A stretch of 64,000 nt of DNA from an uncultured Gammaproteobacteria bacterium. GTDB taxonomy: Bacteria > Patescibacteriota > Microgenomatia > Daviesbacterales > UBA10151. Positions within the stretch are counted from its first letter, which is position 1. The number at the start of each line of letters is the position of its first letter. Below are positions 1 to 64,000 of the stretch, one piece after another. The notes under the pieces were generated by a model, which ran no database searches, was not told the origin of the DNA, and saw only the letters and a list, made by a program, of their open reading frames with translations. The stretch lies in assembly GCA_964394855.1 (NCBI GenBank), contig CAYMZD010000002.1, forward strand, positions 60,575 through 124,574, given 5' to 3'. A program made the translations under genes and the position numbers.

Positions 1-1074
1 GAGATGGGTGTTGATTATAAAGAAGGTATGGAGTTTGACAAGGGCTTTGTGAGTCCTTATTTTGTGACAGACACGGATAAAATGGAATCTTCCATTGAAG
101 ACCCTTACATTTTAATTACCGATAAAAAGATCTCCTCGGCTGCGGATTTGGTGGAATTTTTAAATAAATTTGTGCAGGTTTCCAAAGACTTGGTGATAAT
201 TGCCGATGAGGTGGAGGGTGAAGCTTTGGCTCTTTTGGTTGTGAACAAACTTCGAGGTACTATTAATGTGTTGGCAGTTCAGGCACCGGGATTTGGCGAC
301 AGACGCAAAGAGATGCTGGAAGATATTGCTACTCTTACAGGTGGGGTAGTTTTATCCGAGGATACCGGTAAAAAGCTTGAGTCAGCGGAGGTAACTGATT
401 TGGGACGGGCCGGCAGGGTAACATCCGATAAAGATAATACTTTGATAGTTGACGGTAAAGGAGCCAAGGCTAAAATTGAGGGAAGAATTGCTCAAATCAG
501 AAGGGAACTGGCAGCTTCAGATTCCGAATTTGACAGGGAAAAACTGCAGGAACGTTTGGCAAAACTGACCGGTGGGGTGGCAGTAATCAATGTGGGTGCT
601 GCTACTGAAATTGAATTAAAAGAGAAAAAGGAAAGAGTGATTGATGCGGTGGCTGCCACAAAGGCGGCTATTGAGGAGGGAATTGTCCCGGGTGGAGAGG
701 TGGCGCTTTTAAGGGCTGGTAAAGTTTTGGACAAAGATAATTTGAATGGTGAGGAAAAAGTGGGGTGGGAAATTGTTAAAAAAGCCCTGGAAGAGCCTTT
801 TAGATGGCTGGTTAAAAATGCTGGGTTGGATGAGGGAGTATCCTTGGCAAAAGTCCGAGAAGCGAATGGTAATTTGGGAATTGATGCTTTGGATGGTAGT
901 CTTAAGGATTTGGTTCAAGCAGGAATTATTGATCCGGTTAAAGTGGCCAGATCCGCTTTGCAAAATGCAGCATCAGTGGCGGTGATGATTATGACCACCA
1001 ACGTGTTAGTGAGTGACAAACCAGAACCCCCCGCACCTCCTCCACCCCCAGGCCCCGGCATGGGCGAGTACTAG
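1..1074 (+). CDS. groL: chaperonin GroEL (60 kDa), 5'-partial (gene continues upstream of window)
   Basis: ORF open to window edge; translation matches the GroEL C-terminal ~355 aa ([35 protein letters not shown]). Tail is Pro-rich [15 protein letters not shown] rather than GGM repeats. Confidence 0.93.
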
Positions 1075-1075
1075 T

Positions 1076-1104
1076 TTGCAGCATAACTTATAGTGTGGTA
1101 AAAT
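1076..1104 (+). promoter_or_regulatory. sigma70-like promoter TTGCAG-17-TAAAAT with extended TG motif; -10 ends 7 nt before the ATG at 1111, so the mRNA may be leaderless
   Basis: Read directly: ttgcag(1076-1081), 17-nt spacer ending tgg, taaaat(1099-1104). No SD-like sequence before the ATG. Confidence 0.4.
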
Positions 1105-1110
1105 ATTTAA

Positions 1111-1581
1111 ATGGAGACTTTGGTTGCCGAAGAAAGAGAAATTTCTTTTAATACAAGAGGATTAAATCAAACAGAACAAGATTTAGTGAGATCTGTAGCA
1201 TTTAGCGTTTTTCTGGGCGCACTCAAATGTGCTTCCTATTCTTTAAGGCGTTGTACATTTTTTGCAGATATTGCTTATGAACCATTAGTAAAATCCCTAG
1301 AAGGTATAGAAATAGCTTCAAATTCCAGAATAGAAGGTGATGACGAAAATCCATTTGACCAACACTATTGGTTGGCTTTTAATCTTCTAACAGAAGGTGG
1401 TGGAGTTCCAGAGGTAGTGTTAATAGACCCGATTTTTGGTTACTTAGGTTTAGAAAAATTTGCTGGTGATAAATTTCCAGGATGGACTGGACACCTGGAG
1501 TATTATCGAAGAAAAAGAATTGTCCCGTGGCGTACTCCAGTTTGGGAAGGCGGGGTTAGAATAAAAACAATCGGGATATAA
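1111..1581 (+). CDS. hypothetical protein (156 aa), no recognisable domain
   Basis: Clean ORF immediately downstream of groEL with its own strong promoter. No family recognised from the sequence. AT-rich codon usage (many tta/ata/aga/gaa). Followed by an imperfect palindrome aaatcattatttttCGATCGagaaaaaatgattt at ~1582-1615. Confidence 0.45.
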   Translation: METLVAEEREISFNTRGLNQTEQDLVRSVAFSVFLGALKCASYSLRRCTFFADIAYEPLVKSLEGIEIASNSRIEGDDENPFDQHYWLAFNLLTEGGGVPEVVLIDPIFGYLGLEKFAGDKFPGWTGHLEYYRRKRIVPWRTPVWEGGVRIKTIGI

Positions 1582-1639
1582 TTTTATTTAAATCATTATT
1601 TTTCGATCGAGAAAAAATGATTTCTGTATTTTATCACTC

Positions 1640-2260
1640 ATGTTCGACTCATGGTACAATGGGTTTATGGCCAAACTGCATTATAAGGAAAGTCCGACTC
1701 CTGCTCAAAAATCCTCTTTTGCCCCATACTTGGCAGAAGACGAGGAGCTGATTTTAGTGACCGGTTTATCCCAGGCCTATATTAGATCAAAATTTATTAT
1801 CTATCTTTTAATGCCTGGTTTAATCTTGGCTGTTTTGGGTTTTGGTTTGGGTTGGTTTTTACATTTTACCCAAACAGTCTCATTAATATTGGCTTTTATG
1901 CTGGCCATTTTAGCGGCTACCCTCAAAACCTTTCACTTATATCATGCCAACAGATATTTACTAACTACCAGAAGGGTGATTATCAAGAAAGGGTTATTGG
2001 CTGTTAAACTGACGGCAACTTTATATGATAAGATTACCCATCTGGAAGTGGATCAGGGAATTATCGACAGATTATTTTTGCACCACGGCACCATTATTGT
2101 TAACACAGCCGGGTTAAATAAAGGCGAAATAGTTTTGCAGTTTGTAGATTACCCCATGGAACTTAAAAACTTAATGGAAAGATTAATCAATCGGGAAAGA
2201 GAACAGTTCGGTCTTCGCGGTGGTTCTATCTCGGCTGTTGAAGGGGAGATAATTAATTAA
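1640..2260 (+). CDS. bacterial PH-domain (bPH_2/YdbT-like) membrane protein
   Basis: Two N-terminal TM helices (FIIYLLMPGLILAVLGFGLGWF, VSLILAFMLAILAA) followed by a YdbS/YdbT-like segment (ITHLEVDQGIIDRLFLHHGTIIVNTAG). True start may be the internal Met (MAKLHY, ~1670). Confidence 0.5.
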   Translation: MFDSWYNGFMAKLHYKESPTPAQKSSFAPYLAEDEELILVTGLSQAYIRSKFIIYLLMPGLILAVLGFGLGWFLHFTQTVSLILAFMLAILAATLKTFHLYHANRYLLTTRRVIIKKGLLAVKLTATLYDKITHLEVDQGIIDRLFLHHGTIIVNTAGLNKGEIVLQFVDYPMELKNLMERLINREREQFGLRGGSISAVEGEIIN

Positions 2261-2981
2261 AATCAGGTTTTAAAGTTTTCACCAAATCAGATTTTATTTG
2301 ATCTCCACCAGCAGGTCTTAAGGTTTCTGGGCTAGGATAACTAGGTACAGGAGGGAGAATAGTTAAGGGATCAATGTTTTGACCGTCTTTTTGGATTTCC
2401 AAATGAGTGTGTGGTCCAGAGGTATACCCAGTCAAACCCACTTCACCCAGAATGGTGTTTTGGCTGACTATTTGTCCTTTTTTCACATAAATTCTGCCCA
2501 TATGTCCATAAAGCGATTTTAAACCACGACTGTGGCTCACAATGACATGATTGCCATATCCCCACAACCAAATATTAACTTCTTCCACCACTCCCTCGGC
2601 GATAGGGCGGACTGGCATACCTAAACCTGTGGCCAAGTCCACACCTGGATGCCACGGGGAAAACTTGGTGGAAAGATATCCTGGATGGGGAAGCGCTAAA
2701 TTGGGAAACTGCTCTGCCACGATTTCTTGTTGCTGCTCTGATGCTAAAACTTTAGCCTGTCTCACAGGTGGGAATTGGACAATTGGCTGATACCCCAGCA
2801 AGATGAGAATACTAAAAGAGGTTATGATGAGCCGCCTCAACCAAATGGATCTAAGCCTTGGCTCAATGTTGGGAAAGTGTCTTATTAGGGCATCCCGGTA
2901 AGAAACTCTCTTAGGCAGAAGGCTTTCTAGCCTTTTTAACAGACAAGGGCGGATTTTAGCATAAATTGTGGCAATAGTCAA
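2253..2981 (-). CDS. M23 family (LytM-like) metallopeptidase, membrane-anchored
   Basis: N-terminal TM helix. Canonical M23 motifs GYGNHVIVSHSRGLKSLYGHM and SGPHTHLEIQKDGQNIDP (HxxxD, HxH). Confidence 0.8.
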   Translation of the reverse strand: MTIATIYAKIRPCLLKRLESLLPKRVSYRDALIRHFPNIEPRLRSIWLRRLIITSFSILILLGYQPIVQFPPVRQAKVLASEQQQEIVAEQFPNLALPHPGYLSTKFSPWHPGVDLATGLGMPVRPIAEGVVEEVNIWLWGYGNHVIVSHSRGLKSLYGHMGRIYVKKGQIVSQNTILGEVGLTGYTSGPHTHLEIQKDGQNIDPLTILPPVPSYPSPETLRPAGGDQIKSDLVKTLKPDFN

Positions 2982-3023
2982 ACTTAAAGTATAATTAATT
3001 AAGCGCTTATCAAATAAAAATCA

Positions 3024-3836
3024 ATGAAGAAGGCAATTTTTTTAATTTTGGTTTTAGTGAGCCTCTTGATATTATTAGTCCGATTTGGGGCTGTACCACT
3101 TTTGGGTTTACTTAATGTTAAAGAAAAAGCTGGTTTAAAAATACAATCAACTCCTAGCGCAGCACAGGTTTTTGTTGATGAGTTATCAGTTGGTAAAACT
3201 CCTTTTGAAGAGGATAATTTCACTCCAGGTGAGAAAATTGTTAGATTGGAAATTGGTGAAAATAAATGGCAAGGTCAAGTTAAACTAGTTGAGGGGACGC
3301 TGACAGTGATTAATAGGGATCTAGCAAAAGATAATACCTCGTCTGCGGGTGAGATATTAACATTAGAAAAAGGCGCTGGGGCAACAGTCATCTCGCTACC
3401 TTCAGAAGCAATGGTGGAGATTGATGGTAAGACAGAGGGTCTCACTCCTTTAAAAATAGATTTGACCGTAGGAGAACACACCTTTGTAATTTCCAAAGGA
3501 GAATATCTTAAAAGGGGTATTCGGGTCCAAGTCCCGGCAGGATTTAATTTGATTTTGACTGTAGATTTGGCTTTGACTGAAACAGATTTGACTAATGTAA
3601 ACTTCCCCACAGTAACTGGTACCTCTTTCTTGGTGGTAAAAAATACTCCCACCGGATTTTTAAGAGTCAGAGATAAACCTTCGCTTTCAGGTGCAGAAGT
3701 GACCAGGGTTTCCCCTGGGGATGAACTGATTTTATTGGAGGAGGGATCTTCCTGGGATAAAATCAGATTACCCAATGGCACAGAAGGTTATGTCTCCACT
3801 AGTTATGTAGAGAAAAAGACATCTCAAGCTCCTTAA
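3024..3836 (+). CDS. secreted/membrane-anchored protein with PEGA repeats and a C-terminal SH3b domain
   Basis: Signal/TM N-terminus (MKKAIFLILVLVSLLILLV). Two PEGA-like segments (VFVDELSVGKTPFE and VEIDGKTEGLTPLKIDLTVGEHTFVISKGEY). C-terminal SH3b-like segment (LRVRDKPSLSGAEVTRVSPGDELILLEEGSSWDKIRLPNGTEGYV). Confidence 0.55.
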   Translation: MKKAIFLILVLVSLLILLVRFGAVPLLGLLNVKEKAGLKIQSTPSAAQVFVDELSVGKTPFEEDNFTPGEKIVRLEIGENKWQGQVKLVEGTLTVINRDLAKDNTSSAGEILTLEKGAGATVISLPSEAMVEIDGKTEGLTPLKIDLTVGEHTFVISKGEYLKRGIRVQVPAGFNLILTVDLALTETDLTNVNFPTVTGTSFLVVKNTPTGFLRVRDKPSLSGAEVTRVSPGDELILLEEGSSWDKIRLPNGTEGYVSTSYVEKKTSQAP

Positions 3837-4756
3837 TAAGAGGTAATAATAATGACCAGGAAAAGCCAGATTAAAACTGATGCCAGGAGTGGTTTATCAG
3901 TGATGAGTACTCTCTCTGGTGATTCTCCTTCTTTTTTCTCATAAATTATATAGAGATAGCGCATCACCCCATAAATAACAACTGGTACAGTGGCCATAAA
4001 GTATTTAGCTTCAAAAACTGATAAATTCAACTGTCCCAAAAAAATCACTAAATTTCTAGGAGTTAAAATTGTTGGTTGCAGAAAAGCAAATAGAGCATAA
4101 GTTAGCCAGGTGGAGTTGGCAAACATAGAGGTTAAAATATCCAGCAAACTTTCCGGATAATGCAGTAGAGTCTCTCGATGTTTAAAGGCTTGGCTCTGCA
4201 TTAAAGTTCGCTCTGAACGTCTTTTGCCTATAGCTAAAAATAGGGCAAAAGAGGTGATAGAGAGAAGAAACCAAACATTTAGATGAGCATCAATTATCCA
4301 CACTCCGCCGTAGACCCGTAGAACAAAGCCGGCAGCAATGACCATAATATCCAAGAGAATGATCTGCTTTAAGTAAGCTGAATAAAAAAGCTGCAAAATT
4401 AAATAGAGAAAAGAGGCCAGAAAAAAAGCAGGAGATAGTTTATAAGATAGCGGTAAAAGGATAAAAATTAAGACCAAGGCAAAACCGGCAGCTACATATG
4501 GGGGGATTAAACCAGAGGCAATGGGACGCTTTTTTTTAAATGGATGAAGTTTATCTCTTTCTATATCAAAGACATCATTTAAAAGATAAGTAGCTGAAGA
4601 GAAACCACAAAAAAGCAGAAAACCATAAAATGTCCTTAGTTGCAATTCAGGTACAAACAGCGAACCAGAGAGAAGTAATGCAGCAAAAACTGCAAAATTT
4701 TTTATCCATTGTCTTGGTCGTAAGGCTTTGATAAGCCCCCAAAGAAATTGAGCCAA
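3833..4756 (-). CDS. UbiA-family prenyltransferase resembling decaprenyl-phosphate 5-phosphoribosyltransferase (DPPR synthase)
   Basis: N-terminus RPRQWIKN plus LNDVFDIERDKLHPFKKKRPIASG (UbiA Asp-rich motif NDxxDxxxD); multiple TM helices; 55-nt overlap with the upstream WecA-like gene. Confidence 0.55.
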   Translation of the reverse strand: MAQFLWGLIKALRPRQWIKNFAVFAALLLSGSLFVPELQLRTFYGFLLFCGFSSATYLLNDVFDIERDKLHPFKKKRPIASGLIPPYVAAGFALVLIFILLPLSYKLSPAFFLASFLYLILQLFYSAYLKQIILLDIMVIAAGFVLRVYGGVWIIDAHLNVWFLLSITSFALFLAIGKRRSERTLMQSQAFKHRETLLHYPESLLDILTSMFANSTWLTYALFAFLQPTILTPRNLVIFLGQLNLSVFEAKYFMATVPVVIYGVMRYLYIIYEKKEGESPERVLITDKPLLASVLIWLFLVIIITSY

Positions 4757-5787
4757 AGTAATCCTCCTAATAAGCTTGCTCCTACTAAAATGGCGGCAAA
4801 AACCTTCCCCCGGCTATCTAAGGTGAGAGCAACAGCTCCCAGAATAGCAGAAAGGAGCATATAAAACAAGCTGATTTGTTGATGAGTTAGCCCTAAGTCT
4901 AAAAGACGATGATGCAGGTGTCCTCTATCTCCCCAAAGAGGCGACTTACCAGATAATACTCGTCTCCAAAAAGTATAGATAAAATCTGTGGCGGGAACTA
5001 GCAGGACTAAACCGGCAGTGGCCAGTTTGGCACCAGATAAAATAGCCAGAGTAGCTATCATAAAACCCAAGATAGTGGAGCCGGAAAATCCGGGGAATAT
5101 TTTGGCTGGATGCCAATTAAAAATTAAAAATGCCAAAGAGGTGGCGGCAGTGACAAATGAAATCCGGGCAATATTAAACTGATTGGGATCTCCTTGCCAA
5201 AAAAGCTTTAAAGATAAAATCCCCAAAATGGTGGCGGCAACTACCACAATACCTGGCATCTGACCATCTACCCCCTTTGACCAATTAATCATATTCATGA
5301 CCCAGACAATCCAAAAAATAGCCAAGATATCAGCTAGTAGAATAATCTGATGGGCCCCAAAAAAATTAATAGGCAAAGTGACAGTATCCAATCTGATAAT
5401 CCCTCCCAAGGGATTGGTAATAAAGGTAATCCCCACCCCGGCTAAAACTACTATCAATGCTGCCAAGAATTGAGCTATGAGACGAATATATGGGGATAAG
5501 TTATGAAATTTATCGTCAGCCAAGCCGACTATCAATAAAACCAAAAGAGAAATAATGATGCCAATGATATGTTTTTGCAAGGGAACAAATAATAATATTG
5601 TTGCCACTAGCCCCAGAAAACAAGCCAATCCCCCTGCTCTGGGTACCACTCTTTTTTGGACATGAGCTGGATGGGGTCGCAGTTTTGGATCGTCCATTAA
5701 ACTATATTTTTGGGCCAATTTAATGGTCAAGGGTATGGAAAAAGCAGTGATTAAAAAAGCAACAATAGCTGGGAAAATAATCTCCAT
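4702..5787 (-). CDS. polyprenyl-phosphate N-acetylhexosamine-1-phosphate transferase (MraY/WecA family, GT4)
   Basis: Motifs GLADDKFHNLSPYIRL and VMNMINWSKGVDGQMPG (the D-D and NxxNxxDGxDG motifs of the MraY/WecA family); ~10 TM helices. Start placed at the internal Met (MEIIFPAIV, 5787), which abuts the stop of the upstream small ORF. The track ORF extends to 5841. Confidence 0.6.
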   Translation of the reverse strand: MEIIFPAIVAFLITAFSIPLTIKLAQKYSLMDDPKLRPHPAHVQKRVVPRAGGLACFLGLVATILLFVPLQKHIIGIIISLLVLLIVGLADDKFHNLSPYIRLIAQFLAALIVVLAGVGITFITNPLGGIIRLDTVTLPINFFGAHQIILLADILAIFWIVWVMNMINWSKGVDGQMPGIVVVAATILGILSLKLFWQGDPNQFNIARISFVTAATSLAFLIFNWHPAKIFPGFSGSTILGFMIATLAILSGAKLATAGLVLLVPATDFIYTFWRRVLSGKSPLWGDRGHLHHRLLDLGLTHQQISLFYMLLSAILGAVALTLDSRGKVFAAILVGASLLGGLLWLNFFGGLSKPYDQDNG

Positions 5788-6122
5788 TAGATAAAAATTA
5801 AAATAATTTTCATAAAACTGACCAGTAAAACAGTGGCACAAACCAGCGATGTAGCTTGTATGACTTGTTTAAAAAGGCGCTGCTTATCATGCAGCTGCCA
5901 GTAAATCATTAAATTGATTAGGGTAATGCAAACTAAAATGGCGGGCAGGATGAAAAATTGTGGCAGCATTGCCAGCTGCCCCTCGCCCCAGGGAAGAGAG
6001 TAAAACAAAGGTAATTTAGATGGAGAAAATATTGGCATGAAAAGAATTACCGTGGTCATCACCACAGCCAAAAATATTGGCCATAACTCAATTTTTAAGA
6101 AAACTTTTGCTTTACGGCCCAT
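5787..6122 (-). CDS. small polytopic membrane protein (111 aa), hypothetical
   Basis: Three hydrophobic helices; overlaps the GT2 stop and abuts the WecA-like start, so it is likely co-translated within the operon. Confidence 0.35.
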   Translation of the reverse strand: MGRKAKVFLKIELWPIFLAVVMTTVILFMPIFSPSKLPLFYSLPWGEGQLAMLPQFFILPAILVCITLINLMIYWQLHDKQRLFKQVIQATSLVCATVLLVSFMKIILIFI

Positions 6123-7900
6123 CAGCTATTTTTCCCCTGCAATCTGGTTTTAATGGTTGTCCTAAACTCTAGATATTTTCCCAACATTAAAGTAGTTTGG
6201 GCATCAATAGCAGGTAGGGAAGCAATAGTCACCAGCACAATAGGTACCAACAGCCATTGGAAATATGAGAAAAACTTTTTTATCAAAGACCAATTGGGGG
6301 GTCTTTTGGGAATAGTTTTTTCATGAACATAGATGGTGGAAAAAAGCCCCAAAAAGGCAATGGTTAAAACCCAAGACGAAGCAATAGAGAGATTATAGGC
6401 CACGACAGATTCTGAATATTGGGGATTGATAAAACCGATTAAAACACCGCCAAAAGTAATAAAAAGTGCCAGCGTACCCCATTTTAAGTATGACCAAATT
6501 ATAAAAATTAATCGGTCGGTTTTATTCCAAAAATCTAATCGTGAGTTTTTAAAGTATTGTTTAATAATAAATGGAAGATGTTCTACGCCATAAGCCCACC
6601 TTTTAAGTTGTAAATATTGATTTTGGAAAGTTTTCAAAAGATTAACATCAACCACGGTGTCAGCGCTAATTGGTAAGTAATGAGGAATGACTTTATAATC
6701 ACCATCAAAATAATAATATGCTTTCCAGAAAAATCCGGCATCATCATTAACTTTATCAGGAATCCACAGCCCCACATCAAGTAATGATTTTAAGTTGATG
6801 GAGAGGGAGGAAAAGTTGATATATTTATCGCTCCCCACCATTTCTGATATTTGCCAAAAGGCAGTGCCAGAGGCAATGACCCGCATTGGGGCAGGAGCTT
6901 GCCAGTAGTTGTTGTAATATAAAAATACTCCGGTAAAAGAACGTTTATCCCGTTCATTCTCTGGGGTTTTTAAGTATTTATGTAAAGCCCCTGCTAAAAA
7001 TTGAGGATGAATCACAAAATCAGCATCCAGAGTGGTCACAAAAACATCCTCTGGTTTGATACCCAGTTTTTTGAATTCTGAAACGGCATTTTTGATCATC
7101 CAGTTTCTGTTAGTTCCTGGTCCTGGCACCTCACCTGATAGCCCAAAAGGGTGTATGGTGGTGAAAACTCCGCCAATTTTTTTAGAGTACTTTGCTAAAT
7201 ATTTCTTAGTTTCATTGATTTTTTTAAGATCATCCCTCTGCTCAAAACCAACAGCCAAAAAAAGTTTTTTCTGGGGATAACTGGAATGGGCAATAGCCTC
7301 AAAAGCAGGAGCTAAAACCTCCAGAGGCTCTTTATAAGTGGGTAAAAGTAAGAGGTGGTAGTATTTTTCCCACTGGCGAGGAAAATCTTGTTCTAGTTCT
7401 TCTAGCCAATTTTGTTTGGCTGCCCAGGTAAATTTTTTATAACCTATAAAAATTAAAATGGCAATTTTTAAAGAGTTAAAAAGCCAATAGATGTCAGCTA
7501 ATATGATTAGGTAGGCAACAGCAAAAGGTAGGGTGAATGAAAGCCAAATGGGAGAGGTTAAAGCTAACCAAGTTAAGGCCCCAGGTAGGATTTCCAATAA
7601 ACGCTCTACTTTAGTGTCATGTTTTTGAATAAAATCTCTTTCTATTTTTTCAGAGAAAAGATACCGTTCGGATAAAAGATGATGGGCAATGATCCCCACG
7701 CCTGCTCCTACCAGAAAATAACCAGCCAAAATATTTAAAGGGTAGCCTAAACCTGGTCCCCAAATTCCCAAAATTATTCCAGCCAAAATGGAAAACAGTC
7801 CCACTAGAGAGTGAAGTTTGATCTTGACAACTTGTTTAAAAAGGGCAGCAAGGTAAAAAAATGATAACAGTCCAATTAAAAGCGCCAAAAGAAATCTCAT
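6122..7900 (-). CDS. processive family-2 glycosyltransferase (cellulose/chitin/hyaluronan-synthase-like) with N- and C-terminal TM bundles
   Basis: GT2 DxD motif (TTLDADFVIHP), SADTVVD, and the hallmark processive-synthase motif QLKRW (QxxRW); TM helices on both flanks of the catalytic domain. Confidence 0.6.
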   Translation of the reverse strand: MRFLLALLIGLLSFFYLAALFKQVVKIKLHSLVGLFSILAGIILGIWGPGLGYPLNILAGYFLVGAGVGIIAHHLLSERYLFSEKIERDFIQKHDTKVERLLEILPGALTWLALTSPIWLSFTLPFAVAYLIILADIYWLFNSLKIAILIFIGYKKFTWAAKQNWLEELEQDFPRQWEKYYHLLLLPTYKEPLEVLAPAFEAIAHSSYPQKKLFLAVGFEQRDDLKKINETKKYLAKYSKKIGGVFTTIHPFGLSGEVPGPGTNRNWMIKNAVSEFKKLGIKPEDVFVTTLDADFVIHPQFLAGALHKYLKTPENERDKRSFTGVFLYYNNYWQAPAPMRVIASGTAFWQISEMVGSDKYINFSSLSINLKSLLDVGLWIPDKVNDDAGFFWKAYYYFDGDYKVIPHYLPISADTVVDVNLLKTFQNQYLQLKRWAYGVEHLPFIIKQYFKNSRLDFWNKTDRLIFIIWSYLKWGTLALFITFGGVLIGFINPQYSESVVAYNLSIASSWVLTIAFLGLFSTIYVHEKTIPKRPPNWSLIKKFFSYFQWLLVPIVLVTIASLPAIDAQTTLMLGKYLEFRTTIKTRLQGKNS

Positions 7901-8676
7901 GCTGAAAGTAAGTTTACAACATTTGTAGTTGTTTGTCTTGCCAGCTCTTCCAAGGAGAGATTTTTAATATGCGCCACCACTTTAGCAGCTTCCACTACAT
8001 TGGCCGGTTCATTGCGTTTACCCCTTTGTATTTGTGGGGGTAAAAAGGGGGAGTCTGTTTCCAAAACTATTCTATCTAAGGGTAATAATTTTATAGCTTC
8101 AAGTAAATAATCGTTTTTTGGGTAGGTGATATTGCAGGCAAAGGAAACTAAGAAGTTGGTGGAATTAAGAGCTAGATTAGTGGTAGATGGTAAACCGCTG
8201 TAGCAGTGGTAAATTCCAAAATGATCTTTGGTCATTTGCAAAACCTCATCCCAGGCATCTCGACAGTGGACTATTAAAGGTAAATGCAATTTTTTGGCCA
8301 AGTCAATTTGGGCTTGAAAAAGTTTTCTTTGTGCTTTCTTAGTTTGTTCGTCAATATCCTTATAATCCAAACCGCATTCTCCCACAGCCACAACTTTCTC
8401 CGGTGCACTGCGGTATATTTCCTCAAGTAGTTTACCCTGAGCGAGTGGAGCGAGTCGAAGGGCTTCATGGGGATGAATGCCAATGGTGGATAAAACTCGT
8501 AATCCTTTTGGCCAAGGATAATTTTTTACTTGTTCCAGGGCTTTTCGGGAAGTTTTAATATCAACCCCTATATTAATAATGTAGGAAACCTTGGCCGCCA
8601 CAGCTTTTTTAATTACCTCATCAAAATCATCTTTGAATGAATCCCAATATAAATGCGCATGTGTATCAGCTAACAT
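7897..8676 (-). CDS. tatD: TatD-family metal-dependent hydrolase/DNase
   Basis: MLADTHAHLYWDSF N-terminus (HxH); IGIHPHEA, VAVGECGLDY and ETDSPFL motifs typical of TatD. Confidence 0.8.
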   Translation of the reverse strand: MLADTHAHLYWDSFKDDFDEVIKKAVAAKVSYIINIGVDIKTSRKALEQVKNYPWPKGLRVLSTIGIHPHEALRLAPLAQGKLLEEIYRSAPEKVVAVGECGLDYKDIDEQTKKAQRKLFQAQIDLAKKLHLPLIVHCRDAWDEVLQMTKDHFGIYHCYSGLPSTTNLALNSTNFLVSFACNITYPKNDYLLEAIKLLPLDRIVLETDSPFLPPQIQRGKRNEPANVVEAAKVVAHIKNLSLEELARQTTTNVVNLLSA

Positions 8677-8678
8677 AA

Positions 8679-8993
8679 TTAAGGATTTTTAATTATTTCC
8701 TCCAGAATTATTCTTTTTTTGAATTCTCCGCGATCAATAGCTTTTTGCTGTTTTATTTTTTGTAATTTAGTTGGATTAATATTTTTAAGTTTACAGATGG
8801 CATCAATAACTTCTAGCATATCTGCCAGTTCTTCAGGATTTTGTTCTTTTAAAAATTCCTCAACCTCTTCCTGCAACTTTTCCAGTAGTTTTTTTCTGTA
8901 TTCTTCATTGTTGGCAATATGAGTTATTGGGGTTTGCCCGTCTGCTTTGATAATTTCCGGAATTTTATCTCTGACTAATTTATTATATTTCAT
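8679..8993 (-). CDS. MazG-like small NTP pyrophosphohydrolase (house-cleaning NTPase family)
   Basis: ~100-aa all-helical protein; NKLVRDKIPEII N-terminus and EELADMLEVIDAI pattern typical of the short MazG-like/PRA-PH-like family. Confidence 0.5.
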   Translation of the reverse strand: MKYNKLVRDKIPEIIKADGQTPITHIANNEEYRKKLLEKLQEEVEEFLKEQNPEELADMLEVIDAICKLKNINPTKLQKIKQQKAIDRGEFKKRIILEEIIKNP

Positions 8994-10402
8994 GTAAGGC
9001 GAGGGAATAATGGTTTGTCTGATTTAATTCGCCCGCTGAATTGTTTTAAGATTTTTTGGGAGGTTTCCGGTAAAAAGGGTTGTAGATTAAAGGCAATTTG
9101 TTGAATTCTTGCAACGTAATCTTCTAAAATCTTTTTTAATTTTTCACCTTCAAGTTCCCAGGGCTTTTCTTCATCGATCTTTTTATCCACTTCGGCAATT
9201 TTCTCCCAGATAAGGGTTAATGCTTCATTAAATTTATACTCAAGTAAGACCTTGCCAATATCATCCCCGATCGTGTAAGGTATTGGCTCTATTGAGAGAT
9301 TATTCTGCTCACAAAGTTTGGCCACGCGGGCTACCAAATTTCCCAATCCATTAGCCAAATCAGCATTATAGGCAGTTTTTAGTTTTTCCTCTGAAGTATC
9401 ACTATCTTCTGTAACAGTGGTATAGCGCATTAAATAATAACGCACAGCGTCCGAGCCGTATTTTTCCACCCAATCTGTCGGTCTAATCACATTACCCAAT
9501 GACTTGCTGATTTTTTGTCCATTAAGGCCTAAAAATCCGTTAACTAAAATGGTTTTGGGAAGCTCCAACCCGGCCGATTTTAGCATGGCCGGCCAAAGCA
9601 GGGCATGCCATCTTAAATTATCTTTTCCCAAGATATGAATATCTGCCGGCCAGAATTTTTCAAAAAGTTTGGGATTTTCCAAGAAGCCAATTCCTGTTAA
9701 ATAATTTGTCAAAGCATCAAACCAAACATACATGATATGGTTTGGCTGATTGGGTACTGGTACCCCCCATTTAAAGCTCGTTCTGGAAATGGGGATATCC
9801 TGAATACCCCCTCTGGCAAAAGACAAAACTTCCTGCCTCTTGCTTTCCGGGAAAACAAATTCAGGATGATTTTCAATGTGGTCAACTAGAAATTCCTGAT
9901 ATTTGCTCCATCTGAAAAAGAAATTTTTTTCGCTAAACTCTTGAATTTCTAAAGTGGGGTGAAACTGGCATTTGCCATGACTTAAATCTTTTTTTGTATA
10001 ATATGCTTCACAACCGGGACAATACAAACCTTTAAAATCACCCAGATAAATATCACCATTTTTATCTACTCTTTTCCAGATTTCCTGGGCCACCTTAGTA
10101 TGATCCGGATCTGTAGTTCTGATAAATCGGTCGTATGAGATATTTAATGAATCTTGTTGTTTCTTGTCTGATTTGGCAATTTCATCAACATATTCTTTAG
10201 TTGGAGTACGAGTCTCTTTCGCTGCCTTTTCTGCCCTTTGCCCATATTCATCAGTACCTGTCAAGAAAAAAACTTGTGTCTTACCCAGCTTGAGTCGATA
10301 AAAACGCGCCAAAATATCGGCCGCGATTTTTTGAAAAGCATGGCCAAGATGGATGGTGCCGTTGACATAATCAATGGCAGTAGTAATGTAAAATTTTTTC
10401 AT
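8990..10402 (-). CDS. metG: methionyl-tRNA synthetase (compact form without C-terminal tRNA-binding domain)
   Basis: HIGH motif (TIHLGHAF), GTDEYGQ, KMSKS variant KISKSLGNVI, Zn-knuckle CPGCEAY...C; 470 aa. Confidence 0.85.
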   Translation of the reverse strand: MKKFYITTAIDYVNGTIHLGHAFQKIAADILARFYRLKLGKTQVFFLTGTDEYGQRAEKAAKETRTPTKEYVDEIAKSDKKQQDSLNISYDRFIRTTDPDHTKVAQEIWKRVDKNGDIYLGDFKGLYCPGCEAYYTKKDLSHGKCQFHPTLEIQEFSEKNFFFRWSKYQEFLVDHIENHPEFVFPESKRQEVLSFARGGIQDIPISRTSFKWGVPVPNQPNHIMYVWFDALTNYLTGIGFLENPKLFEKFWPADIHILGKDNLRWHALLWPAMLKSAGLELPKTILVNGFLGLNGQKISKSLGNVIRPTDWVEKYGSDAVRYYLMRYTTVTEDSDTSEEKLKTAYNADLANGLGNLVARVAKLCEQNNLSIEPIPYTIGDDIGKVLLEYKFNEALTLIWEKIAEVDKKIDEEKPWELEGEKLKKILEDYVARIQQIAFNLQPFLPETSQKILKQFSGRIKSDKPLFPRLT

Positions 10403-10405
10403 TCC

Positions 10406-10777
10406 TTACCTCCTTAAAGACTTAAGTTTAGGTATTTTCATGCTTGATGTCAAACTTTTTTTCTTTTGTTTTTGAAAATAACTGACAAATAAATAAACTG
10501 CCAGTAGAGTTAGCCCAGCTGTGACTAGATTCAAAGCATCAAGGGCTTTTAAAATTAAAAGTAAAATTAATCCAAAAGAAAGAAAAAAAGAGATGGGGGA
10601 TAAGTTAAGTACTAAATTAAAGGAAAAAGATAAAGCCAAAAATAAAGGGATGAAAAAAGCCAGAATTTGTAATAACGAGGCTTGGGTTAAACTTTTGGGA
10701 TATTCCACTTGAAAAATAACATAAGCAAAAATCCCCCAAAACGCTAAAGCCAAAGTGAATTTTAAAATTAAACTCAT
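10406..10777 (-). CDS. hypothetical polytopic membrane protein (123 aa)
   Basis: Four predicted TM helices, Lys-rich C-terminus; no family recognised. Confidence 0.3.
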   Translation of the reverse strand: MSLILKFTLALAFWGIFAYVIFQVEYPKSLTQASLLQILAFFIPLFLALSFSFNLVLNLSPISFFLSFGLILLLILKALDALNLVTAGLTLLAVYLFVSYFQKQKKKSLTSSMKIPKLKSLRR

Positions 10778-10791
10778 GAGTTAATTGTAAC

Positions 10792-12900
10792 TCATGCTCC
10801 AATGACTTTAAATGTGGAGCCTTCTGCATTTTTAGAAACTTCAATACGGACAGGGAACTCCTCTTTTAGCTCATCTAGATGGGTAATAATAATAATTTTT
10901 TCAAAATCATTTTTGATGGCATCTAAAACTTCCACAATTCTCGATCTTCCTTGGGTATCTTGAGTGCCAAAACCCTCATCAATCACCAAAAACTGCAGTC
11001 TGGCCCCGGCTCTTCTTGTTAAAAGCTTAGAGATGGCCAAGCGAATGGCAAAATTAACCCTGAAAGCTTCCCCTCCGGAATATAAATCATAGGGTCTTTC
11101 ACCCATCTCATCGGAAATAATAATATCCAGAGTCTCAATAATATTATCTGTGGTTTTCCCCTCGCGTTGAGTTAAAAAAGCCACTTTCATCCGGCCTTCT
11201 GTCAGTTTATCGAGCAGTTTATTAGCCTCATCCTCAATTTCAGGAATGGCAGTTTCTATAATCATGGCCTGGATGCCTTTTTTGCCAAAAGCCAAAGAGA
11301 GTTCCTCGAAATTTTGTTTTTCTTTTTCGAGAATTATTCTTTCTTCTATTTTTTGTTTTTGTAATTTTTGAAGCTGCATTGATCTGGATATTAACTCCGT
11401 TGCCTGACCAAGTAAGTTTCTGGTTTGTTTCTCCTCTGCTTGCAAATCGTTCAGCCTTCTTTCTTTTTCTGTCAAATCCCCCTCTGTTTTGGGAAGCTTT
11501 TCAAGTTCCAGCTGCAACTTTTCCACTTGTAATTTTTTATTTTTAAATAAATTAAGTAATTCTTCTCTGGTCTTTTTTTCCGTTTCCAAAGAGGCTCTAT
11601 CTTGTAAAATCTGCTCTTTTTGTTTTTGCAAATTTTCCAGTCCTTTCAAAGAGTTTTCCAAATCTTGAAGTTTTTGGGAATCAACTACCAAGGTAGATAA
11701 CACTTTTTCTATTTTTTTAATTTCCTGTTCTTCTTTTTCTGTTTTGATTTCTTGCAACTTTTTTCCTAGTCCCTCTTTCCTAGTTCCTAGTTCCTTGTGG
11801 ACTTTGTGCTTTAAATCTTTGCCAATTTCCTGCCCGCAAGTGGGGCATTTGGCACCCGGCATTGCCAGTTTTTTTAACTCATCTTGCAAATCATCCAATT
11901 GTTTTTGCAGGGTTTTTTTCTGCTCCAATTTAACATTTAGCCCTCCCTGCCAATCTGATAACTCTTTTTGCAGCTGCAGCTTTTCGTTCTGTTTTTTTCT
12001 TAAATCTTCCAGTTCTGTTTTTTCTTTTTGCAATTTTTCTATTCTATGTTCTATCTCTTCAAAATTCTTAATTCTTAAGTTCAAATTCTGAATTCTATTT
12101 GCTCTTTCCTTTCCCTGTGCTATAATCTGTTCCAGCTCTTTTTGCTGATCCTCCAAATTTTGCACAGTCTCTTTTTGTTTTTGTAAATTTTTTAAATCCT
12201 CTTCCAAAAGCTTAATGCTACCTTCAATTCCTTTAACTTTTTCTGTTTGTTCATGCAAGGTCTTCTCTCTCTCCTCTTTTTGCGATAGTTCCGCCTCAAT
12301 TTCCAATAGCTGATATTCCAAAAGTTTTAAGCTGTTTGCGGTCTCTTTAACTTTTTCCCGGGCACGCTCTTCCAGCTGGTCATAATGAGACAAACCCAAA
12401 ATATCTGCCAAAACTCTTTTTCTATCTGTTGGCCCTTTGGTGGTAAATTCATCGGCATGGCCCTGGCGTAAAAAGGAGGAGTTGGTAAAAGTTTCAAAGG
12501 AAAGATGAAGTGCATCAATTATTTTTTGCTGGGTAGTTTTAATGGTACCTTCGGTTAAATTATTTGCTTGTGGTGAGCCTGTCGAACCACTCCAAAATTC
12601 CAAATTACTGGAACCGCCACGGATTAAGCTTCTTTGCCTTTTGACAATAAATTCATGGCCATCCAGTTCAAAGGAGAACTCCACATACATTTCCTTGGCT
12701 CCCAGATGAATAAGCTCATCTGATGAGTCCCCGGCCCTTGACCAGCCCCATAAACACCAGGTAATGGCATCCAACAAAGATGATTTGCCGGCGCCATTGG
12801 ACCCGGAAATTGCAGCCAGTTTAAATTTTGTAAATTTAAGCTCCGGCACATTTTCCCCATAACTGGTAAAATTTGATAATTTCAGTGAAATGGGTATCAT
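10792..12900 (-). CDS. sbcC: SbcC/Rad50-like DNA repair ATPase
   Basis: Walker A ISGSNGAGKSSLLDAITWCLWG; long coiled-coil with central CPTCGQEI zinc-hook; C-terminal signature/Walker B (LQFLVIDEGFGTQD); adjacent to sbcD. Confidence 0.8.
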   Translation of the reverse strand: MIPISLKLSNFTSYGENVPELKFTKFKLAAISGSNGAGKSSLLDAITWCLWGWSRAGDSSDELIHLGAKEMYVEFSFELDGHEFIVKRQRSLIRGGSSNLEFWSGSTGSPQANNLTEGTIKTTQQKIIDALHLSFETFTNSSFLRQGHADEFTTKGPTDRKRVLADILGLSHYDQLEERAREKVKETANSLKLLEYQLLEIEAELSQKEEREKTLHEQTEKVKGIEGSIKLLEEDLKNLQKQKETVQNLEDQQKELEQIIAQGKERANRIQNLNLRIKNFEEIEHRIEKLQKEKTELEDLRKKQNEKLQLQKELSDWQGGLNVKLEQKKTLQKQLDDLQDELKKLAMPGAKCPTCGQEIGKDLKHKVHKELGTRKEGLGKKLQEIKTEKEEQEIKKIEKVLSTLVVDSQKLQDLENSLKGLENLQKQKEQILQDRASLETEKKTREELLNLFKNKKLQVEKLQLELEKLPKTEGDLTEKERRLNDLQAEEKQTRNLLGQATELISRSMQLQKLQKQKIEERIILEKEKQNFEELSLAFGKKGIQAMIIETAIPEIEDEANKLLDKLTEGRMKVAFLTQREGKTTDNIIETLDIIISDEMGERPYDLYSGGEAFRVNFAIRLAISKLLTRRAGARLQFLVIDEGFGTQDTQGRSRIVEVLDAIKNDFEKIIIITHLDELKEEFPVRIEVSKNAEGSTFKVIGA

Positions 12901-12903
12901 GAG

Positions 12904-14046
12904 TTAAAATAATTGTTCGGCAAATTTTAATAGCTCTTTTTGTCTTACCTTATCGTATTGTTTGGCAGAAAAATATTTTTTCAAAGCCTCCAAGGGGGTT
13001 AATCTTTCCACCTCTTCTTGTCCGTCTATTTTTAAACGTTCCTTTCTTTCCACATTCCGGGAAATGCCGGCAATAAAATGAGTATCTTTAAGAGTTTTTT
13101 TAATTAAATCCATTTGCAGGGTTTCATTTAAATCGGCTGGAATATTGATCACAATCCGAACAATTTTATCCATCACTTCGTGTTTTGAGATATCTTCTAA
13201 AACAGTTTGAGTGGGATTTACATCATCTGGTTTTAAATTTACCTCGATTGTCAAAAACTTTCTGGCATTGGTGGGAATAAATTTAAACCCTGTTTTTTTA
13301 CCAGAAATTTCCACCAGGCAAGCTCCTTTTTCCTCTTTCTCTTCCCCAAAATCTATTCTCTGGGGTGAGCCGGAATAAACTACTAATGGGTCTTTACTCA
13401 AAACCTGGTGTTTGTGAATATGACCTAAGGCCACATAATGCAAACGGCGGTCAGTTAAAAGGGATAGAGGGATGGTGACATCATTTTGGATGGCCATGCC
13501 TTTTTCCGACCCAAAACTTGCCCCTTCCACTTCGGCATGGGATAAAAATATGGCAGGGGAGTCAGGTTTAATTTTTTCATACAAAGAGTGAATTTTATCA
13601 CCGATAGTTTTATAGTCATTTTTATGAAGCCAGGGTAAAGTGACAATTTGCAAAGGGCCTGACTTGGTGGGGATTTGTAAAAGCTCCGGTTTTCTGGAAA
13701 CATAAACATTGTTTATTTCTAGGGTAGAGTAAATATCCAAAGTATTGGCTTTTCCCGCTGCATTAGGCGTATCATGATTTCCCACCACCAGAACTACTGG
13801 AGCAAACTTGGCTAATTTTTTTATTCTTTCCCCAAAACCACGTTGTTGAGTGGGGTTGGGGTCGCGGGTTTTATAGGCATCTCCGGCAAATAAAACCGCA
13901 TCAACCTCTTCTTTTTGCGAGAGCTCCACAATAAAATCAAGAGTGGCAAAAAAATCCAAAAGACGGGAGGATAAACCGGTTTCTGGATCTAATCGAGCAT
14001 AATTTTCCATGCCAATATGAAGATCAGAAAAATGAAGGAGCTTCAT
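12904..14046 (-). CDS. sbcD: SbcD/Mre11-like nuclease
   Basis: Calcineurin-like phosphoesterase motifs (MKLLHFSDLHIG, GDAYKTRDPNP, VVGNHD, GHIHKHQ). Start placed at MKLLHF (14046); the track ORF extends upstream to 14139, where it would overlap the neighbouring methyltransferase. Confidence 0.8.
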   Translation of the reverse strand: MKLLHFSDLHIGMENYARLDPETGLSSRLLDFFATLDFIVELSQKEEVDAVLFAGDAYKTRDPNPTQQRGFGERIKKLAKFAPVVLVVGNHDTPNAAGKANTLDIYSTLEINNVYVSRKPELLQIPTKSGPLQIVTLPWLHKNDYKTIGDKIHSLYEKIKPDSPAIFLSHAEVEGASFGSEKGMAIQNDVTIPLSLLTDRRLHYVALGHIHKHQVLSKDPLVVYSGSPQRIDFGEEKEEKGACLVEISGKKTGFKFIPTNARKFLTIEVNLKPDDVNPTQTVLEDISKHEVMDKIVRIVINIPADLNETLQMDLIKKTLKDTHFIAGISRNVERKERLKIDGQEEVERLTPLEALKKYFSAKQYDKVRQKELLKFAEQLF

Positions 14047-14053
14047 GGGCCAA

Positions 14054-14551
14054 TTATACCCGATACAACCAAAAGTCTCCAGACTTTTTATATGGTTTCC
14101 AGTTTTTAAAATGGTAAGTTTGGGTGATAATTTTTGCATCTTTTTTTACCTCTTTTTTTAATTTGTTTTTCAGTTTAGCTACCCCTTCGTGTAAAAGATA
14201 AATAAATATTACATCTGCATCTGATAAATCTTTTTGAAAAATATTTCCATGAAAAAAATTGGCATTTGGTAAATTTCTCTGACGAGCTTTCCACCTGGAA
14301 TATAAAACTCTAATCCAGCTTTGCTCTATGCCGTAAGCTTCGGCCCCCATCCTGGCTGCCTCCAGGACTATTCTGCCGTCACCAGAACCCAATTCATAAA
14401 AATTTTTGCCTTTTAAATTGACAAGCTTTAGAGCTTTTTTAATTTTTTCTTGTTTAGTGGGAACAAAAGGGGCATCAGACCCCGCAAACCAGGACAATCC
14501 AATAAAACAACCAAGTAATACCCCACCCGTGATTATGAATGTTAATTCCAT
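14054..14551 (-). CDS. small class I SAM-dependent methyltransferase with N-terminal TM anchor
   Basis: TM helix, then motif I ELGSGDGRIVLEAARMGAEAYGIE and an acidic post-I loop. Confidence 0.5.
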   Translation of the reverse strand: MELTFIITGGVLLGCFIGLSWFAGSDAPFVPTKQEKIKKALKLVNLKGKNFYELGSGDGRIVLEAARMGAEAYGIEQSWIRVLYSRWKARQRNLPNANFFHGNIFQKDLSDADVIFIYLLHEGVAKLKNKLKKEVKKDAKIITQTYHFKNWKPYKKSGDFWLYRV

Positions 14552-15552
14552 TTAATTATCTTTAAAAGAAAAACTTTTAAAGGCATTAGTTTATCAATTA
14601 GAGTAAATATCCAATAAATGGGCCAATTAAAAACTAAATCATAAGTTCCAAGGTATTCTACCAGCTGCCCGCCATAACCTTGTTTGAATCTATGGAAACC
14701 AAAAAATGGATCTTTGGGATTTGCATCTGGTCCCAAGGCTCCCCACATGTCAAACTTCTTAAGCCCTAATTTTTTTCCCAATTTAATTGCTTCCCAAGCA
14801 ACCAAGTTATTGGCCATTACTTCCGGATGATCTTTGGAAGATCCCCCATAAGGATAATACAGAGTGTCTTTGAAATTTAGCAACATCCAGGCAGTTAGGG
14901 GTTTTTCCTGATAAAAAGCAATCAGTAATCTGGCCATATTGGCATTTTTTAAAGTAAGCCAAGCTTTTCTGTGATAGTTTTCATTGTGGCCATGATAACC
15001 CTGTCTTTGGGTAGTTTCAAAATATAGTTTTAAATAAATTTCAAAAGCTTTGTCATCTGAACATTGTTCTACTTTAACCCCATGTTTCTGGGCCAGCTTA
15101 ATGTTGTATCTGGTTTTAGGGTGCATATTTTTTAAAAGTTCCTCTTCAGATTTAATTAGGTCAATAATAAAGTTATATTTAGTGAATAAAGGTTTGGGGG
15201 AGGGGTGAAAATCGCTTATAACTAGGAACTCAGAACTAGGAACTAGGCTCTCTGGTTCCACTTTGATAAATGCACAATTTTGTTCCTTACCAATTTTTTT
15301 TAAAGCTTGGGCCAGCTCTTTGTCTGGCTGTGGACCTTTGGGTAGATACCCCACGGATTGATTGGTAAATGGAATTTTATGTAATGTTAACTGGAAAGCT
15401 TTTTGCAGTTTGCCATTTGTGTCAAGTCCATATCGCAACACTGGTATTCCCAAACTTTTTCTAAACTCTCCCCACTCCCATGATTGGATAACATGGGTGA
15501 CTAATTTATTATACTTTGCTTTTTGGTTATCTTCTATCAGTCTTAAATCCAC
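14542..15552 (-). CDS. FemAB-family peptidoglycan interpeptide-bridge aminoacyltransferase (FemX-like)
   Basis: Length and pattern (WEWGEFRK, HPKTRYNIKLAQKHGVKV, LYYPYGGSS, ANNLVAWEAIKLGKKLGLKKFDMWG) match the FemABX/GNAT-fold family. Confidence 0.65.
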   Translation of the reverse strand: MDLRLIEDNQKAKYNKLVTHVIQSWEWGEFRKSLGIPVLRYGLDTNGKLQKAFQLTLHKIPFTNQSVGYLPKGPQPDKELAQALKKIGKEQNCAFIKVEPESLVPSSEFLVISDFHPSPKPLFTKYNFIIDLIKSEEELLKNMHPKTRYNIKLAQKHGVKVEQCSDDKAFEIYLKLYFETTQRQGYHGHNENYHRKAWLTLKNANMARLLIAFYQEKPLTAWMLLNFKDTLYYPYGGSSKDHPEVMANNLVAWEAIKLGKKLGLKKFDMWGALGPDANPKDPFFGFHRFKQGYGGQLVEYLGTYDLVFNWPIYWIFTLIDKLMPLKVFLLKIIKWN

Positions 15553-15583
15553 TTGTTATCAATTATAACAGTTGCAGGTTTGT

Positions 15584-16195
15584 TTAGAAGATTTGGATTT
15601 TGGCGGACTGGCGCAAGCTTTGGAATTTTTCTCCAAAGATCTTTGATAATTTTTGTTGACGCACACTGTCTTCTGCCAGTTGTTTAAATTTGGCTGCATC
15701 TGTGGCTTCAGGAACATTGGCATTATCTTCCATAAATTTTTTAACTTCTTCACCAGAGGGAGAAGATTCATTTTCATATAATTTCTCCACCAAAAGTTGC
15801 AACCTGGTTTGACGAATAAACTCATCACGGGTTATCCCTTGCTGTGAAAGTAACATTTCAAAAGTCTCCTTACCCCCATAAGCTGTTTCTGCTTCTTTAA
15901 TTTTGTCGTTGACTTGTGGGGGAGTTATTGAAATCCCTTTTTTGGCAGCTTCTTGCTCCAAGACTTTTTCATTAATCAGCTGATTTAAAATTCTATCTTT
16001 ATAAAGATTATTTAGTCTATTGTTTAGCTCAAAAGCGGAAATGGCTTGACCGTTAACAATGGCTGCCACAAACCAAGATTTTTTATAAAAAACGAGAAGT
16101 AGTAAACCGATCACTAAAAGAGCTACATAGAGTTTCTTGTTTTGTCGGATATTTTTAAAACTGGTTACTAAATTCTGAAATCTTTTTTTAGCCAT
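15584..16195 (-). CDS. SurA-N/PpiD-N-like periplasmic chaperone domain protein (no PPIase domain)
   Basis: N-terminal TM anchor, then a helical domain with the SurA_N-like pattern (AAIVNGQAISAFELNNRL, LINEKVLEQEAAKKGISIT, EFIRQTRLQLLVEKL). Confidence 0.4.
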   Translation of the reverse strand: MAKKRFQNLVTSFKNIRQNKKLYVALLVIGLLLLVFYKKSWFVAAIVNGQAISAFELNNRLNNLYKDRILNQLINEKVLEQEAAKKGISITPPQVNDKIKEAETAYGGKETFEMLLSQQGITRDEFIRQTRLQLLVEKLYENESSPSGEEVKKFMEDNANVPEATDAAKFKQLAEDSVRQQKLSKIFGEKFQSLRQSAKIQIF

Positions 16196-16225
16196 TTTCT
16201 GGATAGTAACAAAAGGGTTGGAAAA

Positions 16226-16912
16226 TTACAATAGGTAAATATCAATAAATTGGGCCCTCCAGCCGGCAGTTTGTGCGTCATCAAAACCTAAATCAATAAT
16301 ATTGCCCTTAATGGCTCCACCAGTGTCCCCAGCTACTGCCACCCCATAACCCGGGATATAAACTTTCGATCGTAAGGGTATAACTTTGGGATCAACAGCA
16401 ATCACACCTTTACCTGCCCTCATACCAATGGCCGTCCATTCATTACAACCCAAACACTTTGAATCATAATGGGTGGCATAAACCCGCATTTTTTTCCAGT
16501 ATTTAATTTCTCCATCGGGAGTTACAAGGGTTTTCCAGACAATTTTAGTTCCCCGGGAAACAATTTTATCTGTGGGAGGGGTAATCTCGGTAGAGACTAT
16601 CTCCCTTTCATATTCTTCCCCTTCAAAAAAGGTAATTTTGATAATTTTTACTCTTTTGCCATCTTGACCTTCTTCTAAAACCTTATCTATTCCCGCTTCG
16701 GTTTCCGGATCATCCCGATAAATGGTCTTTTTAGGAATACTTTCAGTTTGCTCTTCCAATTTAGAGGTAAAACGGGACTCTGTTACCACCGGTTGGGTTA
16801 CGGGAAGAGTGTCCGGCGTACTTGCTTCGACAGTGGTTGGTGTAGTAGAGAGAAAATTTCTCCCCAAAAATATTAAAGCAAAGATTAAAATAGCCCCCAA
16901 ATATCTTTCCAT
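16226..16912 (-). CDS. secreted 3D-domain (MltA/YabE-like) protein with G5 domain
   Basis: Signal peptide; G5-like segment (GIDKVLEEGQDGKRVKIIKITF); C-terminal 3D domain with three conserved Asp (AVDPKVIPLRSKVYIPGYGVAVAGDTGGAIKGNIIDLGFDD). Confidence 0.6.
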   Translation of the reverse strand: MERYLGAILIFALIFLGRNFLSTTPTTVEASTPDTLPVTQPVVTESRFTSKLEEQTESIPKKTIYRDDPETEAGIDKVLEEGQDGKRVKIIKITFFEGEEYEREIVSTEITPPTDKIVSRGTKIVWKTLVTPDGEIKYWKKMRVYATHYDSKCLGCNEWTAIGMRAGKGVIAVDPKVIPLRSKVYIPGYGVAVAGDTGGAIKGNIIDLGFDDAQTAGWRAQFIDIYLL

Positions 16913-16918
16913 TTATTG

Positions 16919-18739
16919 TTAGATGTTTAACCAATCATCCTCATCGGTTTGGTCAATGTCACTATCTCTAAATTGACTACTTGCTACAATCAAATTTTCC
17001 GGAATATCTACTAAAAATCTGGAGACCAAATTATTAGATCTTTTCCCGAAATACAACCTTTGTCTGGTATAAGTTAGATATAATTTATTCATAGCTCTGG
17101 TGATACCAACATAGCAAAGTCTTCGTTCCTCTTCAAGTTCATGCGAGGAGAGCATAGATCTGGAGTGTGGAAATAATCCTTCTTCCATGCCTACCATAAA
17201 AACCACCGGAAATTCCAAACCTTTGGCATTATGCAAAGTCATCAGGGTGACTGCTTCACCTACATCCTTTTTATCATAGCCGCTTTCTACCAAAGCCACA
17301 TTTTCTAAAAATTCGCTTAAGCCGGGAAACTGCTCTGCCACGCTTCGCAGTTCTTTGACATTTTCCACCCGTCCCTTACCCTCCTCGCTACCGTCATCAA
17401 GATAGGTTAAATAACCTGTGCGAGATAGGATTTGGTCTAATAGATCTAATACGACGTATTGATCTAATTGGAGGTGGATTTCGCTGTAAAGCTCCATGAC
17501 TTTGGCAAGTCTTCCTTTACCAATTTTTTCAGCACGTTTTGTGGAGATTGAATCTTGAGGGTTTTGTAATAAACGAAGATAGGAGACCACGTCTTTGATC
17601 TCCCTTCTTTGGTAAAAACTGACCCCACCAACTAATCTATAAGGCATACCAAATTTTAAAAATTGTTCTTCCAAGCTTCTTGATTGAGCATTTGTTCTGT
17701 ATAAAACGACGAAGTTGGATAATGGGGGTTTTAATTTGGAGATGATAAAACTTGCTTCGTCTACCTCATTTCTGGCTTCATAAGTTTCTATTTTTTCACC
17801 TCCGTTTTTATTGGTCCACAGTTTTAAAATGGGATGGGTCTTATTTTTGGAAATAATGCTATGCGCTGCATCCAGAATAATTTGGCTAGAGCGGTAATTT
17901 TGTTCTAGATTAAATACTTTTGCTCCCGGATAATCATTTTGAAAATTAACTATGTTTCTAAAATCAGCACCCCTGAAAGAATATATACTCTGGCTCGCAT
18001 CGCCAACCACACAGATATTTTTATGGCGGTTGCCTAAATACTTACTGATTAAATATTGGGCTGGATTGGTATCTTGATACTCATCAATTAAAATAAACTT
18101 AAATTGAATTTGGTAACGAGTTAAAATCCTCGGATCGGTTTGAAAAAGTTTAATAGTGGAAAGCAGTAAATCATCAAAATCCAAGGCGGAATTTTTTTGC
18201 AGAATTTTTTGGTATTCCAGATATATTTTGGCCACCTGCTCCTGAAAAAATCCTCGGGCATATTGGGGATATTCAAGGGCGGAAATCAACTCATTTTTAG
18301 CAGAAGAGATAGTGGCACGGACGCCATAAGGTGGTGTTTTTTGGATGGGAATATTTAGATTTGCCATGGCTTCTTTAATGGCATCCAAACTATCACTCTC
18401 GTCATAAATGGTAAAACTTTTGGAAAGACCAATTATTTCTCCATCCCTGCGTAAAATTTTGGCGCAAAAAGAGTGGAATGTTCCCATCATTGGTTGGGTG
18501 GGTAAGTTTCCAATTAATTTTTTAATCCGTTCAATCATCTCGCCCGAGGCTTTATTGGTGAAGGTCAAAACCAAAATATTTTCTGGAGGGATTTTCTTTT
18601 GGGAAATTAAATAAGCCACACGGTATGTCAAAGCTCTGGTTTTGCCACTCCCTGCCCCGGCCAAAATTAACACTGGCCCTTCAGTCGCTTTGACTGCTTT
18701 TTGCTGCTCGGGATTTAAATCATCTAAAAGGGAAGGCAC
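16919..18739 (-). CDS. pcrA: UvrD/PcrA-family ATP-dependent DNA helicase
   Basis: Helicase motif I ILAGAGSGKTRALTYRVAYLI, Ia, II (DEYQDTN), III-VI present; 606 aa (compact C-terminus). Confidence 0.85.
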   Translation of the reverse strand: MPSLLDDLNPEQQKAVKATEGPVLILAGAGSGKTRALTYRVAYLISQKKIPPENILVLTFTNKASGEMIERIKKLIGNLPTQPMMGTFHSFCAKILRRDGEIIGLSKSFTIYDESDSLDAIKEAMANLNIPIQKTPPYGVRATISSAKNELISALEYPQYARGFFQEQVAKIYLEYQKILQKNSALDFDDLLLSTIKLFQTDPRILTRYQIQFKFILIDEYQDTNPAQYLISKYLGNRHKNICVVGDASQSIYSFRGADFRNIVNFQNDYPGAKVFNLEQNYRSSQIILDAAHSIISKNKTHPILKLWTNKNGGEKIETYEARNEVDEASFIISKLKPPLSNFVVLYRTNAQSRSLEEQFLKFGMPYRLVGGVSFYQRREIKDVVSYLRLLQNPQDSISTKRAEKIGKGRLAKVMELYSEIHLQLDQYVVLDLLDQILSRTGYLTYLDDGSEEGKGRVENVKELRSVAEQFPGLSEFLENVALVESGYDKKDVGEAVTLMTLHNAKGLEFPVVFMVGMEEGLFPHSRSMLSSHELEEERRLCYVGITRAMNKLYLTYTRQRLYFGKRSNNLVSRFLVDIPENLIVASSQFRDSDIDQTDEDDWLNI

Positions 18740-18795
18740 ATCAACTATTTTAACATATAGACAATTTTTAAAAAGGTTGTTAGTATTTTTAAGTC

Positions 18796-19053
18796 ATGAC
18801 AAAACTTTTAGATTTTTGGGCAGTTTGGTGTGGGCCTTGTAAAATGATGGAGCCTATTTTGGCAGAGCTTAAAAAAGAGCTTGGGACACAAGTAGAATTT
18901 GTAGAAATTAACGTAGATGAAAATCCAAATGAAGCTGCCAAATATGGAGTCATGAGCATACCTACTTATGTGGTTTTAAAAGATGGCAAAGAAGTAGCCA
19001 GAAAAATTGGATATACCCCTAAAGTTGAGATGTTAAAACTACTTTCTATTTAA
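18796..19053 (+). CDS. trxA: thioredoxin (N-terminally short, 85 aa)
   Basis: WCGPCK active site and a cis-Pro segment (MSIPTYVV). An in-frame stop 6 nt upstream of the ATG means the beta1-alpha1 region is genuinely absent. Confidence 0.75.
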   Translation: MTKLLDFWAVWCGPCKMMEPILAELKKELGTQVEFVEINVDENPNEAAKYGVMSIPTYVVLKDGKEVARKIGYTPKVEMLKLLSI

Positions 19054-19358
19054 TGGGCTTTAAAGAACAAGTCATTCAAATAATTAAAAAAATCCCTTAT
19101 GGAAAAGTGACCACCTATGGTACAGTGGCCACATTGGCTGGGCTTCCCAGAGGAGGAAGATTAGTTGGCAGTATTTTACATACAACTAGCGAAAAGCTAA
19201 ATCTTCCCTGGCAGCGGATTATTAATCGTCATGGATTTATTTCCACTAAATGTTTAGAACACCCCAAGGCCTTACAAAAAGTATTACTGCAAAAAGAAGA
19301 TGTGGAAGTAAGTCCAGATTTCATGGTAGACTTGAAAAAGTATGGATGGTGGGGTTAG
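19053..19358 (+). CDS. alkyltransferase-like protein (ATL; MGMT DNA-binding domain with Cys replaced by Trp)
   Basis: IPYGKVTTYG ... PWQRIINRHGFIS matches the YbaZ/Atl PWHRV(V/I)N signature rather than the PCHRV of active Ogt. Confidence 0.6.
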   Translation: MGFKEQVIQIIKKIPYGKVTTYGTVATLAGLPRGGRLVGSILHTTSEKLNLPWQRIINRHGFISTKCLEHPKALQKVLLQKEDVEVSPDFMVDLKKYGWWG

Positions 19359-20028
19359 GAAAAATATATGGATTATTGCCAATTGGAAATCCAATGAAAC
19401 TCTAGCAGAAGCTTTGGATTGGGTATCTAAAGTTGGACCAAAAATTGAAAGAAGACCAAATTTAAAGGTGGTAGTTTGCCCAACCTATACTGCCATTGAG
19501 GAAGTTAAAAAAGCAGTGATGGTGGGGAGTTACCCTTTAATGGTGGGGGCCCAAGATTTATCCGCCTTTAATGAGGGAGCTTACACTGGCGAAGAAGCAG
19601 CTGCCATTTTAAAACAGTTTGTGGATTTAAGTTTAATTGGTCATTCGGAGCGGCGGCAAAATTTTGGGGAGACAGATGAAATAATAGCCAAAAAAGTCAT
19701 TCAAGCCAAAGAACACGATATTATTCCTCTGGTTTGTGTTCAAGGAAAAGATACGCCGGTTCCCGAGGGGGTAAGATTAATAGCCTATGAACCCATTTTT
19801 GCTATCGGCACCGGTCACCCTGACACTCCTCAAAATGCTAATGAGTTGGCGTTAAGTTTTAAAAAGAAGTATGGTCAGGAGGTGGAAATTTTATATGGAG
19901 GTAGTGTGACTTCGGAAAATGTCAAGGCATTTGTAGGGCAGCAAAATATCAATGGAGCTTTGGTGGGTGGGTCTTCACTTGATCCAGAAGAATTTATTAA
20001 GATGGTGGAAGTTTGTTTATTAGTTTAA
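19342..20028 (+). CDS. tpiA: triosephosphate isomerase
   Basis: IIANWKSN, GHSERR, catalytic loop AYEPIFAIGTG, GGSV motif. Confidence 0.85.
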   Translation: MDGGVRKNIWIIANWKSNETLAEALDWVSKVGPKIERRPNLKVVVCPTYTAIEEVKKAVMVGSYPLMVGAQDLSAFNEGAYTGEEAAAILKQFVDLSLIGHSERRQNFGETDEIIAKKVIQAKEHDIIPLVCVQGKDTPVPEGVRLIAYEPIFAIGTGHPDTPQNANELALSFKKKYGQEVEILYGGSVTSENVKAFVGQQNINGALVGGSSLDPEEFIKMVEVCLLV

Positions 20029-20032
20029 TAAG

Positions 20033-21220
20033 ATGAGGTACGTCAATATCCCTAAGTATTCTGATAGTTCTAATCGTAAAAGAAGTAACAGAATTTTAAA
20101 AAAATATAAACCCATTTTATTTTTGACTGCTTTGGTGGTAGCAATTGCTTTGGCAATGGCCATTTTTTCCGGCACAGAATCAGTTTTTCGCTTTGTTTTT
20201 CCAAGTTTGACACCGCTTGAAAATACTGATGGAAAAGTTAATGTACTTTTATTGGGTAACCCTGGAGGAGTGCATGATGGGGCATATCTGACAGATACCA
20301 TCATGGTGGCCTCATATAATTTAAAAAGTAGTCAAGTTTATTTTATCTCGCTGCCACGAGATTTATGGCTTGATAGCTACAAAGCTAAACTCAATGCTAT
20401 TTATGAGATAGGTTTGGCCAGAAAAGAAAGCTTAAAATTTGTCAAATCAGTAGTCGGTGATATCTTGGGTTTACCTATTCACTATGTCATCAGAGTTGAT
20501 TTTCGGGGTTTCGTCAAAGCTATTGATGAAGTGGGTGGTTTAGATATTTTAGTTGATCGTTCATTTAGTGACTCTTTATACCCTATTGAGGGTAAAGAAA
20601 ATGATTTGTGTGATTTAGAAGAAAAAGAAGTTGAGATTACAGATGAGCTGGCAGAAAAATATCAGCTAAAGATGGGAAAACAAAAAGTATTTATGGATTT
20701 TACGGGTAAGATTGCCACCCAGTCGGCAGATTTTCCCTGCCGCTTCGAACGTATTAGTTTTAGTGGTGGGCTGCAGCACATGAGCGGGGAAGTGGCCTTA
20801 AAATATGTTCGTTCTAGAATGGGCAGCAATGGGGAGGGTTCTGATTTTGCCAGATCCAAGCGTCAGCAAAAAGTACTGGAAGCTTTTCGCAAAAAGGCCT
20901 TATCTTTGGAAACCTTAGCTAGTCCCACCAAACTTAAATCTTTAATTGATACTTTGGGAATAAGTTTTGAAACTGATATACCAATAGATGATATGATTGA
21001 ACTTTATCGCTTAAGCAAAAAAAATCATCAGGTGGCTAATTTAGTCTTGGGGAATCTGCCATTTTTGATAAATCCACCAGCCCAAGATTATGGAGGAGCT
21101 TTTGTGGTAGTACCCAAAGACGGTAACTTTAATGAATTACACACATTCATCAAAAAAGTTATCAATGGGGAGGTGAGTTTAGATGAAGCTACTGCTTCTG
21201 CACGGACTGGCAATCGCTAG
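20033..21220 (+). CDS. LytR-CpsA-Psr (LCP) family cell-envelope glycopolymer transferase
   Basis: N-terminal TM anchor; LCP core (LLLGNPGGVHDGAYLTDTIMVASY, ISLPRDLWLD, KYVRSRMGSNGEGSDFARSKRQQKV). Confidence 0.7.
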   Translation: MRYVNIPKYSDSSNRKRSNRILKKYKPILFLTALVVAIALAMAIFSGTESVFRFVFPSLTPLENTDGKVNVLLLGNPGGVHDGAYLTDTIMVASYNLKSSQVYFISLPRDLWLDSYKAKLNAIYEIGLARKESLKFVKSVVGDILGLPIHYVIRVDFRGFVKAIDEVGGLDILVDRSFSDSLYPIEGKENDLCDLEEKEVEITDELAEKYQLKMGKQKVFMDFTGKIATQSADFPCRFERISFSGGLQHMSGEVALKYVRSRMGSNGEGSDFARSKRQQKVLEAFRKKALSLETLASPTKLKSLIDTLGISFETDIPIDDMIELYRLSKKNHQVANLVLGNLPFLINPPAQDYGGAFVVVPKDGNFNELHTFIKKVINGEVSLDEATASARTGNR

Positions 21221-21821
21221 CTCTAGAAAAAAATTAACTGACATTAAACAAAGCTTTACACCAGATAATGTGGTGACTTTCGAAAAAGGAGCAGAGCAGC
21301 AAGAGGTCTTGGCTAACTTACAATCTCTGTCTCTTTTTGCAGGTGAGAGGTTGGTTGTTTGGGAAAACCCCCCTGAAAGTTTTCAGTTAGCAGTCTTTTA
21401 TTCACAACTCCCCGTTACTTTAGCCCTATGGTTTGATCATGAGGTAGATACTAAAAATTGGAAAGATGCACAAACGTTATTTTTTCCAGAGGCAAAAGAA
21501 ATCTCTGTTTTTCCATTTTTAGACCACCTCGGTAATAAAGAAAGTAGCGCTTTTTCGGAACTGGATAAGTTAAAAAGAGGAGGCTTTGATAGTCAGTATA
21601 TTATTACTATGATTTTCTATCTTCTTAGGAATTTAGTAGCTACTCCCAAAAGTGCCAAAGCTTTTGTCAAAAGCAAAAATGAGAGGATGAAAGCCAATTT
21701 TTCTTTGGAGGAGTTAGTCAAATTGTACAGATCAGTTCTAGATTTAGATTTTAAAGTAAAAAGCGGCCTTTTGGATGAAACGCAAGCACAGTTTTTATTG
21801 GTTAATCTCTTTCTGTATTAA
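21183..21821 (+). CDS. holA: compact DNA polymerase III delta-subunit-like protein (HolA-like)
   Basis: SLFAGERLVVWENPPE resembles the delta-subunit clamp-loader motif (SLFA..LLLL.EN). Helical C-terminal domain. Weak, recalled from memory. Confidence 0.35.
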   Translation: MKLLLLHGLAIASSRKKLTDIKQSFTPDNVVTFEKGAEQQEVLANLQSLSLFAGERLVVWENPPESFQLAVFYSQLPVTLALWFDHEVDTKNWKDAQTLFFPEAKEISVFPFLDHLGNKESSAFSELDKLKRGGFDSQYIITMIFYLLRNLVATPKSAKAFVKSKNERMKANFSLEELVKLYRSVLDLDFKVKSGLLDETQAQFLLVNLFLY

Positions 21822-22709
21822 ATCTAAATCCTTTTTATCAACTTTTTCATCATCATTTAAATCAGCCCCTTTTTCTTTTGGGTTGGTGCCCATATTTTTT
21901 AAAACAATAGCATAATCGGAAGAGTTGATTAAACCATCTTTATTGAGATCAAATTTAGAATAAGCCGCAGGGGAAGCTTCATTTAATGTCAAGTTCAAAT
22001 CTTGGCCCATTTTTAATAAGATAAGAGGTTTATTCAGTTGTGATAACTTGAAAATGGCTCTAGCCACTCGTCCGTCTGGGCTGATAACTTCCAACTTGGC
22101 TTCTGTATCAGCTGGTGGATTTAATACCGCTGTCAGATCAGCTGTTCTAAGTTGACTAAGAGGAATGATAAAGGAACCAAGATCGGTGATAACTGCAGAC
22201 TGGATGGTAGCGTTAGGAATGGATAAATAGACCAGACCATCATGCAAGGGTTTATCTCCATCAATGACTGATCCAATGGTTGGTCCAAGGCCATTTTGGT
22301 TACTACTCAAAGGAGCGGTGGAAAATTGTCTGGAAGGAGTGACAAAATTACCAGAATGAATTTTTAGAAGATATGAAGATGCAGGCAGTAACCCCTTGAG
22401 GGTAATGTAATGATTTCTTCTTTTAATGGTCTGGGTTTCATCTCTGTCATCTAATTTGGTTTTTTCATTAGCAGTTCTTTGTCCATAAGTAATAAAACCA
22501 ATCACCGGAGTTTGGGTTTGCCATGATAAGGTGACAGTCTCACCTTCGATATTACTGATAACTACATTCTGTGGTGAAATATCAGGAGAAGCTGTGGTGA
22601 TTAAGGTTTGATTTTGTAGAACTAAATAGACACCACTGCCAATGCCAAAAATCAGTAAAGCTAGTCCTAAAAGAGTTGGGATTTTAAACTTATTTAAAAT
22701 ATTACTCAT
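21795..22709 (-). CDS. membrane-anchored extracellular protein with fibronectin-III-like domain and C-terminal type-I dockerin (two Ca-binding repeats)
   Basis: Signal-anchor (LLGLALLIFGIGSGVYLVL); FN3-like core (ETVTLSWQTQTPVIGFITYGQ...YLLKIHS); dockerin repeats DLNKDGLINSSDYAIVLKNMG and DLNDDEKVDKKDLDLIQKEI. Confidence 0.55.
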   Translation of the reverse strand: MSNILNKFKIPTLLGLALLIFGIGSGVYLVLQNQTLITTASPDISPQNVVISNIEGETVTLSWQTQTPVIGFITYGQRTANEKTKLDDRDETQTIKRRNHYITLKGLLPASSYLLKIHSGNFVTPSRQFSTAPLSSNQNGLGPTIGSVIDGDKPLHDGLVYLSIPNATIQSAVITDLGSFIIPLSQLRTADLTAVLNPPADTEAKLEVISPDGRVARAIFKLSQLNKPLILLKMGQDLNLTLNEASPAAYSKFDLNKDGLINSSDYAIVLKNMGTNPKEKGADLNDDEKVDKKDLDLIQKEINQ

Positions 22710-22873
22710 TAAATTCCTTCTAAATCAAAATTAGGATTGAGTGGTTCTATTAACTCCTGTGTTTTGGGTGGGATAGTGACCTTGGCTCTGGCATGAAGAA
22801 TATCAAATATCACCCAAGCGAGGACGGTAATTAAGGTGGCTATAGCAATAATTAAAAATTCTTTTCTACCCAT
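22709..22873 (-). CDS. unannotated small membrane protein (54 aa), translationally coupled (TAATG) to the FN3/dockerin gene
   Basis: Manual reverse-strand translation gives MGRKEFLIIAIATLITVLAWVIFDILHARAKVTIPPKTQELIEPLNPNFDLEGI (one TM helix). Below the 60-aa ORF-track cutoff. The stop overlaps the next ATG. Confidence 0.35.
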   Translation of the reverse strand: MGRKEFLIIAIATLITVLAWVIFDILHARAKVTIPPKTQELIEPLNPNFDLEGI

Positions 22874-22876
22874 AAT

Positions 22877-23482
22877 TTACTTCAAGTAGTAAGCCTTTCC
22901 GGAAATTGACAATAATAAATTGCTCCCTCCTTCTATTTTGCTAAAAATTAAATTATCAACGGTAATCAGTCTTTGACTTGTTTTAATATATTCTAAAACT
23001 TTTAGCAAGTTTTCATATGAACCCTCCAAATTATAAGTAAAGGGTACTTCTGTCAGCCGCTTTGAGAAAGATGTTGAGTTTGGTTCGATGGTGATTTGTT
23101 GGAACTGTAATGCTGATATTGAGGCTTGGAGCCCTGAAGGTAAATTTTCCAAGGATTTAGTTAAAGCCGCCAGCTCTGGATTATTAGGGACTGCATCTTG
23201 GATACTGGCTTTAATATTGGGGTCTAGGCTTTGATAGTTTTTTCTGGCTTTTGTCAAATCTTCACTTTTTTGAGTAATTTGATTAAGAATTACTTCTTGG
23301 TTAGCTAATTCTTTTTGTAAAACAAGAATGGTTTCTATGGTAGGTTTAATGGCAAAAATGGTAAAAATGATGATGGCGGCAATTGTCAGGATTATTCCTC
23401 CATATGTTTTAATAAGTGGGGTTTTTAAGACAGGCTCAATATAGGTAAAATATCTAGATGTTCTGGTTGATCTGGCAATCAT
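22877..23482 (-). CDS. pilO: type IV pilus assembly protein PilO-like
   Basis: Short cytoplasmic N-terminus, one TM (GGIILTIAAIIIFTIFAI), coiled-coil, then periplasmic alpha/beta domain; 4-nt overlap with the pilN-like stop. Confidence 0.5.
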   Translation of the reverse strand: MIARSTRTSRYFTYIEPVLKTPLIKTYGGIILTIAAIIIFTIFAIKPTIETILVLQKELANQEVILNQITQKSEDLTKARKNYQSLDPNIKASIQDAVPNNPELAALTKSLENLPSGLQASISALQFQQITIEPNSTSFSKRLTEVPFTYNLEGSYENLLKVLEYIKTSQRLITVDNLIFSKIEGGSNLLLSISGKAYYLK

Positions 23483-24063
23483 AATTTTTTTTCTCCTATT
23501 GTCTCTACGTTAACTGATGCCTGGATGGAGAAATTAATTAACCCCTGATCCAAACTGACGCTAGTCAAATTCGTATCAGCAAAGGTTTTATCCTGTCTAA
23601 GTCCCAAAACAAAGCTGGACAGCTCACTGTTATTTAAAGATGTCCCGGTTATCTTGAGATTAACCTTTCCCACCTGTCTTTCAATATTTAAATTGTTAAC
23701 AGTGACGCCATTGGGTGTTTGTTGAGCAATTTTTTTTATCACCTCAACATAAGCAGGAGACTTTTGTCTTAAATCTTTGATGGTGACCAATTGAAATTGG
23801 GTTTGTCTAATTAAGTTTTCATCTGATTTTAAACTTTCCACAAAAGGAACTTGTTCCTCTATGGCCTCCTTGGTGGTAGCGATGTCAGCATCTAACTTAA
23901 ATCTTAATAAAAACGCCGCCAGTACTATAGCCTCTACTAAGATGATTAAATATCGACCGGCAGAAAGTAGCCAGCGAAAAATATTTAGCAGTAGTTTTTG
24001 AGGCTCACCTTGGGGATGGAGGATATTAAGATAAATTAGGCTTTTTAACCTAAGTTTAGGCAT
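23479..24063 (-). CDS. pilN: type IV pilus assembly protein PilN-like
   Basis: N-terminal cytoplasmic peptide, TM (YLIILVEAIVLAAFLL), coiled-coil and periplasmic domain typical of PilN. Confidence 0.5.
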   Translation of the reverse strand: MPKLRLKSLIYLNILHPQGEPQKLLLNIFRWLLSAGRYLIILVEAIVLAAFLLRFKLDADIATTKEAIEEQVPFVESLKSDENLIRQTQFQLVTIKDLRQKSPAYVEVIKKIAQQTPNGVTVNNLNIERQVGKVNLKITGTSLNNSELSSFVLGLRQDKTFADTNLTSVSLDQGLINFSIQASVNVETIGEKKL

Positions 24064-24075
24064 GAATACATTGTA

Positions 24076-24333
24076 CTACTTTTTAGAGGTTTTTCTAACT
24101 ACTTTTGGTAGTCTTGATAATGTTGATTTTAATCGCGCGGACTTATTTTTATGAATTAGATGAGTTTTGGCCGCTTTATCAAGTGCAGAAAAAACTGCCT
24201 TGAGATTAAGGTCATTTTTTTCTATCCTGGCTTTTTTAATCAAGGATTTTAAGTTACTTTCCTGTTGCTTGTGGCGCCGGGTTCTAGTGCGGTCTTTTCT
24301 TAATTTTTTAATGGCTGATTTGATGAGTGGCAT
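24076..24333 (-). CDS. rpsT: 30S ribosomal protein S20
   Basis: MPLIKSAIKKLRKDRTRTRRHK ... basic helical 85-aa protein matching S20. Confidence 0.85.
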   Translation of the reverse strand: MPLIKSAIKKLRKDRTRTRRHKQQESNLKSLIKKARIEKNDLNLKAVFSALDKAAKTHLIHKNKSARLKSTLSRLPKVVRKTSKK

Positions 24334-26006
24334 ATGGGCAGTATGGTAACATATATGAAGTGGTTAAATCAATCCTTTCTCTTTTAACTGTCAGGCAAAC
24401 TTCAATTTTATCTGGTGCTATTATTATTATGGCCACAGTGGTAATTTCCAAAATTTTGGGACTTTTACGTGATAGATTATTAGTGCACAATTTTACTCCT
24501 GACACTGTGGCTATTTTTTTTGCCGCCTTCCGTCTACCTGATTTAATTTTCCAGCTGTTAATTTTTGGAGCATTGTCAGTAGCTTTTATTCCTGTTTTTA
24601 CAGAGTACTTAGAAGGAAAAGGAAAAAATGAGGCTTTTCAGCTGGCCGGCTCAATCTTAAATTTAGCTCTCTTAATCTTAATTATAGTCACGGCAGTGAT
24701 GTTTCTGCTGGTTGAGCCCTTAACTTCTTTGATAGTTCCCGGTTTTAACCCACAGCAACAAGGGCAAGTAGCCCAGTTAACCAGGATAATTTTACTGGGT
24801 CAGATTGTCTTGACTATTGGCTCTTTTTTTATCGGTATTTTACAATCATTTCAAAGATTTATCATCCCGGCTTTAGCAGGAATTTTTTATAATTTGGGAA
24901 TTATTTTGGGGATAGTATTTTTGGGAAAACCTTTGGGAATTTTAGGTCCAGCCGTAGGAGTTATTATTGGGGCTGGTTTACACGGCCTAATTCAGCTGCC
25001 TTTGGTTTTATCGCTGGGTTTTAAGATTAGTTTTTCTAGGTTGTTACATCCAGGAGTAAAAGACTTAGTTCAACTGATGAGTATGAGAACAATTGGTTTG
25101 GCAGCAGAACAGGTCAATGAAACTGTAGGTTTAATTTTAGCTTCCCTAATTTCTACGGCCTCTGTGACATATCTCACCTTTGCCCAGCATTTGCAAATTG
25201 TGCCGGTTGGTCTTTTCGGGGCAACTATTGCTCAAGCCGCCCTGCCGGTTTTGTCAACAGAGAGGGCTAGAGGTCGGGTGGAAGAGTTTAAATCTACTCT
25301 TTTAACCACGATTCATCAAATTCTTTTTTTAAGTTTGCCAGCTGCCGCCATTTTAATAGTGCTTCGTATTCCTGCAGTCAGACTTATTTTTGGAGCCTCA
25401 CAGTTTGATTGGCCTTCAACTGTTTTAACAGGTAAAACCTTAGCTTTTTTATCCATTGGTCTGGCAACTCAAGCAGTCTCGCTGCTTTTAGTCAGAGGGT
25501 TTTATGCCCTCAAGGATACCCGGACTCCGGTTTTGGTATCCTTGGTGGTAGTGGCAGTGGATATTTTTTTGAGCTTTTATTTTATTAGAGTGCTAAATTT
25601 AGAGGTGTGGGGTTTGGGACTCGCTTTTTCCATTTCTAGTATTTTATCTGGGTTGTTGCTTTTTTTAACTCTTCATTTTAAAGTGGGTGGATTTAAGATG
25701 AGTTCTGTTTTATCACCCTTTTTAAAAATGTTAATGGCCACAATGATTATGGGAGTGGCTTTATATGTGCCCATCAAACTTTTGGATCAAGTAATTTTTG
25801 ATACCACCAGAACTGTTAATTTACTAATTTTAACAAGCTTAGCTTTCATTTTTGCTCTGTCTGTTTATGTAGTTTTGGTCTGGTTTATGAGAGTAAAAGA
25901 ACTGGCAACTTTTATTAATTTGTTAAAACATGTATTTGGAAAGGTGCGAGCAGTTGGTTCTCAAGTCAAAACAGAAGAAATTATCCACGAAACAGAAACA
26001 CTTTAG
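24327..26006 (+). CDS. murJ: lipid II flippase MurJ (MviN)
   Basis: 14 TM MOP-superfamily protein; N-terminal SGAIIIMATVVISKILGLLRDRLL matches the MurJ TM1 signature. The track start is a GTG that overlaps the rpsT start by 7 nt, so the exact start is uncertain. Confidence 0.8.
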   Translation: MAYGQYGNIYEVVKSILSLLTVRQTSILSGAIIIMATVVISKILGLLRDRLLVHNFTPDTVAIFFAAFRLPDLIFQLLIFGALSVAFIPVFTEYLEGKGKNEAFQLAGSILNLALLILIIVTAVMFLLVEPLTSLIVPGFNPQQQGQVAQLTRIILLGQIVLTIGSFFIGILQSFQRFIIPALAGIFYNLGIILGIVFLGKPLGILGPAVGVIIGAGLHGLIQLPLVLSLGFKISFSRLLHPGVKDLVQLMSMRTIGLAAEQVNETVGLILASLISTASVTYLTFAQHLQIVPVGLFGATIAQAALPVLSTERARGRVEEFKSTLLTTIHQILFLSLPAAAILIVLRIPAVRLIFGASQFDWPSTVLTGKTLAFLSIGLATQAVSLLLVRGFYALKDTRTPVLVSLVVVAVDIFLSFYFIRVLNLEVWGLGLAFSISSILSGLLLFLTLHFKVGGFKMSSVLSPFLKMLMATMIMGVALYVPIKLLDQVIFDTTRTVNLLILTSLAFIFALSVYVVLVWFMRVKELATFINLLKHVFGKVRAVGSQVKTEEIIHETETL

Positions 26007-26593
26007 CCTTCAAAAAAATACTTAGCTCTCTGGGCTTTTTTAAAAATATGGGTAAATAAGGAGTGTGCGAAGTGGCTTGATTTAGTATAGTAACTTTTAT
26101 TTTCTTTAATCATCTTGCCAGTTATTTTATATTCACTCCAGGTTTTTCCTTTAGCTAAATAAACTTGAATCATGGGGTGAATTTTATCTAAGGCTTGAAC
26201 AAAGACAGCCTCTGAACTTTTTCTCTCCTCATATTCCTGCCACAGCTGATGCATCTCTTGCTCTAAATTTTTAGGCAGCATTTTAAATAGCTTTTTAGCA
26301 GCCATATCCTCTCTTTTCTTCTTATCTTTCCTAGCCTCTTCATCATATGCAAAAGTATCACCTGCATAAATTTCGACTAAATCATGCATCAAGGCCATTT
26401 TGATAACTTTTATTAAATTAATCTTCTTGTCAAATTGCTCTGCAAATAGCCATACCATCATCGCTAGATGCCAGGAGTGCTGTGCATCATCCTCCATTAA
26501 GTCGCCTTTTTGCATATGAATAATTCTGGTGACAAATTTAAACTGATCAATTTCTTCTATAAACTTGAGGATTTTTTTAGCATCTGGGGACAT
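26003..26593 (-). CDS. HD-domain phosphohydrolase (YfbR-like 5'-deoxynucleotidase family)
   Basis: H...HD...D metal-binding pattern (SWHLAMMVW, ALMHDLVEIYAGD). Confidence 0.6.
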   Translation of the reverse strand: MSPDAKKILKFIEEIDQFKFVTRIIHMQKGDLMEDDAQHSWHLAMMVWLFAEQFDKKINLIKVIKMALMHDLVEIYAGDTFAYDEEARKDKKKREDMAAKKLFKMLPKNLEQEMHQLWQEYEERKSSEAVFVQALDKIHPMIQVYLAKGKTWSEYKITGKMIKENKSYYTKSSHFAHSLFTHIFKKAQRAKYFFEG

Positions 26594-26649
26594 GCAAGAA
26601 TAATAACCTAAGATTGTGAGTAGGTCAACATTAGGTTACAATACCTTAC

Positions 26650-28401
26650 ATGAATATTCGAAATTTTTCCATCATTGCTCATGTTGATCATGGGAAGTCC
26701 ACGTTGTGTGATCGGTTTTTGGAAATTTGTCATGCTGTGGAACCTAGCAAGATGAAACCCCAGCTGTTAGATTCACTGGCCCTGGAGCGCGAGCGCGGTA
26801 TTACTATTAAGTTAGCTCCCGTTCGTTTGCGGCACATTCTGAATTCTGAATTCTACATTCTCAATTTAATTGATACTCCCGGGCATGTAGATTTTTCCTA
26901 TGAGGTCTCTCGCAGCTTAGCTGCAGTTGAGGGAGCCATACTTTTAGTGGATGCCACTGCCGGAGTGCAAGCTCAAACCTTATCTCATGGTCTGGCAGCG
27001 CTGGATCAAGGGCTAATTTTAATTCCGGTGATTAACAAAATAGATTTACCCAATGCGGATATTGAAAGCGTTAAAAAACAATTAATAGATACCTTTGGAT
27101 TTAAAGATATGGAGATAATGCTCGCTTCCGGGAAAACAGGACAGGGAGTTGAAGAAATATTGCAGGCAGTGATAGAACGTATTCCTTCCCCGAAATCTTC
27201 GGGTGAATACCTAAGGACTTTAATTTTTGACTCATTTTTTGATTCATTTAAGGGGGTTATTGCAGAGGTGAGAGTGGTTGATGGCGAGGTGCCTAAAGTG
27301 GGGTCAAAAATAAAATTTCTGGGAACAGGTATAGAAGGGCAGATTTTGGAAATGGGAGTTTTCACTCCGGAAATGAAGCCGGTAGAAAAATTAGTAGCCG
27401 GGGAAATTGGTTATATTGCCACGGGGATAAAAACTCCTGATTTGGTTAGAGTGGGAGATACTATTTCCACAGATTTAGACGTTTCCCCTTTGCAAGGTTA
27501 TAGAGAAGTTAAGCCCATGGTATATGTTGGGCTTTATCCGATTGATCAGGATGATTTTTTTAATTTAAAAGAAGCGCTGTCCAAATTTAGATTAAATGAT
27601 CCGGCATTTAGTTTTGAAGTTGAGAAATCCCAAGCTTTGGGGTCGGGTTTTCGGTGCGGGTTTTTAGGGTTACTCCACGGCGAAGTGGTGCAAGAAAGAT
27701 TAAGAGGGGAATTTGGAGTTGATTTAATTGCCACGGCGCCGTCGGTTGAATATCTAATGGATGGAAAAGTGATTGATAATCCGGCTGATTTTGATCCAAC
27801 TGCCAAGACAGTCAAAGAACCCTGGGTTAATTTAAAAGCATTTTCCCCTCAAAATTTTATTGGTCAGGTAATGGAGCTTGTGCAGGATAAAAGGGGAAAA
27901 CTGCAGGATATGCAATATTTTGCTTCACAAGTGGAGCTAAAATTTGAAATGCCACTTTCAGAGATGATTACTGATTTTTATGATAAGCTGAAGAGTGTTT
28001 CTTCCGGTTTTGCATCTTTGGACTGGGAATTTTTGGAATTTAGAGAAGTGGAGGCGGTCAGGGTGGATATTTTAGTGGGAGGGGAAAAGGTTGATGCTCT
28101 ATCCACGATTGTTTTTAAACCAAAAGCAGAATCCGCCGGCCGGCGGATGGTGGAGAAATTAAAAGAGGTGCTGCCGCGGCAAAATTTTGAAGTGGCTATT
28201 CAGGCCACAATCGGTTCCACGATTGTGGCAAGAGAAACTCTGGGGGCATACAGGAAAGATGTCACAGCTAAATTATATGGAGGGGATAGAACCAGAAAGG
28301 ATAAATTGCTGGAAAAACAAAAAAAGGGCAAGAAAAAAATGAAAATGATAGGCAAAGTGGAAATCCCCCAAGAGGCATTTTTGAGTATTTTAAAAAGTTG
28401 A
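26650..28401 (+). CDS. lepA: elongation factor 4 (LepA)
   Basis: G1 [21 protein letters not shown]; LepA-specific C-terminal domain (GGDRTRKDKLLEKQKKGKK). Carries a small coding 7-mer tandem repeat (26838-26866). Its last ~19 codons are duplicated 0.8 kb downstream. Confidence 0.9.
   Translation: MNIRNFSIIAHVDHGKSTLCDRFLEICHAVEPSKMKPQLLDSLALERERGITIKLAPVRLRHILNSEFYILNLIDTPGHVDFSYEVSRSLAAVEGAILLVDATAGVQAQTLSHGLAALDQGLILIPVINKIDLPNADIESVKKQLIDTFGFKDMEIMLASGKTGQGVEEILQAVIERIPSPKSSGEYLRTLIFDSFFDSFKGVIAEVRVVDGEVPKVGSKIKFLGTGIEGQILEMGVFTPEMKPVEKLVAGEIGYIATGIKTPDLVRVGDTISTDLDVSPLQGYREVKPMVYVGLYPIDQDDFFNLKEALSKFRLNDPAFSFEVEKSQALGSGFRCGFLGLLHGEVVQERLRGEFGVDLIATAPSVEYLMDGKVIDNPADFDPTAKTVKEPWVNLKAFSPQNFIGQVMELVQDKRGKLQDMQYFASQVELKFEMPLSEMITDFYDKLKSVSSGFASLDWEFLEFREVEAVRVDILVGGEKVDALSTIVFKPKAESAGRRMVEKLKEVLPRQNFEVAIQATIGSTIVARETLGAYRKDVTAKLYGGDRTRKDKLLEKQKKGKKKMKMIGKVEIPQEAFLSILKS
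28341..28399 (+). repeat. direct repeat copy A (lepA 3' end)
   Basis: 59 bp: gaaaatg + 9 divergent nt + a 43-bp perfect match (gtggaaatcccccaagaggcatttttgagtattttaaaaagtt) to 29159-29201. Confidence 0.85.
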
Positions 28402-28446
28402 CCCATTCGATTGCACTCAGGGTCAATACTGAATGGAATTGAAGTA

Positions 28447-28474
28447 TTGACAAAAGTAATGTATAGTGTATAAT
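28447..28474 (+). promoter_or_regulatory. consensus sigma70 promoter TTGACA-16-TATAAT driving the TA cassette; predicted leaderless transcript
   Basis: ttgaca(28447-52), 16-nt spacer, tataat(28469-74). The antitoxin ATG at 28481 lies 7 nt after the -10. Confidence 0.5.
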
Positions 28475-28480
28475 GTATAT

Positions 28481-28735
28481 ATGATCAGGAAACAATTTTA
28501 TGTGACTCCGGAAATAGACAGAGCGCTACTTATTTTAGCTAGAAAAGAAGGTAAATCTGTAGCAGAAGTTCATAGAGAAATTCTTAAAAAGGGACTCCGA
28601 ACCAAAAGTATTAAAGCTAATCCCGCAAGCGTTTTATTTAAAATAACCGGAATCGCCAAAAAAGGACCCAAGGATTTATCCGCTAATCTATTTGACTATC
28701 TTTATGGAGATAAATCCCCTAATTATGGCAAGTAA
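28481..28735 (+). CDS. ribbon-helix-helix antitoxin (CopG/VapB-like)
   Basis: MIRKQFYVTPEIDRALLILARKEGKSVAEVHREILKKGL is an RHH fold signature. The track start at 28466 lies inside the -10, so the start is moved to 28481. 11-nt overlap with the downstream PIN gene. Confidence 0.55.
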   Translation: MIRKQFYVTPEIDRALLILARKEGKSVAEVHREILKKGLRTKSIKANPASVLFKITGIAKKGPKDLSANLFDYLYGDKSPNYGK

Positions 28736-29144
28736 AAAATTACTAGTTGACGCGGATGCTTTCGTAGCCTTGGTAAATTCGATTGACTCAAACCATCAAA
28801 AAGCCAAATTATTGAGAGATCAAATTAGCGATCAAGAGTTTTCATTGATGACTTCAGATCCTGCCTTTGGAGAGGCGATTACCGTCATTAGTCAAGATAC
28901 TGGTTTGGAATCAGCTACTCTGTTTGCAGAAGAAACATTAGTCAGTCAAGTAGAGATAATTGAAGTAGATGCCAGTTTACGAAGAAAAGCCTTGGATATT
29001 TTTAAAAAACAAACCTCCAAAAATTCCCGTTTTACAGACTGTATTAATATGGCAATTATGGAGGAGAAAAAATTAAATACCATTTTTAGTTTTGATGTTC
29101 AATACAAAAAGAACAAATTTAAAAGATTTGGGATAGATAAATGA
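28725..29144 (+). CDS. PIN-domain toxin (VapC-like ribonuclease)
   Basis: Acidic quartet consistent with the PIN fold (LLVDADAFV ... E ... TDCINMAIMEE ... FSFD); start at MASKK overlapping the antitoxin stop. Confidence 0.55.
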   Translation: MASKKLLVDADAFVALVNSIDSNHQKAKLLRDQISDQEFSLMTSDPAFGEAITVISQDTGLESATLFAEETLVSQVEIIEVDASLRRKALDIFKKQTSKNSRFTDCINMAIMEEKKLNTIFSFDVQYKKNKFKRFGIDK

Positions 29145-29201
29145 AAATGGTGGGTCTGGTGGAAATCCCCCAAGAGGCATTTTTGAGTATTTTAAAAAGT
29201 T
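29143..29201 (+). repeat. direct repeat copy B (orphan duplicate of the lepA 3' end, in-frame relic MVGLVEIPQEAFLSILKS-stop)
   Basis: Same 59-bp unit; the 43-bp core is identical to 28357-28399; ends with a TAA stop at 29201-29203. Confidence 0.85.
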
Positions 29202-29632
29202 AATAATTGTTTATTGTATCCGAATAGGGGTCCATAAATTAGTTCTATTCTGGTAGGGGTTAATTTATACCATGATTCATCTTGATCGAGAACCTCACCT
29301 TTCTTTATAGGAGGAACTTTACCTCTTTTAATTCTATGTTTAATGGCTAGTTCTAAAATATCTCCTTCGATTTTTTTAGCCAGACCCTCGATTTGTAGTC
29401 CCATTTCTTTGCCTGGTTTTTCTTTGACTGTGATTGTTCCAGCTACTTGCGGGTGGAATAAAATTGCTTTTGAGTGGCGTCGACTAGTTTGCGAAATCCA
29501 ATAGATATTGAAGTTGTCATCGTAGATATAAATTACATCAGCTACCCAAACCCCGCCTCCATCAACAGTCCCCAAACTCATTAAATAACCTTTATCTAAA
29601 ATTTCTTTAATTAATTTTTTGATATTTTTCAC
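29192..29632 (-). CDS. pyridoxamine 5'-phosphate oxidase-like FMN-binding split-barrel protein
   Basis: ~145 aa with a PNPOx-like/general-stress-protein-26 pattern (YLMSLGTVDGGGVWVADVIYIY). Confidence 0.45.
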   Translation of the reverse strand: MKNIKKLIKEILDKGYLMSLGTVDGGGVWVADVIYIYDDNFNIYWISQTSRRHSKAILFHPQVAGTITVKEKPGKEMGLQIEGLAKKIEGDILELAIKHRIKRGKVPPIKKGEVLDQDESWYKLTPTRIELIYGPLFGYNKQLLTF

Positions 29633-29655
29633 TAAAGTGATTATATAATAACAAT

Positions 29656-30219
29656 ATGATATTTGCTCTTGAAGGATTGGATAGTTCAGGTAAAACTACT
29701 TGTGGAAAATTATTAGCAGAGCAAACTAACGGAACATATTTTTATGCTGCCAATGGCAGATTAATATCTAAATTAAGAAAATATTTTGATAACAGATCAA
29801 CTTGGCTACGGTTTCTTTTTTATTTGATTATTAATTTCGGTAATTACTTCGTTATAACTAAAAAGAGAAGAAATGGAAATCTATTTTTAGATAGAACTGT
29901 TTTTTCAACCGTTGCTTATCATAAAGCTTATGGACTTTCTGAAATTTGGTTTCGGTTAATTCCCTTGTTTCTACTTAATCAGATCGATTTTATGGTGTAT
30001 TTTACAGTATCAGAGAAAGAAAGATCAAAAAGAATAGTTAAGAAGATTAAAACAAAAGATACCATGTCTAAAAGTGATGAAAAATCTTTAGTTTTAGGAA
30101 AAGAAATAGATGCAGAATATAGAAAATTAACTAATAAATATACATCTTTGATAATTGAAACAGATAATAAAACTCCTCAACAAATAATTGACGAATTGAA
30201 ATTAAAATTATCTCTATAA
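29656..30219 (+). CDS. tmk: thymidylate kinase family protein
   Basis: P-loop EGLDSSGKTT (Tmk EGxDGxGKTT) and the DR motif (LDRTVFSTVAYHKAYG) of dTMP kinases; the LID region is divergent. Confidence 0.5.
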   Translation: MIFALEGLDSSGKTTCGKLLAEQTNGTYFYAANGRLISKLRKYFDNRSTWLRFLFYLIINFGNYFVITKKRRNGNLFLDRTVFSTVAYHKAYGLSEIWFRLIPLFLLNQIDFMVYFTVSEKERSKRIVKKIKTKDTMSKSDEKSLVLGKEIDAEYRKLTNKYTSLIIETDNKTPQQIIDELKLKLSL

Positions 30220-30296
30220 AATAAGAGAACTTGATTTTAATCACATTTTATGAGTATGCTGGAGGTAGATTTAAAAATAAAGGGGGTGATAAAGAA

Positions 30297-30500
30297 ATGA
30301 AGATGTTGCATATGGCAGCCTACACTGTGCTTTGGGTGGGAGGTTTGAACTGGGGTCTGGTGGGACTTTTGAATTTAAACTTGGTGGAATCACTTTTGGG
30401 AGTTGATTTGGCCAAATGGGTTTATATTTTAGTAGGTTTGGCCACGGTTTACATCATTGTGGGACACCGCAATGACTGCAAGGTTTGCAGTGGAGCATAA
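30297..30500 (+). CDS. DUF378-family small membrane protein
   Basis: MKMLHMAAYTVLWVGGLNWGLVGLLNLNLV ... two TM helices typical of DUF378; start moved to the internal Met. Confidence 0.45.
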   Translation: MKMLHMAAYTVLWVGGLNWGLVGLLNLNLVESLLGVDLAKWVYILVGLATVYIIVGHRNDCKVCSGA

Positions 30501-30525
30501 ACAAAGGGAAGATTAGGTATTATTT

Positions 30526-30556
30526 AATCCCCTGCCATCCGGTGGGGGATTTTTTG
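30526..30556. terminator. bidirectional rho-independent terminator between convergent genes
   Basis: aatcccc-tgccatccggtg-ggggatt followed by tttttt. 7-bp GC-rich stem with a T-run on the plus strand (and an A-run on the minus). Confidence 0.6.
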
Positions 30557-30560
30557 GAAT

Positions 30561-31691
30561 TTAGCGGATTTGCAAAGATTCACCTCTAAATTCAATCCCT
30601 AATGGTTCAATAACCACTTTTCTTGGCCCTTTTTCCACATATCCTGCATCCAGAGCAGGAATGGACATTTTCTTTCCGATCGTGATAATTTTGTCTACGG
30701 ATTTTGGCGGGACAAATAACGCGAAACCTACTCCCATATTGTATGAACCATACATGTCAAAATCCGAAGAACTTGAATATTGTTGAATCAATTTAAAAAT
30801 CGGTTGGGGTTTGGGCATTTTTTTAATAACATAAGTAAAATTTTTACTGGCTCGCATTAGTTTTCTAAATCCGTGGCCTGTGATATGAACTGCATAATGG
30901 ATTTCAGTTTGGTGAACTGCCTCTTCTACAAATTTAGAATAGATTGTGGATGGGGTTATTAACGCTTCTCCAAAAGTTGTACCGTCAGATAATTTTGTTT
31001 GATACCCTTTAGGTAGTCTTTTTAGCAGTTCTTTTCTAAGCAAAGTAATGCCATTAGTATGTACACCGCTGCTTTCCAATAAAATAATATGATCTCTCGC
31101 AACTAGCTTATCTTCTGTTAAGGCTTTTTCTGATGGAATAATTAAACCAGTCGCCGATCCTGACAATAGCGATCTTCCGGTGCTAATAATATCCCTTAAA
31201 GTAGCTGACTCGCCCCCACCCCAGGAAGCACCGGCCAGATTACAAGCAGAGACAGTTCCCTTAAAAAGTGCCGTTGCCCTTTTAAAATTGGTAAACCATT
31301 CTGTGGGGTAAGCTGCCAAGTGCAGCATAAAAGAAAGTGGAGCGGCGCCGGTGGTGGATAGATCGTTAAAAATTGAGGCTGCATTATCTATTGCCACTGA
31401 TTCATAAAAAGATCCCCCATAAATTTTTTCCAACTCATCAGCGCCTACATTTTTAGTTCCCAGTCCTTCTTCAACATGAGCTATTCTAAAGTCAATCACC
31501 TTGCTGGATTTTATTTGAATTTGATAAGCAGATTCTCCTCTGCTGTGAGATATTTCAGAAATAGCAATATTGTATCTAGCAAATCTTTTTAAATTTTTAG
31601 CAGTTTTTCTGGCATAATTTAAAGCCAGTATTTTAAAAGGGTCTTTTATTTTGTAATTGTCACCAGAAGCTTCGTATAGAAGTTTTATCAT
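30561..31691 (-). CDS. AIR-synthase-related (PurM superfamily) protein of unknown role
   Basis: PurM N-domain-like GLGTKNVGAD and C-domain-like SGVHTNGITLL motifs. Start placed at ATG 31691; an alternative GTG at 31727 would run into the hrcA promoter/CIRCE. Confidence 0.45.
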   Translation of the reverse strand: MIKLLYEASGDNYKIKDPFKILALNYARKTAKNLKRFARYNIAISEISHSRGESAYQIQIKSSKVIDFRIAHVEEGLGTKNVGADELEKIYGGSFYESVAIDNAASIFNDLSTTGAAPLSFMLHLAAYPTEWFTNFKRATALFKGTVSACNLAGASWGGGESATLRDIISTGRSLLSGSATGLIIPSEKALTEDKLVARDHIILLESSGVHTNGITLLRKELLKRLPKGYQTKLSDGTTFGEALITPSTIYSKFVEEAVHQTEIHYAVHITGHGFRKLMRASKNFTYVIKKMPKPQPIFKLIQQYSSSSDFDMYGSYNMGVGFALFVPPKSVDKIITIGKKMSIPALDAGYVEKGPRKVVIEPLGIEFRGESLQIR

Positions 31692-31710
31692 ATTAGTATC
31701 ATTATACCCC

Positions 31711-31747
31711 TTGACAAAAGTTAGCACTCATGATAAATTACTGCTAA
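31711..31747 (+). promoter_or_regulatory. hrcA promoter (TTGACA-17-TAAATT) overlapping a CIRCE-like inverted repeat (HrcA operator)
   Basis: ttgaca(31711-16); TTAGCACTC-atgataaat-TACTGCTAA at 31721-31747. The left arm is perfect CIRCE; the right arm matches 6/9. Confidence 0.6.
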
Positions 31748-31771
31748 CCCTTCGATTAACTCAGGGCAAAT

Positions 31772-32503
31772 ATGGATTTGACAGATCGGCAAAGAGCACT
31801 TTTAAAAGCTATTATTGAAGAGTACATTGACAGCGCTGAACCTGTTGGTAGTGAAGCGGTGGATAAAAAGTATAATTTAGGGGTCTCCCCTGCCACCATT
31901 AGAAACGAGATGGTGCATCTAACAGATATGGGTTATTTAAAACAGCCACACACATCAGCAGGACGTGTCCCCACCTCAATGGGCTTTAGATTTTATATTC
32001 AGGAGTTGATGAAGGAAAAGCAGCTGCCTGTGGCGGCTGAAGTGTCCATCAAGGAAGACATGTGGCAGGAGCGCTACCAACAAGATAAGTTACTTCGCCA
32101 AGCTGTCAAAGCTTTGGCCAAGCAATGTGACATGTTGGGTTTGGCAATAGATAGCGACAACCAAATTTATTATTCAGGAGCTGCCAATATTTTGGACTGG
32201 CCGGAATTTTATGATATTGATGTGACTCGCTTTGTCTTGAGCTTATTTGATGATCTACCGGTTGGCGGGTTGCAACAAATTATTGGTAAGGCAGAAGGAT
32301 CTGACCCAATTCATATTTTATTTGGCGATGAGTTGGAATTTGAAAATTTAGCGCCCACTGGATTTATTTTTACCAGCTATGAAATGGGGCCAAAAAGTGG
32401 TGTGATTGGAGTAATTGGTCCGGCCAGGATGAATTTTCCTCTGGTGATACCTTATGTCAAATATATTAGAGATTTAATTTATGAAGCAGGAAGGAGTTGG
32501 TAA
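31772..32503 (+). CDS. hrcA: heat-inducible transcription repressor HrcA (compact)
   Basis: N-terminal wHTH LTDRQRALLKAIIEEYIDSAEPVGSEAV; operon position before grpE-dnaK-dnaJ. Confidence 0.8.
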   Translation: MDLTDRQRALLKAIIEEYIDSAEPVGSEAVDKKYNLGVSPATIRNEMVHLTDMGYLKQPHTSAGRVPTSMGFRFYIQELMKEKQLPVAAEVSIKEDMWQERYQQDKLLRQAVKALAKQCDMLGLAIDSDNQIYYSGAANILDWPEFYDIDVTRFVLSLFDDLPVGGLQQIIGKAEGSDPIHILFGDELEFENLAPTGFIFTSYEMGPKSGVIGVIGPARMNFPLVIPYVKYIRDLIYEAGRSW

Positions 32504-32943
32504 TGCCCAAGAAAAAAGACACCAAAGTTGAAGAATTAGAAAATCAGCTTAAAAGAGCAGTGGCTGATTATCATAATCTGGAAAAACGGGTTAGTGAAGG
32601 TAGGTCGGAACTAACTAATTTTGTGGGAGCGGAGCTTATTAAAAGACTGCTGCCGGTTTTAGATCATCTGGAAAGGGCTTTATCTAGCGCATCAGAACTG
32701 GAAAAAGAATCAGGATGGTTTAAGGGAGTAGAGCTGGCTGTTAAAGAATTTGAGCAGGTATTACAATCTGAAGGTTTGGAGGAAATACCTGCAGACGGAG
32801 TATTTAATCCAAGCCTTCATGAAGCTGTTGACACAAGGGATGGAGAAAATAATATGATTTTAGAAGTTGTCAAAAAGGGTTATAATTTAAATGGAAAAGT
32901 ACTTCGCCCGGCCCAAGTAGTAGTTGGAAGGAGGAGAAACTAA
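32497..32943 (+). CDS. grpE: nucleotide exchange factor GrpE
   Basis: [17 protein letters not shown] coiled-coil and C-terminal beta-domain ([18 protein letters not shown]). Confidence 0.85.
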
Positions 32944-32944
32944 T

Positions 32945-34876
32945 ATGGCTAAAATTGTGGGAATTGATTTGGGGACAACTAATAGTGTGGTGGCGGTGAT
33001 GGAGGGGGGAAAACCCAAAGTCATCCATAGTAGTGAAGGGGAAAATATTATCCCCTCGGTGGTTAATCCCTTAAAAAATGTGGTGGGACGGGTGGCCAAA
33101 CGTCAGTCTGTGGTTAATCCCAAAGAAACCATTTTTTCTATTAAGCGCTTAGTGGGCAGAAAATTCAAAGACAGTGAGGTGCAGCGCGACATTAAATGGC
33201 TGCCTTATGAAATTAAAGAAGGCAAAAACGGTATGGCTGTGGTGGAAGTGGAAGGCCATGAATACACCCCCCAGGAAATTTCCGCCCAGATTTTGCAAAA
33301 AATCAAGGCTGATGCCGAGAGCTATTTGGGAGAAAAAGTAACTGACGCGGTTATCACCGTGCCGGCCTATTTTGACGATTCTCAGAGACAAGCCACCAAA
33401 CAGGCCGGGGAAATTGCCGGTTTTAATGTGCAGAGAATTATTAACGAGCCAACTGCCGCAGCTTTAGCTTATGGCCTTGATAAAACCCATGCCCACACCA
33501 TTGCTGTTTATGATTTAGGAGGCGGCACTTTTGACATTTCCATTTTGGAGCTGGGAGACGGGGTAATTGAGGTGAAAAGTACCAACGGCGATACCCACCT
33601 GGGTGGGGATGATTTTGACCAAGTGATTTTGGATCATCTGGCAGAAGAATTTAAAAAAGAGCAGGGTATTGATTTAAAAACAGACAGGCAAGCCTTGCAG
33701 AGGCTGCGCGACGCAGCGGAAAAAGCCAAAATTGAGCTATCCAGCACCCAAGAGGCGGAAATTTCCATCCCTTTTGTGACAGCAGATTCTAGTGGCCCCA
33801 AACATTTGGAAGTAAAAATGTCCCGGGCCAAGCTGGAAGGCATGATTAAATCTTTAATTGATAAAAGTTTTGAGGCGGTTAAGTCTGCTTTGAAAGACGC
33901 CAAAATGGAAGCCGGTAAAATTGATGAAGTGGTGCTGGTAGGAGGTATGACCCGCATGCCGGCAGTACAAAAAGCAGTCCAAGACTTTTTTGGTAAAGAG
34001 CCTCACAAGGGAATTAATCCAGATGAGGTGGTGGCGGTTGGGGCTGCTATTCAAGGCGGAGTATTGGGTGGAGAAGTGAAAGATGTTTTGCTTTTGGATG
34101 TGACCCCCTTAACTTTGGGAATTGAAACTTTGGGTGGAGTGAGAACACCTTTGATTGTCAGAAATACCACCATTCCATCTTCTAAATCAGAAATTTTCTC
34201 CACAGCGGCTGATAATCAAACCTCGGTGGAAATTAATGTTTTACAAGGGGAGCGGGAAATGGCAGCTGATAATAAGAGCTTGGGCAGGTTTATTTTAGAC
34301 GGCATTCCCCCTGCCCCAAGAGGCGTGCCCCAAATCGAAGTAACTTTTGACATTGATGCCAACGGTATTTTAATAGTCAGCGCTCATGATAAAGCTACAG
34401 GCAAAAAACAAAACATCACCATTACCGGATCAACCGGACTTGATAAAGAAGAAGTAGAGAAAATGACCAAAGAGGCAGAAGCCCATGCTGAAGAGGATAA
34501 ACGCAAAAGAGAAGAGGTGGATACCAGAAATCAGGCAGATGCTTTGATTTTTACGACTGAAAGGAGTTTGAAAGAGGCAGGGGATAAAGTTAGCCAAGAG
34601 GTTCGAACCGAGGTGGAACAGAAATTAAATGATCTAAAATCTGTGGTTCAAACAGCTTCTATTGAGGACCTAAAACCCAAGATGGATGCATTGTCTGAAA
34701 GCTTACAAAAAGTAGGGCAGGCAATGTATTCCTCCTCCGCTCCTGAAGGAGCTACGGAAGGGCAAGGAGCCCCCGGTGAAGAACCAAAAACAGAAGACGC
34801 GTCCTCCGAAGCCTCGGCGAAGGAGGAAACTCCTGTTGAGGGTGAAGTGGTTGAGGAAGATAATAAAAAAGAGTAA
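32945..34876 (+). CDS. dnaK: molecular chaperone DnaK (Hsp70)
   Basis: [42 protein letters not shown]; start placed 2 nt after the grpE stop. Confidence 0.95.
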
Positions 34877-34879
34877 TGG

Positions 34880-35764
34880 ATGGCTACAAAAAGAGATTAC
34901 TACGATATTTTAGGGGTTTCCAAGGGAGCCGGTGAAGCGGAGATTAAGTCTGCTTATCGCAAACTGGCCAGAAAACACCATCCTGATATAGATAAATCTG
35001 CTGGAAGTGCGGAAAGATTCAAAGAGGTTTCCGAAGCATATCAAGTTCTATCTGACCCTCAGAAAAAATCTTCTTATGACCAATTTGGCCATTCGGCCTT
35101 TGACCCTTCGGCAGGCTCAGGGCCTTTTGGTAGAGGAGCTGGCGGTTGGCAGCAATATAGTTGGTCAACCGGTGGGTTTTCCGCCAAAGGCGGACCAGCC
35201 TCTGGCTGGGACTTTGGTGGTTTTGAAGATCCATTTGAACTGTTTGAACAGATTTTTGGCATGGGTGGGTTTGGAGAAGGGATGAGGAGAAGACCCACTT
35301 ATACCATGGATTTAAAATTTGACGAGGCAGTTCATGGTGTCACTAAACAAATTCAAGTTGAGGATAAAAAAATGACCATTAAAGTACCGGCCGGAGTGGA
35401 TAATGGTACCAGAATGCGCTTTAATGAGTTGGATATTGTTTTTCATGTTAACCGCCACCCGGAATTTATTAGAGAAGGAGCGGATATTTTTTCGGAAATA
35501 AAAGTTTCTATTCCCCAACTGGTTTTGGGGGATGTCTTTGAAGTTTCAACTGTGCAGGGGAAAGTAAAAGTGAAGGTGCCCCCTGGCACCCAACCAGGAT
35601 CGCTGGTTAGGCTCAAAGGCAAGGGTGTTCCCAGATTAAATGGTGGCCACGGAGATCACTATGTCAGAGTCCATCTAAATGTTCCTCAAAACCCATCCAA
35701 AGAAGAAAAAAGGCTTTATGAAGAGTTATATCGCTTGGGTTCCAAGAAAAAAGGTTGGTTTTAA
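34880..35764 (+). CDS. dnaJ: DnaJ-family co-chaperone (J domain + G/F region + CTD, no Zn-finger)
   Basis: J-domain with HPD ([11 protein letters not shown]), Gly/Phe-rich linker, C-terminal substrate-binding beta-domains; no CxxCxGxG repeats. Confidence 0.8.
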
Positions 35765-35825
35765 ACTTGACTTTTAAGATACTGACAGAGTAGAATATTG
35801 TTGTTAATAATCCAAAGGACCTAAA

Positions 35826-35853
35826 AAGGTGGGCTAGTCCCACCTTAATTTTT
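35826..35853 (+). terminator. rho-independent terminator after dnaJ
   Basis: aaggtggg-ctagt-cccacctt (8-bp stem) then aattttt, ending 4 nt before the nusA ATG. A possible promoter (ttgact-18-tagaat) lies at 35767-35800. Confidence 0.55.
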
Positions 35854-35856
35854 ACT

Positions 35857-36906
35857 ATGGCACAAGCTAGAACAGAATTTGTAGCTGCCCTAAATCAAAT
35901 AGCTTCTGAAAAAGGAGTAGACGTATCAGTTGTTTTGGATGCTATTAAGATTGCAGCTCTAGCTGCCTATAAAAAAGATTTAAGCATCCGTAGCCAACCC
36001 ATTCCAGAAGATATTGATGAATATACCTCTGAAGTAAACCCCACCACAGGCGAAATAACCATTTTCCAAGGTCAAAATAACGTTACTCCGCCTGGATTTG
36101 CCCGTATTGCTGCCTCAATTGCCAAACAGGTAATTTTGCAAAAACTGCACGAGGCAGAAAAAAGTGCTGTCATGTCTGAATATGAAAACAAAATTGGCAC
36201 AGTTATTTCAGGTTTAATACAGCGTCAAGAGGGCAACACGTATTTTATTGATTTGGGGAGAGCAGAAGGAATGATGCCACCCCAGGAGCAGGTGAGGAGT
36301 GAAATTTATCAGCCTAATATGAGGATGAAGTTTTATATCAAAGACATAAGAGAAGAAAGCCATGGTTTGGAAGTAATAGTTTCTCGTAGCGATCCGGGTT
36401 TAGTTAAAGGTCTTTTTGCCATGGAGGTGCCGGAAATTCAATCAGGCAGTGTAGAGATTGTGGTTTTGGCTAGGGAAGCTGGTTCTAGAACTAAAATTGC
36501 CGCCTCCTCCAGTCAAGATGGTGTGGATCCGGTAGGTTCTTTAGTGGGACAAAAAGGAGTGAGAGTTCAAGCAGTTACTCAAGAGCTGGGAGAGGAAAAA
36601 ATTGACATCATTACTTACTCCGACGATCCGGCCCGTTTTATCCAGGCAGCGCTTTCTCCAGCCAAAGATGTTCAGGTTCGTTTAAACAAAGAAGAGAATG
36701 TGGCTAAAGCTTTAGTACCTAACTCTCAACTATCTTTGGCCATTGGTAAAGGTGGACAAAATGTGCGTTTAGCAGCCAAGCTGACTGGTTGGAAAATTGA
36801 TATTGAAGGATTGGAAGAGGAGGGAACGGGAGAGCAAAAAGAAGAGCCTCAAGCTGGAACTCAACCCCCTGATGATGTAAAAGCTGATAAAAAAGAAAAG
36901 AAGTAA
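35857..36906 (+). CDS. nusA: transcription termination/antitermination factor NusA
   Basis: NusA N-domain, S1 ([21 protein letters not shown]) and KH1/KH2 ([23 protein letters not shown]), acidic tail. Confidence 0.9.
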
Positions 36907-36910
36907 AAAT

Positions 36911-38365
36911 ATGGCAGAAATGACACGTCCGCCCATAGTCACTATACTCGGCCATGTTGACCATGGCAAAACTACCCTACTTGATTTTATCAGGAAATCC
37001 TCTGTAGCAGCAAAGGAACATGGTGGGATTACCCAGCATATTGGTGCATATCAAGTTGAACATGATGGTAAATTAATTACTTTTATTGATACTCCTGGAC
37101 ATGCTGCTTTTGAAAAAATGCGCTCTAGGGGCGCTAAAGTGGCAGACATTGCAGTTTTGGTGGTGGCAGTAGATGATGGGGTGATGCCACAAACTATTGA
37201 GGCTATCAAACACATTCAGGAGGCAAAAGTCCCCATGATTGTAGCTATTAATAAAACAGATTTACCTGGCATAAATGTAAAAGTACAGCTGGAGAAGATT
37301 AAAAAGCAACTTTCAGACCAAAAAGTTTTAGCAGAAGAATATGGAGGAGATGTGCCCATAATTTCACTTTCTGCCAAAACCGGTGAAGGTGTGGATAAAC
37401 TCTTGGAGATGATCAGTCTGTTAGCAGAGCTGCATGAGCTTAAAAGTGAATCTGATATAGCGCCATCAGGAGTAGTGATTGAGGCTAATTTAGATAAATC
37501 CAGAGGCCCGCTGGCCACACTTTTAATAAGAAATGGCACTTTAAAAAAAGGTATACAGATTATAGTGGGTGGAGTAAAAGGTAAGATCAAGGGTATGTTT
37601 GATTTCAATGGGAAGAGTATAGAAGCGGCTGGCCCTTCTACTCCGGTGGAAGTGCTTGGACTTGAGAGTGTTCCAGGGGTGGGTGCTACTTTGGGACAGG
37701 AAATGGAACAAGAATCAAGAATGAAGCAGCAAGAGCTAAGCTTACTTGAAAAATTAAAGGCAGGAGAAAGTAAAACTCTAAAAGTGATTATTAAAGCTGA
37801 TAAGCAAGGATCGCTAGAGGCTATTGTCCATTCTTTGGACAAAATTAATAAAAATGCCAAACTGATAGAAGTTATTTCAAGCGGGACAGGAGATATATTG
37901 GAGGGTGATGTGAAGCTGGCTTCGTCTGTGGGGGCGATCATTATTGGATTTAATGTCAAGGTGGTACCAACCGCTGTTAAAATGGCTGAAACAGAGCATG
38001 TTTTAATAAGAACCTACAATATTATATATGAGCTGCTCTCGGAGCTAGAAGATGTTTTGGAGGGGATGTTTAAGGTGGGGCAAGTAGAGGAGATTTTAGG
38101 CAAAGCTAATATTATTGCTGAATTCCCCTTTGGAAAGTCAGAGCGAGTTCTCGGGTGTCGGGTCATTGAAGGAGTAATTAGTAAAGGATCAAAAATAAGA
38201 GTGAAAAGGGATGAAGAGGTAGTGGGCGAGAGTAAACTAAAGTCCTTAAGGGTTGTGAAAGATGAAGTGCAAAAGGCAGAAAAGGGTCAAGATTGCGGCA
38301 TGCTTTTTGATCCTGCCATAGATTTCCAAATAGGGGACACAGTAGAATCCTTCAGGGTAATATGA
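36911..38365 (+). CDS. infB: translation initiation factor IF-2 (short form lacking the N-terminal extension)
   Basis: G-domain [28 protein letters not shown]; C-terminal beta-barrels. Confidence 0.9.
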
Positions 38366-39393
38366 TAGAGAACTTTGATCTTTTCAGACCGCTACCATTT
38401 CTCGACACCACCCGCCAGTTGGCCAGACAAGCAACAGGAAGAGTGGGGCTTGAAGCCATGGTTTGGTATCCAGACCCCCCAACCTATCAATTTGTTAACA
38501 TGTTGGAGGAGGCTGCTAAAAGACAAGTTCAAGCACAGGCAAAAATAGATTACTATTCTTTGATGACCACTGATTTTCACAATAATCTTTTCCCCATGCC
38601 GCAACTAAGAAGAGAGAGAGGAAGAAAGACTCAAGAGATGGTTCAGAGGATGAGGAAGGCTGGAGTGTCAGTAGATCTTTTAAACCCCCCCAGTCTTTTG
38701 CAAAGATTAATACCCCAGTTGGGCAGAAACCATCGCAAAATAGGTTTAATTGATGGTGTTGGTTTTGTAATGGGTTTTAATCTTTCCAAATACAATTTTG
38801 ACTGTGAAGATATAGCAGTAGCTTTAACTGAACCACAAGCAGTAAAAAGATTAGCTGAAGTTTTTGAGGAAGCAGGTCTGGTGGAAAGAGATGATCGAGA
38901 GATTTACTGCGGCGGGAACACTTATTTATTAGTTGATTATGGTCGGGTTGGTCAATCTCTAATTTTAGATCGGGCAGTGGAGATGGTGAGGGGGGCTAGG
39001 GACTACGTGAGGTGGGTTAATCTTTTTCCTCCCAATGGTCGATTGGAAGTTGAGATGGCAAGAGCATCCAAAAGAGGGGTTGATGTGGAGGGAATTATTA
39101 CCAGGCCAGTTTGGGTTAGAAAAGCCAGGTGGGATATCAGGTTAATGCAGCTTGTGAATAGTCTCCAGTCTTATTCTCTTGGTAATCAGTTAGCTTTGGG
39201 ATATCACAATCCTGATATTCATGCCAAAGTTCTAGTAACTGATAATCAAACATTGGTAGGTTCACATAATTTAGTTTGGGAAGGTGTCTGGGCCGGCACA
39301 GAGGAGTTAGACATTTTTTCTACTAATCCTATTCTGGAGAGAAAATTAAATAGATATTATGCCCAACTTAAACTAGGTAGTCGGGCAGCTTGA
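38362..39393 (+). CDS. phospholipase-D superfamily protein with two HKD motifs (cardiolipin-synthase-like, no TM segment)
   Basis: HRKIGLIDGVGFVMGFN and HAKVLVTDNQTLVGSHN (HxKxxxxD...G(S)xN). ATGA overlap with the infB stop. Confidence 0.6.
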   Translation: MIENFDLFRPLPFLDTTRQLARQATGRVGLEAMVWYPDPPTYQFVNMLEEAAKRQVQAQAKIDYYSLMTTDFHNNLFPMPQLRRERGRKTQEMVQRMRKAGVSVDLLNPPSLLQRLIPQLGRNHRKIGLIDGVGFVMGFNLSKYNFDCEDIAVALTEPQAVKRLAEVFEEAGLVERDDREIYCGGNTYLLVDYGRVGQSLILDRAVEMVRGARDYVRWVNLFPPNGRLEVEMARASKRGVDVEGIITRPVWVRKARWDIRLMQLVNSLQSYSLGNQLALGYHNPDIHAKVLVTDNQTLVGSHNLVWEGVWAGTEELDIFSTNPILERKLNRYYAQLKLGSRAA

Positions 39394-39437
39394 TAGGGGT
39401 TGACTCTTATGGGTTATGGGTGTAAAATCCAGACATC

Positions 39438-40430
39438 ATGAAATACGATAGTCAACTAATAGAGTTGAAAAACCTGCTTCCGTCTGCCAAAAGCATTTTA
39501 ATTGCCTTACCTAGCAACTGCGATATGGACCGCTTCGCCGCCGGGCTGGCCCTTTTTTTATCATTCAATGCCCAAGGTAAGGAAGTTTCAGTAGTTTGTG
39601 ATGACACAATTCATGTGGCCCAGTCTCATCTTTTTGGGGTGAACCATGTCCAAAAAAATATACCCCAAACTCAAGGCGGTAATTTTGTTATCAGCTTGGA
39701 GGGAGTAGCTGTCCCCAACTCATCCTCCCCCCAAGGAGGACAAGCTCCAGCCTTGGAAAAAATGGATTATGTGGTAGAAGGCAATAATTTAAATTTAGTT
39801 TTCTATATTTTACCAGGTCAAACTTTTCAGCCTTCAAGGATAGTGCCCCATTATCAAGGTAGCGGTTTTAACCTAATTTTTACAATTGGTGCTGCCAATT
39901 TAAACCATTTGGGAAATATATATTTACAAAATCAGGGAGCTTTTTCTGGTGTTCATGTAGTTAATATTGATATTCAAGCGGCCAACACCTCCTTTGGCCA
40001 AACTAATGTAGTTGATAGCGCAGCTTCTTCTGTGGCTGAAATAATGACAGATGTGGTGGGAGCACTGGGGTTGCCTTTTGATGCAGATATTGCTTCAAAT
40101 TTATTGGCGGGAATTTTTGAGGCTACCTCCAATTTGACTTCACAAAATGTTAGTGCAGATACGCATCTCGCGGTGGCCAATTGTTTAAGAATTGGCGGCA
40201 GAAAACCGGAAGTCTTACAAAATGCAATACCCGCTAGCGGAGGTTTTGATTTAAGCAGTTTGATCAGCCCCAAACCCACAGTGGAAGCTTTTACTGCTCC
40301 GCCTATATCCAGTGAGCCACAACCTTCTCCAGAAGAAAGACCATCAGGGGAAGGATTGGCTGCTGAAAGTATCGAACCAGAACCAGGTTGGTTAACCCCT
40401 AAAGTTTTCAAGGGCGGTTCTGTGGGTTAA
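39438..40430 (+). CDS. degenerate NrnA-like DHH-family protein (DHH motif replaced, no DHHA1 domain) with Pro/Ser/Glu-rich tail
   Basis: Aligns from memory to NrnA around motif I (ILIALPSNCDMDRFAAGLAL ~ ILHRHVRPDPDAYGS) and motif III (VVNIDIQAANTSFGQTNVVDSAASSVAEIM ~ KIDHHPNEDPYGDLLWVDTSASSVSEMI). DHH is changed to DIQ, motif II and IV Asp residues are substituted, and the GGGH/DHHA1 domain is missing. Confidence 0.4.
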   Translation: MKYDSQLIELKNLLPSAKSILIALPSNCDMDRFAAGLALFLSFNAQGKEVSVVCDDTIHVAQSHLFGVNHVQKNIPQTQGGNFVISLEGVAVPNSSSPQGGQAPALEKMDYVVEGNNLNLVFYILPGQTFQPSRIVPHYQGSGFNLIFTIGAANLNHLGNIYLQNQGAFSGVHVVNIDIQAANTSFGQTNVVDSAASSVAEIMTDVVGALGLPFDADIASNLLAGIFEATSNLTSQNVSADTHLAVANCLRIGGRKPEVLQNAIPASGGFDLSSLISPKPTVEAFTAPPISSEPQPSPEERPSGEGLAAESIEPEPGWLTPKVFKGGSVG

Positions 40431-40434
40431 TCCT

Positions 40435-40462
40435 TGCTATTTTAAATTCTATCTGGTATACT
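40435..40462 (+). promoter_or_regulatory. rpsO promoter TTGCTA-16-TGgTATACT (extended -10), followed by a ~70-nt structured leader
   Basis: ttgcta(40435-40), tgg+tatact(40454-62). The leader contains cccgc-ttg-gcggg (40511-23) and a ccct/aggg pairing that could form an S15 autoregulatory structure. Confidence 0.5.
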
Positions 40463-40538
40463 ACGCTTGAAAGTTAAGGATGACTTCTTGGCACCGAAGT
40501 TACTCCCTGCCCCGCTTGGCGGGACTAGAAAGGGTAAG

Positions 40539-40808
40539 ATGCCACTTGATGTAAAGAAAAAACAAAAGATTATTGAAGAGTTTGCTACCAAAAAGGGTGA
40601 TACAGGTTCTCCAGAGGTTCAAGTAGCACTTTTAACTGAACAGATTAAAAACTTGGCAGCTCACCTAAAAGAGCACCCGCATGACGTTCACTCCAGACGT
40701 GGCCTTTTATCTATGGTCAATAAAAGAAGAAGGCTGTTGCAGTATTTATTAAAAAAAGATGAAGAACGTTACAAGACAACGATTGACAAGCTTGGTTTAA
40801 GTAAGTAG
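40539..40808 (+). CDS. rpsO: 30S ribosomal protein S15
   Basis: [57 protein letters not shown] matches S15. The track's TTG-start extension (40467) is probably 5' leader. Confidence 0.85.
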
Positions 40809-40905
40809 TATTAGTGAGGGGTTTTATTGGAAATTGTAAATTGAGGATAAGGGTTATCCTTGTCTCCAGTTACCCAGTTTCCAAATGCCCCAAAACAAAA
40901 TTTAG

Positions 40906-43209
40906 ATGTCGAATATCATTACTAAAGAAATTGACCTAAATGGTCGAACGCTCAAGTTGGAAACAGGTAAGCTTGCTTTGCAGGCTAATTCCTCTGTGGT
41001 AGCCTCTTGGGGGGAAACAGTAGTTTTGGTGACAGTTTCCACCCAACCTTCACCAGAGGCCATAGCTTACTTTCCCTTATCAGTGGAGTTTGTGGAAAAA
41101 CATTATGCGGGGGGAAGAATTTCCTCTTCCAAATTTATCAAACGCGAGTCCAGGCCCTCTGATGAAGCTATTTTAACAGGTAGATTGATTGACCGCTCCA
41201 TCAGACCACTTTTTCCCAAGGATTTTCACCAAGAAGTTCAAGTGATAGTGACTGTGCTATCAATTGACCAAGCCAATGATCCTGACATTTTAGGCTTAAT
41301 TGGCACATCAGCAGCCCTGTCTATTTCTGCCATTCCTTGGCAGGGCCCATTAGGTGGTGCCAGAGTAGGTGTTAGTGATGGTACTTTGGTAGTTAATCCT
41401 ACCATTCAAGAGGCAGAACATCTTCAATTAGATGTCTTTGCGGCCTCAACTAAAGATAAAGTGGTGATGGTTGAAGCTGGAGGAAAGGAAGTGCCTGATG
41501 AGAAAGTTTTTGAAGCCATCAAGAAGGCTCACCAAGAATCTCAAGCCATAATTGGCCTCATAGAAGAGTTTACCAAAAAGGTTGGCAAAGAAAAACTAAC
41601 CTATTCTTCTTTGGCAGAAGAGGTGGAAGAGGCAATTTTAGAAGAAGTTAAAACCATAGCCAGAGAAAAAATTGAAGCAGCTTTATTTGATTCTGAACAC
41701 CCTTGGCATGAAGCAACAGGAGAAATAATTAAGACAGAACTAGCCATAAAATATGCAGAGGTTTTAACACCACAAATTGTATCTGGAGTATTTGATAAAG
41801 TGGCCAAGGAGATCATGAATGATGCTATTTTAAAGCAGGGTAAAAGAGTCGATGGAAGGGCTATGGATGAGATAAGGCCTATCTCCATTGAAGTAGGAGT
41901 ATTGCCTAGAACTCATGGTTCTGCCCTTTTCCAGCGTGGAGACACCCAAGTTTTATCAGTAGTCACTTTGGCGGCGCCATCTCTATCTCAAACCATTGAG
42001 GGTATGACAGGCGAAGAGCAGAAAAGATTTATGCACCATTACAATATGAGTATTAACCCATTTGCTACAGGTGAAGTAAAAAGAATTGGTGCTCCCAATA
42101 GAAGAGATATCGGCCATGGTGCACTGGTGGAAAAAGCCCTGAAAGAAGTGATGCCATCAGAAGAAAGTTTTCCTTATGCCATTAGAGTAGTTTCGGAAGT
42201 ATTGGCAGCCAATGCCTCCACTTCTATGGCCTCCCTTTGTGCCTCAACCTTGGCCCTGCTAAATGCGGGAGTTCCCATAAAAGAACCAGTGGCTGGAGTG
42301 GCCATGGGACTTTTATCAGACGAACAAAAGTTTCAAGTAATTACAGACATGCGGGCAGTGGAGGATTTTTATGGGGAGATGGATTTTAAGGTGGCTGGTA
42401 CCAAAGATGGTATTACTGTTATTCAAATGGATACAAAACTAGCAGGTTTATCCTTTGAAATTATTCAGCAGGCGCTAGATCAAGGTAAAAAGGCTAGATT
42501 GTTGATTTTAGATAAAATTAATCAGGCTGTGCCCAGTGTTGGTCAACTTTCTCCTTTGGCACCCAGAGTAGAAATTATTCATATAAAACCAGAAGATATT
42601 GGTAGCTTAATTGGGCCGGGGGGCAAAAATATCAACTCCATCATTGCCAAAACCAAAGCAGCAATTGATATCGAAGATGATGGAACAGTGATGGTTTCAT
42701 CAAGTAATGAGGAGTCTATCAATAAAGCCATGGCCGCCATAAAAGGGATGTTCCAAGAGATTAAGGTCGGCGAGGAGTTTATGGGTAAAGTGGTGCGTTT
42801 GGCTCCTTTTGGGGCTTTTGTGGAAATTTTACCTGGTAAAGACGGGTTAGTCCATATATCCCAAATGGCCCCAGGCCATGTGGAAAAAGCAGAAGATATA
42901 GTATCTGAAGGTCAGGAAGTCAAGGTCAGGGTGACTGAAGTTTCTCCAGATGGCAAGGTGGGTTTATCAATGCTTTTTGGAGACGATGTTAAACCAGAAA
43001 GAGAAGGCTCGCCTCGCTTCGCGGGCGGAGCAGGAAGACCTTCTGGTCGAAGCAGAGGTTTAGAGGGTGCTAGAGGTGGATTTGGAAACCGTCCTAGGTT
43101 TGGCGGAGAAAGACCAGGATTTGACAGAAGAAGGCCCGGTGGTTTTAGAGCTCGAGGACCACGTACAGGCGGGTTCAACCGCGGGGGTCGTGGCGGATTT
43201 AATAGATAA
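40906..43209 (+). CDS. pnp: polynucleotide phosphorylase (PNPase) with C-terminal Arg/Gly-rich (RGG-type) tail
   Basis: Two RNase-PH domains, KH (GPGGKNINSII) and S1 (GKVVRLAPFGAFVEILPGKDGLVHISQM), then ~60 aa of RGG/RGGF repeats. Confidence 0.9.
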   Translation: MSNIITKEIDLNGRTLKLETGKLALQANSSVVASWGETVVLVTVSTQPSPEAIAYFPLSVEFVEKHYAGGRISSSKFIKRESRPSDEAILTGRLIDRSIRPLFPKDFHQEVQVIVTVLSIDQANDPDILGLIGTSAALSISAIPWQGPLGGARVGVSDGTLVVNPTIQEAEHLQLDVFAASTKDKVVMVEAGGKEVPDEKVFEAIKKAHQESQAIIGLIEEFTKKVGKEKLTYSSLAEEVEEAILEEVKTIAREKIEAALFDSEHPWHEATGEIIKTELAIKYAEVLTPQIVSGVFDKVAKEIMNDAILKQGKRVDGRAMDEIRPISIEVGVLPRTHGSALFQRGDTQVLSVVTLAAPSLSQTIEGMTGEEQKRFMHHYNMSINPFATGEVKRIGAPNRRDIGHGALVEKALKEVMPSEESFPYAIRVVSEVLAANASTSMASLCASTLALLNAGVPIKEPVAGVAMGLLSDEQKFQVITDMRAVEDFYGEMDFKVAGTKDGITVIQMDTKLAGLSFEIIQQALDQGKKARLLILDKINQAVPSVGQLSPLAPRVEIIHIKPEDIGSLIGPGGKNINSIIAKTKAAIDIEDDGTVMVSSSNEESINKAMAAIKGMFQEIKVGEEFMGKVVRLAPFGAFVEILPGKDGLVHISQMAPGHVEKAEDIVSEGQEVKVRVTEVSPDGKVGLSMLFGDDVKPEREGSPRFAGGAGRPSGRSRGLEGARGGFGNRPRFGGERPGFDRRRPGGFRARGPRTGGFNRGGRGGFNR

Positions 43210-43230
43210 GGGGTAAAATATAGTTGATTT

Positions 43231-44253
43231 ATGGATAATCCTGTCCAAAATACAGATGAGTTAGTACAAAAAATTACTCAAGCCAATCTCCCTAAAGAAG
43301 TTGCAGAAAGATTACTGAATTTATTGAAGTTTCCAGGTCAAGGTGTAGAGCTAGAAAAGTTAATTGAATATATTGATTTTGTTTTAAGCTTACCTTTTAA
43401 TAAATCCAGTCAGGATATTCTAGATTTAGGAAGGGCCAAGCAAATTTTAGATAAAAACCATTACGGTTTAAAAACAGTCAAAGATAGAATTTTAGAGTAT
43501 TTGGCTGTTTTAATCTTAAATGCCAAATCAGGCAAACAAGAGAGTTTACGGGCACCAATTCTGCTATTTGTGGGGCTGGTGGGAACTGGTAAAACTTCAA
43601 TTGCTTATTCGATTAGTGAAGTCCTGGGTAGGCCTATTTTTAGAATTCCTTTTGGAGGAGTGGGAGACCCGCTGCAACTTCGTGGACAATCCCGAGTTAA
43701 ACCTGATGCAGAGCCGGGTCAAATTATGAAAGCTTTAAAAGTTTTAAAGGTAAACAATCCAATTATTTTGCTTGATGAGATAGATAGAGTGGCAGAAGAG
43801 GGGAGGGTCGATATGATGGGAGTTTTGGTTGAACTGTTAGATCCCCAACAAAATCATGCTTTTTTAGATCATTATTTAGATTTTCCATTTGATTTATCCA
43901 GGATTTTGTTTATCGCCACAGCCAACAATACCGGCAATATCGCCACAGCAGTGATGGACAGGCTTGAACCTATTCAAATGCCTGCTTATAGTGACGGCGA
44001 AAAATTAATCATTGGCAAAAACTATCTTTTACCCCAGGCCGTGGAAGAATCTGGGCTAACAGCCGGTCAACTGGTGATAGATGAGATGGTTTGGCCACAG
44101 ATATTAAGACCATTAGGTTTTGATGCAGGCATCAGGTCCCTGCAACGAACCCTACAAGGTTTAACTCGCAAAATAGCTAGGCAGGCAGTAGAAGGTAATC
44201 TTGGACCATTTACCATTACAACACAAAATATTGGAGAATATTTAATAGACTAA
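43231..44253 (+). CDS. stand-alone Lon-type AAA+ ATPase module (no Lon N-domain, no protease domain)
   Basis: Near-colinear match to the Lon AAA+ core (LDKNHYGLKTVKDRILEYLAV, Walker A GLVGTGKTS, FGGVGDPLQLRG, Walker B ILLDEID, LDPQQNHAFLDHYL, ATANN ... MDRLE). The ORF ends with TAATG coupling to rnj; no S-K protease dyad region follows. Confidence 0.7.
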   Translation: MDNPVQNTDELVQKITQANLPKEVAERLLNLLKFPGQGVELEKLIEYIDFVLSLPFNKSSQDILDLGRAKQILDKNHYGLKTVKDRILEYLAVLILNAKSGKQESLRAPILLFVGLVGTGKTSIAYSISEVLGRPIFRIPFGGVGDPLQLRGQSRVKPDAEPGQIMKALKVLKVNNPIILLDEIDRVAEEGRVDMMGVLVELLDPQQNHAFLDHYLDFPFDLSRILFIATANNTGNIATAVMDRLEPIQMPAYSDGEKLIIGKNYLLPQAVEESGLTAGQLVIDEMVWPQILRPLGFDAGIRSLQRTLQGLTRKIARQAVEGNLGPFTITTQNIGEYLID

Positions 44254-45917
44254 TGAAAACGTTTGGAGGAAATTTAAAAATTATCCCGCTGGGTGGAGTT
44301 GGTGATGTCACTAAAAATATGTATGTTTATGAGATGGGTGATGATTTAGTGATTGTTGATTGTGGAGTGGGTTTTCCAGATGAAGCCATGCCGGGAGTTG
44401 ATTTGGTGATTCCCGATATTTCCTACTTGCGTGATAAAAAACACAAAATCAAGGCTATCTTAATCACTCATGGTCATGATGATCATATTGGGGGTTTACC
44501 TTACATTTGGCCAGAATTACAAGTACCAATTTATACCCAAAAGTTGACCGCCGGATTTATCAGAGCTAAATTTAGCGAACACAATCTTCCCAAAAATAAA
44601 ATCTTGGAAGTTGCCTTAGATGCCAAATTAAAATTGGGGGTGTTTGATATTTCTTTTTATCAAGTTTCCCACTCCGTGCCAGACTCAACAGGCGTGGTGA
44701 TTAGAACGCCCGCTGGTACGCTGGTGCACCAAGCCGATTTTAAAATTGACTGGACTCCTGTTTCGGGACAAGTGACTGATGTGGGTAAAGCTGCTCAGCT
44801 GGGGGCGGGAGGAGTGGATCTTCTTTTAATTGATTGTTTAAGGATAGAAAAAGCCGGTTTTAATAAATCGGAGAAATCGATCGAGGAAACTTTCGCTAAA
44901 GCGGCAGAAGAAACACCGGGAAAACTTCTAATTACCATGACCTCTTCCAATGTATCGCGGATGCAGCAGGCAATCAATGTGGCGGGGAGGTTAGGTCGAA
45001 AATTGGCAGTGGTGGGTCGGAGCTTTGAAAATAATTTTCAAGTGGCCAGGGATTTGGGATATTTGCATGTTCCCCCGCATCTTCTGGTTGCATCGGATGC
45101 GGTCATGAGTTTTGCCCCGAATAAAATACTGGTGCTTATTGCCGGAGCGCAGGGTCAGCAGGGTTCGTCCCTGTCGCGGGCAGCCAACGGGCAGCACAAG
45201 CAGATTATTTTAAAAAGCGGGGATAGCGTGGTTTTTTCCGCCGACCCCATCCCCTCTACCGAGTCGGCCCAATCTGCCTTAATTGATACCTTAGTGAGGC
45301 TGGGGGTGGATGTTTATTATTCTGCCATCCAATCTGACCTGCATGTGAGTGGGCATGCAGCCAAAGAAGAGTTGAGACTGATGGTTAATTTAATAAGGCC
45401 CAAATATATGATTCCTATTGGGGGAACTTATCGCCACATGAAGGAATTTTCCCGTACTTTTCAAGAGATGGGTTATAAAAAAGAAGCTATATTAGAGCCG
45501 GTGGATGGTGATATTATTCAAATGGGTGCGGGTAAGATTAGCATTGTCGGTAAGGTGGAAGTTAAAAATGTTTTTGTGGACGGGTTAGGGGTGGGTGATG
45601 TGGGGCACGTGGTTTTGCGGGACCGTCAGGTCATGAGTGAAGAAGGAATTGTGGTAGTGGTGGTGCCGGTTGATCAACAGACAGGCAGTTTGGGTGGAGA
45701 AGTGGATGTGATTTCCCGCGGTTTTGTTTTTGAACAAATGGCAGAGGGGTTGTTGGAAGAAGCTAAGGAAGTAGTTAAAAATACCTTGTTGGGTCACGGA
45801 GGCAAAGTGTCGGACTGGAGGTTTATTCGCAGGATGATAGAAAACGAGCTGGAGCAGTTTTTATTTAAAGCAACAGAAAGAAGACCATTAATTCTGCCGC
45901 TGGTGGTAGAAGTTTAA
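44253..45917 (+). CDS. rnj: ribonuclease J (metallo-beta-lactamase/beta-CASP)
   Basis: ITHGHDDHIGG (HxHxDH), beta-CASP motifs, C-terminal domain; 554 aa. Confidence 0.85.
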   Translation: MKTFGGNLKIIPLGGVGDVTKNMYVYEMGDDLVIVDCGVGFPDEAMPGVDLVIPDISYLRDKKHKIKAILITHGHDDHIGGLPYIWPELQVPIYTQKLTAGFIRAKFSEHNLPKNKILEVALDAKLKLGVFDISFYQVSHSVPDSTGVVIRTPAGTLVHQADFKIDWTPVSGQVTDVGKAAQLGAGGVDLLLIDCLRIEKAGFNKSEKSIEETFAKAAEETPGKLLITMTSSNVSRMQQAINVAGRLGRKLAVVGRSFENNFQVARDLGYLHVPPHLLVASDAVMSFAPNKILVLIAGAQGQQGSSLSRAANGQHKQIILKSGDSVVFSADPIPSTESAQSALIDTLVRLGVDVYYSAIQSDLHVSGHAAKEELRLMVNLIRPKYMIPIGGTYRHMKEFSRTFQEMGYKKEAILEPVDGDIIQMGAGKISIVGKVEVKNVFVDGLGVGDVGHVVLRDRQVMSEEGIVVVVVPVDQQTGSLGGEVDVISRGFVFEQMAEGLLEEAKEVVKNTLLGHGGKVSDWRFIRRMIENELEQFLFKATERRPLILPLVVEV

Positions 45918-45963
45918 ACTATAAGTTATAAATGATATAATAATAATTATTATATAAAAAATC

Positions 45964-48072
45964 ATGCCAAGACGAAGATCTATTTACGGAATGCCCAAAC
46001 TGCGATTGAAACATCGTACTATTGTGACCATAGGCTCACTGGTTAGTTTTATGTTGGCAGGTTTATCCATAGTTTCTCTGGCCACCGATACTGTTGCTTT
46101 GCAATTTTGGAAGAGGTTCTTGTTTGAACTTTTTGGTTGGACAGCGATTATTTCTCCAATTATATTTTTACTGGCTGGTATGGTTTTACAACGGTTTAAA
46201 TGGCCTTTCGCCCAAACCAATGTATTGTTGGGTTTGATTTTAATCATATTTTCTGCAGTTAGTTTAACAGCTCCTTTTTCCACCACTAGTGCTGGTAGTT
46301 TGGGCGTGACACTGTGGACACAGCTATCCTCTTTTATCACTGATGTTGGAGCAACCATCTTGCTTTTGGGAGTGTTCTTGGTAGGTTTGGTAGTTTTTCT
46401 TAATACCTCGCTGACCCAAATTATTAAAGTGATTTTTGCTATTGTTAGTTTTCTAAATGAGAAGATATTTAAGCCATTTATTTGGAACCCTATTTTTCAA
46501 AGACCGCGGGGATTTGAGGCCAAAAACATTCCCATTAAAGTTTCTGGAATCAGCGCCGTTGAGTCCTCAAAAAGCAAAAATCAAGCGGTTTTGGCAGATG
46601 AACTGATTCAAAATGTGGCTGGACAAACAAAAGTTTGGAAATATCCGCCCATATCACTTTTATCTGATAAGGTTGGTTCGGCTGCAGACAGGGGTGATGT
46701 TAAGAAAAATGTAGCCATCATTGAGAAGACTCTTGATTCTTTTGGTATCCAAGCTAAAGTGGCAGAAGTTAACGGGGGACCAGCTGTGACCCAGTATGCC
46801 TTGGAGATTTCCGCTGGTACTAAAATTGCCAAAATCGCCAATTTGCAGCATGACTTAGCCTTGGCTTTGGCCACTCCTACTGGTACAGTTAGAGTGGAAG
46901 CTCCCATCCCGGGAAAATCACTGGTGGGAATTGAGGTTCCTAATCGCTCCCTGGAAATAGTAGGTTTAAAATCAATCCTGACATCAGAAGAACTGGAAAA
47001 ACATAAATCCAAGCTGGCAGTGGCTTTGGGACGAGACACAGCTTCTAACCCGGTGGTGGTTGATTTAGACAGAATGCCTCACTGTTTAGTGGCAGGAACA
47101 ACTGGCTCTGGTAAATCTGTCTTAATAAATGCTTTTATTTCCACCTTGCTTTATAGAAATTCCCCCCAAGAGTTAAAAGTGATTTTGATTGATCCCAAAA
47201 GAGTGGAATTAACAGGTTACAATGGCATACCTCATCTTTTAACTCCGGTTATTACTGAACCGGAAAAAATTCTCTCGGCTTTAAAGTGGGCCATGGCCGA
47301 AATGGATCGTAGATATAAACTTTTCCAACAAGTAGGAGTGAGAAACATTGTCGGTTATAATGAGATGTCTGGTTTTCAAGCTCTTCCCTATATTGTCATT
47401 ATTGTTGATGAACTGGCAGATTTGATGATGTTTGCCCCGGTGGAAATAGAAGATGCCATTACTCGCTTGGCGCAAATGGCCAGGGCTACAGGTATTCACT
47501 TGGTGGTGTCGACCCAGCGACCTTCAGTGGATGTTATCACTGGCTTAATCAAAGCCAATATTCCCTGTCGGATTGCTTTTAATGTATCTTCCATGGTTGA
47601 CTCTAGAGTGATTATTGACCAACCAGGGGCGGAAAAATTGCTGGGGCGGGGAGATATGTTGTTTTTACCGCCTGATGCTTCCAAACCGGTGCGTATTCAG
47701 GGAGTGATGGTGAAAGATGAGGAAATTAATGAGCTGATCAAATTTTTGAAATCAACTGGTATTGCTCCTGAATATACGGCCGAAGTGACAGAGATGCCGC
47801 TGGGCAGATGGGGTAAAGGAGTAAATGGTGGTGGTGGTGGACAGGATGATCTGTTTGAAGAGGCAGTTAGGACAGTTTGTCAATATGACAGAGCCTCGGC
47901 CTCGCTTCTTCAAAGGAGGCTTAGGGTGGGCTATGCCCGGGCAGCCAGAATTTTGGATGAGCTGGAGAGTGCTGGTATTGTCGGTCCGGGTGAAGGGGCC
48001 AAACCAAGAGATGTACTGGTTCGAAATGCCGAAGAATATTTAGCTCAAAAAGCTGGGGTTGTTGAAGGTTAA
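45964..48072 (+). CDS. ftsK: DNA translocase FtsK/SpoIIIE
   Basis: 4 N-terminal TM helices, linker, motor domain (HCLVAGTTGSGKSVLINAFI, IVIIVDELADLMM), C-terminal gamma winged-helix (LLQRRLRVGYARAARILDELE). Confidence 0.9.
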   Translation: MPRRRSIYGMPKLRLKHRTIVTIGSLVSFMLAGLSIVSLATDTVALQFWKRFLFELFGWTAIISPIIFLLAGMVLQRFKWPFAQTNVLLGLILIIFSAVSLTAPFSTTSAGSLGVTLWTQLSSFITDVGATILLLGVFLVGLVVFLNTSLTQIIKVIFAIVSFLNEKIFKPFIWNPIFQRPRGFEAKNIPIKVSGISAVESSKSKNQAVLADELIQNVAGQTKVWKYPPISLLSDKVGSAADRGDVKKNVAIIEKTLDSFGIQAKVAEVNGGPAVTQYALEISAGTKIAKIANLQHDLALALATPTGTVRVEAPIPGKSLVGIEVPNRSLEIVGLKSILTSEELEKHKSKLAVALGRDTASNPVVVDLDRMPHCLVAGTTGSGKSVLINAFISTLLYRNSPQELKVILIDPKRVELTGYNGIPHLLTPVITEPEKILSALKWAMAEMDRRYKLFQQVGVRNIVGYNEMSGFQALPYIVIIVDELADLMMFAPVEIEDAITRLAQMARATGIHLVVSTQRPSVDVITGLIKANIPCRIAFNVSSMVDSRVIIDQPGAEKLLGRGDMLFLPPDASKPVRIQGVMVKDEEINELIKFLKSTGIAPEYTAEVTEMPLGRWGKGVNGGGGGQDDLFEEAVRTVCQYDRASASLLQRRLRVGYARAARILDELESAGIVGPGEGAKPRDVLVRNAEEYLAQKAGVVEG

Positions 48073-48143
48073 TATGTCGGGGAAATTAATTGCCACCACC
48101 CCCCAAGCTAGAAAACAATCCCAAAATTAGGTATACTCGCTTT

Positions 48144-48782
48144 ATGAGAACTGTGGGGCAAATTTTAAAGGAAGAAAGAGAAAAAAAGTTTTATACCCTG
48201 GAGGAGATTGAAAAAGTCACCAAGATTAGGAAAGAGCTACTGGGGGCTTTGGAAGCAGATGACTATTCAAAACTTCCCCCTCCCACCTTTGTTCAGGGTT
48301 TTATTAAAAATTATGGTAAGTTTTTAAAACTAGATACAGATAAGCTATTAGCTATTTTCAGAAGAGAATTTTCCGACCGCAAACACCCCCCCAGAATCTT
48401 GGAAAGTTTTGCCAATCCTTTAGAAAAAAATAAATTTCATCTCACTCCTGCCAAATTTATTTCCTTGGTGGTGGTTTTTTTAATAATGGCTTTTTTTGTC
48501 TATCTTTGGTTTGAATTTCGTTTTTTGGTTGGTCCGCCATATTTGGAAGTAACCGAGCCGACAGACCAAACAAGTGTCTCCACCACATCAGTGAAAGTAG
48601 TTGGTAAGGCTGATCCAGAAGTGAAAGTGGCTATTAATAATCAGCAAATTCAGCTGGATTCCAGTGGTAACTTCCATGAGGAAATTAAATTGGGAGGCAG
48701 CGTCAATAAATTATCCATCACTGCCACTTCTAAATTTGGTCAGACTACTCAAATAGAAAGAATCGTATTTTTAAAACAGTAA
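48144..48782 (+). CDS. rodZ: RodZ-like cytoskeleton protein (XRE-type HTH, TM, C-terminal beta domain)
   Basis: HTH VGQILKEEREKKFYTLEEIEKVTKIRKELLGALEADDYSKLP, single TM, DUF4115-like C-terminus. Start moved to MRTVGQ (the track ORF begins at 48090). Confidence 0.55.
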   Translation: MRTVGQILKEEREKKFYTLEEIEKVTKIRKELLGALEADDYSKLPPPTFVQGFIKNYGKFLKLDTDKLLAIFRREFSDRKHPPRILESFANPLEKNKFHLTPAKFISLVVVFLIMAFFVYLWFEFRFLVGPPYLEVTEPTDQTSVSTTSVKVVGKADPEVKVAINNQQIQLDSSGNFHEEIKLGGSVNKLSITATSKFGQTTQIERIVFLKQ

Positions 48783-48803
48783 TTTATGTGTTAATCTTAA
48801 GAC

Positions 48804-49061
48804 ATGGATTTATTGCAGCTAGCTTTAGTTTTTTTAATTATCCTGCTGTCAATCTTTTTAACTATTACTGGAATTCAGGTTTTTTTTATTTTGCATGATT
48901 TAAAAAAAGCTCTGGATAGATTTAATCACATCTTACAAACCGGAGATGAGGTAGCTCAAGCAGTGGAAAAACCAGTATCTTTAGCTGCCAATTTTATTAA
49001 AAACTTAGCTTACAAAAAACATGCCGCTTCAACTCGCCGCCTCTTCAAAAAAAGAGCATAA
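48804..49061 (+). CDS. small membrane protein (85 aa), hypothetical
   Basis: One N-terminal TM helix, then an amphipathic helix and a basic tail. Confidence 0.3.
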   Translation: MDLLQLALVFLIILLSIFLTITGIQVFFILHDLKKALDRFNHILQTGDEVAQAVEKPVSLAANFIKNLAYKKHAASTRRLFKKRA

Positions 49062-49078
49062 AAAGCTATACTTGAACC

Positions 49079-50380
49079 ATGAATTCTGATAACTTAAGAG
49101 AGAAATTTTTAAAATTTTTTGCCAGATGCGGACATGTCATCATCCCCTCTGCCTCATTAATACCTTCGGCAGAAGAACAATTAGCTGGTAAAGAAAAGGT
49201 TTTATTTACCAGCGCTGGTATGCAGCCTTTAATTCCCTACCTTTTAGGTAAACCACACCCTCAAGGTAAAAGATTAGCTGATGTACAAAAATGTTTAAGA
49301 ACCGATGATATAGAAGAAGTAGGAGATGCTGTGCATAATACATTTTTTGAAATGTTAGGGAATTGGTCGCTCGGTGCTTATTGGAAGGATGAAGCTATAA
49401 GACTTTCTTTTGAATTTTTGACTAAAGAGTTAGAAATTTCCATAGAAAAGTTAGCAGTCAGTGTGTTTGCAGGGGATGAAAATACTCCCAAAGATGAGGA
49501 GTCGGCAAGAGTATGGGAAAGTCTGGGAATTCCCAAAGATAGGATTTTTTATTTTGGTAAAGAATATAATTGGTGGCCAACTGGTGAAAAATCAGGCCCA
49601 TGTGGTCCAGATACGGAAATGTTTTATTGGACAGGGGAAGGTGAACCAGCAGGCAAGCCAAATGAAAATTCTTTATGGGTGGAAATATGGAATGATGTTT
49701 TTATGCAGTTCAATCGGCAAGATGACGGGATGCTGGAGGAGCTAAAACAAAAAAACGTTGATACGGGGATGGGACTGGAAAGAACTTTAGCGGTATTAAA
49801 TGGTAAAAAAAACAATTACCAAACAGATTTATTTGAACCAATTATGCAGATGATCGAAAAGGTGACAGGCAAAGTATATGGACAAGACGATTGGGATACT
49901 GTCCGATTCAGAATCATTGCTGATCATGTTAAAGGAGCAACCTTTTTAATTGGGGATGGTGTCAGGCCTTCGAATAAAGATAGAGGTTATATTTTACGTC
50001 GTCTAGTTCGCCGTGCGGCCATGCAACTGCATTTATTAAAAAAAATTACCAATGAAAAAGACTTTATTTCTATTAGCGACGCTGTTATTGAGATCTATGG
50101 AGGATTTTATTTTTTAGATTCAGAGCATCAAAGAAAAATCGTGGCGGAGGAAATTGGAGCAGAGATTTCTAAATTTATTAAAACAATTGAAAAAGGTTTA
50201 CAGGTATATAAAAAAACAGGACAAGTTGTTTCTGGTCAAGAAGCTTTCTTTCTTTTCCAAAGCTTTGGTTTTCCCCTAGAGTTGACAATGGATTTAGCCA
50301 AAGAAGATGGTAAGATGATAGATAAAGAGGGATTTGAGAAAGAATTTAAAAAGCATCAAGCTATTTCCCGTGGGGAGTAG
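49079..50380 (+). CDS. alaS: alanyl-tRNA synthetase, catalytic + tRNA-recognition core only (433 aa; no editing or C-Ala domains)
   Basis: Class II AlaRS N-terminus (FLKFFARCGHVIIPSASLIP, LFTSAGMQP, QKCLRTDDIEEVGDAVHNTFFEMLGNWSLGAYWK, WWPTGEKSGPCGPDTE). The stop at 50380 is followed by an unrelated gene. Confidence 0.8.
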   Translation: MNSDNLREKFLKFFARCGHVIIPSASLIPSAEEQLAGKEKVLFTSAGMQPLIPYLLGKPHPQGKRLADVQKCLRTDDIEEVGDAVHNTFFEMLGNWSLGAYWKDEAIRLSFEFLTKELEISIEKLAVSVFAGDENTPKDEESARVWESLGIPKDRIFYFGKEYNWWPTGEKSGPCGPDTEMFYWTGEGEPAGKPNENSLWVEIWNDVFMQFNRQDDGMLEELKQKNVDTGMGLERTLAVLNGKKNNYQTDLFEPIMQMIEKVTGKVYGQDDWDTVRFRIIADHVKGATFLIGDGVRPSNKDRGYILRRLVRRAAMQLHLLKKITNEKDFISISDAVIEIYGGFYFLDSEHQRKIVAEEIGAEISKFIKTIEKGLQVYKKTGQVVSGQEAFFLFQSFGFPLELTMDLAKEDGKMIDKEGFEKEFKKHQAISRGE

Positions 50381-50404
50381 TTTGTGCTAAACTAAAAACT
50401 GTCC

Positions 50405-52540
50405 ATGAGCTTGTTGGAAAAACTCACTAATTTCTTACCATTTACCAAAACTAAGCAGCAGGCAAAACACTTCTTTGCTTTAAATATTGGCCCGGAAAAA
50501 GTTAAAGCAGCTCTTTGGTCTATTGAGGATAAAAATTTACAAGTTGTTAACCCTGTTTTTACAAAATACTCTTCCGCGGATGAACTTTTACAAGTAGCTG
50601 ACCATTTACTTGATCAGACATTGGGAGATCTAAATGTGGAGCCAGAAAAAATTCTTTTTGGTGTTCCAGATTCTTGGCTATTGGATGATGAGTTAAAAGA
50701 ACCATATTTGAAACTCCTTCGTAATATAGTTAAAGAGCTAAGTTTAAAACCCATGGCTTATGTAGCCACCTCACATGCGCTGGCTCATTTTCTAGAGAGT
50801 CTTGAGGGAGCACCCACTACAGCCATTTTAGTGGGTATTGAGGAGAGTTTCTTGAGCATCACAGTAGTCAGGGCTGGTAAAATTGATGGGACTAAACTGA
50901 TAAAGCGGGGTGATAATCTTGGGGAAGAGATTGAAAAAGCGCTACTTTCTTTTACCGAAGTTGAGGTTTTACCTTCAAAAATATTGTTATATGGCTTGGA
51001 GGGGTTAGATAAACACAAAAGCAATTTACTGGCTTTTCCCTGGATGTCAAAACTATCTTTCCTGCATTTTCCCAAGATCGAGACCTTGGAAGAAGATGTA
51101 GAGTTAACAGCAACAGCTTTAGCTGGAGCAGTGGAACTTCAAGGTGATGTTAAATATTCCCCCAGTTCATCTATGGTCACCATCACCCCCCAAAAAAAGT
51201 TATCGGTAATGGAGGAAGAGGAAGCTGAAGAAAGGAAGCCACCAACAAAGACACAAAATGAAACTGGTTTTGTGACAGGGGATATTACCAAAGTACCAGA
51301 AAAGGAAGAACCAGAGGAAGAGAAGCCCCCCATGATCGTGGCTGAAGATGAGCTGTTAGAGCAGCCCCATCATGCAAGATTTAAGCTACCATTTTTAAAG
51401 CTGTCTTATTTGAGGGGTAAAAATAAGTTACTTATTTTGCCGGCAGCAATTTTAATTTTGACTATTTTCTATCTATTATTCTCTCAAGCCAAAGTGACTG
51501 TTTTTGTGGAACCACGAGTTTTAGAAAGAGACTCTCAAGTTACAGCTGATCCCAATGTAAAGACGGTTGATGAAGCAAATAAGATTATTCCAGGACAATT
51601 CACAGAAGTGCAGGTTGCTGGATCAGACAAGTTGGCAGCCACTGGAAGAAAAGAGGTGGGTGATCCAGCCAAAGGCACAGTGGTTATTTATAATAAGACA
51701 GATTCTGCCAAGACGTTTTCTAGTGGTACCGCTTTAACTGGTTCAGGTGGACTCAAGTTTACTCTAAATTCTACTGTTAATGTTGCTTCCCAATCGGCCA
51801 TTGAAGGGGGTATCTCTTTTGGGAAAGCCACTACCGGTGTGACTGCTGTTTTGATAGGAGCAGATGGAAATATCTCGTCTGGGACAGAATTGTCTTTAGC
51901 TAGTTTTTCTTCCTCACAATATTCAGCTAAAGCCGAAGGTAATTTTTCTGGAGGGAACTCCAAAGAAGTAACTGTGGTGACAGATAGTGATCAGAAAAAA
52001 CTTTTAGCATCTTTGGCAGCAGCGCTTCGCAAAAAAGCCCAAGAGGAATTGCAAAAAAGCTTGGAAGGAAAAAAGATTCTAGAAGAAGCTCTGTCTGAAG
52101 ATATTATTAAAAAATCATACTCCAAGAATATCAATGATCAAGCATCGGAATTTTCTTTAAGCTTGACTATTAAATATAAAGGTATTGCCTATTCTGAACC
52201 TGATTTAAAGCTGATCGTTTCCAAATTAATAGAAACTAATGTCCCGGCTGATTTTGAGTTGAACTTAGCTGAAACAGAGACGCAAGCAGATGTTTCCAAG
52301 CTGGAAAAAGATAAATTGATCTTTCTGGCACGGTTTAAAGCTAAATTAATGCCCAAATTGGATATAGCTAAAATAAAATCACAACTTAGGGGGAAAACAC
52401 CTCAAGAGGTAGCCGCTATTTTAAAAAGTTATGAAAATGTTTTAGGTTCTGACATAAAACTTAATCCTTCCTTGCCTGCCCCAATTGCCAGGTTACCGCT
52501 ATTGGATAGAAATATCCACATCGAGGTGAGTTTGAAGTAA
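50405..52540 (+). CDS. bitopic membrane protein: degenerate actin-like (FtsA/PilM/GspL-type) cytoplasmic domain, acidic linker, TM helix, ~330-aa extracellular domain
   Basis: N-terminal pattern FALNIGPEKVKAALWS ... AILVGIEESFLSITVVRAGKI ... ILLYGLEG resembles ASKHA phosphate/adenosine motifs with substitutions. Glu-rich linker, then TM (LLILPAAILILTIFYLLF), then a Ser/Thr/Gly-rich beta-type region. Confidence 0.35.
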   Translation: MSLLEKLTNFLPFTKTKQQAKHFFALNIGPEKVKAALWSIEDKNLQVVNPVFTKYSSADELLQVADHLLDQTLGDLNVEPEKILFGVPDSWLLDDELKEPYLKLLRNIVKELSLKPMAYVATSHALAHFLESLEGAPTTAILVGIEESFLSITVVRAGKIDGTKLIKRGDNLGEEIEKALLSFTEVEVLPSKILLYGLEGLDKHKSNLLAFPWMSKLSFLHFPKIETLEEDVELTATALAGAVELQGDVKYSPSSSMVTITPQKKLSVMEEEEAEERKPPTKTQNETGFVTGDITKVPEKEEPEEEKPPMIVAEDELLEQPHHARFKLPFLKLSYLRGKNKLLILPAAILILTIFYLLFSQAKVTVFVEPRVLERDSQVTADPNVKTVDEANKIIPGQFTEVQVAGSDKLAATGRKEVGDPAKGTVVIYNKTDSAKTFSSGTALTGSGGLKFTLNSTVNVASQSAIEGGISFGKATTGVTAVLIGADGNISSGTELSLASFSSSQYSAKAEGNFSGGNSKEVTVVTDSDQKKLLASLAAALRKKAQEELQKSLEGKKILEEALSEDIIKKSYSKNINDQASEFSLSLTIKYKGIAYSEPDLKLIVSKLIETNVPADFELNLAETETQADVSKLEKDKLIFLARFKAKLMPKLDIAKIKSQLRGKTPQEVAAILKSYENVLGSDIKLNPSLPAPIARLPLLDRNIHIEVSLK

Positions 52541-52542
52541 TA

Positions 52543-53190
52543 ATGAATGGTAAATTACTGGCACTTCCACTTTTGGGTTTAGGGGTATTTTTACTTTTGC
52601 AGGTGAGTTTACCTCTTTTAAGTTTTAAGATTTGGGAATTAAAGTTTATTCAGAGTAATAATTTATTGATCAGTCCTCAACCACCCAAGAAACATGTTCT
52701 AGGGGTCTCTATTCAAAAACAAGATGGGAGTTTTCCTGCTTTTATTTCTAGCTTACAGCGAGATATAAAGGCTCCTTTTGATGAGTTTACTATGTCTGTG
52801 CCTCGTCTAGAAATTAAACAAGCCAAGGTTTTAGTAGATAGTAATGATTTAACAGCAGGGCTCGCTCATTTACCAGGCTCGGCTCTACCTGGAGAGCGGG
52901 GTAATGTTTTTATATCAGGCCACTCCAGCTTGCCACAATTTTTCAAAGGTGACAAAAATTATGGAGCTATTTTTGCCAATTTAGCTAATTTAAAAAAGGG
53001 AGATCAGATTTTAATACAAGTAGGAGGTAGTGAATTTAACTATCAAGTGCTGGGGATAAAAATTGTTGAGCCAAATGATTTATCAGTCATCCTACCACCT
53101 GATGAAACTGGGCGGTTTCTCTCTTTAATGACCTGTGTTCCCCCTGGGCTTAATACTAAGCGCCTGGTAGTTTTAGCCAAATTAATCTGA
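52543..53190 (+). CDS. sortase-family transpeptidase
   Basis: N-terminal TM anchor; catalytic His (VFISGHSS), TLxTC-type Cys (SLMTCVPPG), C-terminal Arg (TKRLVVLA). Confidence 0.65.
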   Translation: MNGKLLALPLLGLGVFLLLQVSLPLLSFKIWELKFIQSNNLLISPQPPKKHVLGVSIQKQDGSFPAFISSLQRDIKAPFDEFTMSVPRLEIKQAKVLVDSNDLTAGLAHLPGSALPGERGNVFISGHSSLPQFFKGDKNYGAIFANLANLKKGDQILIQVGGSEFNYQVLGIKIVEPNDLSVILPPDETGRFLSLMTCVPPGLNTKRLVVLAKLI

Positions 53191-53564
53191 TGAAATATTT
53201 AGGAGTAGATTTTGGTTTAAAAAGAACTGGTTTGGCAATATCTGAAGGAGAAATTGCTTCTCCTTTAAAAATTATCGAAAGTAAAAATTTTTTTGATTTA
53301 GTGGAACAGGTAAGAAAAGAGATTGAGGCCAATAATATAGATTTGGTGGTGGTTGGTAAACCGGATGGTAGAATGGGAAAGTTGGCAGAACGGTTTGCCA
53401 AAGCCTTAAGGAAAAAAGTTACCGTAGTTTTAGCAGACGAAACACTTTCCTCCCAATATGCCCAAAAACTAATGGTGGAGGGGGGAGTAGCTAAAAAAAG
53501 AAGACGTTTATCAGATGCCCAAGCAGCCAGCTTAATTTTACAAAATTATTTAGATTTATTATGA
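53190..53564 (+). CDS. ruvX: YqgF/RuvX-family nuclease (pre-16S rRNA nuclease)
   Basis: MKYLGVDFGLKRTGLAISEGEIASPL RNase-H-fold N-terminus; conserved alaS-ruvX-mltG neighbourhood. Confidence 0.8.
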   Translation: MKYLGVDFGLKRTGLAISEGEIASPLKIIESKNFFDLVEQVRKEIEANNIDLVVVGKPDGRMGKLAERFAKALRKKVTVVLADETLSSQYAQKLMVEGGVAKKRRRLSDAQAASLILQNYLDLL

Positions 53565-54529
53565 GAAAATTGTTACCACTACTAGTGCTATTTTTGTTGA
53601 TTTTGTATTTAGTGTATGGATGGTGGCAGAACCAATTTATGGCGGTTAGTAATGATAAAAATAGCAAAAATTTCATTATTGCCAAAGGTGAATCTGTCAA
53701 TGACGTGGCAGAGAGTTTAAAGAAAGAAGGTTTAATTAAAAACCCTTTTGCTTTTAAGTTTTATCTTAAAGGAAGTGGTGATGGTGATAAATTGCAAGCT
53801 GGTACCTTCAAACTGTCTCCCTCTATGTCAATTAAAGAAACTGTTGAAGTACTAAAGGGAAGGCCGAATGATTTGTGGGTAACTTTATTGGAAGGCTGGA
53901 GAATGGAAGAAATGGCAGAGAGGTTAAATACGGACTTAAGAATCAAGAATGAAGAATTTTTAAAAGTTGCCAAAGAGGGTTACATGTTTCCAGATACATA
54001 TTTATTCGCCAAAGAAGTTACAGCAGAAAGAATAGCCAGCATTATGAGGGATAACTTTGAAAGGAAATATACCCCAGATCTTCGGGCTAAAATTAGGAGT
54101 TTGGGATTAACTGAAAGCCAAGGAGTAGTTTTGGCTTCCATTGTAGAGAGGGAAGCCAGATCTGATGCAGCCAGAACAATGGTGGCATCAATATTGCTTA
54201 AAAGGCTAAAGATTGATATGGGGTTAAATGCTGATGCCACTGTTCAGTATGCGCTGGTTCCAAAAGGATCGAAAAATCCGCCAGCTGGTGGATGGTGGAA
54301 GAGACATTTAACCAAAGACGATTTAAAGGTGTCCTCACCTTATAATACCTATTTATATCGTGGACTTCCTCCCACCCCAATTTGCAATCCATCTCTGTCC
54401 TCACTTAAAGCTGTAGCCAACTCCGATCCCTCAACTCCATATTTGTATTACTACCATGATTCCAAAGGAAATTCGTACTATGCCAAGACTTTAGATGAAC
54501 ACAACCAAAATGTGGCCAATAATCCATAA
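53561..54529 (+). CDS. mltG: endolytic murein transglycosylase MltG (YceG)
   Basis: N-terminal TM; YceG core (FIIAKGESVNDVAESL, LLEGWRMEEMAERL, RGLPPTPICNPSLSSLKAV). Confidence 0.8.
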   Translation: MRKLLPLLVLFLLILYLVYGWWQNQFMAVSNDKNSKNFIIAKGESVNDVAESLKKEGLIKNPFAFKFYLKGSGDGDKLQAGTFKLSPSMSIKETVEVLKGRPNDLWVTLLEGWRMEEMAERLNTDLRIKNEEFLKVAKEGYMFPDTYLFAKEVTAERIASIMRDNFERKYTPDLRAKIRSLGLTESQGVVLASIVEREARSDAARTMVASILLKRLKIDMGLNADATVQYALVPKGSKNPPAGGWWKRHLTKDDLKVSSPYNTYLYRGLPPTPICNPSLSSLKAVANSDPSTPYLYYYHDSKGNSYYAKTLDEHNQNVANNP

Positions 54530-54559
54530 GAGAACTGATGCCCTTTGATTTTTGAATTC

Positions 54560-54588
54560 TTGACTCTTGACATTATTCCATATATTGT
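54560..54588 (+). promoter_or_regulatory. candidate promoter TTGACT-17-TATTGT upstream of rpoB
   Basis: ttgact(54560-65), tattgt(54583-88). An overlapping ttgaca at 54567-72 has a poorer -10. Confidence 0.3.
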
Positions 54589-54618
54589 GTTATTCTTTTA
54601 CTTAGTTAAATAGTAAAG

Positions 54619-54656
54619 GAAGAGGCGTACGGAGTTGCGTAGGCTTCTTTTTGTTG
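54619..54656 (+). terminator. terminator/attenuator-like hairpin between mltG and rpoB
   Basis: gaagaggc ... gcttctt (7 bp incl. one G-U) with a 16-nt loop, followed by tttttgttg. It lies downstream of the candidate promoter and 47 nt before the rpoB ATG. Confidence 0.35.
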
Positions 54657-54702
54657 AATCGATGTAATCGGGATAAATCTGTCCTACATTGGCCATCTAC
54701 TA

Positions 54703-57700
54703 ATGTCTAAACTTGCAACGCCAAACACAAGGGAAACTTCCAGAAAATATTGGGGGAAGGTTTTGAGCTTAAAACCAGAGCTCAATTTAACAAAACTACA
54801 AAGAGACTCCTATAGCGATTTTTTAACTGAAGGAATAAGAGAAATTTTAGCGGAAATTTCACCAGTTGAAGATTTTACCGGTAAAAATTGGGTACTGGAA
54901 TTTGGCGATTATTCTTTTGGCAAGCCAAAATACACTGCAGAAAAAGCTTCTGAAAAAGGAGTAACTTTTGATGCTCCTCTAAAGGTTCAAACCATGCTGA
55001 CTAATAAACAAACAGGCCAAAAATGGCAGCAAGAAGTTTTCTTGGGTGATATTCCCCAAATGACAGATAAGGGTACATTTATTATCAATGGAGTGGAGAG
55101 AGCTATTGTTAATCAGATAGTTCGTTCTCCTGGTGTATTTTTCTCTGCCATTGATGATCCGATTACCGGTCGTCGTTTATATCAGGCAGAACTTCGTCCT
55201 TATCGTGGTTCTTGGCTGGAGTTTTCTGTTTCCCGTTCAGATGTTTTGACTGTTAAAATAGATAGAAGAAGAAAATTTGCAGCCACCACTTTTCTTCGGG
55301 CAATTGGATTTTCCAGTGCTGAAGAAATTATAGATTTATTTAAAGATGTTGATGTCAACAATGAGCATAAATTAATCGAAACAACCCTTTCTAAAGATTC
55401 TACCCAAAGCAGCGATGAGGCACTGCTAGAAATTTTCCGCAAAATGAGACCAGGAGACCCAGTGGTTTTGGATACTGCCAAAGGGCTTTTAGAGGGGATG
55501 TTTTTTAACACTAGGCGCTATAACTTAACTAAGGTTGGTAGATTTAAGATTAATAAACGTTTAGGTTTAAATATTCCCAACACCAGCGAAACTCATGTTT
55601 TAGTCAAAGAAGATATCGTAACCACCCTGAAATATTTAATTGGTTTAACCAATGGTCAAGGTAAGCTTGATGATATTGATCATTTGGCTAACAGGCGGGT
55701 ACGTTGTGTGGGAGAGCTGGTACAACAAAATGCTTTCCGAAATGGCACCTTGCGTTTAGAAAGAGTAATAAAAGAAAGGATGAGTTTGCTTTCTTTGGAC
55801 CAGGAGATAGTACCAGCAGCTCTGTTTAATGCTAAGCCGGTGATAGCTTCTATTAATGAATTTTTCCGTTCATCACAACTTTCCTCAATTTTAGATCAGA
55901 CAAATCCTCTATCTGAAGTTGATCATTTGCGCAGGTTATCAGTGATGGGGATAGGTGGTATCACCAGAGACAGAGCCAGTTTCTCCATTCGTGATATTAA
56001 TCACAGTCAATATGGTAGGATTTGTCCTATCCGTTCACCTGAAGGACAAAACATTGGTTTGGTAACTTATTTAGCACTTTATTCACGCATTAATGAATAT
56101 GGATTTTTGGAGACTCCATACAGAAAGGTTGTTTTAAAAAATGGTAAACCAAAAATTACCGATGAAGTAGTTTATTTATCAGCAGATGATGAAGAAGATT
56201 TTATTATTACCGAAGCAACGGTGACTACTGATAAGGATGGTTATATCACTCAAGCTAGGATTCCGGCCAGACAAAAAGGAAATTTCTTTGAAGCTTCAGC
56301 TAAAGAAATTGATTTAATTGATATCTCTGCTCAACAAATTGTGGGGACTGCAGCTTCACTTATCCCTTTTTTAGCTCATGATGATGCCAACAGGGCGTTA
56401 ATGGGGACTCACATGCAGTGTCAATCAGTACCTTTACTCATCCCTTCTGCTCCAATAGTGGGAACTGGTATGGAGCGGGTGGTGGCTGATAATATGGCTA
56501 GAGTTATTCGTGCCCCTGAAGCAGGAGTGATTAGTTTTGTGGATGCCACCAAAGTTGTTTTAAAAACCAAGAAAGAAGAACTGACATTTGAAATCAAAAA
56601 ATTCGTCAATTCCCCACAAGGGACTTGTTATTCACAGCGACCACTGGTCAAACTGGGACAAAAAATTCAAGCCGAAGATTTACTAATAGATGGGGTGGCA
56701 ACTCAAAATGGAGAGCTGGCCCTGGGACAGAATTTGCTAATAGCTTACATGAGTTTTGATGGCTTGGGTTATGAGGATGCTATTGTTATTTCCGATCGTT
56801 TAGTCAAACAAGATATTCTTTCATCTATTCATATTGAAGAATATGAGGTTGATGTAGTAGAGACAAAACTTGGTCCAGAAGAGCTGACTCGTGATATCCC
56901 TAATATGTCAGAAGATACACTGGCTAATTTAGACGAATATGGTATTATTCGCATCGGCGCAGAAGTTGGCCCGAACTCTATCTTGGTGGGCAAGGTGCAG
57001 CCTAAAGGAGAAACAGAGTTGACTGCAGAAGAAAGATTACTGCAGGCAATTTTTGGAGAGAAGGCTAAAGAGATTAGAGATACTTCTTTGCGCATGCCTC
57101 ATGGAGAAAGAGGAACTGTGATTGCTGTGCAAATTCTCTCTCGTGATGAGGGAGACGAGCTAGACGCAGGGACTTTAAAAAGGATTAAAGTAAAAGTGGC
57201 GCAGCTTAGAAAAGTGACAGAAGGGGATAAGCTGGCTGGGCGTCATGGTAATAAAGGAGTGATATCTAAAATTGTTCCTGAAGCAGACATGCCCTATCTA
57301 CCTAGCGGAGAGAGAATAGATATTATCATTTCACCCTTATCTGTGCTTTCTCGTATGAATTTAGGTCAGTTGATGGAGACTCATTGGGGATTTGCCGCCC
57401 AAAAACTTGACTTTAAAGTGACCGCGCCAGTTTTTGAAAAAATTCCAGAAGAAATTTTAGTTGAGCAGCTCAAAAAAGCTGGTTTGCCCGCTGATGGTAA
57501 ATGTAAATTAATTGATGGTCGAACTGGCGAATACTTTAATTCCCCGGTAGTGGTAGGTCATAATTATATTATGAAACTTATCCACATGGTGGAAGAAAAG
57601 ATTCATGCTCGTTCCACTGGACCCTATTCGCTGGTGACTCAACAACCCCTTGGTGGAAAGGCTCAAATGGGGGGGCAACGTCTGGGAGAGATGGAGGTTT

Positions 57701-58050
57701 GGGCACTGGAGGCATATGGTGCAGCCCATATTTTGCAGGAGATGTTGACTATCAAGTCAGATGACGTAGTGGGCAGGGCTAAAGCCTTTGAGGCTATTGT
57801 GAAAGGAGTAGATATCCCTCAAGCTTTAATTCCGGAAAGCTTTAAGGTATTAGTGAAAGAATTACAAGCGCTAAACTTGGGAGTGGAAACCATGGGGGCT
57901 AAAATAATTGCCGCTCCTGTAGTAGAGGAGCAACCACAAGTACAAAAGGAAGCCAGGGAGTTGCAAGAAGCATTGGAGGCGACTAAAACAAGTAACGAAG
58001 AAGAAATTATACAGGGCCCCATGGAAGTAGAAGAAGCAAATATAGAATGA
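54703..58050 (+). CDS. rpoB: DNA-directed RNA polymerase subunit beta
   Basis: 1115 aa with canonical RpoB blocks (GTFIINGVERAIVNQIVRSPGVFF, NPLSEVDHLRRLS, GLVTYLA, HGNKGVISKI, AQMGGQRLGEMEVWALEAYGAA). Confidence 0.97.
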   Translation: MSKLATPNTRETSRKYWGKVLSLKPELNLTKLQRDSYSDFLTEGIREILAEISPVEDFTGKNWVLEFGDYSFGKPKYTAEKASEKGVTFDAPLKVQTMLTNKQTGQKWQQEVFLGDIPQMTDKGTFIINGVERAIVNQIVRSPGVFFSAIDDPITGRRLYQAELRPYRGSWLEFSVSRSDVLTVKIDRRRKFAATTFLRAIGFSSAEEIIDLFKDVDVNNEHKLIETTLSKDSTQSSDEALLEIFRKMRPGDPVVLDTAKGLLEGMFFNTRRYNLTKVGRFKINKRLGLNIPNTSETHVLVKEDIVTTLKYLIGLTNGQGKLDDIDHLANRRVRCVGELVQQNAFRNGTLRLERVIKERMSLLSLDQEIVPAALFNAKPVIASINEFFRSSQLSSILDQTNPLSEVDHLRRLSVMGIGGITRDRASFSIRDINHSQYGRICPIRSPEGQNIGLVTYLALYSRINEYGFLETPYRKVVLKNGKPKITDEVVYLSADDEEDFIITEATVTTDKDGYITQARIPARQKGNFFEASAKEIDLIDISAQQIVGTAASLIPFLAHDDANRALMGTHMQCQSVPLLIPSAPIVGTGMERVVADNMARVIRAPEAGVISFVDATKVVLKTKKEELTFEIKKFVNSPQGTCYSQRPLVKLGQKIQAEDLLIDGVATQNGELALGQNLLIAYMSFDGLGYEDAIVISDRLVKQDILSSIHIEEYEVDVVETKLGPEELTRDIPNMSEDTLANLDEYGIIRIGAEVGPNSILVGKVQPKGETELTAEERLLQAIFGEKAKEIRDTSLRMPHGERGTVIAVQILSRDEGDELDAGTLKRIKVKVAQLRKVTEGDKLAGRHGNKGVISKIVPEADMPYLPSGERIDIIISPLSVLSRMNLGQLMETHWGFAAQKLDFKVTAPVFEKIPEEILVEQLKKAGLPADGKCKLIDGRTGEYFNSPVVVGHNYIMKLIHMVEEKIHARSTGPYSLVTQQPLGGKAQMGGQRLGEMEVWALEAYGAAHILQEMLTIKSDDVVGRAKAFEAIVKGVDIPQALIPESFKVLVKELQALNLGVETMGAKIIAAPVVEEQPQVQKEARELQEALEATKTSNEEEIIQGPMEVEEANIE

Positions 58051-61000
58051 ACGACTTACTTGATTTTGAAAGTTTAAAACTAACTATTGCCAGTCCGGAC
58101 CAAATCAGTAGCTGGTCCTTTGGTGAAGTTATCAAACCAGAGACGATCAATTATAGAACTCAAAAAGCGGAGAAAGATGGACTTTTTTCGGAAAATATCT
58201 TCGGTCCGACCAAAGATTATGAATGTTATTGTGGTAAGTATAAAAGAATTCGTTACCGTGGAGTAATTTGCGATAAATGTGGTGTGGAAGTGACCCAATC
58301 AAGGGTCAGACGGGAACGGATGGGTCATATAAACTTGGCTGCTGCAGTAGCACATATTTGGTTTGTTAAAGGCGCACCCAGTAAATTATCATTACTTTTG
58401 GATATTTCCCCCAAAAATTTGGAGGCGGTGATTTATTTTGCATCATTTCTGGTGATTGATATTTTGCCAGAGAAGAAAACTAAAGCTATTGAAAAATTAA
58501 ATAAAGACCTTGAAGAGAAACTCCAAGAGTCTAAAAAAAGCTTGGAAAAAGAAATCAAGAACCTGGGGGGGGTTCTTCACAAAGCCCAAACAGGCTTGAA
58601 GAAAAAATTTGCTCCTAAAGGGAAAGAAAAATTAGAATTGCTTACCCAAGAGTTAGAGCTTAAAAATAGACAGGAAGTTCAACGCTTAAGGTCTAATCAA
58701 GTCACAGAGCAGGGCCAATTGAAGGATATTTATCAGGCTGTTTCCAGCCTGGTCAAAAGCATTGTTCCTCTAAAACTTTTATCAGAGGATGAATATTACA
58801 AATTAGAGGAATATGGAGTGTCTGATTTTGTGACTGTGGGCATGGGGGCAGAAGCCTTGCTGGAGATTCTAAAAAAGATCGATTTAGATAAACTCTCTGC
58901 CACCTTAAGGGAAGAGGTGAGGAAATCTACAGGTCAGCGCCACATCAAAGCTACTAAAAGACTGCGTTTAATAGAAGGTATGCGTTCGGCTGAACTTAAA
59001 CCAGAGTGGATGGTTTTATCAGTCTTGCCGGTTTTACCACCAGAACTTCGTCCAATGGTCCAACTTCAAGGAGGAAGATTTGCCACCTCTGACCTAAACG
59101 ACCTTTATAGAAGAGTCATAAATCGTAATAACAGATTGAAAAGGTTGATAGATTTAGGGGCACCAGAAATTATCCTACGCAATGAAAAAAGGATGTTACA
59201 AGAAGCTGTAGATGCTTTAATAGATGTTACCCAAAGATCAAACAGGAGGGGAGCTGGAGTGCATATACTCCGTTCCTTATCAGATATGTTGCGAGGAAAA
59301 CAGGGTCGTTTCAGGCAAAACCTTTTAGGGAAAAGGGTAGATTACTCTGGAAGATCAGTAATTGTGGTTGGCCCAAAACTGCGGCTTGATCAAGTGGGTC
59401 TACCCAAAGAAATGGCTTTGGAAATGTTTAAACCATTTGTATTGCGTGAGATGATTGCCAAGGGTTTAGCTTCCAATGTGAAAGGAGCAAAAAATGTTTT
59501 GGAGCTTCGTCCAAGCGAAATTTGGGATATTCTGGAAGATATTATTGAAGGTCATCCTATTTTAATCAATAGGGCTCCCACTCTTCATCGACTAGGTATA
59601 CAAGCTTTTTATCCGGTTTTAGTGGAAGGTAATGCAATTGCTATTCATCCTTGTATTTGTGCTGGATTTGGCGCTGACTTTGATGGTGATCAAATGGCAG
59701 TCCATGTACCACTTTCTCAAAAGGCTCAAGCAGAAGCCAGGAATTTAATGACAGCTAGAGAGAATATTCTAAAACCTTCTGATGCATCGCCGATTACTTT
59801 ACCAAACAAAGAGATGGCCCTGGGGGCTTTTTATGTCACGTCTGTGGATATGGCTGCTACTCAACCTGACGAAAAAAGTAAAATATTCCTTCCCGATGAA
59901 GCAATATATGCTTTTAAAATAGCTAGATTAAACTTAAGACAGTTAATTAAAGTTAAGATCGGTGAAGATATCATAGAAACAACAGTTGGTAGATTAATAT
60001 TCAACAATATTTTACCAGAGCCTTTAAGATTTATTAATGAGAGTGTGGGGGGGACAGTCATCAAGAAAATTATCACTGATGCTTTTAATACCTTTGATCG
60101 TGACAGTGTGGTAGTGCTTATAGATGATATTAAGAATTTAGGTTTTTGGGGAGCAACTATAGCCGGTATCTCTGTGGGGATTTTTGATAATAAAATTGTC
60201 CAAGAAAAAGATAAAGTAATTGCCGAAGGGGATAAAGAAGTTAGCGAAATAGAAGCTCATTTCAAAAAAGGTTTAATCACCAGTGATGAGAAAGAGATGC
60301 TTTCCCATGGTGTTTGGATTAAAACCACAGAAGAAGTATATCGGTTGACTTGGCAAGCCATGAGCAGCGATAATCCAGTAAGGGTGATTGTGGATTCTGG
60401 TGGGGCCAGAGCCACTGCAGAACAGATTAAACAATTATCTGGAATGAGAGGGTTATCAGTTGACCCCACTGGTAAAATTGTAGGTTTACCCACCAAATCA
60501 AATTATCGCCAGGGTTTGAGTGTTTTTGAATATTTCACTTCTGCTAGAGGAGCGAGGAAAGGAGTAGCTGATAAAGCACTCAAGACTGCTGATGCAGGCT
60601 ATTTAACCAGAAGATTGGTTGATGTAGCCCATGATGTTATTATCCGCCTGGAGGATTGTGGCACTAAAGAAGGTTTAAGATTACAGTTGCCAAAAGAAAA
60701 CATCAATTCTGCCATCAGCCGTTTCTTGGGTAGAAGAACTTTAGAAAAAGTGACTCACCCCAAACTTAAAAAAGTTATTGTGGAAGCTGGTAGTTTTCTC
60801 ACGGAAAACGAGATTGCGCAAATGATGCAAGTCGGAGTTGATAGTATTTCGGTACGCTCCCCCCTAACTTGTGAAGCAAAATATGGTCTTTGTGGGGGCT
60901 GTTATGGGTTTGATTTAACTACCAGGCAACCTGTTAATGTGGGGGTACCAGTAGGAGTGGTGGCTGCTCAAAGTATCGGTGAGCCAGGGACACAGTTGAC

Positions 61001-61745
61001 TATGAGAACTTTCCATAGTGGGGGAATTGTGGGGTTAGATATTACGTCTGGTCTGCCTAGAGTAGAAGAACTGTTTGAGGCGCGTTCACCTAAGCTAATT
61101 GCCCCCGTCTCTGAAATTGCTGGGAAAGTATCCATTATAGAAACAGATATGGGGATTAAGGTAAGAGTTAGAACCACCCAAAAACCACACGAAGAGAGAG
61201 AATACCTTATTCCGGCTACAGCTAATCTGTTAGTGGAAAATGGGCAGCTAATTGCTGCTGGAACATCTCTTTCTAGTGGGCATTTAGACATTAAAGATAT
61301 TCTCAAGGTGAAAGGATTGAGGGAGGCACAAAGGTATATTGTTGATGAGGTTAAGCAGGTTTATGAAGGTCAGGGCGTTCCCCTTAATGAGCGTCATTTT
61401 GAAATAATTGTTCGCAAAATGTCTGATAAAGTCAGGATCGAATCTCAAGGTAATACCAATCTTTTGCCAGGAGAAATAGTAGATAGATTGAGATTTAATG
61501 AGGAAAACCAACGAGTTTTGGCGGGTGGAGGGGATCCAGCCACAGCTGAAATTGTGATATTGGGTATCACCAGAGCCAGTTTACAAACAGAAAGCTTTTT
61601 GTCTGCAGCCAGTTTTCAGGAAACTACCACTGTTTTGGCAGATGCTGCTGCTCAAGGTAAGGTGGATCGTTTGATTGGCTTAAAGGAAAACGTTATAATA
61701 GGAAGGCTTATTCCAACTAGTCCAGAACGAGCTCATATTGAATAA
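58047..61745 (+). CDS. rpoC: DNA-directed RNA polymerase subunit beta'
   Basis: Zn-finger [35 protein letters not shown] catalytic loop, trigger loop/bridge helix; 4-nt overlap with rpoB. Confidence 0.97.
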
Positions 61746-61759
61746 CAGTACACAAAAAT

Positions 61760-62242
61760 ATGCCAACTATTAGTCAACTTGTTAGAAAAGGCAGAAAAAA
61801 GGTGAGTAAAAAAATTAAAGCTACGGCACTGCGCCGAAGCTTTAATGCTAAAAGTCGCCGCTATATCCAAACTTTTAATCCGTATAAGCGGGGAGTGGTC
61901 ACTTTGGTTAAAACCATGACTCCCAAAAAACCCAACTCTGCCCTCCGTAAGGTGGCCAGGGTGAGACTTTCCAATAGAACAGAGGTAACTGCTTATATCC
62001 CTGGGGTTGGACATAACTTGGCTGAACACGGTATTGTTTTGGTAAGGGGTGGAAGAGTAAAAGATTTACCAGGTGTAAAGTATCATATTATTCGTGGCAA
62101 ATTAGATTTGGAAGGAGTGATGGGTAGGAAAAGAGGTAGATCAAAATATGGAGCTAAACGTTCTGGTACAATGGCCCCACGTCCCCAAACCGGACCAGCT
62201 CCAGAGGTAGCTCAAGTAAGAGGTATAACAAATGAGGAGTAA
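61760..62242 (+). CDS. rpsL: 30S ribosomal protein S12 (with internal ~12-aa insertion and ~25-aa C-terminal extension)
   Basis: [70 protein letters not shown]. Extra segment [14 protein letters not shown] and a tail [26 protein letters not shown] overlapping the rpsG start. Confidence 0.9.
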
Positions 62243-62708
62243 AAAAGCCCCCAAAAGAATACTTGCACCTGATCCAATATATAACTCTAGGTTACTTCAC
62301 CGTTTTATCAACAAAGTGATGAAAGACGGTAAAAAAGACCTGGCTCAAAGATTGGTTTATTTGGCCTTGGATCAAATTAAAAAAGCAAAAGGTGAAGATG
62401 TCTTGAAAGTTTTTGAGCAGGCTGTTTCTAATGTTTCTCCCAAAATGGAGGTTCGCCCACGTAGAGTGGGAGGCGCATCCTATCAAGTGCCAGCGGAGGT
62501 ACGGGGGGACAGGAGAGAAGCTTTGGCTATTAGATGGATTATTGAAGGAGCCAAATCCCGTCCCAATAAAGAGTTTCATCACTTTTATGAAAAATTGGCG
62601 GCAGAACTGCAAGATGCCAGTCAAAATACAGGCTGGGCCATTAAGAAAAAGGATGATATGCAAAAAGTAGCTGCAGCCAATAGGGCTTTTGCTCATTTTA
62701 GGTGGTAA
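62232..62708 (+). CDS. rpsG: 30S ribosomal protein S7
   Basis: [50 protein letters not shown]; RBS aagagg 8 nt upstream. Confidence 0.93.
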
Positions 62709-62770
62709 TAATTCTACAAGAGATTATATTTGACTTTTAGCCTCAAAGAGGTTATGATTTATTGTAATAG

Positions 62771-62799
62771 CCTCCCAAAATATCAGAGGGAGGTTTTTT
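62771..62799 (+). terminator. rho-independent terminator/attenuator after rpsG
   Basis: cctccc-aaaatatcaga-gggagg followed by tttttt. Confidence 0.6.
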
Positions 62800-62817
62800 A
62801 ATAAGAGGTACAATGAA

Positions 62818-63042
62818 GTGATGGATAAAAAATTAACACAACAAAAATTGAAGATGTGGAAGGAAAATTTAGCTCATCTGGAAAATGAGCTTGCTTCCGT
62901 AATGGCAAAAAAGGGAGAAGCGGCCCAAAAGGGGGACCTTTCGGAAAATGCAGCCTATACTATGGCATCGGAAGACGCTGATACTTACAGGGTACAGATT
63001 AATCAGGTGAAAAAAATCATTGCAAACTTGGAGAGTAAGTAA
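62818..63042 (+). CDS. Gre-factor N-terminal coiled-coil domain-only protein (GreA NTD homologue, no FKBP-like CTD)
   Basis: [36 protein letters not shown] matches the GreA/GreB NTD signature GDLxENAEY with acidic tip residues. 74 aa. Stop overlaps the fusA ATG (TAATG). Confidence 0.55.
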
Positions 63043-64000
63043 TGGCTATACAAAAGACCAAAAGGGATTTACCGCTGGATCGAATCAGAAATATTGGTAT
63101 CATAGCCCACATTGATGCTGGCAAAACCACTACCACCGAGCGGATTCTTTTTTATACTGGTAAAACTTATAAGATAGGGAACATTGATGAGGGTACCACG
63201 GTGACCGACTGGATGGCCCAGGAGCGGGAGCGGGGAATTACCATTGTTTCTGCAGCCATTACCACTTTTTGGACCCCTAAAGCTGGGCCATTTGAAAATC
63301 AAGAAACCAGGATCAATATCATTGATACTCCGGGGCATGTTGATTTTACGGCTGAAGTGGAACGCTCCCTTCGAGTTTTAGATGGTGGAGTGATTGTTTT
63401 GGATGCAGCATCAGGCGTGCAATCTCAAACTGAAACTGTTTGGAGACAGGCCAATAAATATAAAGTGCCTTTAATTGCTTTTGCCAATAAAATGGATGTG
63501 GTGGGGGCTGATTTTCTGGGTACTATCCAGTCAGCTCGTGATCGCTTGGGTGCTAATGCTGTTGCCTATAATTTACCAATTGGCCAGGAAAATGATTTCG
63601 AAGGAGTAGTTGATCTTTTAAGTAAAAAAGCTTTTATTTGGGAAGGAGTTTCCACAGGAGCACAGTTTGTGGAAACAGATATACCCAAGGATTTAGTGGA
63701 AACAGTAGAAACTCATCGCGAGAAACTCGTTGAAGAGATTGCTGGAACAGATGATATTCTAATGGAAAAATATTTAGCTGGGCAAGATATTCCTGTGGAG
63801 GAGTTAAAAAAAGCTCTCCGCCAAGCAGTTATTGATAATAAAATTGTTCCAGTGCTGGCAGGTAGTTCTCTTCGCAACAAAGGGGTTCAACCCATGCTAG
63901 ATACCGTAGTGGAATATTTACCCTCCCCACAAGATATTGCCTCTATTCATGGAACTAATCCCCAAACCGGTGAGGAGGAGGAAAGAAAAGCCGATCCAGA
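63042..64000 (+). CDS. fusA: elongation factor G, 3'-partial (runs off window)
   Basis: [53 protein letters not shown]; open at window end. Confidence 0.93.

Follow-up and report, generated by a model that had tools for sequence, protein, structure and literature searches.

Organisation of the nusA-pnp locus

The window, the whole stretch of 64,000 nt that was analysed, comes from a Daviesbacteria (CPR) genome and contains a nusA-infB unit followed by a gene of the PLD superfamily, a degenerate NrnA-like DHH gene, rpsO and pnp. The following features were assigned to this part of the window.

35767-35811: promoter-like site upstream of nusA
35826-35846: terminator-like hairpin upstream of nusA
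35857..36906, + strand: nusA, first gene of the nusA-infB unit (Pfam NusA_N, KH_5, KH_1)
36911..38365, + strand: infB, encoding a short IF-2 of 484 aa (Pfam GTP_EFTU, IF-2, EF-G_D2)
38362..38365, + strand: ATGA overlap of infB stop and PLD start (...gta ata TGA / ATG A...)
38362..39393, + strand: two-HKD PLD-superfamily gene, ClsB-like, soluble, 343 aa (NCBI HY386_01040, annotated 'hypothetical protein')
38731..38781, + strand: HKD motif 1, HRKIGLIDGVGFVMGFN, aa 124-140 (H124, K126, D131, G138, N140)
39220..39270, + strand: HKD motif 2, HAKVLVTDNQTLVGSHN, aa 287-303 (H287, K289, D294, G300, S301, N303)
39400..39428, + strand: promoter-like element TTGACT-N17-TAAAAT before the DHH-like gene (consensus scan)
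39438..40430, + strand: degenerate NrnA-like DHH gene (weak Pfam DHH match, 14 bits; tblastn similarity to Anaerolineales NrnA)
40539..40808, + strand: rpsO (S15), 89 aa (Pfam Ribosomal_S15)
40906..43209, + strand: pnp (PNPase; Pfam RNase_PH twice, KH, S1)

The IF-2 of the window is 66-74% identical to the IF-2 proteins of 18 Daviesbacteria loci and of the related genome L001. In the alignment the DHH-like protein has DIQ in place of the DHH motif and lacks the DHHA1 domain. Neither Rfam nor tRNA scans gave a match in the 64-kb window. The PLD gene is probably the last, translationally coupled cistron of nusA-infB, and we infer co-transcription only from the ATGA overlap and from the fact that neither a promoter nor a terminator was predicted.

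The PLD gene encodes an intact two-HKD protein

The open reading frame 38362..39393 is a real and intact gene. Identical DNA was recovered from three independent assemblies, which excludes an assembly artefact. GC and GC3 of the gene agree with those of the neighbouring genes, and the N-terminus of the protein can be aligned with its family. Pfam PLDc_2 matched the protein in two stretches (53.8 bits, E 2.4e-14, cutoff 27) and PLDc with 27.1 bits (cutoff 21.9). As both scores exceed the Pfam cutoffs, the PLD assignment is no chance match. The protein shows the bilobal pseudo-dimeric alpha/beta PLD fold and two motifs of the superfamily pattern HxK(x)4D...G(G/S)xN. Among 66 members of its family H124, K126 and D131 of the first motif are invariant and N140 is kept in at least 90%; in the second motif H287, G300 and N303 are invariant, while K289 and S301 are kept in at least 90%. 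A PDB search with the single PLD sequence gave no real match.

The protein is basic (pI 8.95) and has no transmembrane segment, the maximum Kyte-Doolittle mean over 19 residues being 0.76. Thus several statements of the original prediction were confirmed: both quoted HKD motifs are present, the protein is soluble, and the ATG of its gene shares bases with the stop codon of infB.

The infB junction is an insertion hot spot

The canonical gene order is nusA-infB-rbfA-(nrnA)-truB-ribF-rpsO-pnp. It is found in full at the Anaerolineales locus L029, which reads infB-rbfA-nrnA-truB-ribF-rpsO-pnp. Daviesbacteria have kept the backbone nusA-infB-...-DHH-...-rpsO-pnp, but their loci lack rbfA, truB and ribF, the DHH gene is degenerate, and in the window lineage alone a PLD gene occupies the rbfA slot. 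In agreement with the original prediction, tblastn with Anaerolineales and Limnochordia queries detected no rbfA or truB in the 64-kb window, nor was ribF found, and comparison with L029 places the PLD gene in the position of rbfA. Loss of rbfA has been reported across the whole class Microgenomatia (PMC12641178), so its absence here is no local loss.

A common gene order, dnaJ-nusA-infB-DHHlike-rpsO-pnp-LonAAA-RNaseJ, was observed at 18 Daviesbacteria loci, and neither an ORF of the PLD family nor a remnant of one was present at the locus in these 18 species representatives. The contigs of 17 of them span the junction between infB and the DHH-like gene, and in all 17 infB is followed by the degenerate NrnA-like gene with no PLD gene in between. 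The junction measures 31-129 nt in seven loci and about 300 nt in three, and the remaining seven carry insertions of 0.9-2.1 kb. Inserts that could be identified encode VapB/PIN (VapBC), Phd/YafQ, AbiEii or a DDE transposase; the others are hypotheticals. In every relative, whether or not an insertion is present, the promoter-like element seen here at 39400..39428 lies directly 5' of the DHH-like gene. In the window it follows immediately after the PLD stop codon and so delimits the insertion site on its distal side. The junction between infB and the DHH-like gene is therefore an insertion hot spot in Daviesbacteria.

Duplicated remnants of the infB 3' end were seen in three loci (L013, L023, L068). 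These duplications are att-like and flank other insertions.

The exact rbfA position of the PLD gene, together with an ATGA coupling to infB that is kept in relatives whose PLD proteins are 65% and 74% identical, could point to an enzyme that took over the RbfA slot through a role in translation initiation or 30S maturation, via IF-2 or the ribosome. The original prediction had implied such a special link to IF-2 and RbfA, and this part of it did not hold. As a candidate for RbfA itself (PF02033) the PLD protein failed: Pfam found no RBFA domain, it has no similarity to RbfA, and tblastn with two RbfA queries yielded nothing in the window. rbfA is lost class-wide, yet the PLD gene is missing from all of the junction-spanning related species, and the same junction accommodates unrelated genes. 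Distant members of the family, with identities to the window protein of about 33% or lower, are not adjacent to infB and occur in unrelated contexts; elsewhere the family is not found beside translation genes, EF-Tu occurring once among 104 neighbour genes of 30 family loci. Furthermore, four-nucleotide overlaps join 6 of the 49 same-strand gene pairs in the window, many of them unrelated. A role in translation is thus extremely improbable and close to refuted by synteny. The PLD gene does not replace RbfA; it is a passenger specific to its lineage, located in a local hot spot for insertions. That close relatives lack it at the infB locus is also one half of what the original prediction had named as speaking against it.

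The order of events may be pictured as follows. After rbfA, truB and ribF had gone in Daviesbacteria, infB would have come to abut the degenerate nrnA-like gene, which is probably its ancestral neighbour in this group and is served by a conserved promoter of its own. The PLD gene would then have been captured, in one sublineage, between the infB stop codon and this promoter, and its position would be historical and not functional.

Distribution and history of the PLD gene

At this locus the PLD gene is restricted to the window lineage and three other sequences. Two of these, L069 (PLD 74% identical) and L001 (65%), share the ATGA overlap with infB. In L068 (47%) an infB-end remnant of only about 25 nt plus the ATGA precedes the PLD gene. 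A neighbour-joining tree of six proteins groups the window and L001 as sister taxa in 189 of 200 bootstraps, and the identity of their two PLD proteins (65%) matches that of the DHH-like and LonAAA proteins (64-69%). According to this tree, in which identity differences are small, a single gain of the PLD gene in one sublineage appears probable. The DHH-like fragment of the L068 host counts against a single gain, since it is not specifically closest to the window.

Alternatively, the gene could be ancestral in Daviesbacteria and have been lost repeatedly, or it could have spread laterally, integrating site-specifically at the 3' end of infB. Besides the L068 fragment, the divergence between the window and L001 would fit this, as it almost equals the divergence from genomes without the PLD gene. 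Att-like duplications of the infB end around other insertions, and tyrosine recombinases beside 6 of the 30 family loci, would agree with lateral spread. Against this stand the lack of PLD remnants at the 18 PLD-less loci and the monophyly of the window and L001. Moreover, the PLD gene of the window is flanked neither by repeats nor by a duplicate of the infB end, and no integrase was found at its locus. We regard ancestral presence or lateral spread as rather unlikely.

A discrete family of soluble two-HKD proteins

The PLD protein is a member of a discrete and so far uncharacterised family, made up of soluble proteins of about 340-370 aa with two HKD motifs. At E<1e-30 the family has 281 cluster representatives, each of full length. 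The family HMM separates members (at least 273 bits) from other PLD proteins (at most 155 bits), and PLDc_2 was matched by all 66 members examined. A weak, internal hydrophobic stretch was detected in only one of 152 representatives.

A word-indexed homologue search with the PLD protein returned only four proteins, and a search with the 66-sequence profile gave 19 matches swamped by generic PLD words. The alignment of close relatives found no match in GTDB genomes or JGI metagenomes. No match was obtained in an alignment scan of viral contigs, or by tblastn against phages; tblastn against plasmids gave just four matches (24-27%). Neighbours of the 30 family loci were enriched neither in lipid metabolism genes nor in defence genes. 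Some members adjoin nucleotide-metabolism genes (Maf, Ham1, pur genes, a dihydroorotase-like gene).

Relation to characterised PLD enzymes

Among E. coli proteins the family HMM scored ClsB highest (91.9 bits), followed by ClsA (78.4), ClsC (52) and PssA (33.7). The commonest NCBIfam models in the family were bac_cardiolipin and ClsB, each found in 63 of 66 members. E. coli ClsB has no TM domain; it makes cardiolipin from two PG and can also form PG from PE (PMC12846801). It shares with the PLD protein two HKD motifs per chain and the lack of a transmembrane segment. As the best-scoring characterised protein, it is matched by the family HMM over profile positions 15-336. Nevertheless, pairwise identity is only about 27% over 166 aa, the PLD protein is about 70 aa shorter, the spacing from D to GxN is one residue shorter in each of its motifs, and it sits in a separate family. 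With the ClsB equivalog model (NF008427) it scored 46.1 bits against a curated cutoff of 281, and the best E-value of this model over the 66 family members, 3e-20, is well short of 281 bits. Judged from these profiles, ClsB, a cardiolipin synthase without TM segments, is the characterised enzyme nearest to the family, but the score lies far under the cutoff for orthologues. The originally proposed cardiolipin-synthase type is supported to the extent that this branch is the closest.

Other assignments were rejected. The ClsA-type model (TIGR04265) gave 22.6 bits where 290 are needed, and the N-terminal TM helices are missing. The model of PssA, a type I phosphatidylserine synthase (NF006946), did not match the window protein and gave weak matches in 8 of 66 members; structural similarity to PssA (3hsi, 8yr5) is high, but identity is only 12-18% and PssA is about 100 aa longer. 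Identity to the PLD of Serratia plymuthica (7e0m) and to vaccinia F13, a palmitoylated viral envelope protein, amounts to 12-16%, and in the 7e0m alignment the domains pair in swapped order. The nucleases Nuc and NucT have about 155-180 aa with a single HKD motif and act as homodimers, whereas the PLD protein unites both HKD motifs in a single chain of 343 aa, and NucT could be aligned with its C-terminal half only. Scores for DISARM DrmC (16.6 bits, cutoff 133) and for DpdK of the Dpd system (20.7, cutoff 100) were low, and partner genes are not adjacent. PADLOC reported weak matches to DrmC, MkoB and DpdK that cover one generic PLD domain only, and for this reason a defence-system reading was set aside.

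A phosphodiesterase acting on nucleic acids, comparable to Nuc/NucT, PLD3/4, Zucchini or DrmC and serving as defence cargo or in RNA turnover, has nevertheless to be considered. It would be consistent with the basic pI, with matches of the DrmC model in 56 and of NucT in 39 of the 66 family members, with the weak PADLOC matches, with the TA and Abi genes at the same junction in relatives and with the nucleotide-metabolism genes beside some family members. An RNA-turnover enzyme would also suit an operon of RNA metabolism (nusA, infB, dead nrnA, rpsO, pnp, RNase J). However, Cls-type synthases outrank nuclease models in the sequence profiles, all nuclease and defence models stay far below their own cutoffs, and the PADLOC matches are limited to that single domain. 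In the window no DISARM or Dpd partner, helicase or methylase adjoins the PLD gene; phage or viral relatives were not found, and defence genes are not enriched around the family loci. We consider a nuclease possible but unlikely.

A more specific version holds that such a phosphodiesterase arrived on an integrative element with the infB 3' end as attachment site and was recruited to the RNA-metabolism operon, where, co-translated with IF-2, it perhaps replaces the short-RNA or 5'-end degradation of its dead NrnA-like neighbour. Since the dead DHH protein is also present in all 18 PLD-less relatives, there is no pattern of compensation. This version is very improbable.

We lean, with some reserve, towards a captured ClsB-like enzyme of the PLD superfamily at the infB hot spot, now the last coupled cistron of nusA-infB. 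The similarities to characterised enzymes, all remote (11-27% identity), count against the ClsB-like part of this reading, as do the toxin-antitoxin and defence-type cargo at the infB junction of other genomes and the missing lipid-metabolism enrichment near family loci. The protein is probably a functional cytoplasmic or peripheral-membrane HKD enzyme, either a ClsB-like phosphatidyltransferase or a phosphodiesterase. By analogy with the superfamily, both HKD halves would build one active site, in which one histidine would attack the phosphodiester to form a covalent phospho-histidine (phosphatidyl-enzyme) intermediate that an acceptor alcohol or water may then resolve. CPR bacteria are lipid-auxotrophic, and the cell must scavenge lipids. 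The likeliest substrates would be membrane glycerophospholipids, with a cardiolipin/PG-type head-group exchange on lipids scavenged by the CPR cell.

Implications of the locus

The practical value of these results is mostly negative: the striking adjacency of PLD and IF-2 genes in the rbfA slot is a lineage-specific insertion and thus unfit for guilt-by-association. Three by-products of the analysis are of modest value. The discrete, sizeable and uncharacterised family of soluble ClsB-like proteins bears on a possible remodelling of scavenged phospholipids by lipid-auxotrophic CPR bacteria. The other two are the infB 3' end as a Daviesbacteria insertion hot spot with att-like duplications, and an NrnA-like protein, conserved and catalytically degenerate, that persists in what remains of the eroded nusA-infB-...-pnp operon.

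The PLD gene and its surroundings

Directly after infB comes the PLD-superfamily gene; the genes beyond it, as assigned by Pfam, are a DHH-like ORF (weak match), rpsO, pnp, a gene for a Lon-like AAA+ protein and the RNase J gene.

Selected features of the window
36911-38365, + strand: infB, preceded by nusA; short IF-2 with GTP_EFTU, IF-2 and EF-G_D2 domains
38362-39393, + strand: PLD-superfamily ORF, 343 aa; two HKD motifs, Pfam match
39400-39428: promoter-like element TTGACT-N17-TAAAAT, directly upstream of the DHH-like gene
39438-40430: DHH-like gene, a weak DHH-like ORF (degenerate NrnA)
43231-44253: Lon-like AAA+ gene, 340 aa; AAA+ and Lon lid domains only

A 1.15-kb stretch is base-for-base identical in two further independent assemblies, and the PLD protein is identical to the NCBI entry 'hypothetical protein HY386_01040 [Candidatus Daviesbacteria bacterium]'. 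The GC content (0.422) and GC3 (0.352) of the PLD gene equal the values of the neighbouring genes. As the original prediction had stated, its ATG overlaps the infB TGA (...GTA ATA TGA / ATG A), which can be read directly in the sequence, and both quoted HKD strings are present (aa 124-140 and aa 287-303). The PLD gene is the terminal ORF after infB, and neither a promoter nor a terminator was predicted between the two. Its sole Shine-Dalgarno-like sequence, AGGG, falls within conserved IF-2 C-terminal codons, and the gene is probably expressed by termination-reinitiation at the infB stop. Since 4-nt overlaps were found for 6 of the 49 same-strand neighbour pairs in the window and 1-nt overlaps for 4 more, functionally unrelated pairs included, the ATGA overlap is the local norm for tightly packed genes.

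At 28466-29144, between lepA and the hrcA-grpE-dnaK-dnaJ cluster, a small antitoxin-like ORF precedes an ORF with a PIN domain, together a VapBC-type pair.

The infB locus in related genomes

IF-2 was used as an anchor to retrieve 56 loci from GTDB species representatives, 18 of which are Daviesbacteria-type with an IF-2 66-73% identical to that of the window. These 18 loci share with the window the backbone dnaJ-nusA-infB-DHHlike-rpsO-pnp-LonAAA-RNaseJ, some contigs stopping before the last genes. None of them (0/18) contains a PLD-family ORF detectable with the HMM of the PLD family (E<1e-3), and neither tblastn nor blastn revealed PLD remnants in them. Thus, the infB-PLD adjacency that had been considered unexpected is missing from all 18 species-representative loci.

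The Anaerolineales locus L029 carries the Pfam-confirmed order infB-rbfA-nrnA(DHH+DHHA1)-truB-ribF-rpsO-pnp. Compared to this order the PLD gene does occupy the slot of rbfA, as proposed. The reported lack of rbfA and truB holds for Daviesbacteria as a group, which we take to be members of Microgenomatia and which are without rbfA, truB and ribF at this locus. A 2025 survey described three classes, Dojkabacteria, WWE3 and Microgenomatia, as having lost rbfA, der and era (PMC12641178). According to this Microgenomatia-wide loss, the absence of rbfA is old, class-wide and unconnected with the PLD gene.

Further peculiarities of the locus concern IF-2 and the Lon-like protein. IF-2 comprises only 484 aa and begins at the G domain, a short form common to all Daviesbacteria relatives, while IF-2 ORFs from the retrieved non-CPR genomes have roughly 600-1100 aa. 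The Lon-like protein is devoid of the N-terminal LON domain and of the protease domain, and the position of its gene between pnp and RNase J is conserved among Daviesbacteria relatives.

The product of the DHH-like gene is an NrnA orthologue in degenerate form. Its DHH motif is changed to DIQ (DNQ, DSE or DTQ in relatives), and a P/E-rich tail with the conserved end EPGWLTPKVFKGGSxG stands in place of the DHHA1/GGGH domain. The position of the gene is kept in all Daviesbacteria loci passing the junction (17/18 species representatives, the window and L001, a locus with a close PLD relative). Motif loss together with the kept position suggests that the protein is a conserved pseudo-enzyme which has taken on a new role.

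Insertions at the infB 3′ end

Of the related loci, 17 lie on contigs that run across the junction between infB and the DHH-like gene. The junction measures 31-129 nt in seven of them and about 300 nt in three, while the other seven carry 0.9-2.1-kb insertions of unrelated content.

Content of the insertions at the junction
L013: VapB, PIN toxin and a 382-aa hypothetical protein
L014: Phd/YafQ
L023: AbiEii toxin
L028: DDE transposase
L018, L021, L025: hypothetical proteins

A promoter-like element (TTGACT/TTGCAA, about 17 nt, TAAAAT/TAGAAT), conserved in sequence and position across Daviesbacteria, directly precedes the DHH-like gene in every case. Therefore every insertion, the PLD gene included, sits exactly between the infB stop and this element, and in the window seven bases separate the PLD stop from it. 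Given this conserved predicted element, the DHH-like gene, rpsO and pnp would begin a transcription unit of their own, apart from nusA-infB.

In two insertions the final 44-50 nt of infB (window equivalent 38320-38365) recur as a degenerate second copy. In L013 (8415-10598) this copy lies at the distal edge of the insertion. That of L023 (8435-9405) follows closely on the AbiEii gene, about 0.9 kb into an insertion of 1.6 kb, and matches with 92% identity over 38 nt (E 1e-10). Furthermore L068 (1-95), whose PLD protein is 47% identical to that of the window, retains an infB-end remnant of ~25 nt with ATGA directly upstream of the PLD gene, and no IF-2 reading frame precedes the remnant in this contig. 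This pattern resembles the att-site duplication left by elements that integrate into a gene 3′ end and may have arisen in that way; no recombinase was identified. The infB 3′ end in Daviesbacteria thus looks like an integration hot spot, and the striking infB-PLD synteny is explained by operon erosion and hot-spot insertion.

Age and spread of the infB-PLD arrangement

The close PLD clade consists of only four clusters, with 100%, 74%, 65% and 47% identity to the window protein. In L001 (65%) the nusA-infB-PLD-DHHlike-rpsO-pnp-LonAAA-RNaseJ order is complete and infB and the PLD gene share an ATGA overlap, as they do in the window; the PLD ORF of L001 also extends across the promoter region into the DHH-like start. 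The 74% relative (L069) is on a short contig with the IF-2 C-terminus and the ATGA overlap, and in the 47% relative a DHH-like gene lies downstream of the PLD gene. The window and L001 are sister lineages in 189 of 200 bootstraps of a six-protein NJ tree, and the per-gene identities of infB, DHH-like and pnp agree with this, by small margins. The divergence of the two PLD proteins (65%) matches that of the DHH-like (64-69%) and LonAAA proteins (67-68%). The distribution is most simply explained by a single, fairly old capture in one Daviesbacteria sublineage with vertical inheritance since then; repeated loss of the PLD gene or its lateral spread via the hot spot could also have led to it.

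Identity and predicted chemistry of the PLD protein

The HKD assignment was borne out by HMM search, since PLDc_2 (53.8 bits, E 2.4e-14, two stretches) and PLDc (27.1 bits) both exceed the Pfam gathering scores. A PLD fold was confidently predicted. Kyte-Doolittle means over 19 residues stay at or below 0.76 throughout the protein (pI 8.95); therefore no TM segment is present, in line with the proposed soluble protein.

In an exhaustive profile search 2983 representatives passed E≤1e-3, of which 281 also passed E≤1e-30. Among the best 150 listed, nearly all have about 320-390 aa and align over essentially their full length. H124, K126, D131, H287, G300 and N303 as well as D63, D192, G194, S199 and E315 are invariant in a 66-member alignment, and N140, K289 and S301 are kept in at least 90% of the members. 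Thus, selection acts on the catalytic machinery throughout the family. The family forms a discrete group, as its HMM scores at least 273 bits for metagenome members vs. at most 155 bits for other PLD proteins.

Among characterised proteins the family HMM scored highest against E. coli ClsB (91.9 bits, nearly the whole profile covered), followed by ClsA (78.4), ClsC (52.0) and PssA (33.7 bits). The top PDB sequence-profile match was the Serratia plymuthica PLD 7e0m (56.9 bits), ahead of NucT (39 bits) and Nuc (38 bits). NCBIfam models for bacterial cardiolipin synthase (63/66 members), ClsB (63/66), DrmC (56/66), NucT (39/66) and PssA (8/66) all matched far under their curated cutoffs, e.g. ClsB with 46 bits on the window protein vs. 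a cutoff of 281. The window protein failed the membership tests for ClsB, ClsA, PssA, Nuc/NucT, DrmC and DpdK. It is a compact, soluble two-HKD PLD-superfamily enzyme, by sequence nearest to the TM-less cardiolipin synthase ClsB, yet no ClsB orthologue. The label 'cardiolipin-synthase/PLD-type' is hence right at the superfamily or ClsB-nearest level. The gene, hitherto unannotated, adds a new member to a known superfamily; NCBI labels the subfamily generically as 'phosphatidylserine/phosphatidylglycerophosphate/cardiolipin synthase family protein'.

Enzymes of this superfamily act via a covalent phospho-histidine intermediate that reacts further with an alcohol (transphosphatidylation) or with water. 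The two-HKD active site is intact in the window protein and conserved across the family, and there is no membrane anchor. Judged by its sequence and predicted fold, the protein works like a ClsB-type enzyme: it would form the phospho-histidine intermediate, to be resolved by alcohol or water. Judged from the similarity ranking, its substrate would most likely be a glycerophospholipid, with ClsB-type cardiolipin/PG chemistry. We give a lipid substrate roughly an even chance; a nucleic acid appears rather unlikely, and other phosphodiesters make up the rest. ClsB joins two PG into cardiolipin and also produces some PG from PE (PMC12846801), and PLD and Cls-type enzymes have already been invoked in CPR genome papers for interconverting acquired lipids (PMC6031116).

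Genomic contexts of the wider family

Distant family members occur in diverse genomic contexts. Among 104 proteins flanking 30 family loci, tyrosine recombinases (6) and FkbM methyltransferases (4, between tandem PLD paralogues) were the commonest, and the rest occurred once or twice. Genes for lipid synthesis, defence or the ribosome were not enriched in this set, and phage and viral collections yielded no relatives. The link to translation implied by the position next to IF-2 therefore finds no counterpart around these 30 loci.

Tandem PLD paralogues ~1 kb apart, with an FkbM-type methyltransferase-sized gene between them, are present on several family-bearing contigs (L009:5923-9089, L094:1736-4837, L096:2880-6032), and those of L009 adjoin GT2 glycosyltransferases. 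The tandem-paralogue subclade might, as a first hint, have a role connected with a glycolipid or polymer of the cell envelope. On the same L009 contig (14458-15716), from a family-bearing MAG, L22 starts 12 nt after L2, so that S19 would seem to have no place in the S10 operon. In two different family clusters (L077:5001-7098, L078:4912-7038) a dihydroorotase-like amidohydrolase gene directly precedes or overlaps the PLD gene.

Follow-up and report, generated by a model that had tools for sequence, protein, structure and literature searches.

The closest described relatives of the protein reported here are the NrnA-type DHH proteins of the infB-linked clade, represented by MSMEG_2630 of M. smegmatis, Rv2837c (CnpB) of M. 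tuberculosis, TM1595 of T. maritima, and a RecJ-like protein of D. radiodurans. In mycobacteria, infB, rbfA, and nrnA are co-transcribed, with rbfA and then nrnA following infB, and the single exchange D134A eliminates both activities of MSMEG_2630 (PMC4081065). The position directly after infB is normally that of rbfA. The Bacillus-type NrnA enzymes (B. subtilis YtqI, S. aureus Pde2), which are more distant from our protein than the mycobacterial clade, are encoded in a dnaE/accA/pfkA/pyk neighborhood (PMC4081065) and represent active two-domain enzymes with R-x-R-x-R and GGGH motifs, in which substrate binding is the task of the DHHA1 domain (PMC5593865). Seven residues make up the active site of NrnA (H20, D24, D26, D80, H103, H104, and D156), which harbors two Mn2+ sites: M1 is liganded by H103, D26, D80, and D156, and M2 by D24 and H20 (PMC5593865).

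The gene described here is located in a 64-kb window (the whole stretch of DNA analyzed), and its product shares with the infB-linked NrnA clade the DHH-domain topology, the non-catalytic pattern N-x-x-F-G-x-x-N-x-x-D...S around motif III, and a gene position downstream of infB in the same operon (for the clade, PMC4081065). Unlike the members of that clade, the family to which it belongs exhibits replaced active-site residues (five of seven in this ORF), no DHHA1 domain or GGGH motif, a beta-rich insert of ~61 aa, an acidic linker followed by a conserved C-terminal peptide, and no rbfA after infB. The parts of the locus are compiled in Table 1.

Table 1. Features of the gene for the DHH-like protein and its neighbors, with positions counted from the first nucleotide of the window.
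Feature	Position	Strand	Basis
Whole gene, DHH-like protein, ATG start, 330 aa	39438..40430 (stop codon included)	+	ORF list
DHH-like fold, N-terminal part, aa 1-54, motif I remnant P25...D29-M-D31	39438..39599	+	Alignment to 4ls9 residues 33-74
Family-specific beta-rich insertion separating motifs I and II, aa ~55-140	39600..39857	+	4ls9 alignment, pLDDT
DHH-like fold, C-terminal part, aa 141-256; carries G151, D178-I179-Q180, and A229	39858..40205	+	NrnA-structure HMM alignments, family column counts
Codons of D178-I179-Q180, site of the DHH triad	39969..39977	+	Alignment of IDHHASN and IDIQAAN
Acidic Pro/Ser/Glu-rich disordered linker, aa 257-313, in the place of DHHA1	40206..40376	+	pLDDT 61-70, no secondary structure
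Conserved C-terminal peptide PEPGWLTPKVFKGGSVG, aa 314-330	40377..40427	+	Alignment of 128 sequences, motif table
infB, short IF2, 484 aa, conserved upstream partner gene	36911..38365	+	Pfam and NCBIfam IF-2
PLD-like gene between infB and the DHH-like gene, context only	38362..39393	+	PLDc_2/PLDc matches
rpsO (S15), start codon ATG at 40539, 89 aa, conserved downstream gene	40539..40808	+	ORF, sequence; Ribosomal_S15 in related loci
pnp (PNPase, Arg/Gly-rich C-terminal tail), conserved operon neighbor	40906..43209	+	Translation; RNase_PH/KH/S1 in orthologous loci

Relationship to NrnA-type DHH proteins

The gene product is 100% identical to HY386_01035 of NCBI, a hypothetical protein of Candidatus Daviesbacteria, and a protein search matched 509 homologues. 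Its best matches among the PDB sequences, as obtained with phmmer, are 4ls9 (MSMEG_2630; E=1.4e-7) and Rv2837c (E=8e-6), while a PDB search with the family profile reached E=3.5e-8 and yielded only DHH/DHHA1 enzymes (13 of 13 matches). The entries 4ls9, 9wbu, 5jju, and 5cet head the list of sequence matches for the ORF and the family profile, and the nearest solved relatives by sequence belong to the infB-linked NrnA clade (4ls9, Rv2837c). B. subtilis NrnA (5j21/5ipp) was matched by the family profile over the region of motifs III-IV (E=0.003), and a Foldseek comparison shows that the predicted model and Bacillus-type NrnA have the DHH fold in common (E about 1e-10), the three-dimensional fold of the DHH domain being present in the ORF product. 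This model was calculated by AF2 from the 128-sequence alignment (pLDDT 88.7), and a run on 22 close homologues (46.8) was dropped. The homology to NrnA-type DHH proteins is therefore well above chance, confirming the identity proposed in the first-pass annotation. The check with the Pfam DHH and DHHA1 models suggested there gave a mixed outcome: the ORF itself stays below the gathering threshold of the DHH model (PF01368; 14 bits, E=0.062 vs 28.1), 63 of 128 relatives match this model at E<=0.01 (best value, 1.2e-13), and the DHHA1 model finds neither the ORF at E<=1 nor any of the 128 relatives scanned.

Replacement of the active-site residues

The HMM alignment to 4ls9 indicates that five of the seven NrnA residues are replaced, namely H20 by P25, D80 by G151, H103 by I179, H104 by Q180, and D156 by A229; the ORF thus does not contain the intact set of motifs I-IV (DxD, D, DHH, D). 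What had been read from the sequence earlier holds under residue-by-residue alignment: the motif II and IV aspartates are substituted, the DHH triad reads D178-I179-Q180, and motif I is kept as D29-M-D31, corresponding to D-A-D in 4ls9. Although the ORF still possesses equivalents of D24 and D26 (D29 and D31), only the latter is a family-wide feature, as D31 is kept in 136 of 140 relatives and position 29 is variable. Apart from D31, the structural D178 is the only residue conserved across the 140 relatives at the positions of the active-site motifs. According to the listed counts for these relatives, the first His of the DHH triad is exchanged for N, R, S, K, I, or T, and Ala prevails at the motif IV position, where Asp never occurs; the second His persists in 27 of them. 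In the proteins of Roizmanbacteria and some Woesebacteria, the Asp of motif II is still present, and so is the second His, as part of a D-R-H sequence. No sampled member of the family contains more than four of the seven scored motif positions, and the full catalytic set is found in none. As judged from these alignments, both Mn2+ sites have been lost, and we infer that the protein does not carry out catalysis. Its loss of catalytic residues is a trait of the whole family rather than a sign of gene decay.

The best-conserved residues of the folded domain (D31, N176-I-D178, N183, N190, D193, N221, T230, and N232) are located at the former active-site motifs, which could mean residual ligand binding or altered chemistry.

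Inserted module and C-terminal tail

An insertion after motif I had been recognized previously and described as a low-complexity sequence of about 65 aa. It is present with a length of ~61 aa (ORF residues 53 to 136 correspond to 4ls9 residues 74 to 96), but is folded and conserved rather than of low complexity, as shown by several beta strands predicted with pLDDT values of 85-97 by AF2 and by many invariant residues in the family alignment. A low-complexity loop of about 10 residues within it (PNSSSPQGGQ, 93-102) is lineage-specific. A profile of the insert alone gave no significant match in the PDB; the best one, the HMA domain of MerP (E=0.022), was judged to be due to chance.

A C-terminal DHHA1 domain with a GGGH motif, as present in NrnA, is missing, and the single-chain AF2 model leaves residues 257-330 unstructured (pLDDT 61-70, without secondary structure). 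The Pro/Ser/Glu-rich tail noted earlier in place of DHHA1 and GGGH is thereby borne out, but the earlier description overlooked that this tail ends in a near-invariant peptide with the consensus P-x-P-[DG]-W-L-x-P-K-[IV]-[FY]-K-G-x4-stop. The peptide is the most conserved feature of the protein, with W318, P321, and K322 almost invariant in 128 sequences. In the alignment of the relatives, the last 14 residues are constant both in sequence and in their distance to the C-terminus: the proteins end exactly 14 residues past the Asp in 98 of 131 representatives, and the same applies to 95 of the 120 genome matches listed, most of the others ending after 15-16 residues. The preceding linker measures between 21 aa and at least 180 aa in the relatives and is rich in P, Q, and S, with a pI of about 4.4.

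Related loci were located with a degenerate nucleotide pattern that encodes the C-terminal peptide. Because all 120 DNA matches listed for this pattern fall into the DHH-like family, the peptide does not represent a motif common to several protein families. Nor can the conservation be put down to an element at the RNA or DNA level, an rpsO leader for instance, since the third codon positions of the peptide-encoding DNA vary freely. An invariant terminal peptide, a variable disordered linker, and a folded domain together constitute the layout of a tethered short linear motif, and we infer that the terminal peptide serves for docking. Tethered docking peptides are known from the C-terminal peptide of FtsZ, the C-terminal tip of SSB, and the micro-domains of RNase E. 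The family may be regarded as analogous to these in its three-part architecture with a peptide at a fixed distance from the C-terminus, although there is no sequence similarity and the peptide is specific to the family among the at least 120 matches listed. The folded domain of the relatives is acidic (median pI 4.95), and a general role in RNA binding is therefore unlikely. This affects the scaffolding or RNA-binding role considered in the first-pass annotation, of which the acidic domain disfavors the RNA-binding part, leaving a function in protein docking or as a scaffold as the favored one.

Occurrence and gene order

The family comprises at least 346 clusters at 50% identity (E<=1e-30), and its members show 30-65% identity across hundreds of clusters with the reading frame intact. 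Intact ORFs were recovered by the peptide pattern in at least 120 GTDB species genomes, and all named Microgenomates lineages in the sample (Levy-, Roizman-, Gottesman-, Shapiro-, Woese-, and Daviesbacteria) contain members of the family. The earlier observation that the gene has been retained between infB and rpsO extends far beyond this genome, as the order nusA-infB-[gene]-rpsO-pnp is found in essentially all of about 120 species-level genomes identified by pattern matching. The gene is located on the same strand downstream of infB within the nusA-infB cluster, as are the genes of the infB-linked NrnA clade, at a median distance of 17 nt in 94 loci and with many overlaps. The number of clusters, the intact ORFs, the stable gene order, and the short distance to infB speak for purifying selection on a protein that is probably not an enzyme. 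On the other side, the gap to rpsO has a median of 101 nt, exceeds 300 nt in 23 of 87 loci, and often contains other genes; nearly all loci continue downstream with rpsO-pnp-(Lon-like AAA)-rnj, the Lon-like ATPase of the window being encoded at 43231..44253. In scans for promoters and terminators in the vicinity of the gene, no sites rose above the shuffled expectation, and no operon boundaries were drawn for this reason.

Instead of rbfA, either no gene or unrelated genes are present between infB and the DHH-like gene; the PLD-like gene is found there in this genome only, and the related loci lack it or carry another gene in its place. Neither rbfA nor truB was detected by Pfam among the window ORFs scanned, all of them outside the minus-strand block 2253..31727, and a second DHH paralogue is missing from the 64-kb window as well as from the 120 loci examined, each up to 8 kb long. 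The placement of actinobacterial nrnA between rbfA and truB, which had been assumed at the outset, has to be corrected, the documented order being infB-rbfA-nrnA(-dinF). Microgenomatia are reported to contain only about half of the usual ribosome-biogenesis factors; a loss of rbfA, era, and der is reported for them as well as for WWE3 and Dojkabacteria (PMC12641178). The IF2 encoded in the window does not contain the N-terminal region, as judged from its Pfam and NCBIfam domain matches.

Discussion

Since the protein has lost its catalytic residues and the substrate-binding half, yet kept both its position at infB and the terminal peptide, it is most likely a non-enzymatic adaptor. We assign a probability of about 60% to its being a non-catalytic, NrnA-derived adaptor with a putative docking peptide. 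By sequence, it appears to descend from the infB-linked NrnA nanoRNase clade and to have kept the DHH fold while becoming catalytically inert; the earlier proposal of an NrnA-derived non-enzymatic protein without DHHA1 is in line with its nearest relatives and with the family-wide loss of residues. The acidic DHH-like module would then act as a non-enzymatic adaptor or scaffold, tethered by the flexible linker to a partner on which the terminal peptide docks, and the gene would be co-expressed with infB, often through translational coupling. The partner would most likely come from the translation-initiation/30S or the RNA-decay machinery encoded in the same gene string, with IF2, S15/30S, PNPase, the Lon-like ATPase, and RNase J as candidates.

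A more specific version of the adaptor idea, which we regard as tentative and with a modest chance of being right, would be that Microgenomatia turned the NrnA of the infB operon into a lineage-specific, non-enzymatic factor of late 30S maturation or translation initiation, which occupies the operon slot of RbfA, perhaps does its job, and is anchored on the 30S subunit or IF2 by the basic-aromatic C-terminal peptide. The linkage to infB is the tightest one in the locus, the mycobacterial slot after infB is filled by rbfA and then nrnA on one transcript (PMC4081065), and the reported loss of rbfA, era, and der (PMC12641178), the absence of rbfA and truB from the scanned ORFs, and the short IF2 all point in the same direction. 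However, this support is purely positional, the DHH-like fold is unrelated to the KH-like fold of RbfA, and the domain is acidic. Moreover, WWE3 and Dojkabacteria also lack rbfA, but neither label appears among the at least 120 motif-specific matches listed. If true, a pseudoenzyme would stand in place of a "universal" ribosome biogenesis factor in ultra-small bacteria. It appears unlikely that the protein instead joins an RNA-decay assembly as a subunit without catalytic function and docks on PNPase (or on RNase J or the Lon-like ATPase) by its Trp-containing peptide, which would preserve the ancestral tie of NrnA with exonucleases producing nanoRNA. RNase E offers a model, recruiting PNPase via a short C-terminal micro-domain that contains Trp (GWW) in Caulobacter, and the Arg/Gly-rich basic tail of PNPase could pair with the acidic linker. 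The genes of these candidates follow next in nearly all loci, but behind the larger and often interrupted gap before rpsO, which may even have a promoter-like site of its own, although such sites in the region are not above chance.

A remaining function as an enzyme or a sensor of small ligands, with a remodeled and largely metal-free Asp/Asn pocket, seems quite improbable. The conservation centered on the motif positions named above, the subgroup that still has the Asp of motif II and the second triad His, and the automatic label "nanoRNase/pAp phosphatase" of some members in IMG would fit such a function, but only one of four M1 ligands and at most one of two M2 ligands are left, the substrate-binding DHHA1 domain is gone, and N183, G187, N190, D193, and S198 are common to active NrnA and likely structural. 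A decaying, functionless pseudogene or an annotation artifact might be suspected from the lost catalytic residues, the sub-threshold Pfam score, and the entry as "hypothetical protein" in NCBI; it is as good as refuted by the intact reading frame across the many diverged clusters, the fixed gene order in about 120 species genomes, the confidently predicted fold, and a C-terminal peptide that stays invariant while synonymous sites change freely.

As a non-catalytic adaptor, the protein would represent a bacterial DHH-fold pseudoenzyme from the NrnA branch, whereas the known precedents, eukaryotic Cdc45 and the archaeal inactive RecJ/Cdc45 homologues, belong to the RecJ branch and to DNA replication. 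Those proteins have kept a DHHA1-like domain and have no tethered C-terminal peptide; the retained DHHA1-like domain that would go with a descent from the RecJ branch is not seen in our family. Its architecture is unusual in combining a folded insert with a disordered tether and a putative terminal docking peptide. The literature searched contained no description of a DHH pseudoenzyme or a nanoRNase in Patescibacteria, and the nanoRNase review does not mention CPR. In all of the Microgenomates genomes examined, the gene is a conserved and unannotated member of the nusA-infB-rpsO-pnp string, and this conserved place, together with the reported lack of RbfA (PMC12641178), makes it a candidate for questions of 30S maturation and RNA decay. 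The "nanoRNase/pAp phosphatase" labels of family members in IMG are probably wrong, which would affect metabolic reconstructions of nucleotide recycling in Microgenomates.

Homology, fold and catalytic residues

The host genome of the window belongs to Candidatus Daviesbacteria (Microgenomates, Candidate Phyla Radiation), and the DHH-like ORF is 100% identical to HY386_01035, an NCBI hypothetical protein. It has no match in NCBIfam, while a phmmer search of the PDB returned DHH/DHHA1 enzymes only, with NrnA from M. smegmatis (4ls9, E=1.4e-7) and Rv2837c from M. tuberculosis (E=8e-6) as best matches; a profile of 22 homologues improved the E value to 3.5e-8. In the Pfam comparison proposed by the first-pass annotation, DHH scored below threshold for the ORF (14 bits vs. 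a cut-off of 28.1) and was found at E<=0.01 in 63 of 128 relatives (best value 1.2e-13), and DHHA1, the substrate-binding domain of NrnA, in none of the 128. The AlphaFold2 model, calculated with 128 diverse relatives in the alignment, is confident (pLDDT 88.7), with values mostly >90 and a lowest block of 85 for residues 1-260. The homology to NrnA-type DHH proteins is real, and the protein has a DHH fold of NrnA ancestry. An antisense ORF of 145 aa inside the gene, opposite the conserved coding region, was judged spurious.

A residue-level alignment to 4ls9 bears out what the first-pass annotation had stated on the catalytic motifs, namely a retained DMD and substitutions in motifs II, III, and IV. 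In NrnA, metal 1 is bound by H103, D26, D80, and D156, metal 2 by D24 and H20, and the substrate by DHHA1 (Schmier et al., PMC5593865). The DHH-like ORF shows P25, D29, D31, G151, I179, Q180, and A229 at the active-site positions (H20, D24, D26, D80, H103, H104, and D156 in NrnA), which leaves metal 1 with one of its four ligands; the metal 2 ligand D29 is special to this ORF, because most relatives carry S, T, or N there. The DHHA1 domain is missing, and residues 257-330 are predicted by AlphaFold2 to be devoid of secondary structure. Both metal sites and DHHA1 are lost, and phosphoester hydrolysis has presumably been lost with them; in MSMEG_2630, exchange of the DHH aspartate alone (D134A) abolished both activities (PMC4081065). 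The label "nanoRNase/pAp phosphatase" given to some family members in IMG is contradicted by the motif analysis.

Residues 53-136 of the query face only residues 74-96 of 4ls9, indicating an insertion of about 61 residues. A low-complexity insertion of ~65 aa had been described before, of which the insertion stands and the low complexity does not: the segment is among the best-conserved stretches of the protein in the alignment of relatives and is predicted as a beta-rich subdomain (pLDDT 85-97). Only the loop PNSSSPQGGQ (93-102) is of low complexity, and it is restricted to a few Daviesbacteria. A profile of the insertion alone retrieved no significant solved relative.

Conservation in the family

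A 90%-clustered database contains 509 homologues, the best 120 of which share 54-65% identity, have 309-365 aa, and lack any Pfam annotation; when 1.84 billion representatives were searched exhaustively with a profile, 346 clusters reached E<=1e-30 and 2104 reached E<=1e-10. Among 140 representatives, the catalytic motifs are reduced to D31 (136/140) and the structural DHH aspartate (121/140). At motif II, 113 sequences have Gly and 17 have Asp; the first His of DHH is replaced by N, R, S, K, I, or T among the counts listed, and the second is kept in only 27; at motif IV, 96 sequences have Ala, and Asp is absent among the residues listed. A subgroup from Roizmanbacteria and some Woesebacteria still has H-x-H-P in motif I, Asp in motif II, and D-R-H, and seems to represent a transitional state of decay, while in other Woesebacteria even the motif III Asp is gone. 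Out of seven motif positions that were scored, sampled members keep four at most. The DHH-like ORF is a family member and not a relic, and the family is under strong purifying selection and apparently widespread across one CPR class.

The fold is followed by an acidic, Pro/Gln/Ser-rich linker of 21 to 180 residues (~300 in one member, P0165); the folded domain is likewise acidic (median pI 4.95). The chain ends with an almost invariant peptide, P-x-P-D-W-L-x-P-K-[IV]-[FY]-K-G-x-x-x-x-stop, which reads PEPGWLTPKVFKGGSVG in the DHH-like ORF (aa 314-330) and had been overlooked in the first reading. Its W, P, and K are conserved in 131, 130, and 125 of 131 sequences, respectively, and the chain stops exactly 14 residues past the peptide Asp in 98 of these 131. 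Scanning one genome per GTDB species with a degenerate DNA pattern gave at least 120 matches, and 120 of the 120 listed represent the C-terminus of a DHH-like family member. Every synonymous alternative is used for the Leu, Pro, and Gly codons, which argues for selection on the peptide and rules out an RNA or DNA element as cause of the tail conservation. In one related locus, L125, the gene (2861..3892) seems split, with the peptide on a separate 57-aa ORF, possibly because of a frameshift or an error in sequencing.

Gene order and hosts

The order (dnaK-dnaJ-)nusA-infB-X-rpsO-pnp(-Lon-like AAA-rnj-ftsK), with X as the DHH-like gene, is kept with almost no exceptions in five fetched loci (relatives down to ~30% identity) and at least 120 species genomes. 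The gap between infB and X has a median of 17 nt and is <=60 nt in 79 of 94 loci, with many overlaps of 1-11 nt, whereas X and rpsO lie a median of 101 nt apart, with other genes in between in about a quarter of the loci. Therefore, X is primarily a gene of the infB operon, and it is tightly coupled to infB. No second DHH paralogue is present in the 64-kb window or in ~1 Mb of related loci.

Features of the window discussed in the text
Feature	Position	Strand	Remarks
hrcA-grpE-dnaK-dnaJ		+	part of the surroundings
nusA	35857	+	
infB, short	36911..38365	+	IF2, 484 aa
PLD-like gene	38362..39393	+	between infB and DHH-like ORF; 4-nt overlap with infB stop
DHH-like ORF	39438..40430	+	
Antisense ORF	39974..40411	-	inside DHH-like gene
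rpsO	40539	+	
pnp	40906..43209	+	
Lon-like ATPase	43231..44253	+	340 aa; no protease domain
RNase J	44253	+	
ftsK	after RNase J	+	
alaS	49079..50380	+	433 aa
ORF after alaS	50405..52540	+	711 aa

The PLD-like gene (two PLDc-type matches, weak similarity to ClsB) is a local insertion, the same spot being empty or occupied by a different gene in related genomes. Named hosts of the family are Levy-, Roizman-, Gottesman-, Shapiro-, Woese-, Davies-, and Chisholmbacteria and "Microgenomates". Some matching contigs with the same operon bear labels of other taxa, and many the placeholder "uncultured Gammaproteobacteria"; TPA MAGs of the latter kind with the Microgenomates-type nusA-infB-DHH-like-rpsO-pnp string include L008, L010, L012, and about 45 further loci. 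All these contigs are probably mislabelled.

Origin and possible function

Two clades of nanoRNases are known, and the genes of the one containing MSMEG_2630 and Rv2837c are neighbours of infB, rbfA, and nusA and are transcribed together with the first two of these (Srivastav et al., 2014, PMC4081065). Since these two proteins are the closest solved relatives of the DHH-like ORF by sequence, derivation from the infB-linked NrnA is the simplest history. The documented order is infB-rbfA-nrnA(-dinF) (PMC4081065), and not rbfA-nrnA-truB as assumed earlier for Actinobacteria. According to a 2025 survey of ribosome biogenesis factors, rbfA, era, and der have been lost in Dojkabacteria, WWE3, and Microgenomatia (PMC12641178), so that in Microgenomatia the slot after infB is left to the NrnA-derived gene only. 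With metal sites and DHHA1 lost and the position conserved, the initial idea of an NrnA-derived pseudoenzyme kept in place was essentially right. Our sequence comparisons suggest that the ORF adds a new variant to the known DHH superfamily, a pseudoenzyme of the NrnA branch that carries a docking peptide on a tether; a literature search for the family or for a DHH pseudoenzyme of Patescibacteria found no description.

The DHH-like protein most likely acts as an adaptor or scaffold: its terminal peptide would bind a partner, with the acidic DHH-like module attached through a flexible tether. Such an architecture would resemble that of the C-terminal peptides of FtsZ and SSB and the micro-domains of RNase E. 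Candidate partners are found among the products of this gene string, with IF2 or the 30S subunit favoured by the infB coupling and the missing RbfA, and PNPase, RNase J, or the Lon-like ATPase favoured by the original function of NrnA, downstream of exonucleases. Alternatively, the protein may have residual or altered catalytic activity or sense a ligand, as the most conserved residues still line the former active-site motifs and one subgroup retains two more catalytic-type residues. The finding would gain in significance if the protein turned out to associate with the ribosome or IF2, given a lineage devoid of RbfA, Era, and Der.

Further observations on the window

The IF2 aligns with positions 84-579 of the IF-2 model and thus lacks the N-terminal region of most bacterial IF2s. 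The last ~75 codons of pnp encode an Arg/Gly-rich (RGG-like) C-terminal extension, and the PNPases of related loci differ in length (689 to 785 aa). The Lon-like ATPase matches positions 255-567 of the 795 in the Lon model (301 bits, below cut-off) as well as Pfam AAA and Lon_lid, and also lacks the N-domain; most of the related loci also have it between pnp and RNase J, so this gene string may encode a truncated enzyme besides the DHH-like protein. The ORF after alaS contains one hydrophobic stretch and has no Pfam or NCBIfam match. The alaS product consists of the catalytic core alone (model positions 1-435 of 595), without the editing (tRNA_SAD) and C-Ala domains, and its orthologue in the related locus L001 has 623 aa and contains tRNA_SAD.

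Follow-up and report, generated by a model that had tools for sequence, protein, structure and literature searches.

We show that a gene lying between those for PNPase and RNase J in a Daviesbacteria genome encodes a complete Lon AAA+ module, i.e. the three-helix bundle, the alpha/beta ATPase domain and the lid, and nothing more. The family to which it belongs in the Microgenomates (CPR) is probably a non-proteolytic Lon-derived ATPase, because only the Lon motor is encoded, the ATPase residues are intact and the channel has apparently been rebuilt to become acidic. On the basis of the sequences we favour the interpretation, with a probability of roughly 0.55, that the gene is a functional non-proteolytic descendant of LonA, encoding an ATP-driven remodelling or chaperone-like motor with an altered client specificity.

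The gene and its neighbours

The features of the gene and its surroundings are collected in Table 1; the window is the whole 64-kb stretch of DNA that was analysed. The encoded protein is identical to a database entry (P0001) described as 'AAA family ATPase [Candidatus Daviesbacteria bacterium]'. The upstream neighbour is identified as PNPase by its RNase_PH, KH and S1 domains, and the downstream neighbour as RNase J by TIGR00649, scoring 523 bits against a cutoff of 400. As described in an initial annotation of this DNA, the AAA+ gene starts 21 nt beyond pnp (the ORF of which ends at 43209, with the ATG at 43231), and its stop codon overlaps the ATG of rnj in a TAATG that is seen directly in the sequence. 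The gene had been given a span of 43231-44255; the start is correct but the coding sequence stops at 44253, and it is the rnj ATG that extends to 44255.

The three genes are not separated by any terminator-like site. A promoter-like site lies upstream of pnp (Table 1), although the number of such sites found is not above that in shuffled sequence. In this genome a shared transcript with pnp and translational coupling to rnj are both probable, and the protein would then be made together with the enzymes of RNA decay.

Table 1. Positions in the window of the AAA+ gene, its motifs and adjacent features.
Feature	Position	Strand	Remarks
Best promoter-like site upstream of pnp, TTGACA-17-TAGTAT	40783..40811	+	Consensus match only
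pnp (PNPase, 767 aa)	40906..43209	+	Upstream, same orientation, 21-nt gap to AAA+ gene
Stand-alone Lon-type AAA+ ATPase CDS	43231..44253	+	ATG start, 340 aa plus stop
N-terminal helical region, ~aa 8-100	43252..43530	+	Counterpart of Lon NTD three-helix bundle; aligns to Lon 246-340
Walker A GLVGTGKT, aa 115-122	43573..43596	+	G115, G118, G120, K121 in 91/91
Rebuilt pore loop 1 RGQSRVKPDAEPG, aa 151-163	43681..43719	+	Lon equivalent RGHRRTY[VI]GAMPG
Walker B ILLDEIDR, aa 179-186	43765..43788	+	D182, E183 in 91/91
Pore-loop-2 region VAEEGRVDMMG, aa 187-197	43789..43821	+	Lon aromatic (F/W) replaced by G/A/H
Sensor-1 Asn N232 (= Lon N473)	43924..43926	+	91/91
Trans-acting arginine finger R244 (= Lon R484)	43960..43962	+	91/91
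Lon-type lid (small alpha) domain, aa 272-323	44044..44199	+	PF22667; holds sensor-2 R302
Sensor-2 R302 (= Lon R542)	44134-44136	+	91/91
TAATG stop/start overlap, AAA+ gene/rnj	44251..44255	+	Read as 'gacTAATGaaa'; TAA 44251-44253, rnj ATG 44253-44255
rnj (RNase J, 554 aa)	44253..45917	+	Downstream of AAA+ gene

The protein corresponds to the Lon AAA+ module

The derivation from Lon that had been proposed is borne out by both sequence and structure comparisons. The protein gives a partial match to the NCBIfam profile for endopeptidase La (TIGR00763; E=1.8e-89), covering profile positions 255-567 of 795, and its score of 301.2 bits does not reach the equivalog cutoff of 608.05. The best sequence match in the PDB is B. 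subtilis Lon (3m6a, E=2.8e-70), and when an AF2 model was compared with the PDB using Foldseek the top 50 matches were all LonA. The model is moderately confident (pLDDT 69.7), with low values in the loops at residues 154-156, 186-213 and 233-251. Its N-terminal region contains helices at 4-17, 22-31, 39-52, 66-76 and 81-100.

Residues 2-338 are aligned to residues 245-579 of E. coli Lon (6u5z). The protein had been described as collinear with Lon from about residue 300 to 590; the collinearity holds, but the start lies at about Lon residue 245. The string LDKNHYGLKTVKDRILEYLAV quoted in that description comprises residues 73-93. Pfam recognizes PF00004 (AAA) and PF22667 (Lon_lid) in the protein, with no match to Lon_C (PF05362) or to the LON N-domain, and neither of these domains was found anywhere in the 64-kb window. 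The module thus stands alone as originally claimed, lacking both N-domain and protease, and with no protease domain downstream.

The C-terminus is formed by the lid domain, ending exactly where the interdomain linker begins in Lon. Such an end-point is in keeping with a split Lon, in which another locus would supply the protease part, and possibly the N-domain as well, for assembly with this protein into an active ATP-dependent protease. Against this, six Lon_C and six N-domain sequences used as tblastn queries gave no match in 977 kb of related DNA (the window plus 83 loci). Nor is there a conserved peptidase-docking element in the family, whether an IGF-type loop or a C-terminal tail motif; the C-termini are variable, ending 0-5 residues past N[LI]x[EQ][YF]L, and the sole recurrent [ILMV]G[FLIM] tripeptides are those of the P-loop strand and the lid core.

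Residues for ATP hydrolysis and coupling are conserved

Residue conservation was counted over 91 sequences of the family. All of the catalytic positions listed in Table 1 are invariant, including those equivalent to N473, R484 and R542, which are respectively the sensor-1, arginine finger and sensor-2 residues of Lon (PMC8503904). Residues involved in coupling are also retained, i.e. Y/F215 (91/91), D217 (82/91) and R/K155 (90/91), as is the aromatic cluster of the NTD-3H (Y47 in 86/91 and W/F50 in 84/91). The roles of the pre-sensor-1 (PS1) beta-hairpin tyrosine, the R155-D217 pair and the NTD-3H aromatics are taken from a study of Lon (PMC8503904). The PS1-beta-hairpin is aligned without gaps, with Y/F215 and D217 both present; the AF2 confidence is low at 203-213.

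Since the trans-acting arginine finger and all the cis catalytic residues are invariant, the protein most likely forms a ring, and would hydrolyse ATP at the inter-subunit sites in the manner of Lon. The formation of a hexamer without the protease domain is an assumption, and this counts against the remodelling interpretation; in LonA the protease ring is usually regarded as contributing to the stability of the hexamer.

The pore loops are rebuilt

The motifs had been described as intact. This is true of Walker A and B, the sensors and the arginine finger, but not of pore loops 1 and 2. In pore loop 1 the RRTY[VI]GAMPG of Lon is replaced by S[RK]x-x-P[DE]AEPG in the family, with VKPD in the protein encoded in the window. 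The position of the Lon tyrosine is occupied by R (22), F (19), K (14), S (10), Y (9) or L (5) in the 91 sequences, so that F or Y is found in only 28 of them; in our protein the residues here are K157-P158. The following position is most frequently P (52), then A (16) or S (9; n=91). By contrast with this variable tip, which differs by lineage (K/R, F, Y or S), the acidic positions are conserved, with D or E at 159 and E at 161 each in 88/91. The aromatic of pore loop 2 is also lost (Table 1).

Threading and degradation of substrates by Lon require the pincer formed by Tyr and Ile/Val of pore loop 1 and the aromatic of pore loop 2 (PMC7239648, PMC8503904), the latter being Trp431 (PMC7239648). 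The acidic loop was found together with Lon_C in none of 135 modules, and the modules that bear Lon_C are all non-acidic. The split Lon put forward in the initial annotation is consequently very unlikely, because the residues needed for threading (Tyr/Ile in pore loop 1 and Trp in pore loop 2) are replaced, no S16 domain is present in the 977 kb, acidic-loop modules are never fused to the protease and the divergence from Lon is old (see below).

Judged from its sequence, the substrate channel is rebuilt and acidic while the ATPase residues are intact. The motor would no longer feed a protease, and the axial loops with which Lon grips polypeptide would have given way to an acidic loop conserved as P-[D/E]-A-E-P-G, the tip of which is free to vary. 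Coupling of the ATP state to this loop would be kept through the PS1-beta-hairpin tyrosine, the R155-D217 pair and the NTD-3H aromatics. It is this combination of kept coupling elements and rebuilt acidic loop that leads us to read the protein as a probable ATP-driven remodelling or chaperone-like motor. The earlier suggestion of an unfoldase is weakened, since its premise of intact motifs fails at the pore loops. Given the loss of the tyrosine, the protein could fail to translocate polypeptide, and act instead as a nucleotide-dependent switch.

Selection and origin of the family

The ORF is found in all of 80 species-level Microgenomates genomes; it is intact at 330-405 aa in 79, and cut by the end of the contig in the other. 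There are no frameshifted or internally interrupted copies among the 80 loci. The family comprises at least 120 clusters at 90% identity, with lengths of 332-375 aa. Its dN/dS is 0.04-0.11, and for the genome pairs compared pnp and rnj have equal values; our reading is that it is a housekeeping factor of Microgenomates. The architecture is truncated relative to Lon, as would be the case for a decaying pseudogene left by a lon gene. That explanation, already disfavoured in the initial annotation, is refuted by the intact ORFs, the dN/dS and the invariance of the catalytic residues (91/91).

In a neighbour-joining distance tree (without support values) the family forms a single clade, with a mean distance from the short family to Lon of 1.22 versus 1.01 among the Lons. 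The sequences indicate that both the clade and its split from Lon are old. No full-length Lon lies close to the family in this tree, and the apparent sister group of giant multi-module proteins is probably a long-branch effect. The nearest full-length Lons with a named source come from Clostridiales only; amino-acid composition did not pick out Lons from CPR. No intermediate with a degenerate protease domain was found on inspection of P0165, P0226, P0239 and others, the relatives having either a full Lon_C with canonical loops or no Lon_C. Our literature searches gave no paper on the family, and those that combined a CPR or Patescibacteria name with Lon gave none at all.

The tandem-AAA Lons P0121-P0126 were rejected as kin of the family; they contain a protease domain, they lie outside the clade, and their pore loops are non-acidic, being near-canonical in the copies inspected. 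They do demonstrate that stacked or tandem Lon AAA+ modules occur in nature. As a paralogue the protein could conceivably modulate a canonical Lon specified by another locus, altering its activity or choice of substrate in mixed rings or by stacking; the inter-subunit residues that co-assembly would use (the arginine finger and PS1-beta-hairpin) are retained. Yet the tandem proteins share neither the acidic loops nor the clade of our family, and there is no lon gene near any of the loci, so we regard such a modulator as quite improbable.

Genomic context and a possible link with RNA decay

The next recognised gene upstream is pnp in 65 of the 80 loci (contiguous, i.e. within 100 nt, in 35), while downstream it is rnj in 63. 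In 34 of these 63 the AAA+ gene and rnj overlap or are separated by no more than 10 nt, comprising 17 with rnj overlapping the AAA+ stop and 17 within 10 nt. The adjacency of the AAA+ gene and rnj persists where unrelated genes, IS21 and toxin-antitoxin pairs among them, separate the AAA+ gene from pnp. The pnp-AAA-rnj arrangement is thus frequent but not universal in relatives.

These contexts raise the possibility that the protein serves an RNA-decay complex of CPR type as its dedicated ATPase subunit or as a regulator, binding RNase J and/or PNPase and using ATP to remodel them or RNP substrates; it would fill the role that a DEAD-box helicase has in other degradosomes. The overlaps with rnj, including the TAATG in the window, and the continuity of the three-gene unit without a terminator-like site are all consistent with this, and tight coupling to rnj in many genomes could mean that the role is in RNA decay, more specific than that of a general remodeller. 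Yet the linkage with RNA-decay genes is not kept wherever the family occurs, and loci with no neighbouring rnj encode a protein that is just as intact and as well conserved. Threading of RNA would, moreover, be poorly served by an acidic axial loop, and the order pnp...rnj...ftsK may be merely inherited. A similar gene order is found in Firmicutes. Taking these points together we consider a dedicated RNA-decay ATPase to be a tentative and somewhat unlikely explanation. Cooperation with the RNA-decay machinery had been suggested at the outset; synteny supports it in the 63 loci with rnj, but not in lineages where the gene is divergent from groES-groEL or alone.

The loci where rnj is not adjacent include the Curtissbacteria-type (7) and Roizman-type (8) loci together with P0163, P0147, P0158, P0165 and P0271. 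Apart from P0163, the neighbours in these are groES-groEL, ftsK or unrelated genes, and in some lineages the AAA+ gene stands alone. It adjoins groESL in the Roizman-type loci, where it is head-to-head with groES-groEL in all six that have genes listed, and is divergent from groES-groEL in the P0271 lineage. At locus L087 it adjoins a Cpn10 gene, and at L085 it is beside genes for M16 and M23 peptidases. These neighbours of proteostasis type support the interpretation as a remodelling motor. Shared HrcA/CIRCE control with groESL was considered and rejected, as there is no CIRCE-like site in the groES-AAA intergenic regions; the only hit among these loci (L082) falls within the coding region of the AAA+ gene. 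A single CIRCE-like site occurs in the window, at 31721 upstream of hrcA.

A basic, RGG-rich tail is present on the PNPase encoded beside most of the AAA+ genes, making it a candidate client for an acidic pore. It was rejected as a client for the family as a whole, and this also tells against a dedicated RNA-decay ATPase, because the PNPase of L084 is tail-less (697 aa) while the acidic loop is conserved there. Within Daviesbacteria the tail is a possible client. It can be further proposed that the Lon motor lacking protease and N-domain, with its acidic channel, is the ATPase of a CPR-specific RNA-decay assembly, produced at a constant ratio to RNase J through translational coupling, where it would engage basic disordered RNA-binding segments (for example the RGG-rich PNPase tail, or ribosomal proteins) so that RNase-RNP complexes are assembled, recycled or dissolved. 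Elsewhere this is the job of DEAD-box helicases or disaggregases. We consider this elaborated proposal to be distinctly doubtful.

Implications

Lon is treated as an indivisible fusion of ATPase and protease. Here a whole bacterial radiation keeps the Lon motor alone under strong selection, while changing exactly the loops that thread the substrate. This is a natural test case for what the ATPase ring of Lon can do without proteolysis and without the aromatic paddle. The JGI annotation of family proteins is 'ATP-dependent Lon protease', and for this reason metabolic and proteostasis reconstructions of CPR may count a Lon protease that is absent. Should the link with RNase J prove physical, these minimal-genome organisms would have a degradosome ATPase of a new kind.

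Comparison with known systems

The closest comparison is with LonA (E. coli, B. subtilis, M. taiwanensis, Y. pestis and human LONP1), the AAA+ module of which aligns over the whole protein with 35-45% identity (E ~1e-70). The two share the same NTD-3H, alpha/beta and lid arrangement, with Walker A and B, sensor-1, arginine finger, sensor-2 and the aromatic of the PS1-beta-hairpin. They differ in that the family has neither the N-terminal substrate-binding domain nor the S16 Ser-Lys protease domain, in pore loop 1 (RRTY[VI]GAM in LonA versus S[RK]xxP[DE]AE), in the loss of the pore-loop-2 aromatic, and in the P-loop, which is GPPGVGKT in LonA and GLVGTGKT here. An AAA+ construct of E. coli Lon (6n2i) has nearly equal boundaries, residues 2-338 of our protein matching 5-339 of the chain with Foldseek TM scores of 0.57/0.58. 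The 6n2i fragment was engineered from a protease, whereas our protein is encoded by a stand-alone gene that occurs in nature, is under selection and specifies rebuilt pore loops.

ClpX and HslU are stand-alone unfoldases that dock with separate peptidases; their pore loops are still aromatic, and docking elements (the IGF loop and C-terminal tail) are present. The family resembles them in being a free-standing ATPase gene of the same AAA+ clade, the Lon-type modules being grouped with ClpX and HslU as HCLR (PMC8503904). A non-proteolytic use of a Lon-like AAA+ protein is described for BrxL of the BREX system, a DNA-binding ring (PMC10164562). A search with PADLOC models including BrxL gave no significant match, the best being DolB (4.1e-06) and IetA (1.2e-05), and membership of a defence system was rejected as these are only weak, partial matches to generic AAA. 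BrxL belongs to defence, whereas our gene sits among housekeeping genes.

Proteolytically inactive Lon (yeast Pim1 and human LONP1) exhibits chaperone-like activity, offering a precedent for useful work by a Lon ATPase without proteolysis; these proteins keep the N-domain, canonical pore loops and an inactivated protease ring. LonC is a Lon-like protease with a degenerate ATPase, and the FtsHi proteins are protease-dead homologues of FtsH, so that both exemplify AAA+ proteases that were repurposed after losing one of their two activities. In LonC it is the protease that survives and the ATPase that was lost, the reverse of the family described here, and while FtsHi keeps a dead protease domain, in our family that domain has been deleted.

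The gene product is a Lon AAA+ module

The product of the AAA gene, which lies between pnp and rnj, is a complete Lon AAA+ module (i.e. N-terminal three-helix bundle, alpha/beta domain and lid) and contains no other part of Lon. Pfam finds AAA and Lon_lid and nothing else. The NCBIfam equivalog for endopeptidase La is matched (E=1.8e-89) over profile positions 255-567 of 795, at half its curated cutoff. The best matches among solved structures are all LonA (B. subtilis 3m6a, E=2.8e-70), residues 245-579 of E. coli Lon (6u5z) aligning with residues 2-338 of the query. Foldseek comparison of an AF2 model (pLDDT 69.7, pTM 0.64) with the PDB gave LonA AAA+ modules for all of the top 50 matches, aligned over nearly the whole length. 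The initial annotation of a stand-alone module without N-domain or protease is therefore upheld, as is its collinearity with Lon, but this begins near Lon residue 245 and not ~300; similarly the start at 43231 is correct, while the coding sequence ends at 44253 and not 44255. The coupling it described can be read directly in the sequence: the gene starts 21 nt past the pnp stop, and its TAA (44251-44253) has one A in common with the ATG of rnj, giving TAATG.

Features of the window at and near the AAA gene
Feature	Position	Strand	Remarks
CIRCE-like inverted repeat	31721-31747		TTAGCACTC-N9-TACTGCTAA; only such site in the window
Putative hrcA	ORF at 31772		
PLD-like (PLDc_2) gene	38362-39393	+	between infB and the 330-aa ORF
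330-aa ORF	39438-40430	+	no Pfam match
rpsO, mechanical ORF	40467-40808		TTG start, 113 aa
rpsO, deposited call	40539-40808		89 aa
pnp	40906-43209	+	PNPase, 767 aa; Pfam RNase_PH (twice), KH, S1
PNPase C-terminal tail	42973-43206		residues 690-767
AAA gene	43231-44253	+	ATG start, 340 codons
rnj	44253-45917	+	RNase J, 554 aa; TIGR00649, 523 bits (cutoff 400)

Distribution and selection

An NCBI entry from the 283-kb contig JACQIZ010000003.1 of GCA_016198205.1, 'AAA family ATPase [Candidatus Daviesbacteria bacterium]', has exactly the same sequence as the product; the Daviesbacteria are part of the Microgenomates group of the Patescibacteria (CPR). A word-indexed search gave at least 120 clusters (90% identity), with lengths of 332-375 aa and, the query's own entry aside, 68-77% identity to the product. 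In an exhaustive search of representatives these protease-less homologues (short forms) reach as low as ~43% identity. Some have low-complexity Q/P-rich N-terminal extensions or C-terminal tails, yet Pfam finds no additional domain on them. Scanning one genome per species yielded 80 loci with the AAA gene. Titles that name a lineage give Davies-, Gottesman-, Woese-, Levy-, Curtiss- or Roizmanbacteria or generic Patescibacteria, and in two cases Saccharimonadales or Saccharibacteria; 'uncultured Gammaproteobacteria', which stands in many titles, is taken to be a placeholder label.

The reading frame is open at all 80 loci, encoding 330-405 aa in 79 and 303 aa in one at a contig end. Over 40 genome pairs (Nei-Gojobori) dN/dS is 0.04-0.11 where dS is unsaturated, in the range of the flanking pnp (0.04-0.12) and rnj (0.01-0.11) of those pairs. 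A decaying pseudogene, against which the initial annotation had already argued, can thus be dismissed with near certainty; the gene is real, conserved and under selection.

In a neighbour-joining tree the short forms group as one clade, together with P0165, which like them has no protease domain. Since this is a distance tree without support values, a single clade is indicated rather than proven. No full-length Lon lies close to the short forms, and the mean short-to-Lon distance is 1.22 compared with 1.01 between Lons; the split is therefore an old one, not a truncation of recent date. Odd-length relatives were considered as intermediates and rejected, having either a full Lon_C (the S16 Ser-Lys protease domain, PF05362) with canonical loops, or none.

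The ATPase is intact and the pore loops are rebuilt

Our alignment comprises seven full-length Lons and 91 short forms. The Walker A residues G115, G118, G120 and K121, Walker B D182 and E183, sensor-1 N232, the D243-R244 Arg finger and sensor-2 R302 are present in all 91 short forms; the roles of N473, R484 and R542, the Lon counterparts of N232, R244 and R302, have been described (PMC7239648). In Lon the Tyr of the PS1-beta-hairpin, its aromatic partners and an Arg-Glu pair couple nucleotide state to pore-loop position (PMC7239648). These too are kept: Y/F215 in 91/91 short forms, its three-helix-bundle partners Y47 in 86 and W/F50 in 84, and beside the pore loop R/K155 in 90 and D217 in 82. 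The motifs had been called intact; this is so for the catalytic residues, but not for pore loops 1 and 2, which are replaced.

Pore loop 1 of the seven full-length Lons is invariantly RGHRRTY[VI]GAMPG, whose Tyr, with the hydrophobic residue beside it, holds the backbone of the substrate; degradation requires both this Tyr and the pore-2 Trp (PMC8503904, PMC7239648). In the short forms it becomes (R)G-x-S-[RK]-x-x-P-[DE]-A-E-P-G. Where Lon has the Tyr they have R (22 of 91), F (19), K (14), S (10), Y (9) or L (5); P, A or S stands for the Ile/Val, D/E (88/91) for the Gly and E (88/91) for the Met, while the pore-loop-2 aromatic (F/W in Lon) is A, H or G. The loop tip tracks lineage (R/K in Daviesbacteria-type, F in Levybacteria-type, Y in Curtissbacteria-type and S in Roizmanbacteria-type proteins; VKPD in the window protein), and it is the acidic flank that is constant.

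In the AAA+ modules of all 272 retrieved proteins, none of the 135 with this acidic loop occurs together with Lon_C, all Lon_C-bearing modules having the other, non-acidic type. That the gene is half of a split Lon, with its protease encoded elsewhere, is consequently very unlikely: the threading loops are replaced, and the short forms have no conserved peptidase-docking motif. As the initial annotation stated, there is no protease domain downstream; tblastn with six queries each for Lon_C and the Lon N-domain gave no match in 977 kb (the window and 83 loci), which excludes a nearby partner and nothing beyond.

Genomic context

The tight junction is that between the AAA gene and rnj. The latter is the next recognised downstream gene in 63/80 loci, overlapping the AAA stop in 17, within 10 nt in 17 and at 11-150 nt in 25 (a few large apparent overlaps are artefacts of longest-ORF calling). 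Upstream, pnp is the next recognised gene in 65/80 but contiguous (100 nt or less) in only 35, with unrelated genes inserted in 28: lineage-specific secreted proteins, toxin-antitoxin pairs and an IS21 istA/istB pair. Locus L051 has IS21-type istA/istB and a toxin-antitoxin-like pair within this junction (1924-5931), and other insertions at other loci mark it as an insertion hot spot. A consensus scan of the window found no terminator-like site between the three genes; the best promoter-like site is upstream of pnp, although such sites were no more numerous than in shuffled sequence.

Many relatives have this arrangement, but not all of them. In seven Curtissbacteria-type loci rnj is missing, and the order runs pnp, a gene for a conserved secreted protein, the AAA gene, ftsK. 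In the Curtissbacteria-type L055, L064, L071 and L051 a conserved protein of ~330-350 aa, with an N-terminal hydrophobic segment and ending ..FSGL(I/M)(N/M)(L/I)K, takes the place of the pnp-AAA adjacency, downstream rnj being missing; in three of these loci its gene directly abuts the AAA gene, stop and start overlapping. The AAA gene is head-to-head with groES-groEL in all six Roizmanbacteria-type loci with listed genes and in the distant P0271 subfamily; the upstream sequences of L074 and L082 look no different. A conserved TTGTCAA ... (T)CTGCTAA lies within 40 nt upstream of the gene in L060, L074, L079, L082 and L083, ending 3-6 nt before the ATG (the TTGTCAA part alone in L073; absent from L063 and L072); it looks like a promoter, possibly for a leaderless mRNA. 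For P0163 the surrounding block is pnp...ftsK, again lacking rnj; P0147 has two M16 peptidase genes before it and an M23 peptidase gene after it, and P0158 and P0165 stand alone.

Around the window locus, the 330-aa ORF is an unannotated, syntenic housekeeping gene, most of the 80 loci having it between infB and rpsO. The PLDc_2 gene, present in this genome only among the loci compared, therefore seems to be an insertion peculiar to this lineage in a cluster that is conserved. Given the deposited rpsO call, the longer ORF is probably a longest-ORF artefact; the S15 homologue at the P0163 locus (L084, 931-1404) is 157 aa, with a Lys-rich N-terminal extension of ~70 residues, against 89 aa here. 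The CIRCE-like repeat is just upstream of putative hrcA, followed by grpE-, dnaK- and dnaJ-like ORFs (Hsp70 and DnaJ assigned by Pfam, hrcA and grpE by eye).

Probable function

We favour a non-proteolytic Lon-derived remodelling ATPase, at a probability of about 0.55. The short forms would assemble into a Lon-like ring that still hydrolyses ATP, since the invariant trans-acting Arg finger makes sense only in an oligomeric ATPase. This ring would deliver no substrate to a protease, given the missing protease domain in every member, the replaced threading loops and the lack of a conserved docking motif. The conserved acidic loop and the retained coupling machinery suggest continued use of the axial channel on other clients; the obvious guess is basic or disordered stretches of protein.

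One candidate was the RGG-rich, strongly basic tail that follows the S1 domain of the window PNPase (78 residues, 18 Arg, 23 Gly, net charge +12); most loci have basic tails. The P0163 lineage, in which the adjacent PNPase has no tail and the acidic loop is nevertheless retained, rules it out as a general explanation. Daviesbacteria loci share the tail end ..DRGGRGGFNR; Levybacteria-type tails have HPL[AS]xQFRRER, Curtissbacteria-type tails end ..RRRPPKRY, and L084 has none.

A role in proteostasis or remodelling would agree with the groESL and peptidase neighbourhoods of other lineages, and co-production with RNA-decay enzymes with the coupling to rnj in most lineages. The initial annotation had named work with the RNA-decay machinery as one of several possibilities. 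As a more specific reading, a degradosome ATPase gains from that coupling, but we regard it as doubtful, the link being absent in the Curtissbacteria- and Roizmanbacteria-type loci and for P0271, P0163, P0147, P0158 and P0165, where the neighbours include groESL, ftsK or peptidase genes. Action as a modulator of canonical Lon seems improbable.

Comparison with known systems

No curated NCBIfam model claims the product, and PADLOC does not class it as a defence protein. JGI names the short forms 'ATP-dependent Lon protease'; the NCBI label 'AAA family ATPase' is correct but uninformative. We found no description of a protease-less Lon AAA+ family in literature coverage that leaves out most subscription journals, so this silence is not proof of novelty. 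We note that, outside the window, P0121-P0126, P0151, P0157 and P0161 (1000-3900 aa) have several tandem Lon-type AAA+ modules; by Pfam P0121, P0122, P0123 and P0126 have two or three, each with a lid, then a single Lon_C, behind a hydrophobic N-terminus. Their pore loops belong to the non-acidic type, some copies being canonical, and this 'stacked' Lon architecture is type-II-like.

Functionally the product would be closest to the LonA ATPase half, whose fold and catalytic residues it shares. It lacks three defining LonA features, i.e. the N-domain, the S16 domain and an equivalog-level score, as well as the pore-loop signature, and so ought not to be classified among the Lon proteases. The known part is the Lon motor; the variant part is the absence of the protease together with the rebuilt, acidic pore loop.

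Follow-up and report, generated by a model that had tools for sequence, protein, structure and literature searches.

The window, the 64-kb stretch of DNA analysed here, carries on its forward strand a complete alaS gene (positions 49079-50380), mini-alaS, which starts with an ATG, comprises 433 codons and a TAG stop, and encodes a protein with PF01411 alone. Specifically, the class II catalytic (aminoacylation) domain occupies residues ~1-245 (49079-49813, forward strand), as delimited by its motifs, by alignment to the Aquifex AlaRS and by the beta-sheet core E65-E232 of the predicted model, and it is followed by the helical tRNA-recognition domain at residues ~246-433 (49814-50377, forward strand), with helices spanning H253-H432 in the same model. 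The catalytic domain contains R74 (within QKCLR), FFEMLGNW (89-96), GPCGPDTE (173-180), WNDVFMQF (204-211) and DTGMGLER (228-235, including D228 and G232), while the tRNA-recognition domain contains N299, Q394 and a helix at 416-432 and terminates with ...KKHQAISRGE. The TAG stop and a 24-nt spacer (50378-50404, forward strand), which spacer alignment marks as the probable scar of a deletion at the place where relatives encode an editing module of ~160 aa, lead directly into an ORF of 711 aa (50405-52540, forward strand). This downstream neighbour is not part of AlaRS and forms the right-hand boundary of the deletion; it is defined by synteny and matches no protein family, with only a sub-threshold Pfam match to Baseplate_J. 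No tRNA gene or Rfam family is found in the 64-kb window, hence no tRNA-Ala gene is present there, and promoter and terminator scans around mini-alaS remain at chance level.

The identity of the encoded enzyme and the extent of its truncation are both apparent from profile searches. PF01411 (tRNA-synt_2c) is the sole Pfam domain of the 433-aa protein and covers residues 6-431 (E 1.3e-123, 413.9 bits against a cut-off of 30.3), with the profile match ending at position 429 of 552. The top NCBIfam model is NF002436/PRK01584, a 595-position AlaRS model of which only positions 1-435 are matched (519.4 bits, under the cut-off of 529), and TIGR00344, the canonical alaS model of 847 positions, is matched at positions 1-427 only (425.8 bits against 457.05). 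Both scores fall under their cut-offs because the C-terminal part is missing, as expected for a truncated protein. Moreover, neither PF07973 (editing) nor C-Ala/DHHA1 gives a Pfam match in the 433-aa protein, and measured against the canonical four-domain AlaRS, the cis editing domain and C-Ala are both absent. The protein stops two residues past the conserved ...HQxxSR helix end, exactly where its relatives enter the editing module. The first-pass annotation had recognised an AlaRS whose editing and C-Ala domains are absent from the locus and whose next gene is unrelated; the Pfam, NCBIfam, tBLASTN and six-frame HMM searches bear out the former, and the 711-aa ORF, a conserved neighbour of long and short alaS alike, agrees with the latter.

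The 433-aa protein is identical to the NCBI entry MBI4036438.1, 'alanine--tRNA ligase [Candidatus Daviesbacteria bacterium]', and the window matches contig JACQIZ010000003.1 (283 kb) of GCA_016198205.1, a metagenome-assembled genome of Candidatus Daviesbacteria (CPR/Patescibacteria). The plain record name 'alanine--tRNA ligase' calls for caution in annotation. A truncated gene in a metagenome-derived sequence could be an artefact or a pseudogene, caused by faulty assembly, a scaffold gap, a frameshift or a mutation that inactivated the gene recently, and real cases of this kind do occur among the database relatives: P0025/P0121 is one long gene split by ten Ns at a scaffold gap (L010), P0139 lies in an assembly with many frameshifted genes (L011), and P0427 is a fragment of P0424. 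All of these were set aside, as was P0206, a contig-edge partial sequence. For the window gene, however, the exact 433-aa protein is present on five contigs from three independent runs (SRR12113420, SRR12113430, SRR12113422) as well as in the NCBI MAG, and this independent recovery of the identical protein excludes faulty assembly as the source of the stop codon. Furthermore, no remnant of the editing module exists in any frame and just 24 nt separate the stop from the neighbouring gene, the same end point is found in relatives at only 56-67% identity, and the core retains its conservation and a normal evolutionary rate. The artefact or pseudogene reading is thereby effectively refuted, and what probability it retains is minute.

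The search for an editing domain concealed nearby was likewise negative, in line with the earlier claim that no frameshift rejoins one. tBLASTN with the editing modules of five Daviesbacteria relatives against the 64-kb window returned nothing (best E 0.26, inside a PNPase identified by Pfam), and a profile HMM built from 109 editing modules, whose positive controls score E~1e-80, gave a best E of 3.1 against all six-frame stop-to-stop segments of the window and no match in the downstream 711-aa gene. The three frames across the mini-alaS stop are closed or unrelated. The tBLASTN, six-frame HMM and three-frame analyses rule out that an editing domain is concealed in a different reading frame or within the 711-aa gene, and the recovery from multiple runs rules out an assembly artefact. 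Free-standing factors were sought as well: a Pfam scan detects no AlaX, DTD or YbaK/ProX among the twenty small ORFs of the window, and the editing-module HMM finds no editing factor in the 10 kb past the 3' end of the window (L009), which encode rpoBC, S12/S7, EF-G, EF-Tu and the S10 operon. Altogether, no tRNA_SAD, DTD or YbaK gene is found in the ~74 kb read (the 64-kb window and ~10 kb on its 3' side) of a genome of ~1,000 genes. The HMM is also negative on the loci L009, L004, L005, L006, L172, L173 and L174, and no editing module lies within 2-21 kb around five other mini-alaS genes.

The significance of the truncation depends on the enzyme to which it is compared. Among the closest homologues, 114 of 120 measure 569-674 aa and contain PF01411 and PF07973 with no further Pfam domain, a length too short for a canonical C-Ala, and short forms recur in several lineages. 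This corresponds to the small-AlaRS described in CPR, DPANN and Asgard, which consists of the catalytic, tRNA-recognition ('ATL') and editing domains and is devoid of the cradle-loop barrel and C-Ala (bioRxiv 10.1101/2023.05.29.542759). A scan of a genome collection with a full-length long form places the small-AlaRS architecture, among the matches listed, also on contigs labelled Clostridia, Spirochaetes, Lentisphaeria and others. Long forms are phylogenetically scattered among the matches listed in that scan. The right comparison is the CPR small-AlaRS of ~590-620 aa, not the canonical AlaRS of ~870 aa. As this baseline already lacks C-Ala and the beta-barrel, the event that distinguishes the window gene is the loss of a single module of AlaX-S size. 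Indeed, the C-terminal module of the long relatives (HTATHLLH...CGGPHV) aligns over its full length to residues 6-147 of AlaX-S 1v4p, and it likewise aligns with the core subdomain found in the cis editing domains of archaea. The description of the gene as a minimal AlaRS stands insofar as the truncation is real, but it had missed this baseline: the small-AlaRS of the relatives is already without C-Ala, and only the editing core has been deleted.

The anatomy of the deletion is visible at the junction, where long relatives read ...EKHRELSR-TASAGMFKGGLADH...HTATHLLH and the window protein stops at ...KKHQAISRGE. Four other short relatives share the same end point, namely P0002 (...SRGG), P0010 (...SRSG), P0032 (...SKN) and P0037 (...SRQN). 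At the nucleotide level, the stop and spacer are homologous in the window (TAG tttgtgctaaactaaa...) and in the loci L004 (TAG tttgtgatacactaaa...) and L005 (TAA ttttatgttaaacttaaa...), and the long forms L007 and L008 have ~500 bp of editing-module coding sequence at the junction point. The gene order around short and long alaS is the same: a gene for a RodZ-like HTH protein, alaS, the gene of a ~700-aa protein, and the sortase, RuvX and YceG genes. Specifically, the ~700-aa downstream gene is common to short (L004, L005, L006) and long (L007, L008) alaS, its products share 50-60% identity in a six-way alignment, and the gap between a short alaS and this neighbour measures 24-62 nt. On this comparison of loci, the deletion has the appearance of a clean excision of ~500 bp that left no remnant.

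The same truncation recurs in at least three lineages of Daviesbacteria and beyond them. In none of 200 NJ bootstraps do the five clean short forms group as a clade, and the smallest clade that includes all five holds at least 26 of 70 taxa; 191 of the 200 replicates join the short P0010 to the long P0031, and it is on such NJ bootstraps of a star-like tree that the polyphyly of the short forms rests. In addition, P0037 has an unrelated 62-nt spacer, and P0032, assembled from two separate runs, is followed by a different gene on the opposite strand. A single origin of all short forms is ruled out by the bootstraps, the P0037 spacer and the P0032 downstream context. Conversely, the downstream genes of the window, L004 and L005 are slightly closer to each other, and these three loci may descend from one shared deletion, possibly spread by recombination. 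The similarity profile of P0010 along its length is a mosaic. Because the shared stop and spacer and the mosaic profile permit one origin followed by recombination, the independent losses suggested for Daviesbacteria are counted only as at least two or three, which is not a precise number.

Outside Daviesbacteria, the end point lies 2-20 residues beyond the junction in 12 of 150 cluster representatives, as against 12 whose ends are spread across the following 110 residues. One of them, P0385, led to a group of Parcubacteria close to Yanofskybacteria that contains nine mini forms of 379-421 aa with PF01411 only, all of which end in ...SRxGxEKKF[GKW]K, while the long relative P0393 of that group continues with GGHGLL...HTATHLLH. 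These nine are mostly mutual nearest neighbours. The contig of one of them, clean and 29.8 kb long, has its ribosomal genes intact, and no editing module is found over 21 kb of it. By sequence, the same clean truncation appears to have arisen in this separate group as well. The relatives retrieved by a metagenome scan with the window protein all have 46-54% identity, and no short form is among them.

The core that remains after the truncation is well preserved. It matches, from end to end, fragments that have been crystallised and are competent in aminoacylation: residues 5-426 align to residues 6-431 of the E. coli fragment AlaRS-441 (3hxu) with E 8e-82, and the alignment to Aquifex AlaRS 1-465 gives E 8e-88. 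For the catalytic fragments of E. coli, Aquifex and human, the sequence E values range from about 1e-82 to 1e-88. The AlphaFold (AF2) model of the 433-aa protein (pLDDT 88.5, pTM 0.87) superposes on the same fragments with TM values of 0.85/0.83 for 3hxu (E. coli), 0.84/0.82 for 1riq (Aquifex) and 0.87/0.84 for 5knn (human), and its terminal helix 416-432 is complete; the equivalence to AlaRS-441 put forward by the first-pass annotation holds in both sequence and predicted structure. Of the 137 core columns that are conserved at >=90% in 64 long relatives, 136 are intact, the lone departure being G286 in place of Ala, and R74, D228 and G232 are invariant in 70 of 70 relatives. In E. coli, the conserved Asn and Asp that read G3:U70 are N303 and D400 (PMC10036535). 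The equivalent of N303, N299, is kept in the window protein, and the position of D400 is occupied by Q394, where 64 of 70 relatives, whether long or short, also have Gln. In the AlaRS of E. coli and A. fulgidus, this position holds the Asp in contact with G3; here it is Gln394, as in the long relatives. In a relative-rate comparison, the window protein is the 10th closest of 58 to the outgroup and displays no acceleration. The short forms share no compensatory active-site changes, and their shared differences are confined to the variable loop 246-266. On whether the core is functional, conservation, rate and predicted fold agree, and every indicator says yes.

A preserved core could also belong to an accessory paralogue, specialised or non-translational, of a normal alaS that retains the editing module elsewhere in the genome, since short AlaRS-like paralogues are present in some organisms. 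This is very improbable. Mini-alaS is found in the syntenic slot that holds the only, long alaS in related genomes, its core is conserved at a housekeeping level with no acceleration, and duplicate aaRS genes are rare in CPR genomes, which hold ~1,000 genes. Moreover, among database proteins, no long Daviesbacteria AlaRS, nor any second CPR-type alaS product, comes from the accession block of MBI4036438.1. Given that this block is without a long form and that the housekeeping slot is taken by the short gene, GCA_016198205.1 seems unlikely to encode a second alaS.

Taken together, the 433-aa protein is likely a functional housekeeping mini-AlaRS generated by a clean deletion of the editing core, as judged from comparative and modelled evidence. 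Its ancestor would have been a CPR small-AlaRS composed of the catalytic domain, the tRNA-recognition domain and an editing core of AlaX-S size, without beta-barrel and C-Ala. The whole editing core would then have been lost through a clean 3' deletion placed two residues after the last tRNA-recognition helix, with the 24-nt spacer left behind. The resulting mini-AlaRS is predicted to activate alanine and to charge tRNA-Ala through the acceptor-stem G3:U70 pair alone, in the manner of AlaRS-441/461N, N453 and TuAlaRS. Misactivation of serine and glycine is expected as well: the alanine pocket is canonical, with DTGMGLER unchanged, and established AlaRS enzymology associates such a pocket with these errors; clearance of Ser- and Gly-tRNA-Ala in cis would be impossible for such an enzyme.

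The fate of the mischarged tRNA divides the interpretation roughly evenly between two outcomes: either AlaX-type editing is missing and mistranslation is tolerated in a slow-growing episymbiont with a reduced genome, or a free-standing factor is encoded outside the ~74 kb. The first-pass annotation had posed the same alternative, editing in trans or tolerance, and its logic would hold. The second outcome amounts to gene fission with trans-editing, in which an AlaX-like protein encoded elsewhere, possibly joined by DTD for Gly-tRNA-Ala, would complement the mini-AlaRS as one half of a two-gene system with normal fidelity. The lost module is itself AlaX-S-like and could act as a separate protein, a redundant trans factor already present would explain why the cis module has been lost repeatedly, and trans-editing of Ser-tRNA-Ala by free-standing AlaX proteins is widespread. 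Against it, no tRNA_SAD, DTD or YbaK gene occurs in the window and the adjoining 10 kb, nor in 2-21 kb around the five other mini-alaS genes. A search of CPR for proteins consisting of the editing module only did return many of <300 aa, but those checked on long contigs are all artefacts or fragments (L011, L010, P0206) and therefore lend no support to a trans-acting AlaX. In addition, full-text literature searches yielded no paper in which CPR/Patescibacteria are connected with AlaX, trans-editing or a loss of AlaRS editing. Trans-editing is a serious possibility, though one with a little less than an even chance. The proposal that several CPR lineages, including this Daviesbacteria, have no AlaX-type proofreading of Ser- and Gly-tRNA-Ala either in cis or in trans is offered tentatively, as plausible but somewhat on the doubtful side.

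Among the synthetases, AlaRS is commonly named as the one that has kept a four-domain prototype across all of biology, and its editing is considered important enough to be backed up by free-standing AlaX copies. Partial loss of this activity causes toxicity in yeast and neurodegeneration in mice, and to our knowledge, the editing function is otherwise treated as universally conserved. In this context, the mini-alaS genes indicate that cellular organisms carry an AlaRS limited to the aminoacylation domain in the syntenic slot of the housekeeping alaS, and that CPR bacteria have probably lost the editing core several times over, each time at the linker between the domains. If editing is truly absent both in cis and in trans, these would be the first cellular organisms known without AlaRS editing function, and the fidelity of alanine codons would be under relaxed or even reversed selection in ultra-small episymbionts. 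The natural sister pairs of long and short forms (such as P0010/P0031 or P0002/P0003) offer a handle on the weight of AlaRS editing in vivo, on the tolerance of Ala-to-Ser/Gly mistranslation in symbionts with reduced genomes, and on tRNA binding by an enzyme without C-Ala and editing domain.

Among known systems, the nearest sequence family of the 433-aa protein is the CPR/DPANN small-AlaRS (NF002436/PRK01584), with 54-67% identity over the core. The two have the same catalytic and tRNA-recognition domains, are both without beta-barrel and C-Ala, and occupy the same genomic slot, whereas the small-AlaRS retains an editing core of ~160 aa with the HxxxH and CxxxH motifs and the 433-aa protein has none. 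Judged by its core sequence, which clusters inside the small-AlaRS family, the protein would be a truncated, derived offshoot that does not share the family's architecture. The free-standing AlaX-S (P. horikoshii PH0574; 1v4p, 1wxo) matches the lost module in size and sequence and is the natural candidate for a replacement in trans, although neither the window nor the flanks of the other mini-alaS genes contain such a gene. The engineered fragments, namely E. coli AlaRS-441 (3hxu) and 461N and Aquifex N453 (1riq), have the same domain content and nearly the same end point, and the N453 fragment efficiently charges a G3:U70 minihelix (PMC10036535). Yet these are laboratory cuts of four-domain enzymes, while the 433-aa truncation is natural, inherited and recurrent. 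The AlaRS of Nanoarchaeum equitans is split into alpha and beta subunits, inside the tRNA-recognition domain, and encoded by two genes (PMC10036535). It resembles the present case in that the AlaRS domains are not all on one polypeptide, and it differs in the position of the break, which here follows a complete tRNA-recognition domain with no second half in the ~74 kb of DNA read.

The closest architectural parallel is the mini-AlaRS of Tupanvirus (TuAlaRS, 461 aa; Antika et al. 2023), which charges both tRNA-Ala and a microhelix and replaces the yeast AlaRS (PMC10036535). According to its authors, no other natural aaRS known to them consists of the aminoacylation domain alone and still functions normally (PMC10036535), and no report of an aminoacylation-domain-only AlaRS for a cellular organism was found in the literature. 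TuAlaRS is without both of the residues that contact G3:U70, having P321 and T416 instead, and groups with amoebal cytoplasmic AlaRS (PMC10036535). It shows that the residues reading G3:U70 can be dispensable (PMC10036535). [quoted passage not shown] Conversely, TuAlaRS is viral and derives from a eukaryotic host AlaRS, while the window protein is bacterial, appears to derive independently from the CPR small-AlaRS, retains the Asn (N299) with Gln at the Asp position, and belongs to a cellular organism that appears to be without any other AlaRS. Their sequences accordingly point to convergence on the same architecture and not to common descent. The architecture was known before from the viral TuAlaRS; what is new is a mini-AlaRS that is cellular, recurrent and independently derived.

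In E. coli AlaRS, an Asp within the YDTYGFP motif, D400, forms a hydrogen bond with G3 in the G3:U70 identity pair (PMC10036535). The mini-AlaRS of the window carries Gln instead of Asp at the equivalent position (Q394, codon at 50258-50260, + strand), and the alignment places Gln there in 64 of the 70 Daviesbacteria-type AlaRS, in both the long forms that keep the editing core and the short forms without it. Judging from the sequences, the details of tRNA-Ala recognition by CPR small-AlaRS may differ from the E. coli / A. fulgidus model.

A separate mini-AlaRS group, with Glu at the D400-equivalent position and lengths of 379-421 aa, occurs in Parcubacteria near Yanofskybacteria (P0385, P0394, P0395, P0396, P0398, P0403, P0436, P0461, and P0476). 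Every member terminates in ...EKKF[GKW]K, 10-12 residues beyond the point, just past the tRNA-recognition helix, where the Daviesbacteria short forms stop. At the Parcubacteria locus L174, the mini-alaS is called as an ORF at 10001-11143, and its real start probably lies about 20 codons 5' of the called one (MTHQEIRRKF...). Further, unrelated AlaRS-core proteins of 435-461 aa stop within the inter-domain linker; their representatives (P0248, P0265, P0273, P0289, P0298, P0309, P0322, P0347, P0349, and P0352) may constitute extra mini-AlaRS lineages or else be fragments.

Downstream of alaS, a 711-aa protein (50405-52540, + strand) has no assigned Pfam or NCBIfam family; its sole Pfam match, to Baseplate_J-like, is sub-threshold (E 0.008). 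A hydrophobic segment occupies the middle of the protein, and numerous invariant residues emerge from the comparison of six Daviesbacteria. Since its gene constantly lies between alaS on one side and a sortase gene on the other, the product may be specific to this lineage and either located at the cell surface or associated with sortase. At the long-alaS Daviesbacteria locus of GCA_028712705.1 (L008), the region directly upstream of alaS holds an inserted pair, a HicA toxin and DUF7387, encoded on the opposite strand (4496-4928), and this pair is missing at the corresponding position of the window.

G+C content reaches 42-44% at ~32000-48000, a stretch that encodes PNPase, RNase J, FtsK and an AAA/Lon-like ATPase as well as hrcA and grpE with their neighbours, compared with 35-39% in most of the remaining window. 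The alaS gene falls within the lower-GC portion (37%). Elsewhere, the window encodes a stand-alone PIN-domain protein (28692-29144, + strand) and a 304-aa protein carrying both fibronectin-III and dockerin type I domains (21795-22709, - strand); a dockerin is unusual in a CPR genome.

Lastly, among the matches listed in the genome-collection scan (L012-L091), the ~590-aa small-AlaRS was found on contigs with taxon labels that include Clostridia, Bacilli/Tenericutes, Treponema/Spirochaetales, Lentisphaeria, and Desulfuromonas, among others. Mis-binning may account for some of these labels; alternatively, the genomes concerned may carry the gene as a second AlaRS paralogue. As labelled, the contigs reach beyond the CPR/DPANN/Asgard distribution described for small-AlaRS in a preprint (bioRxiv 10.1101/2023.05.29.542759).
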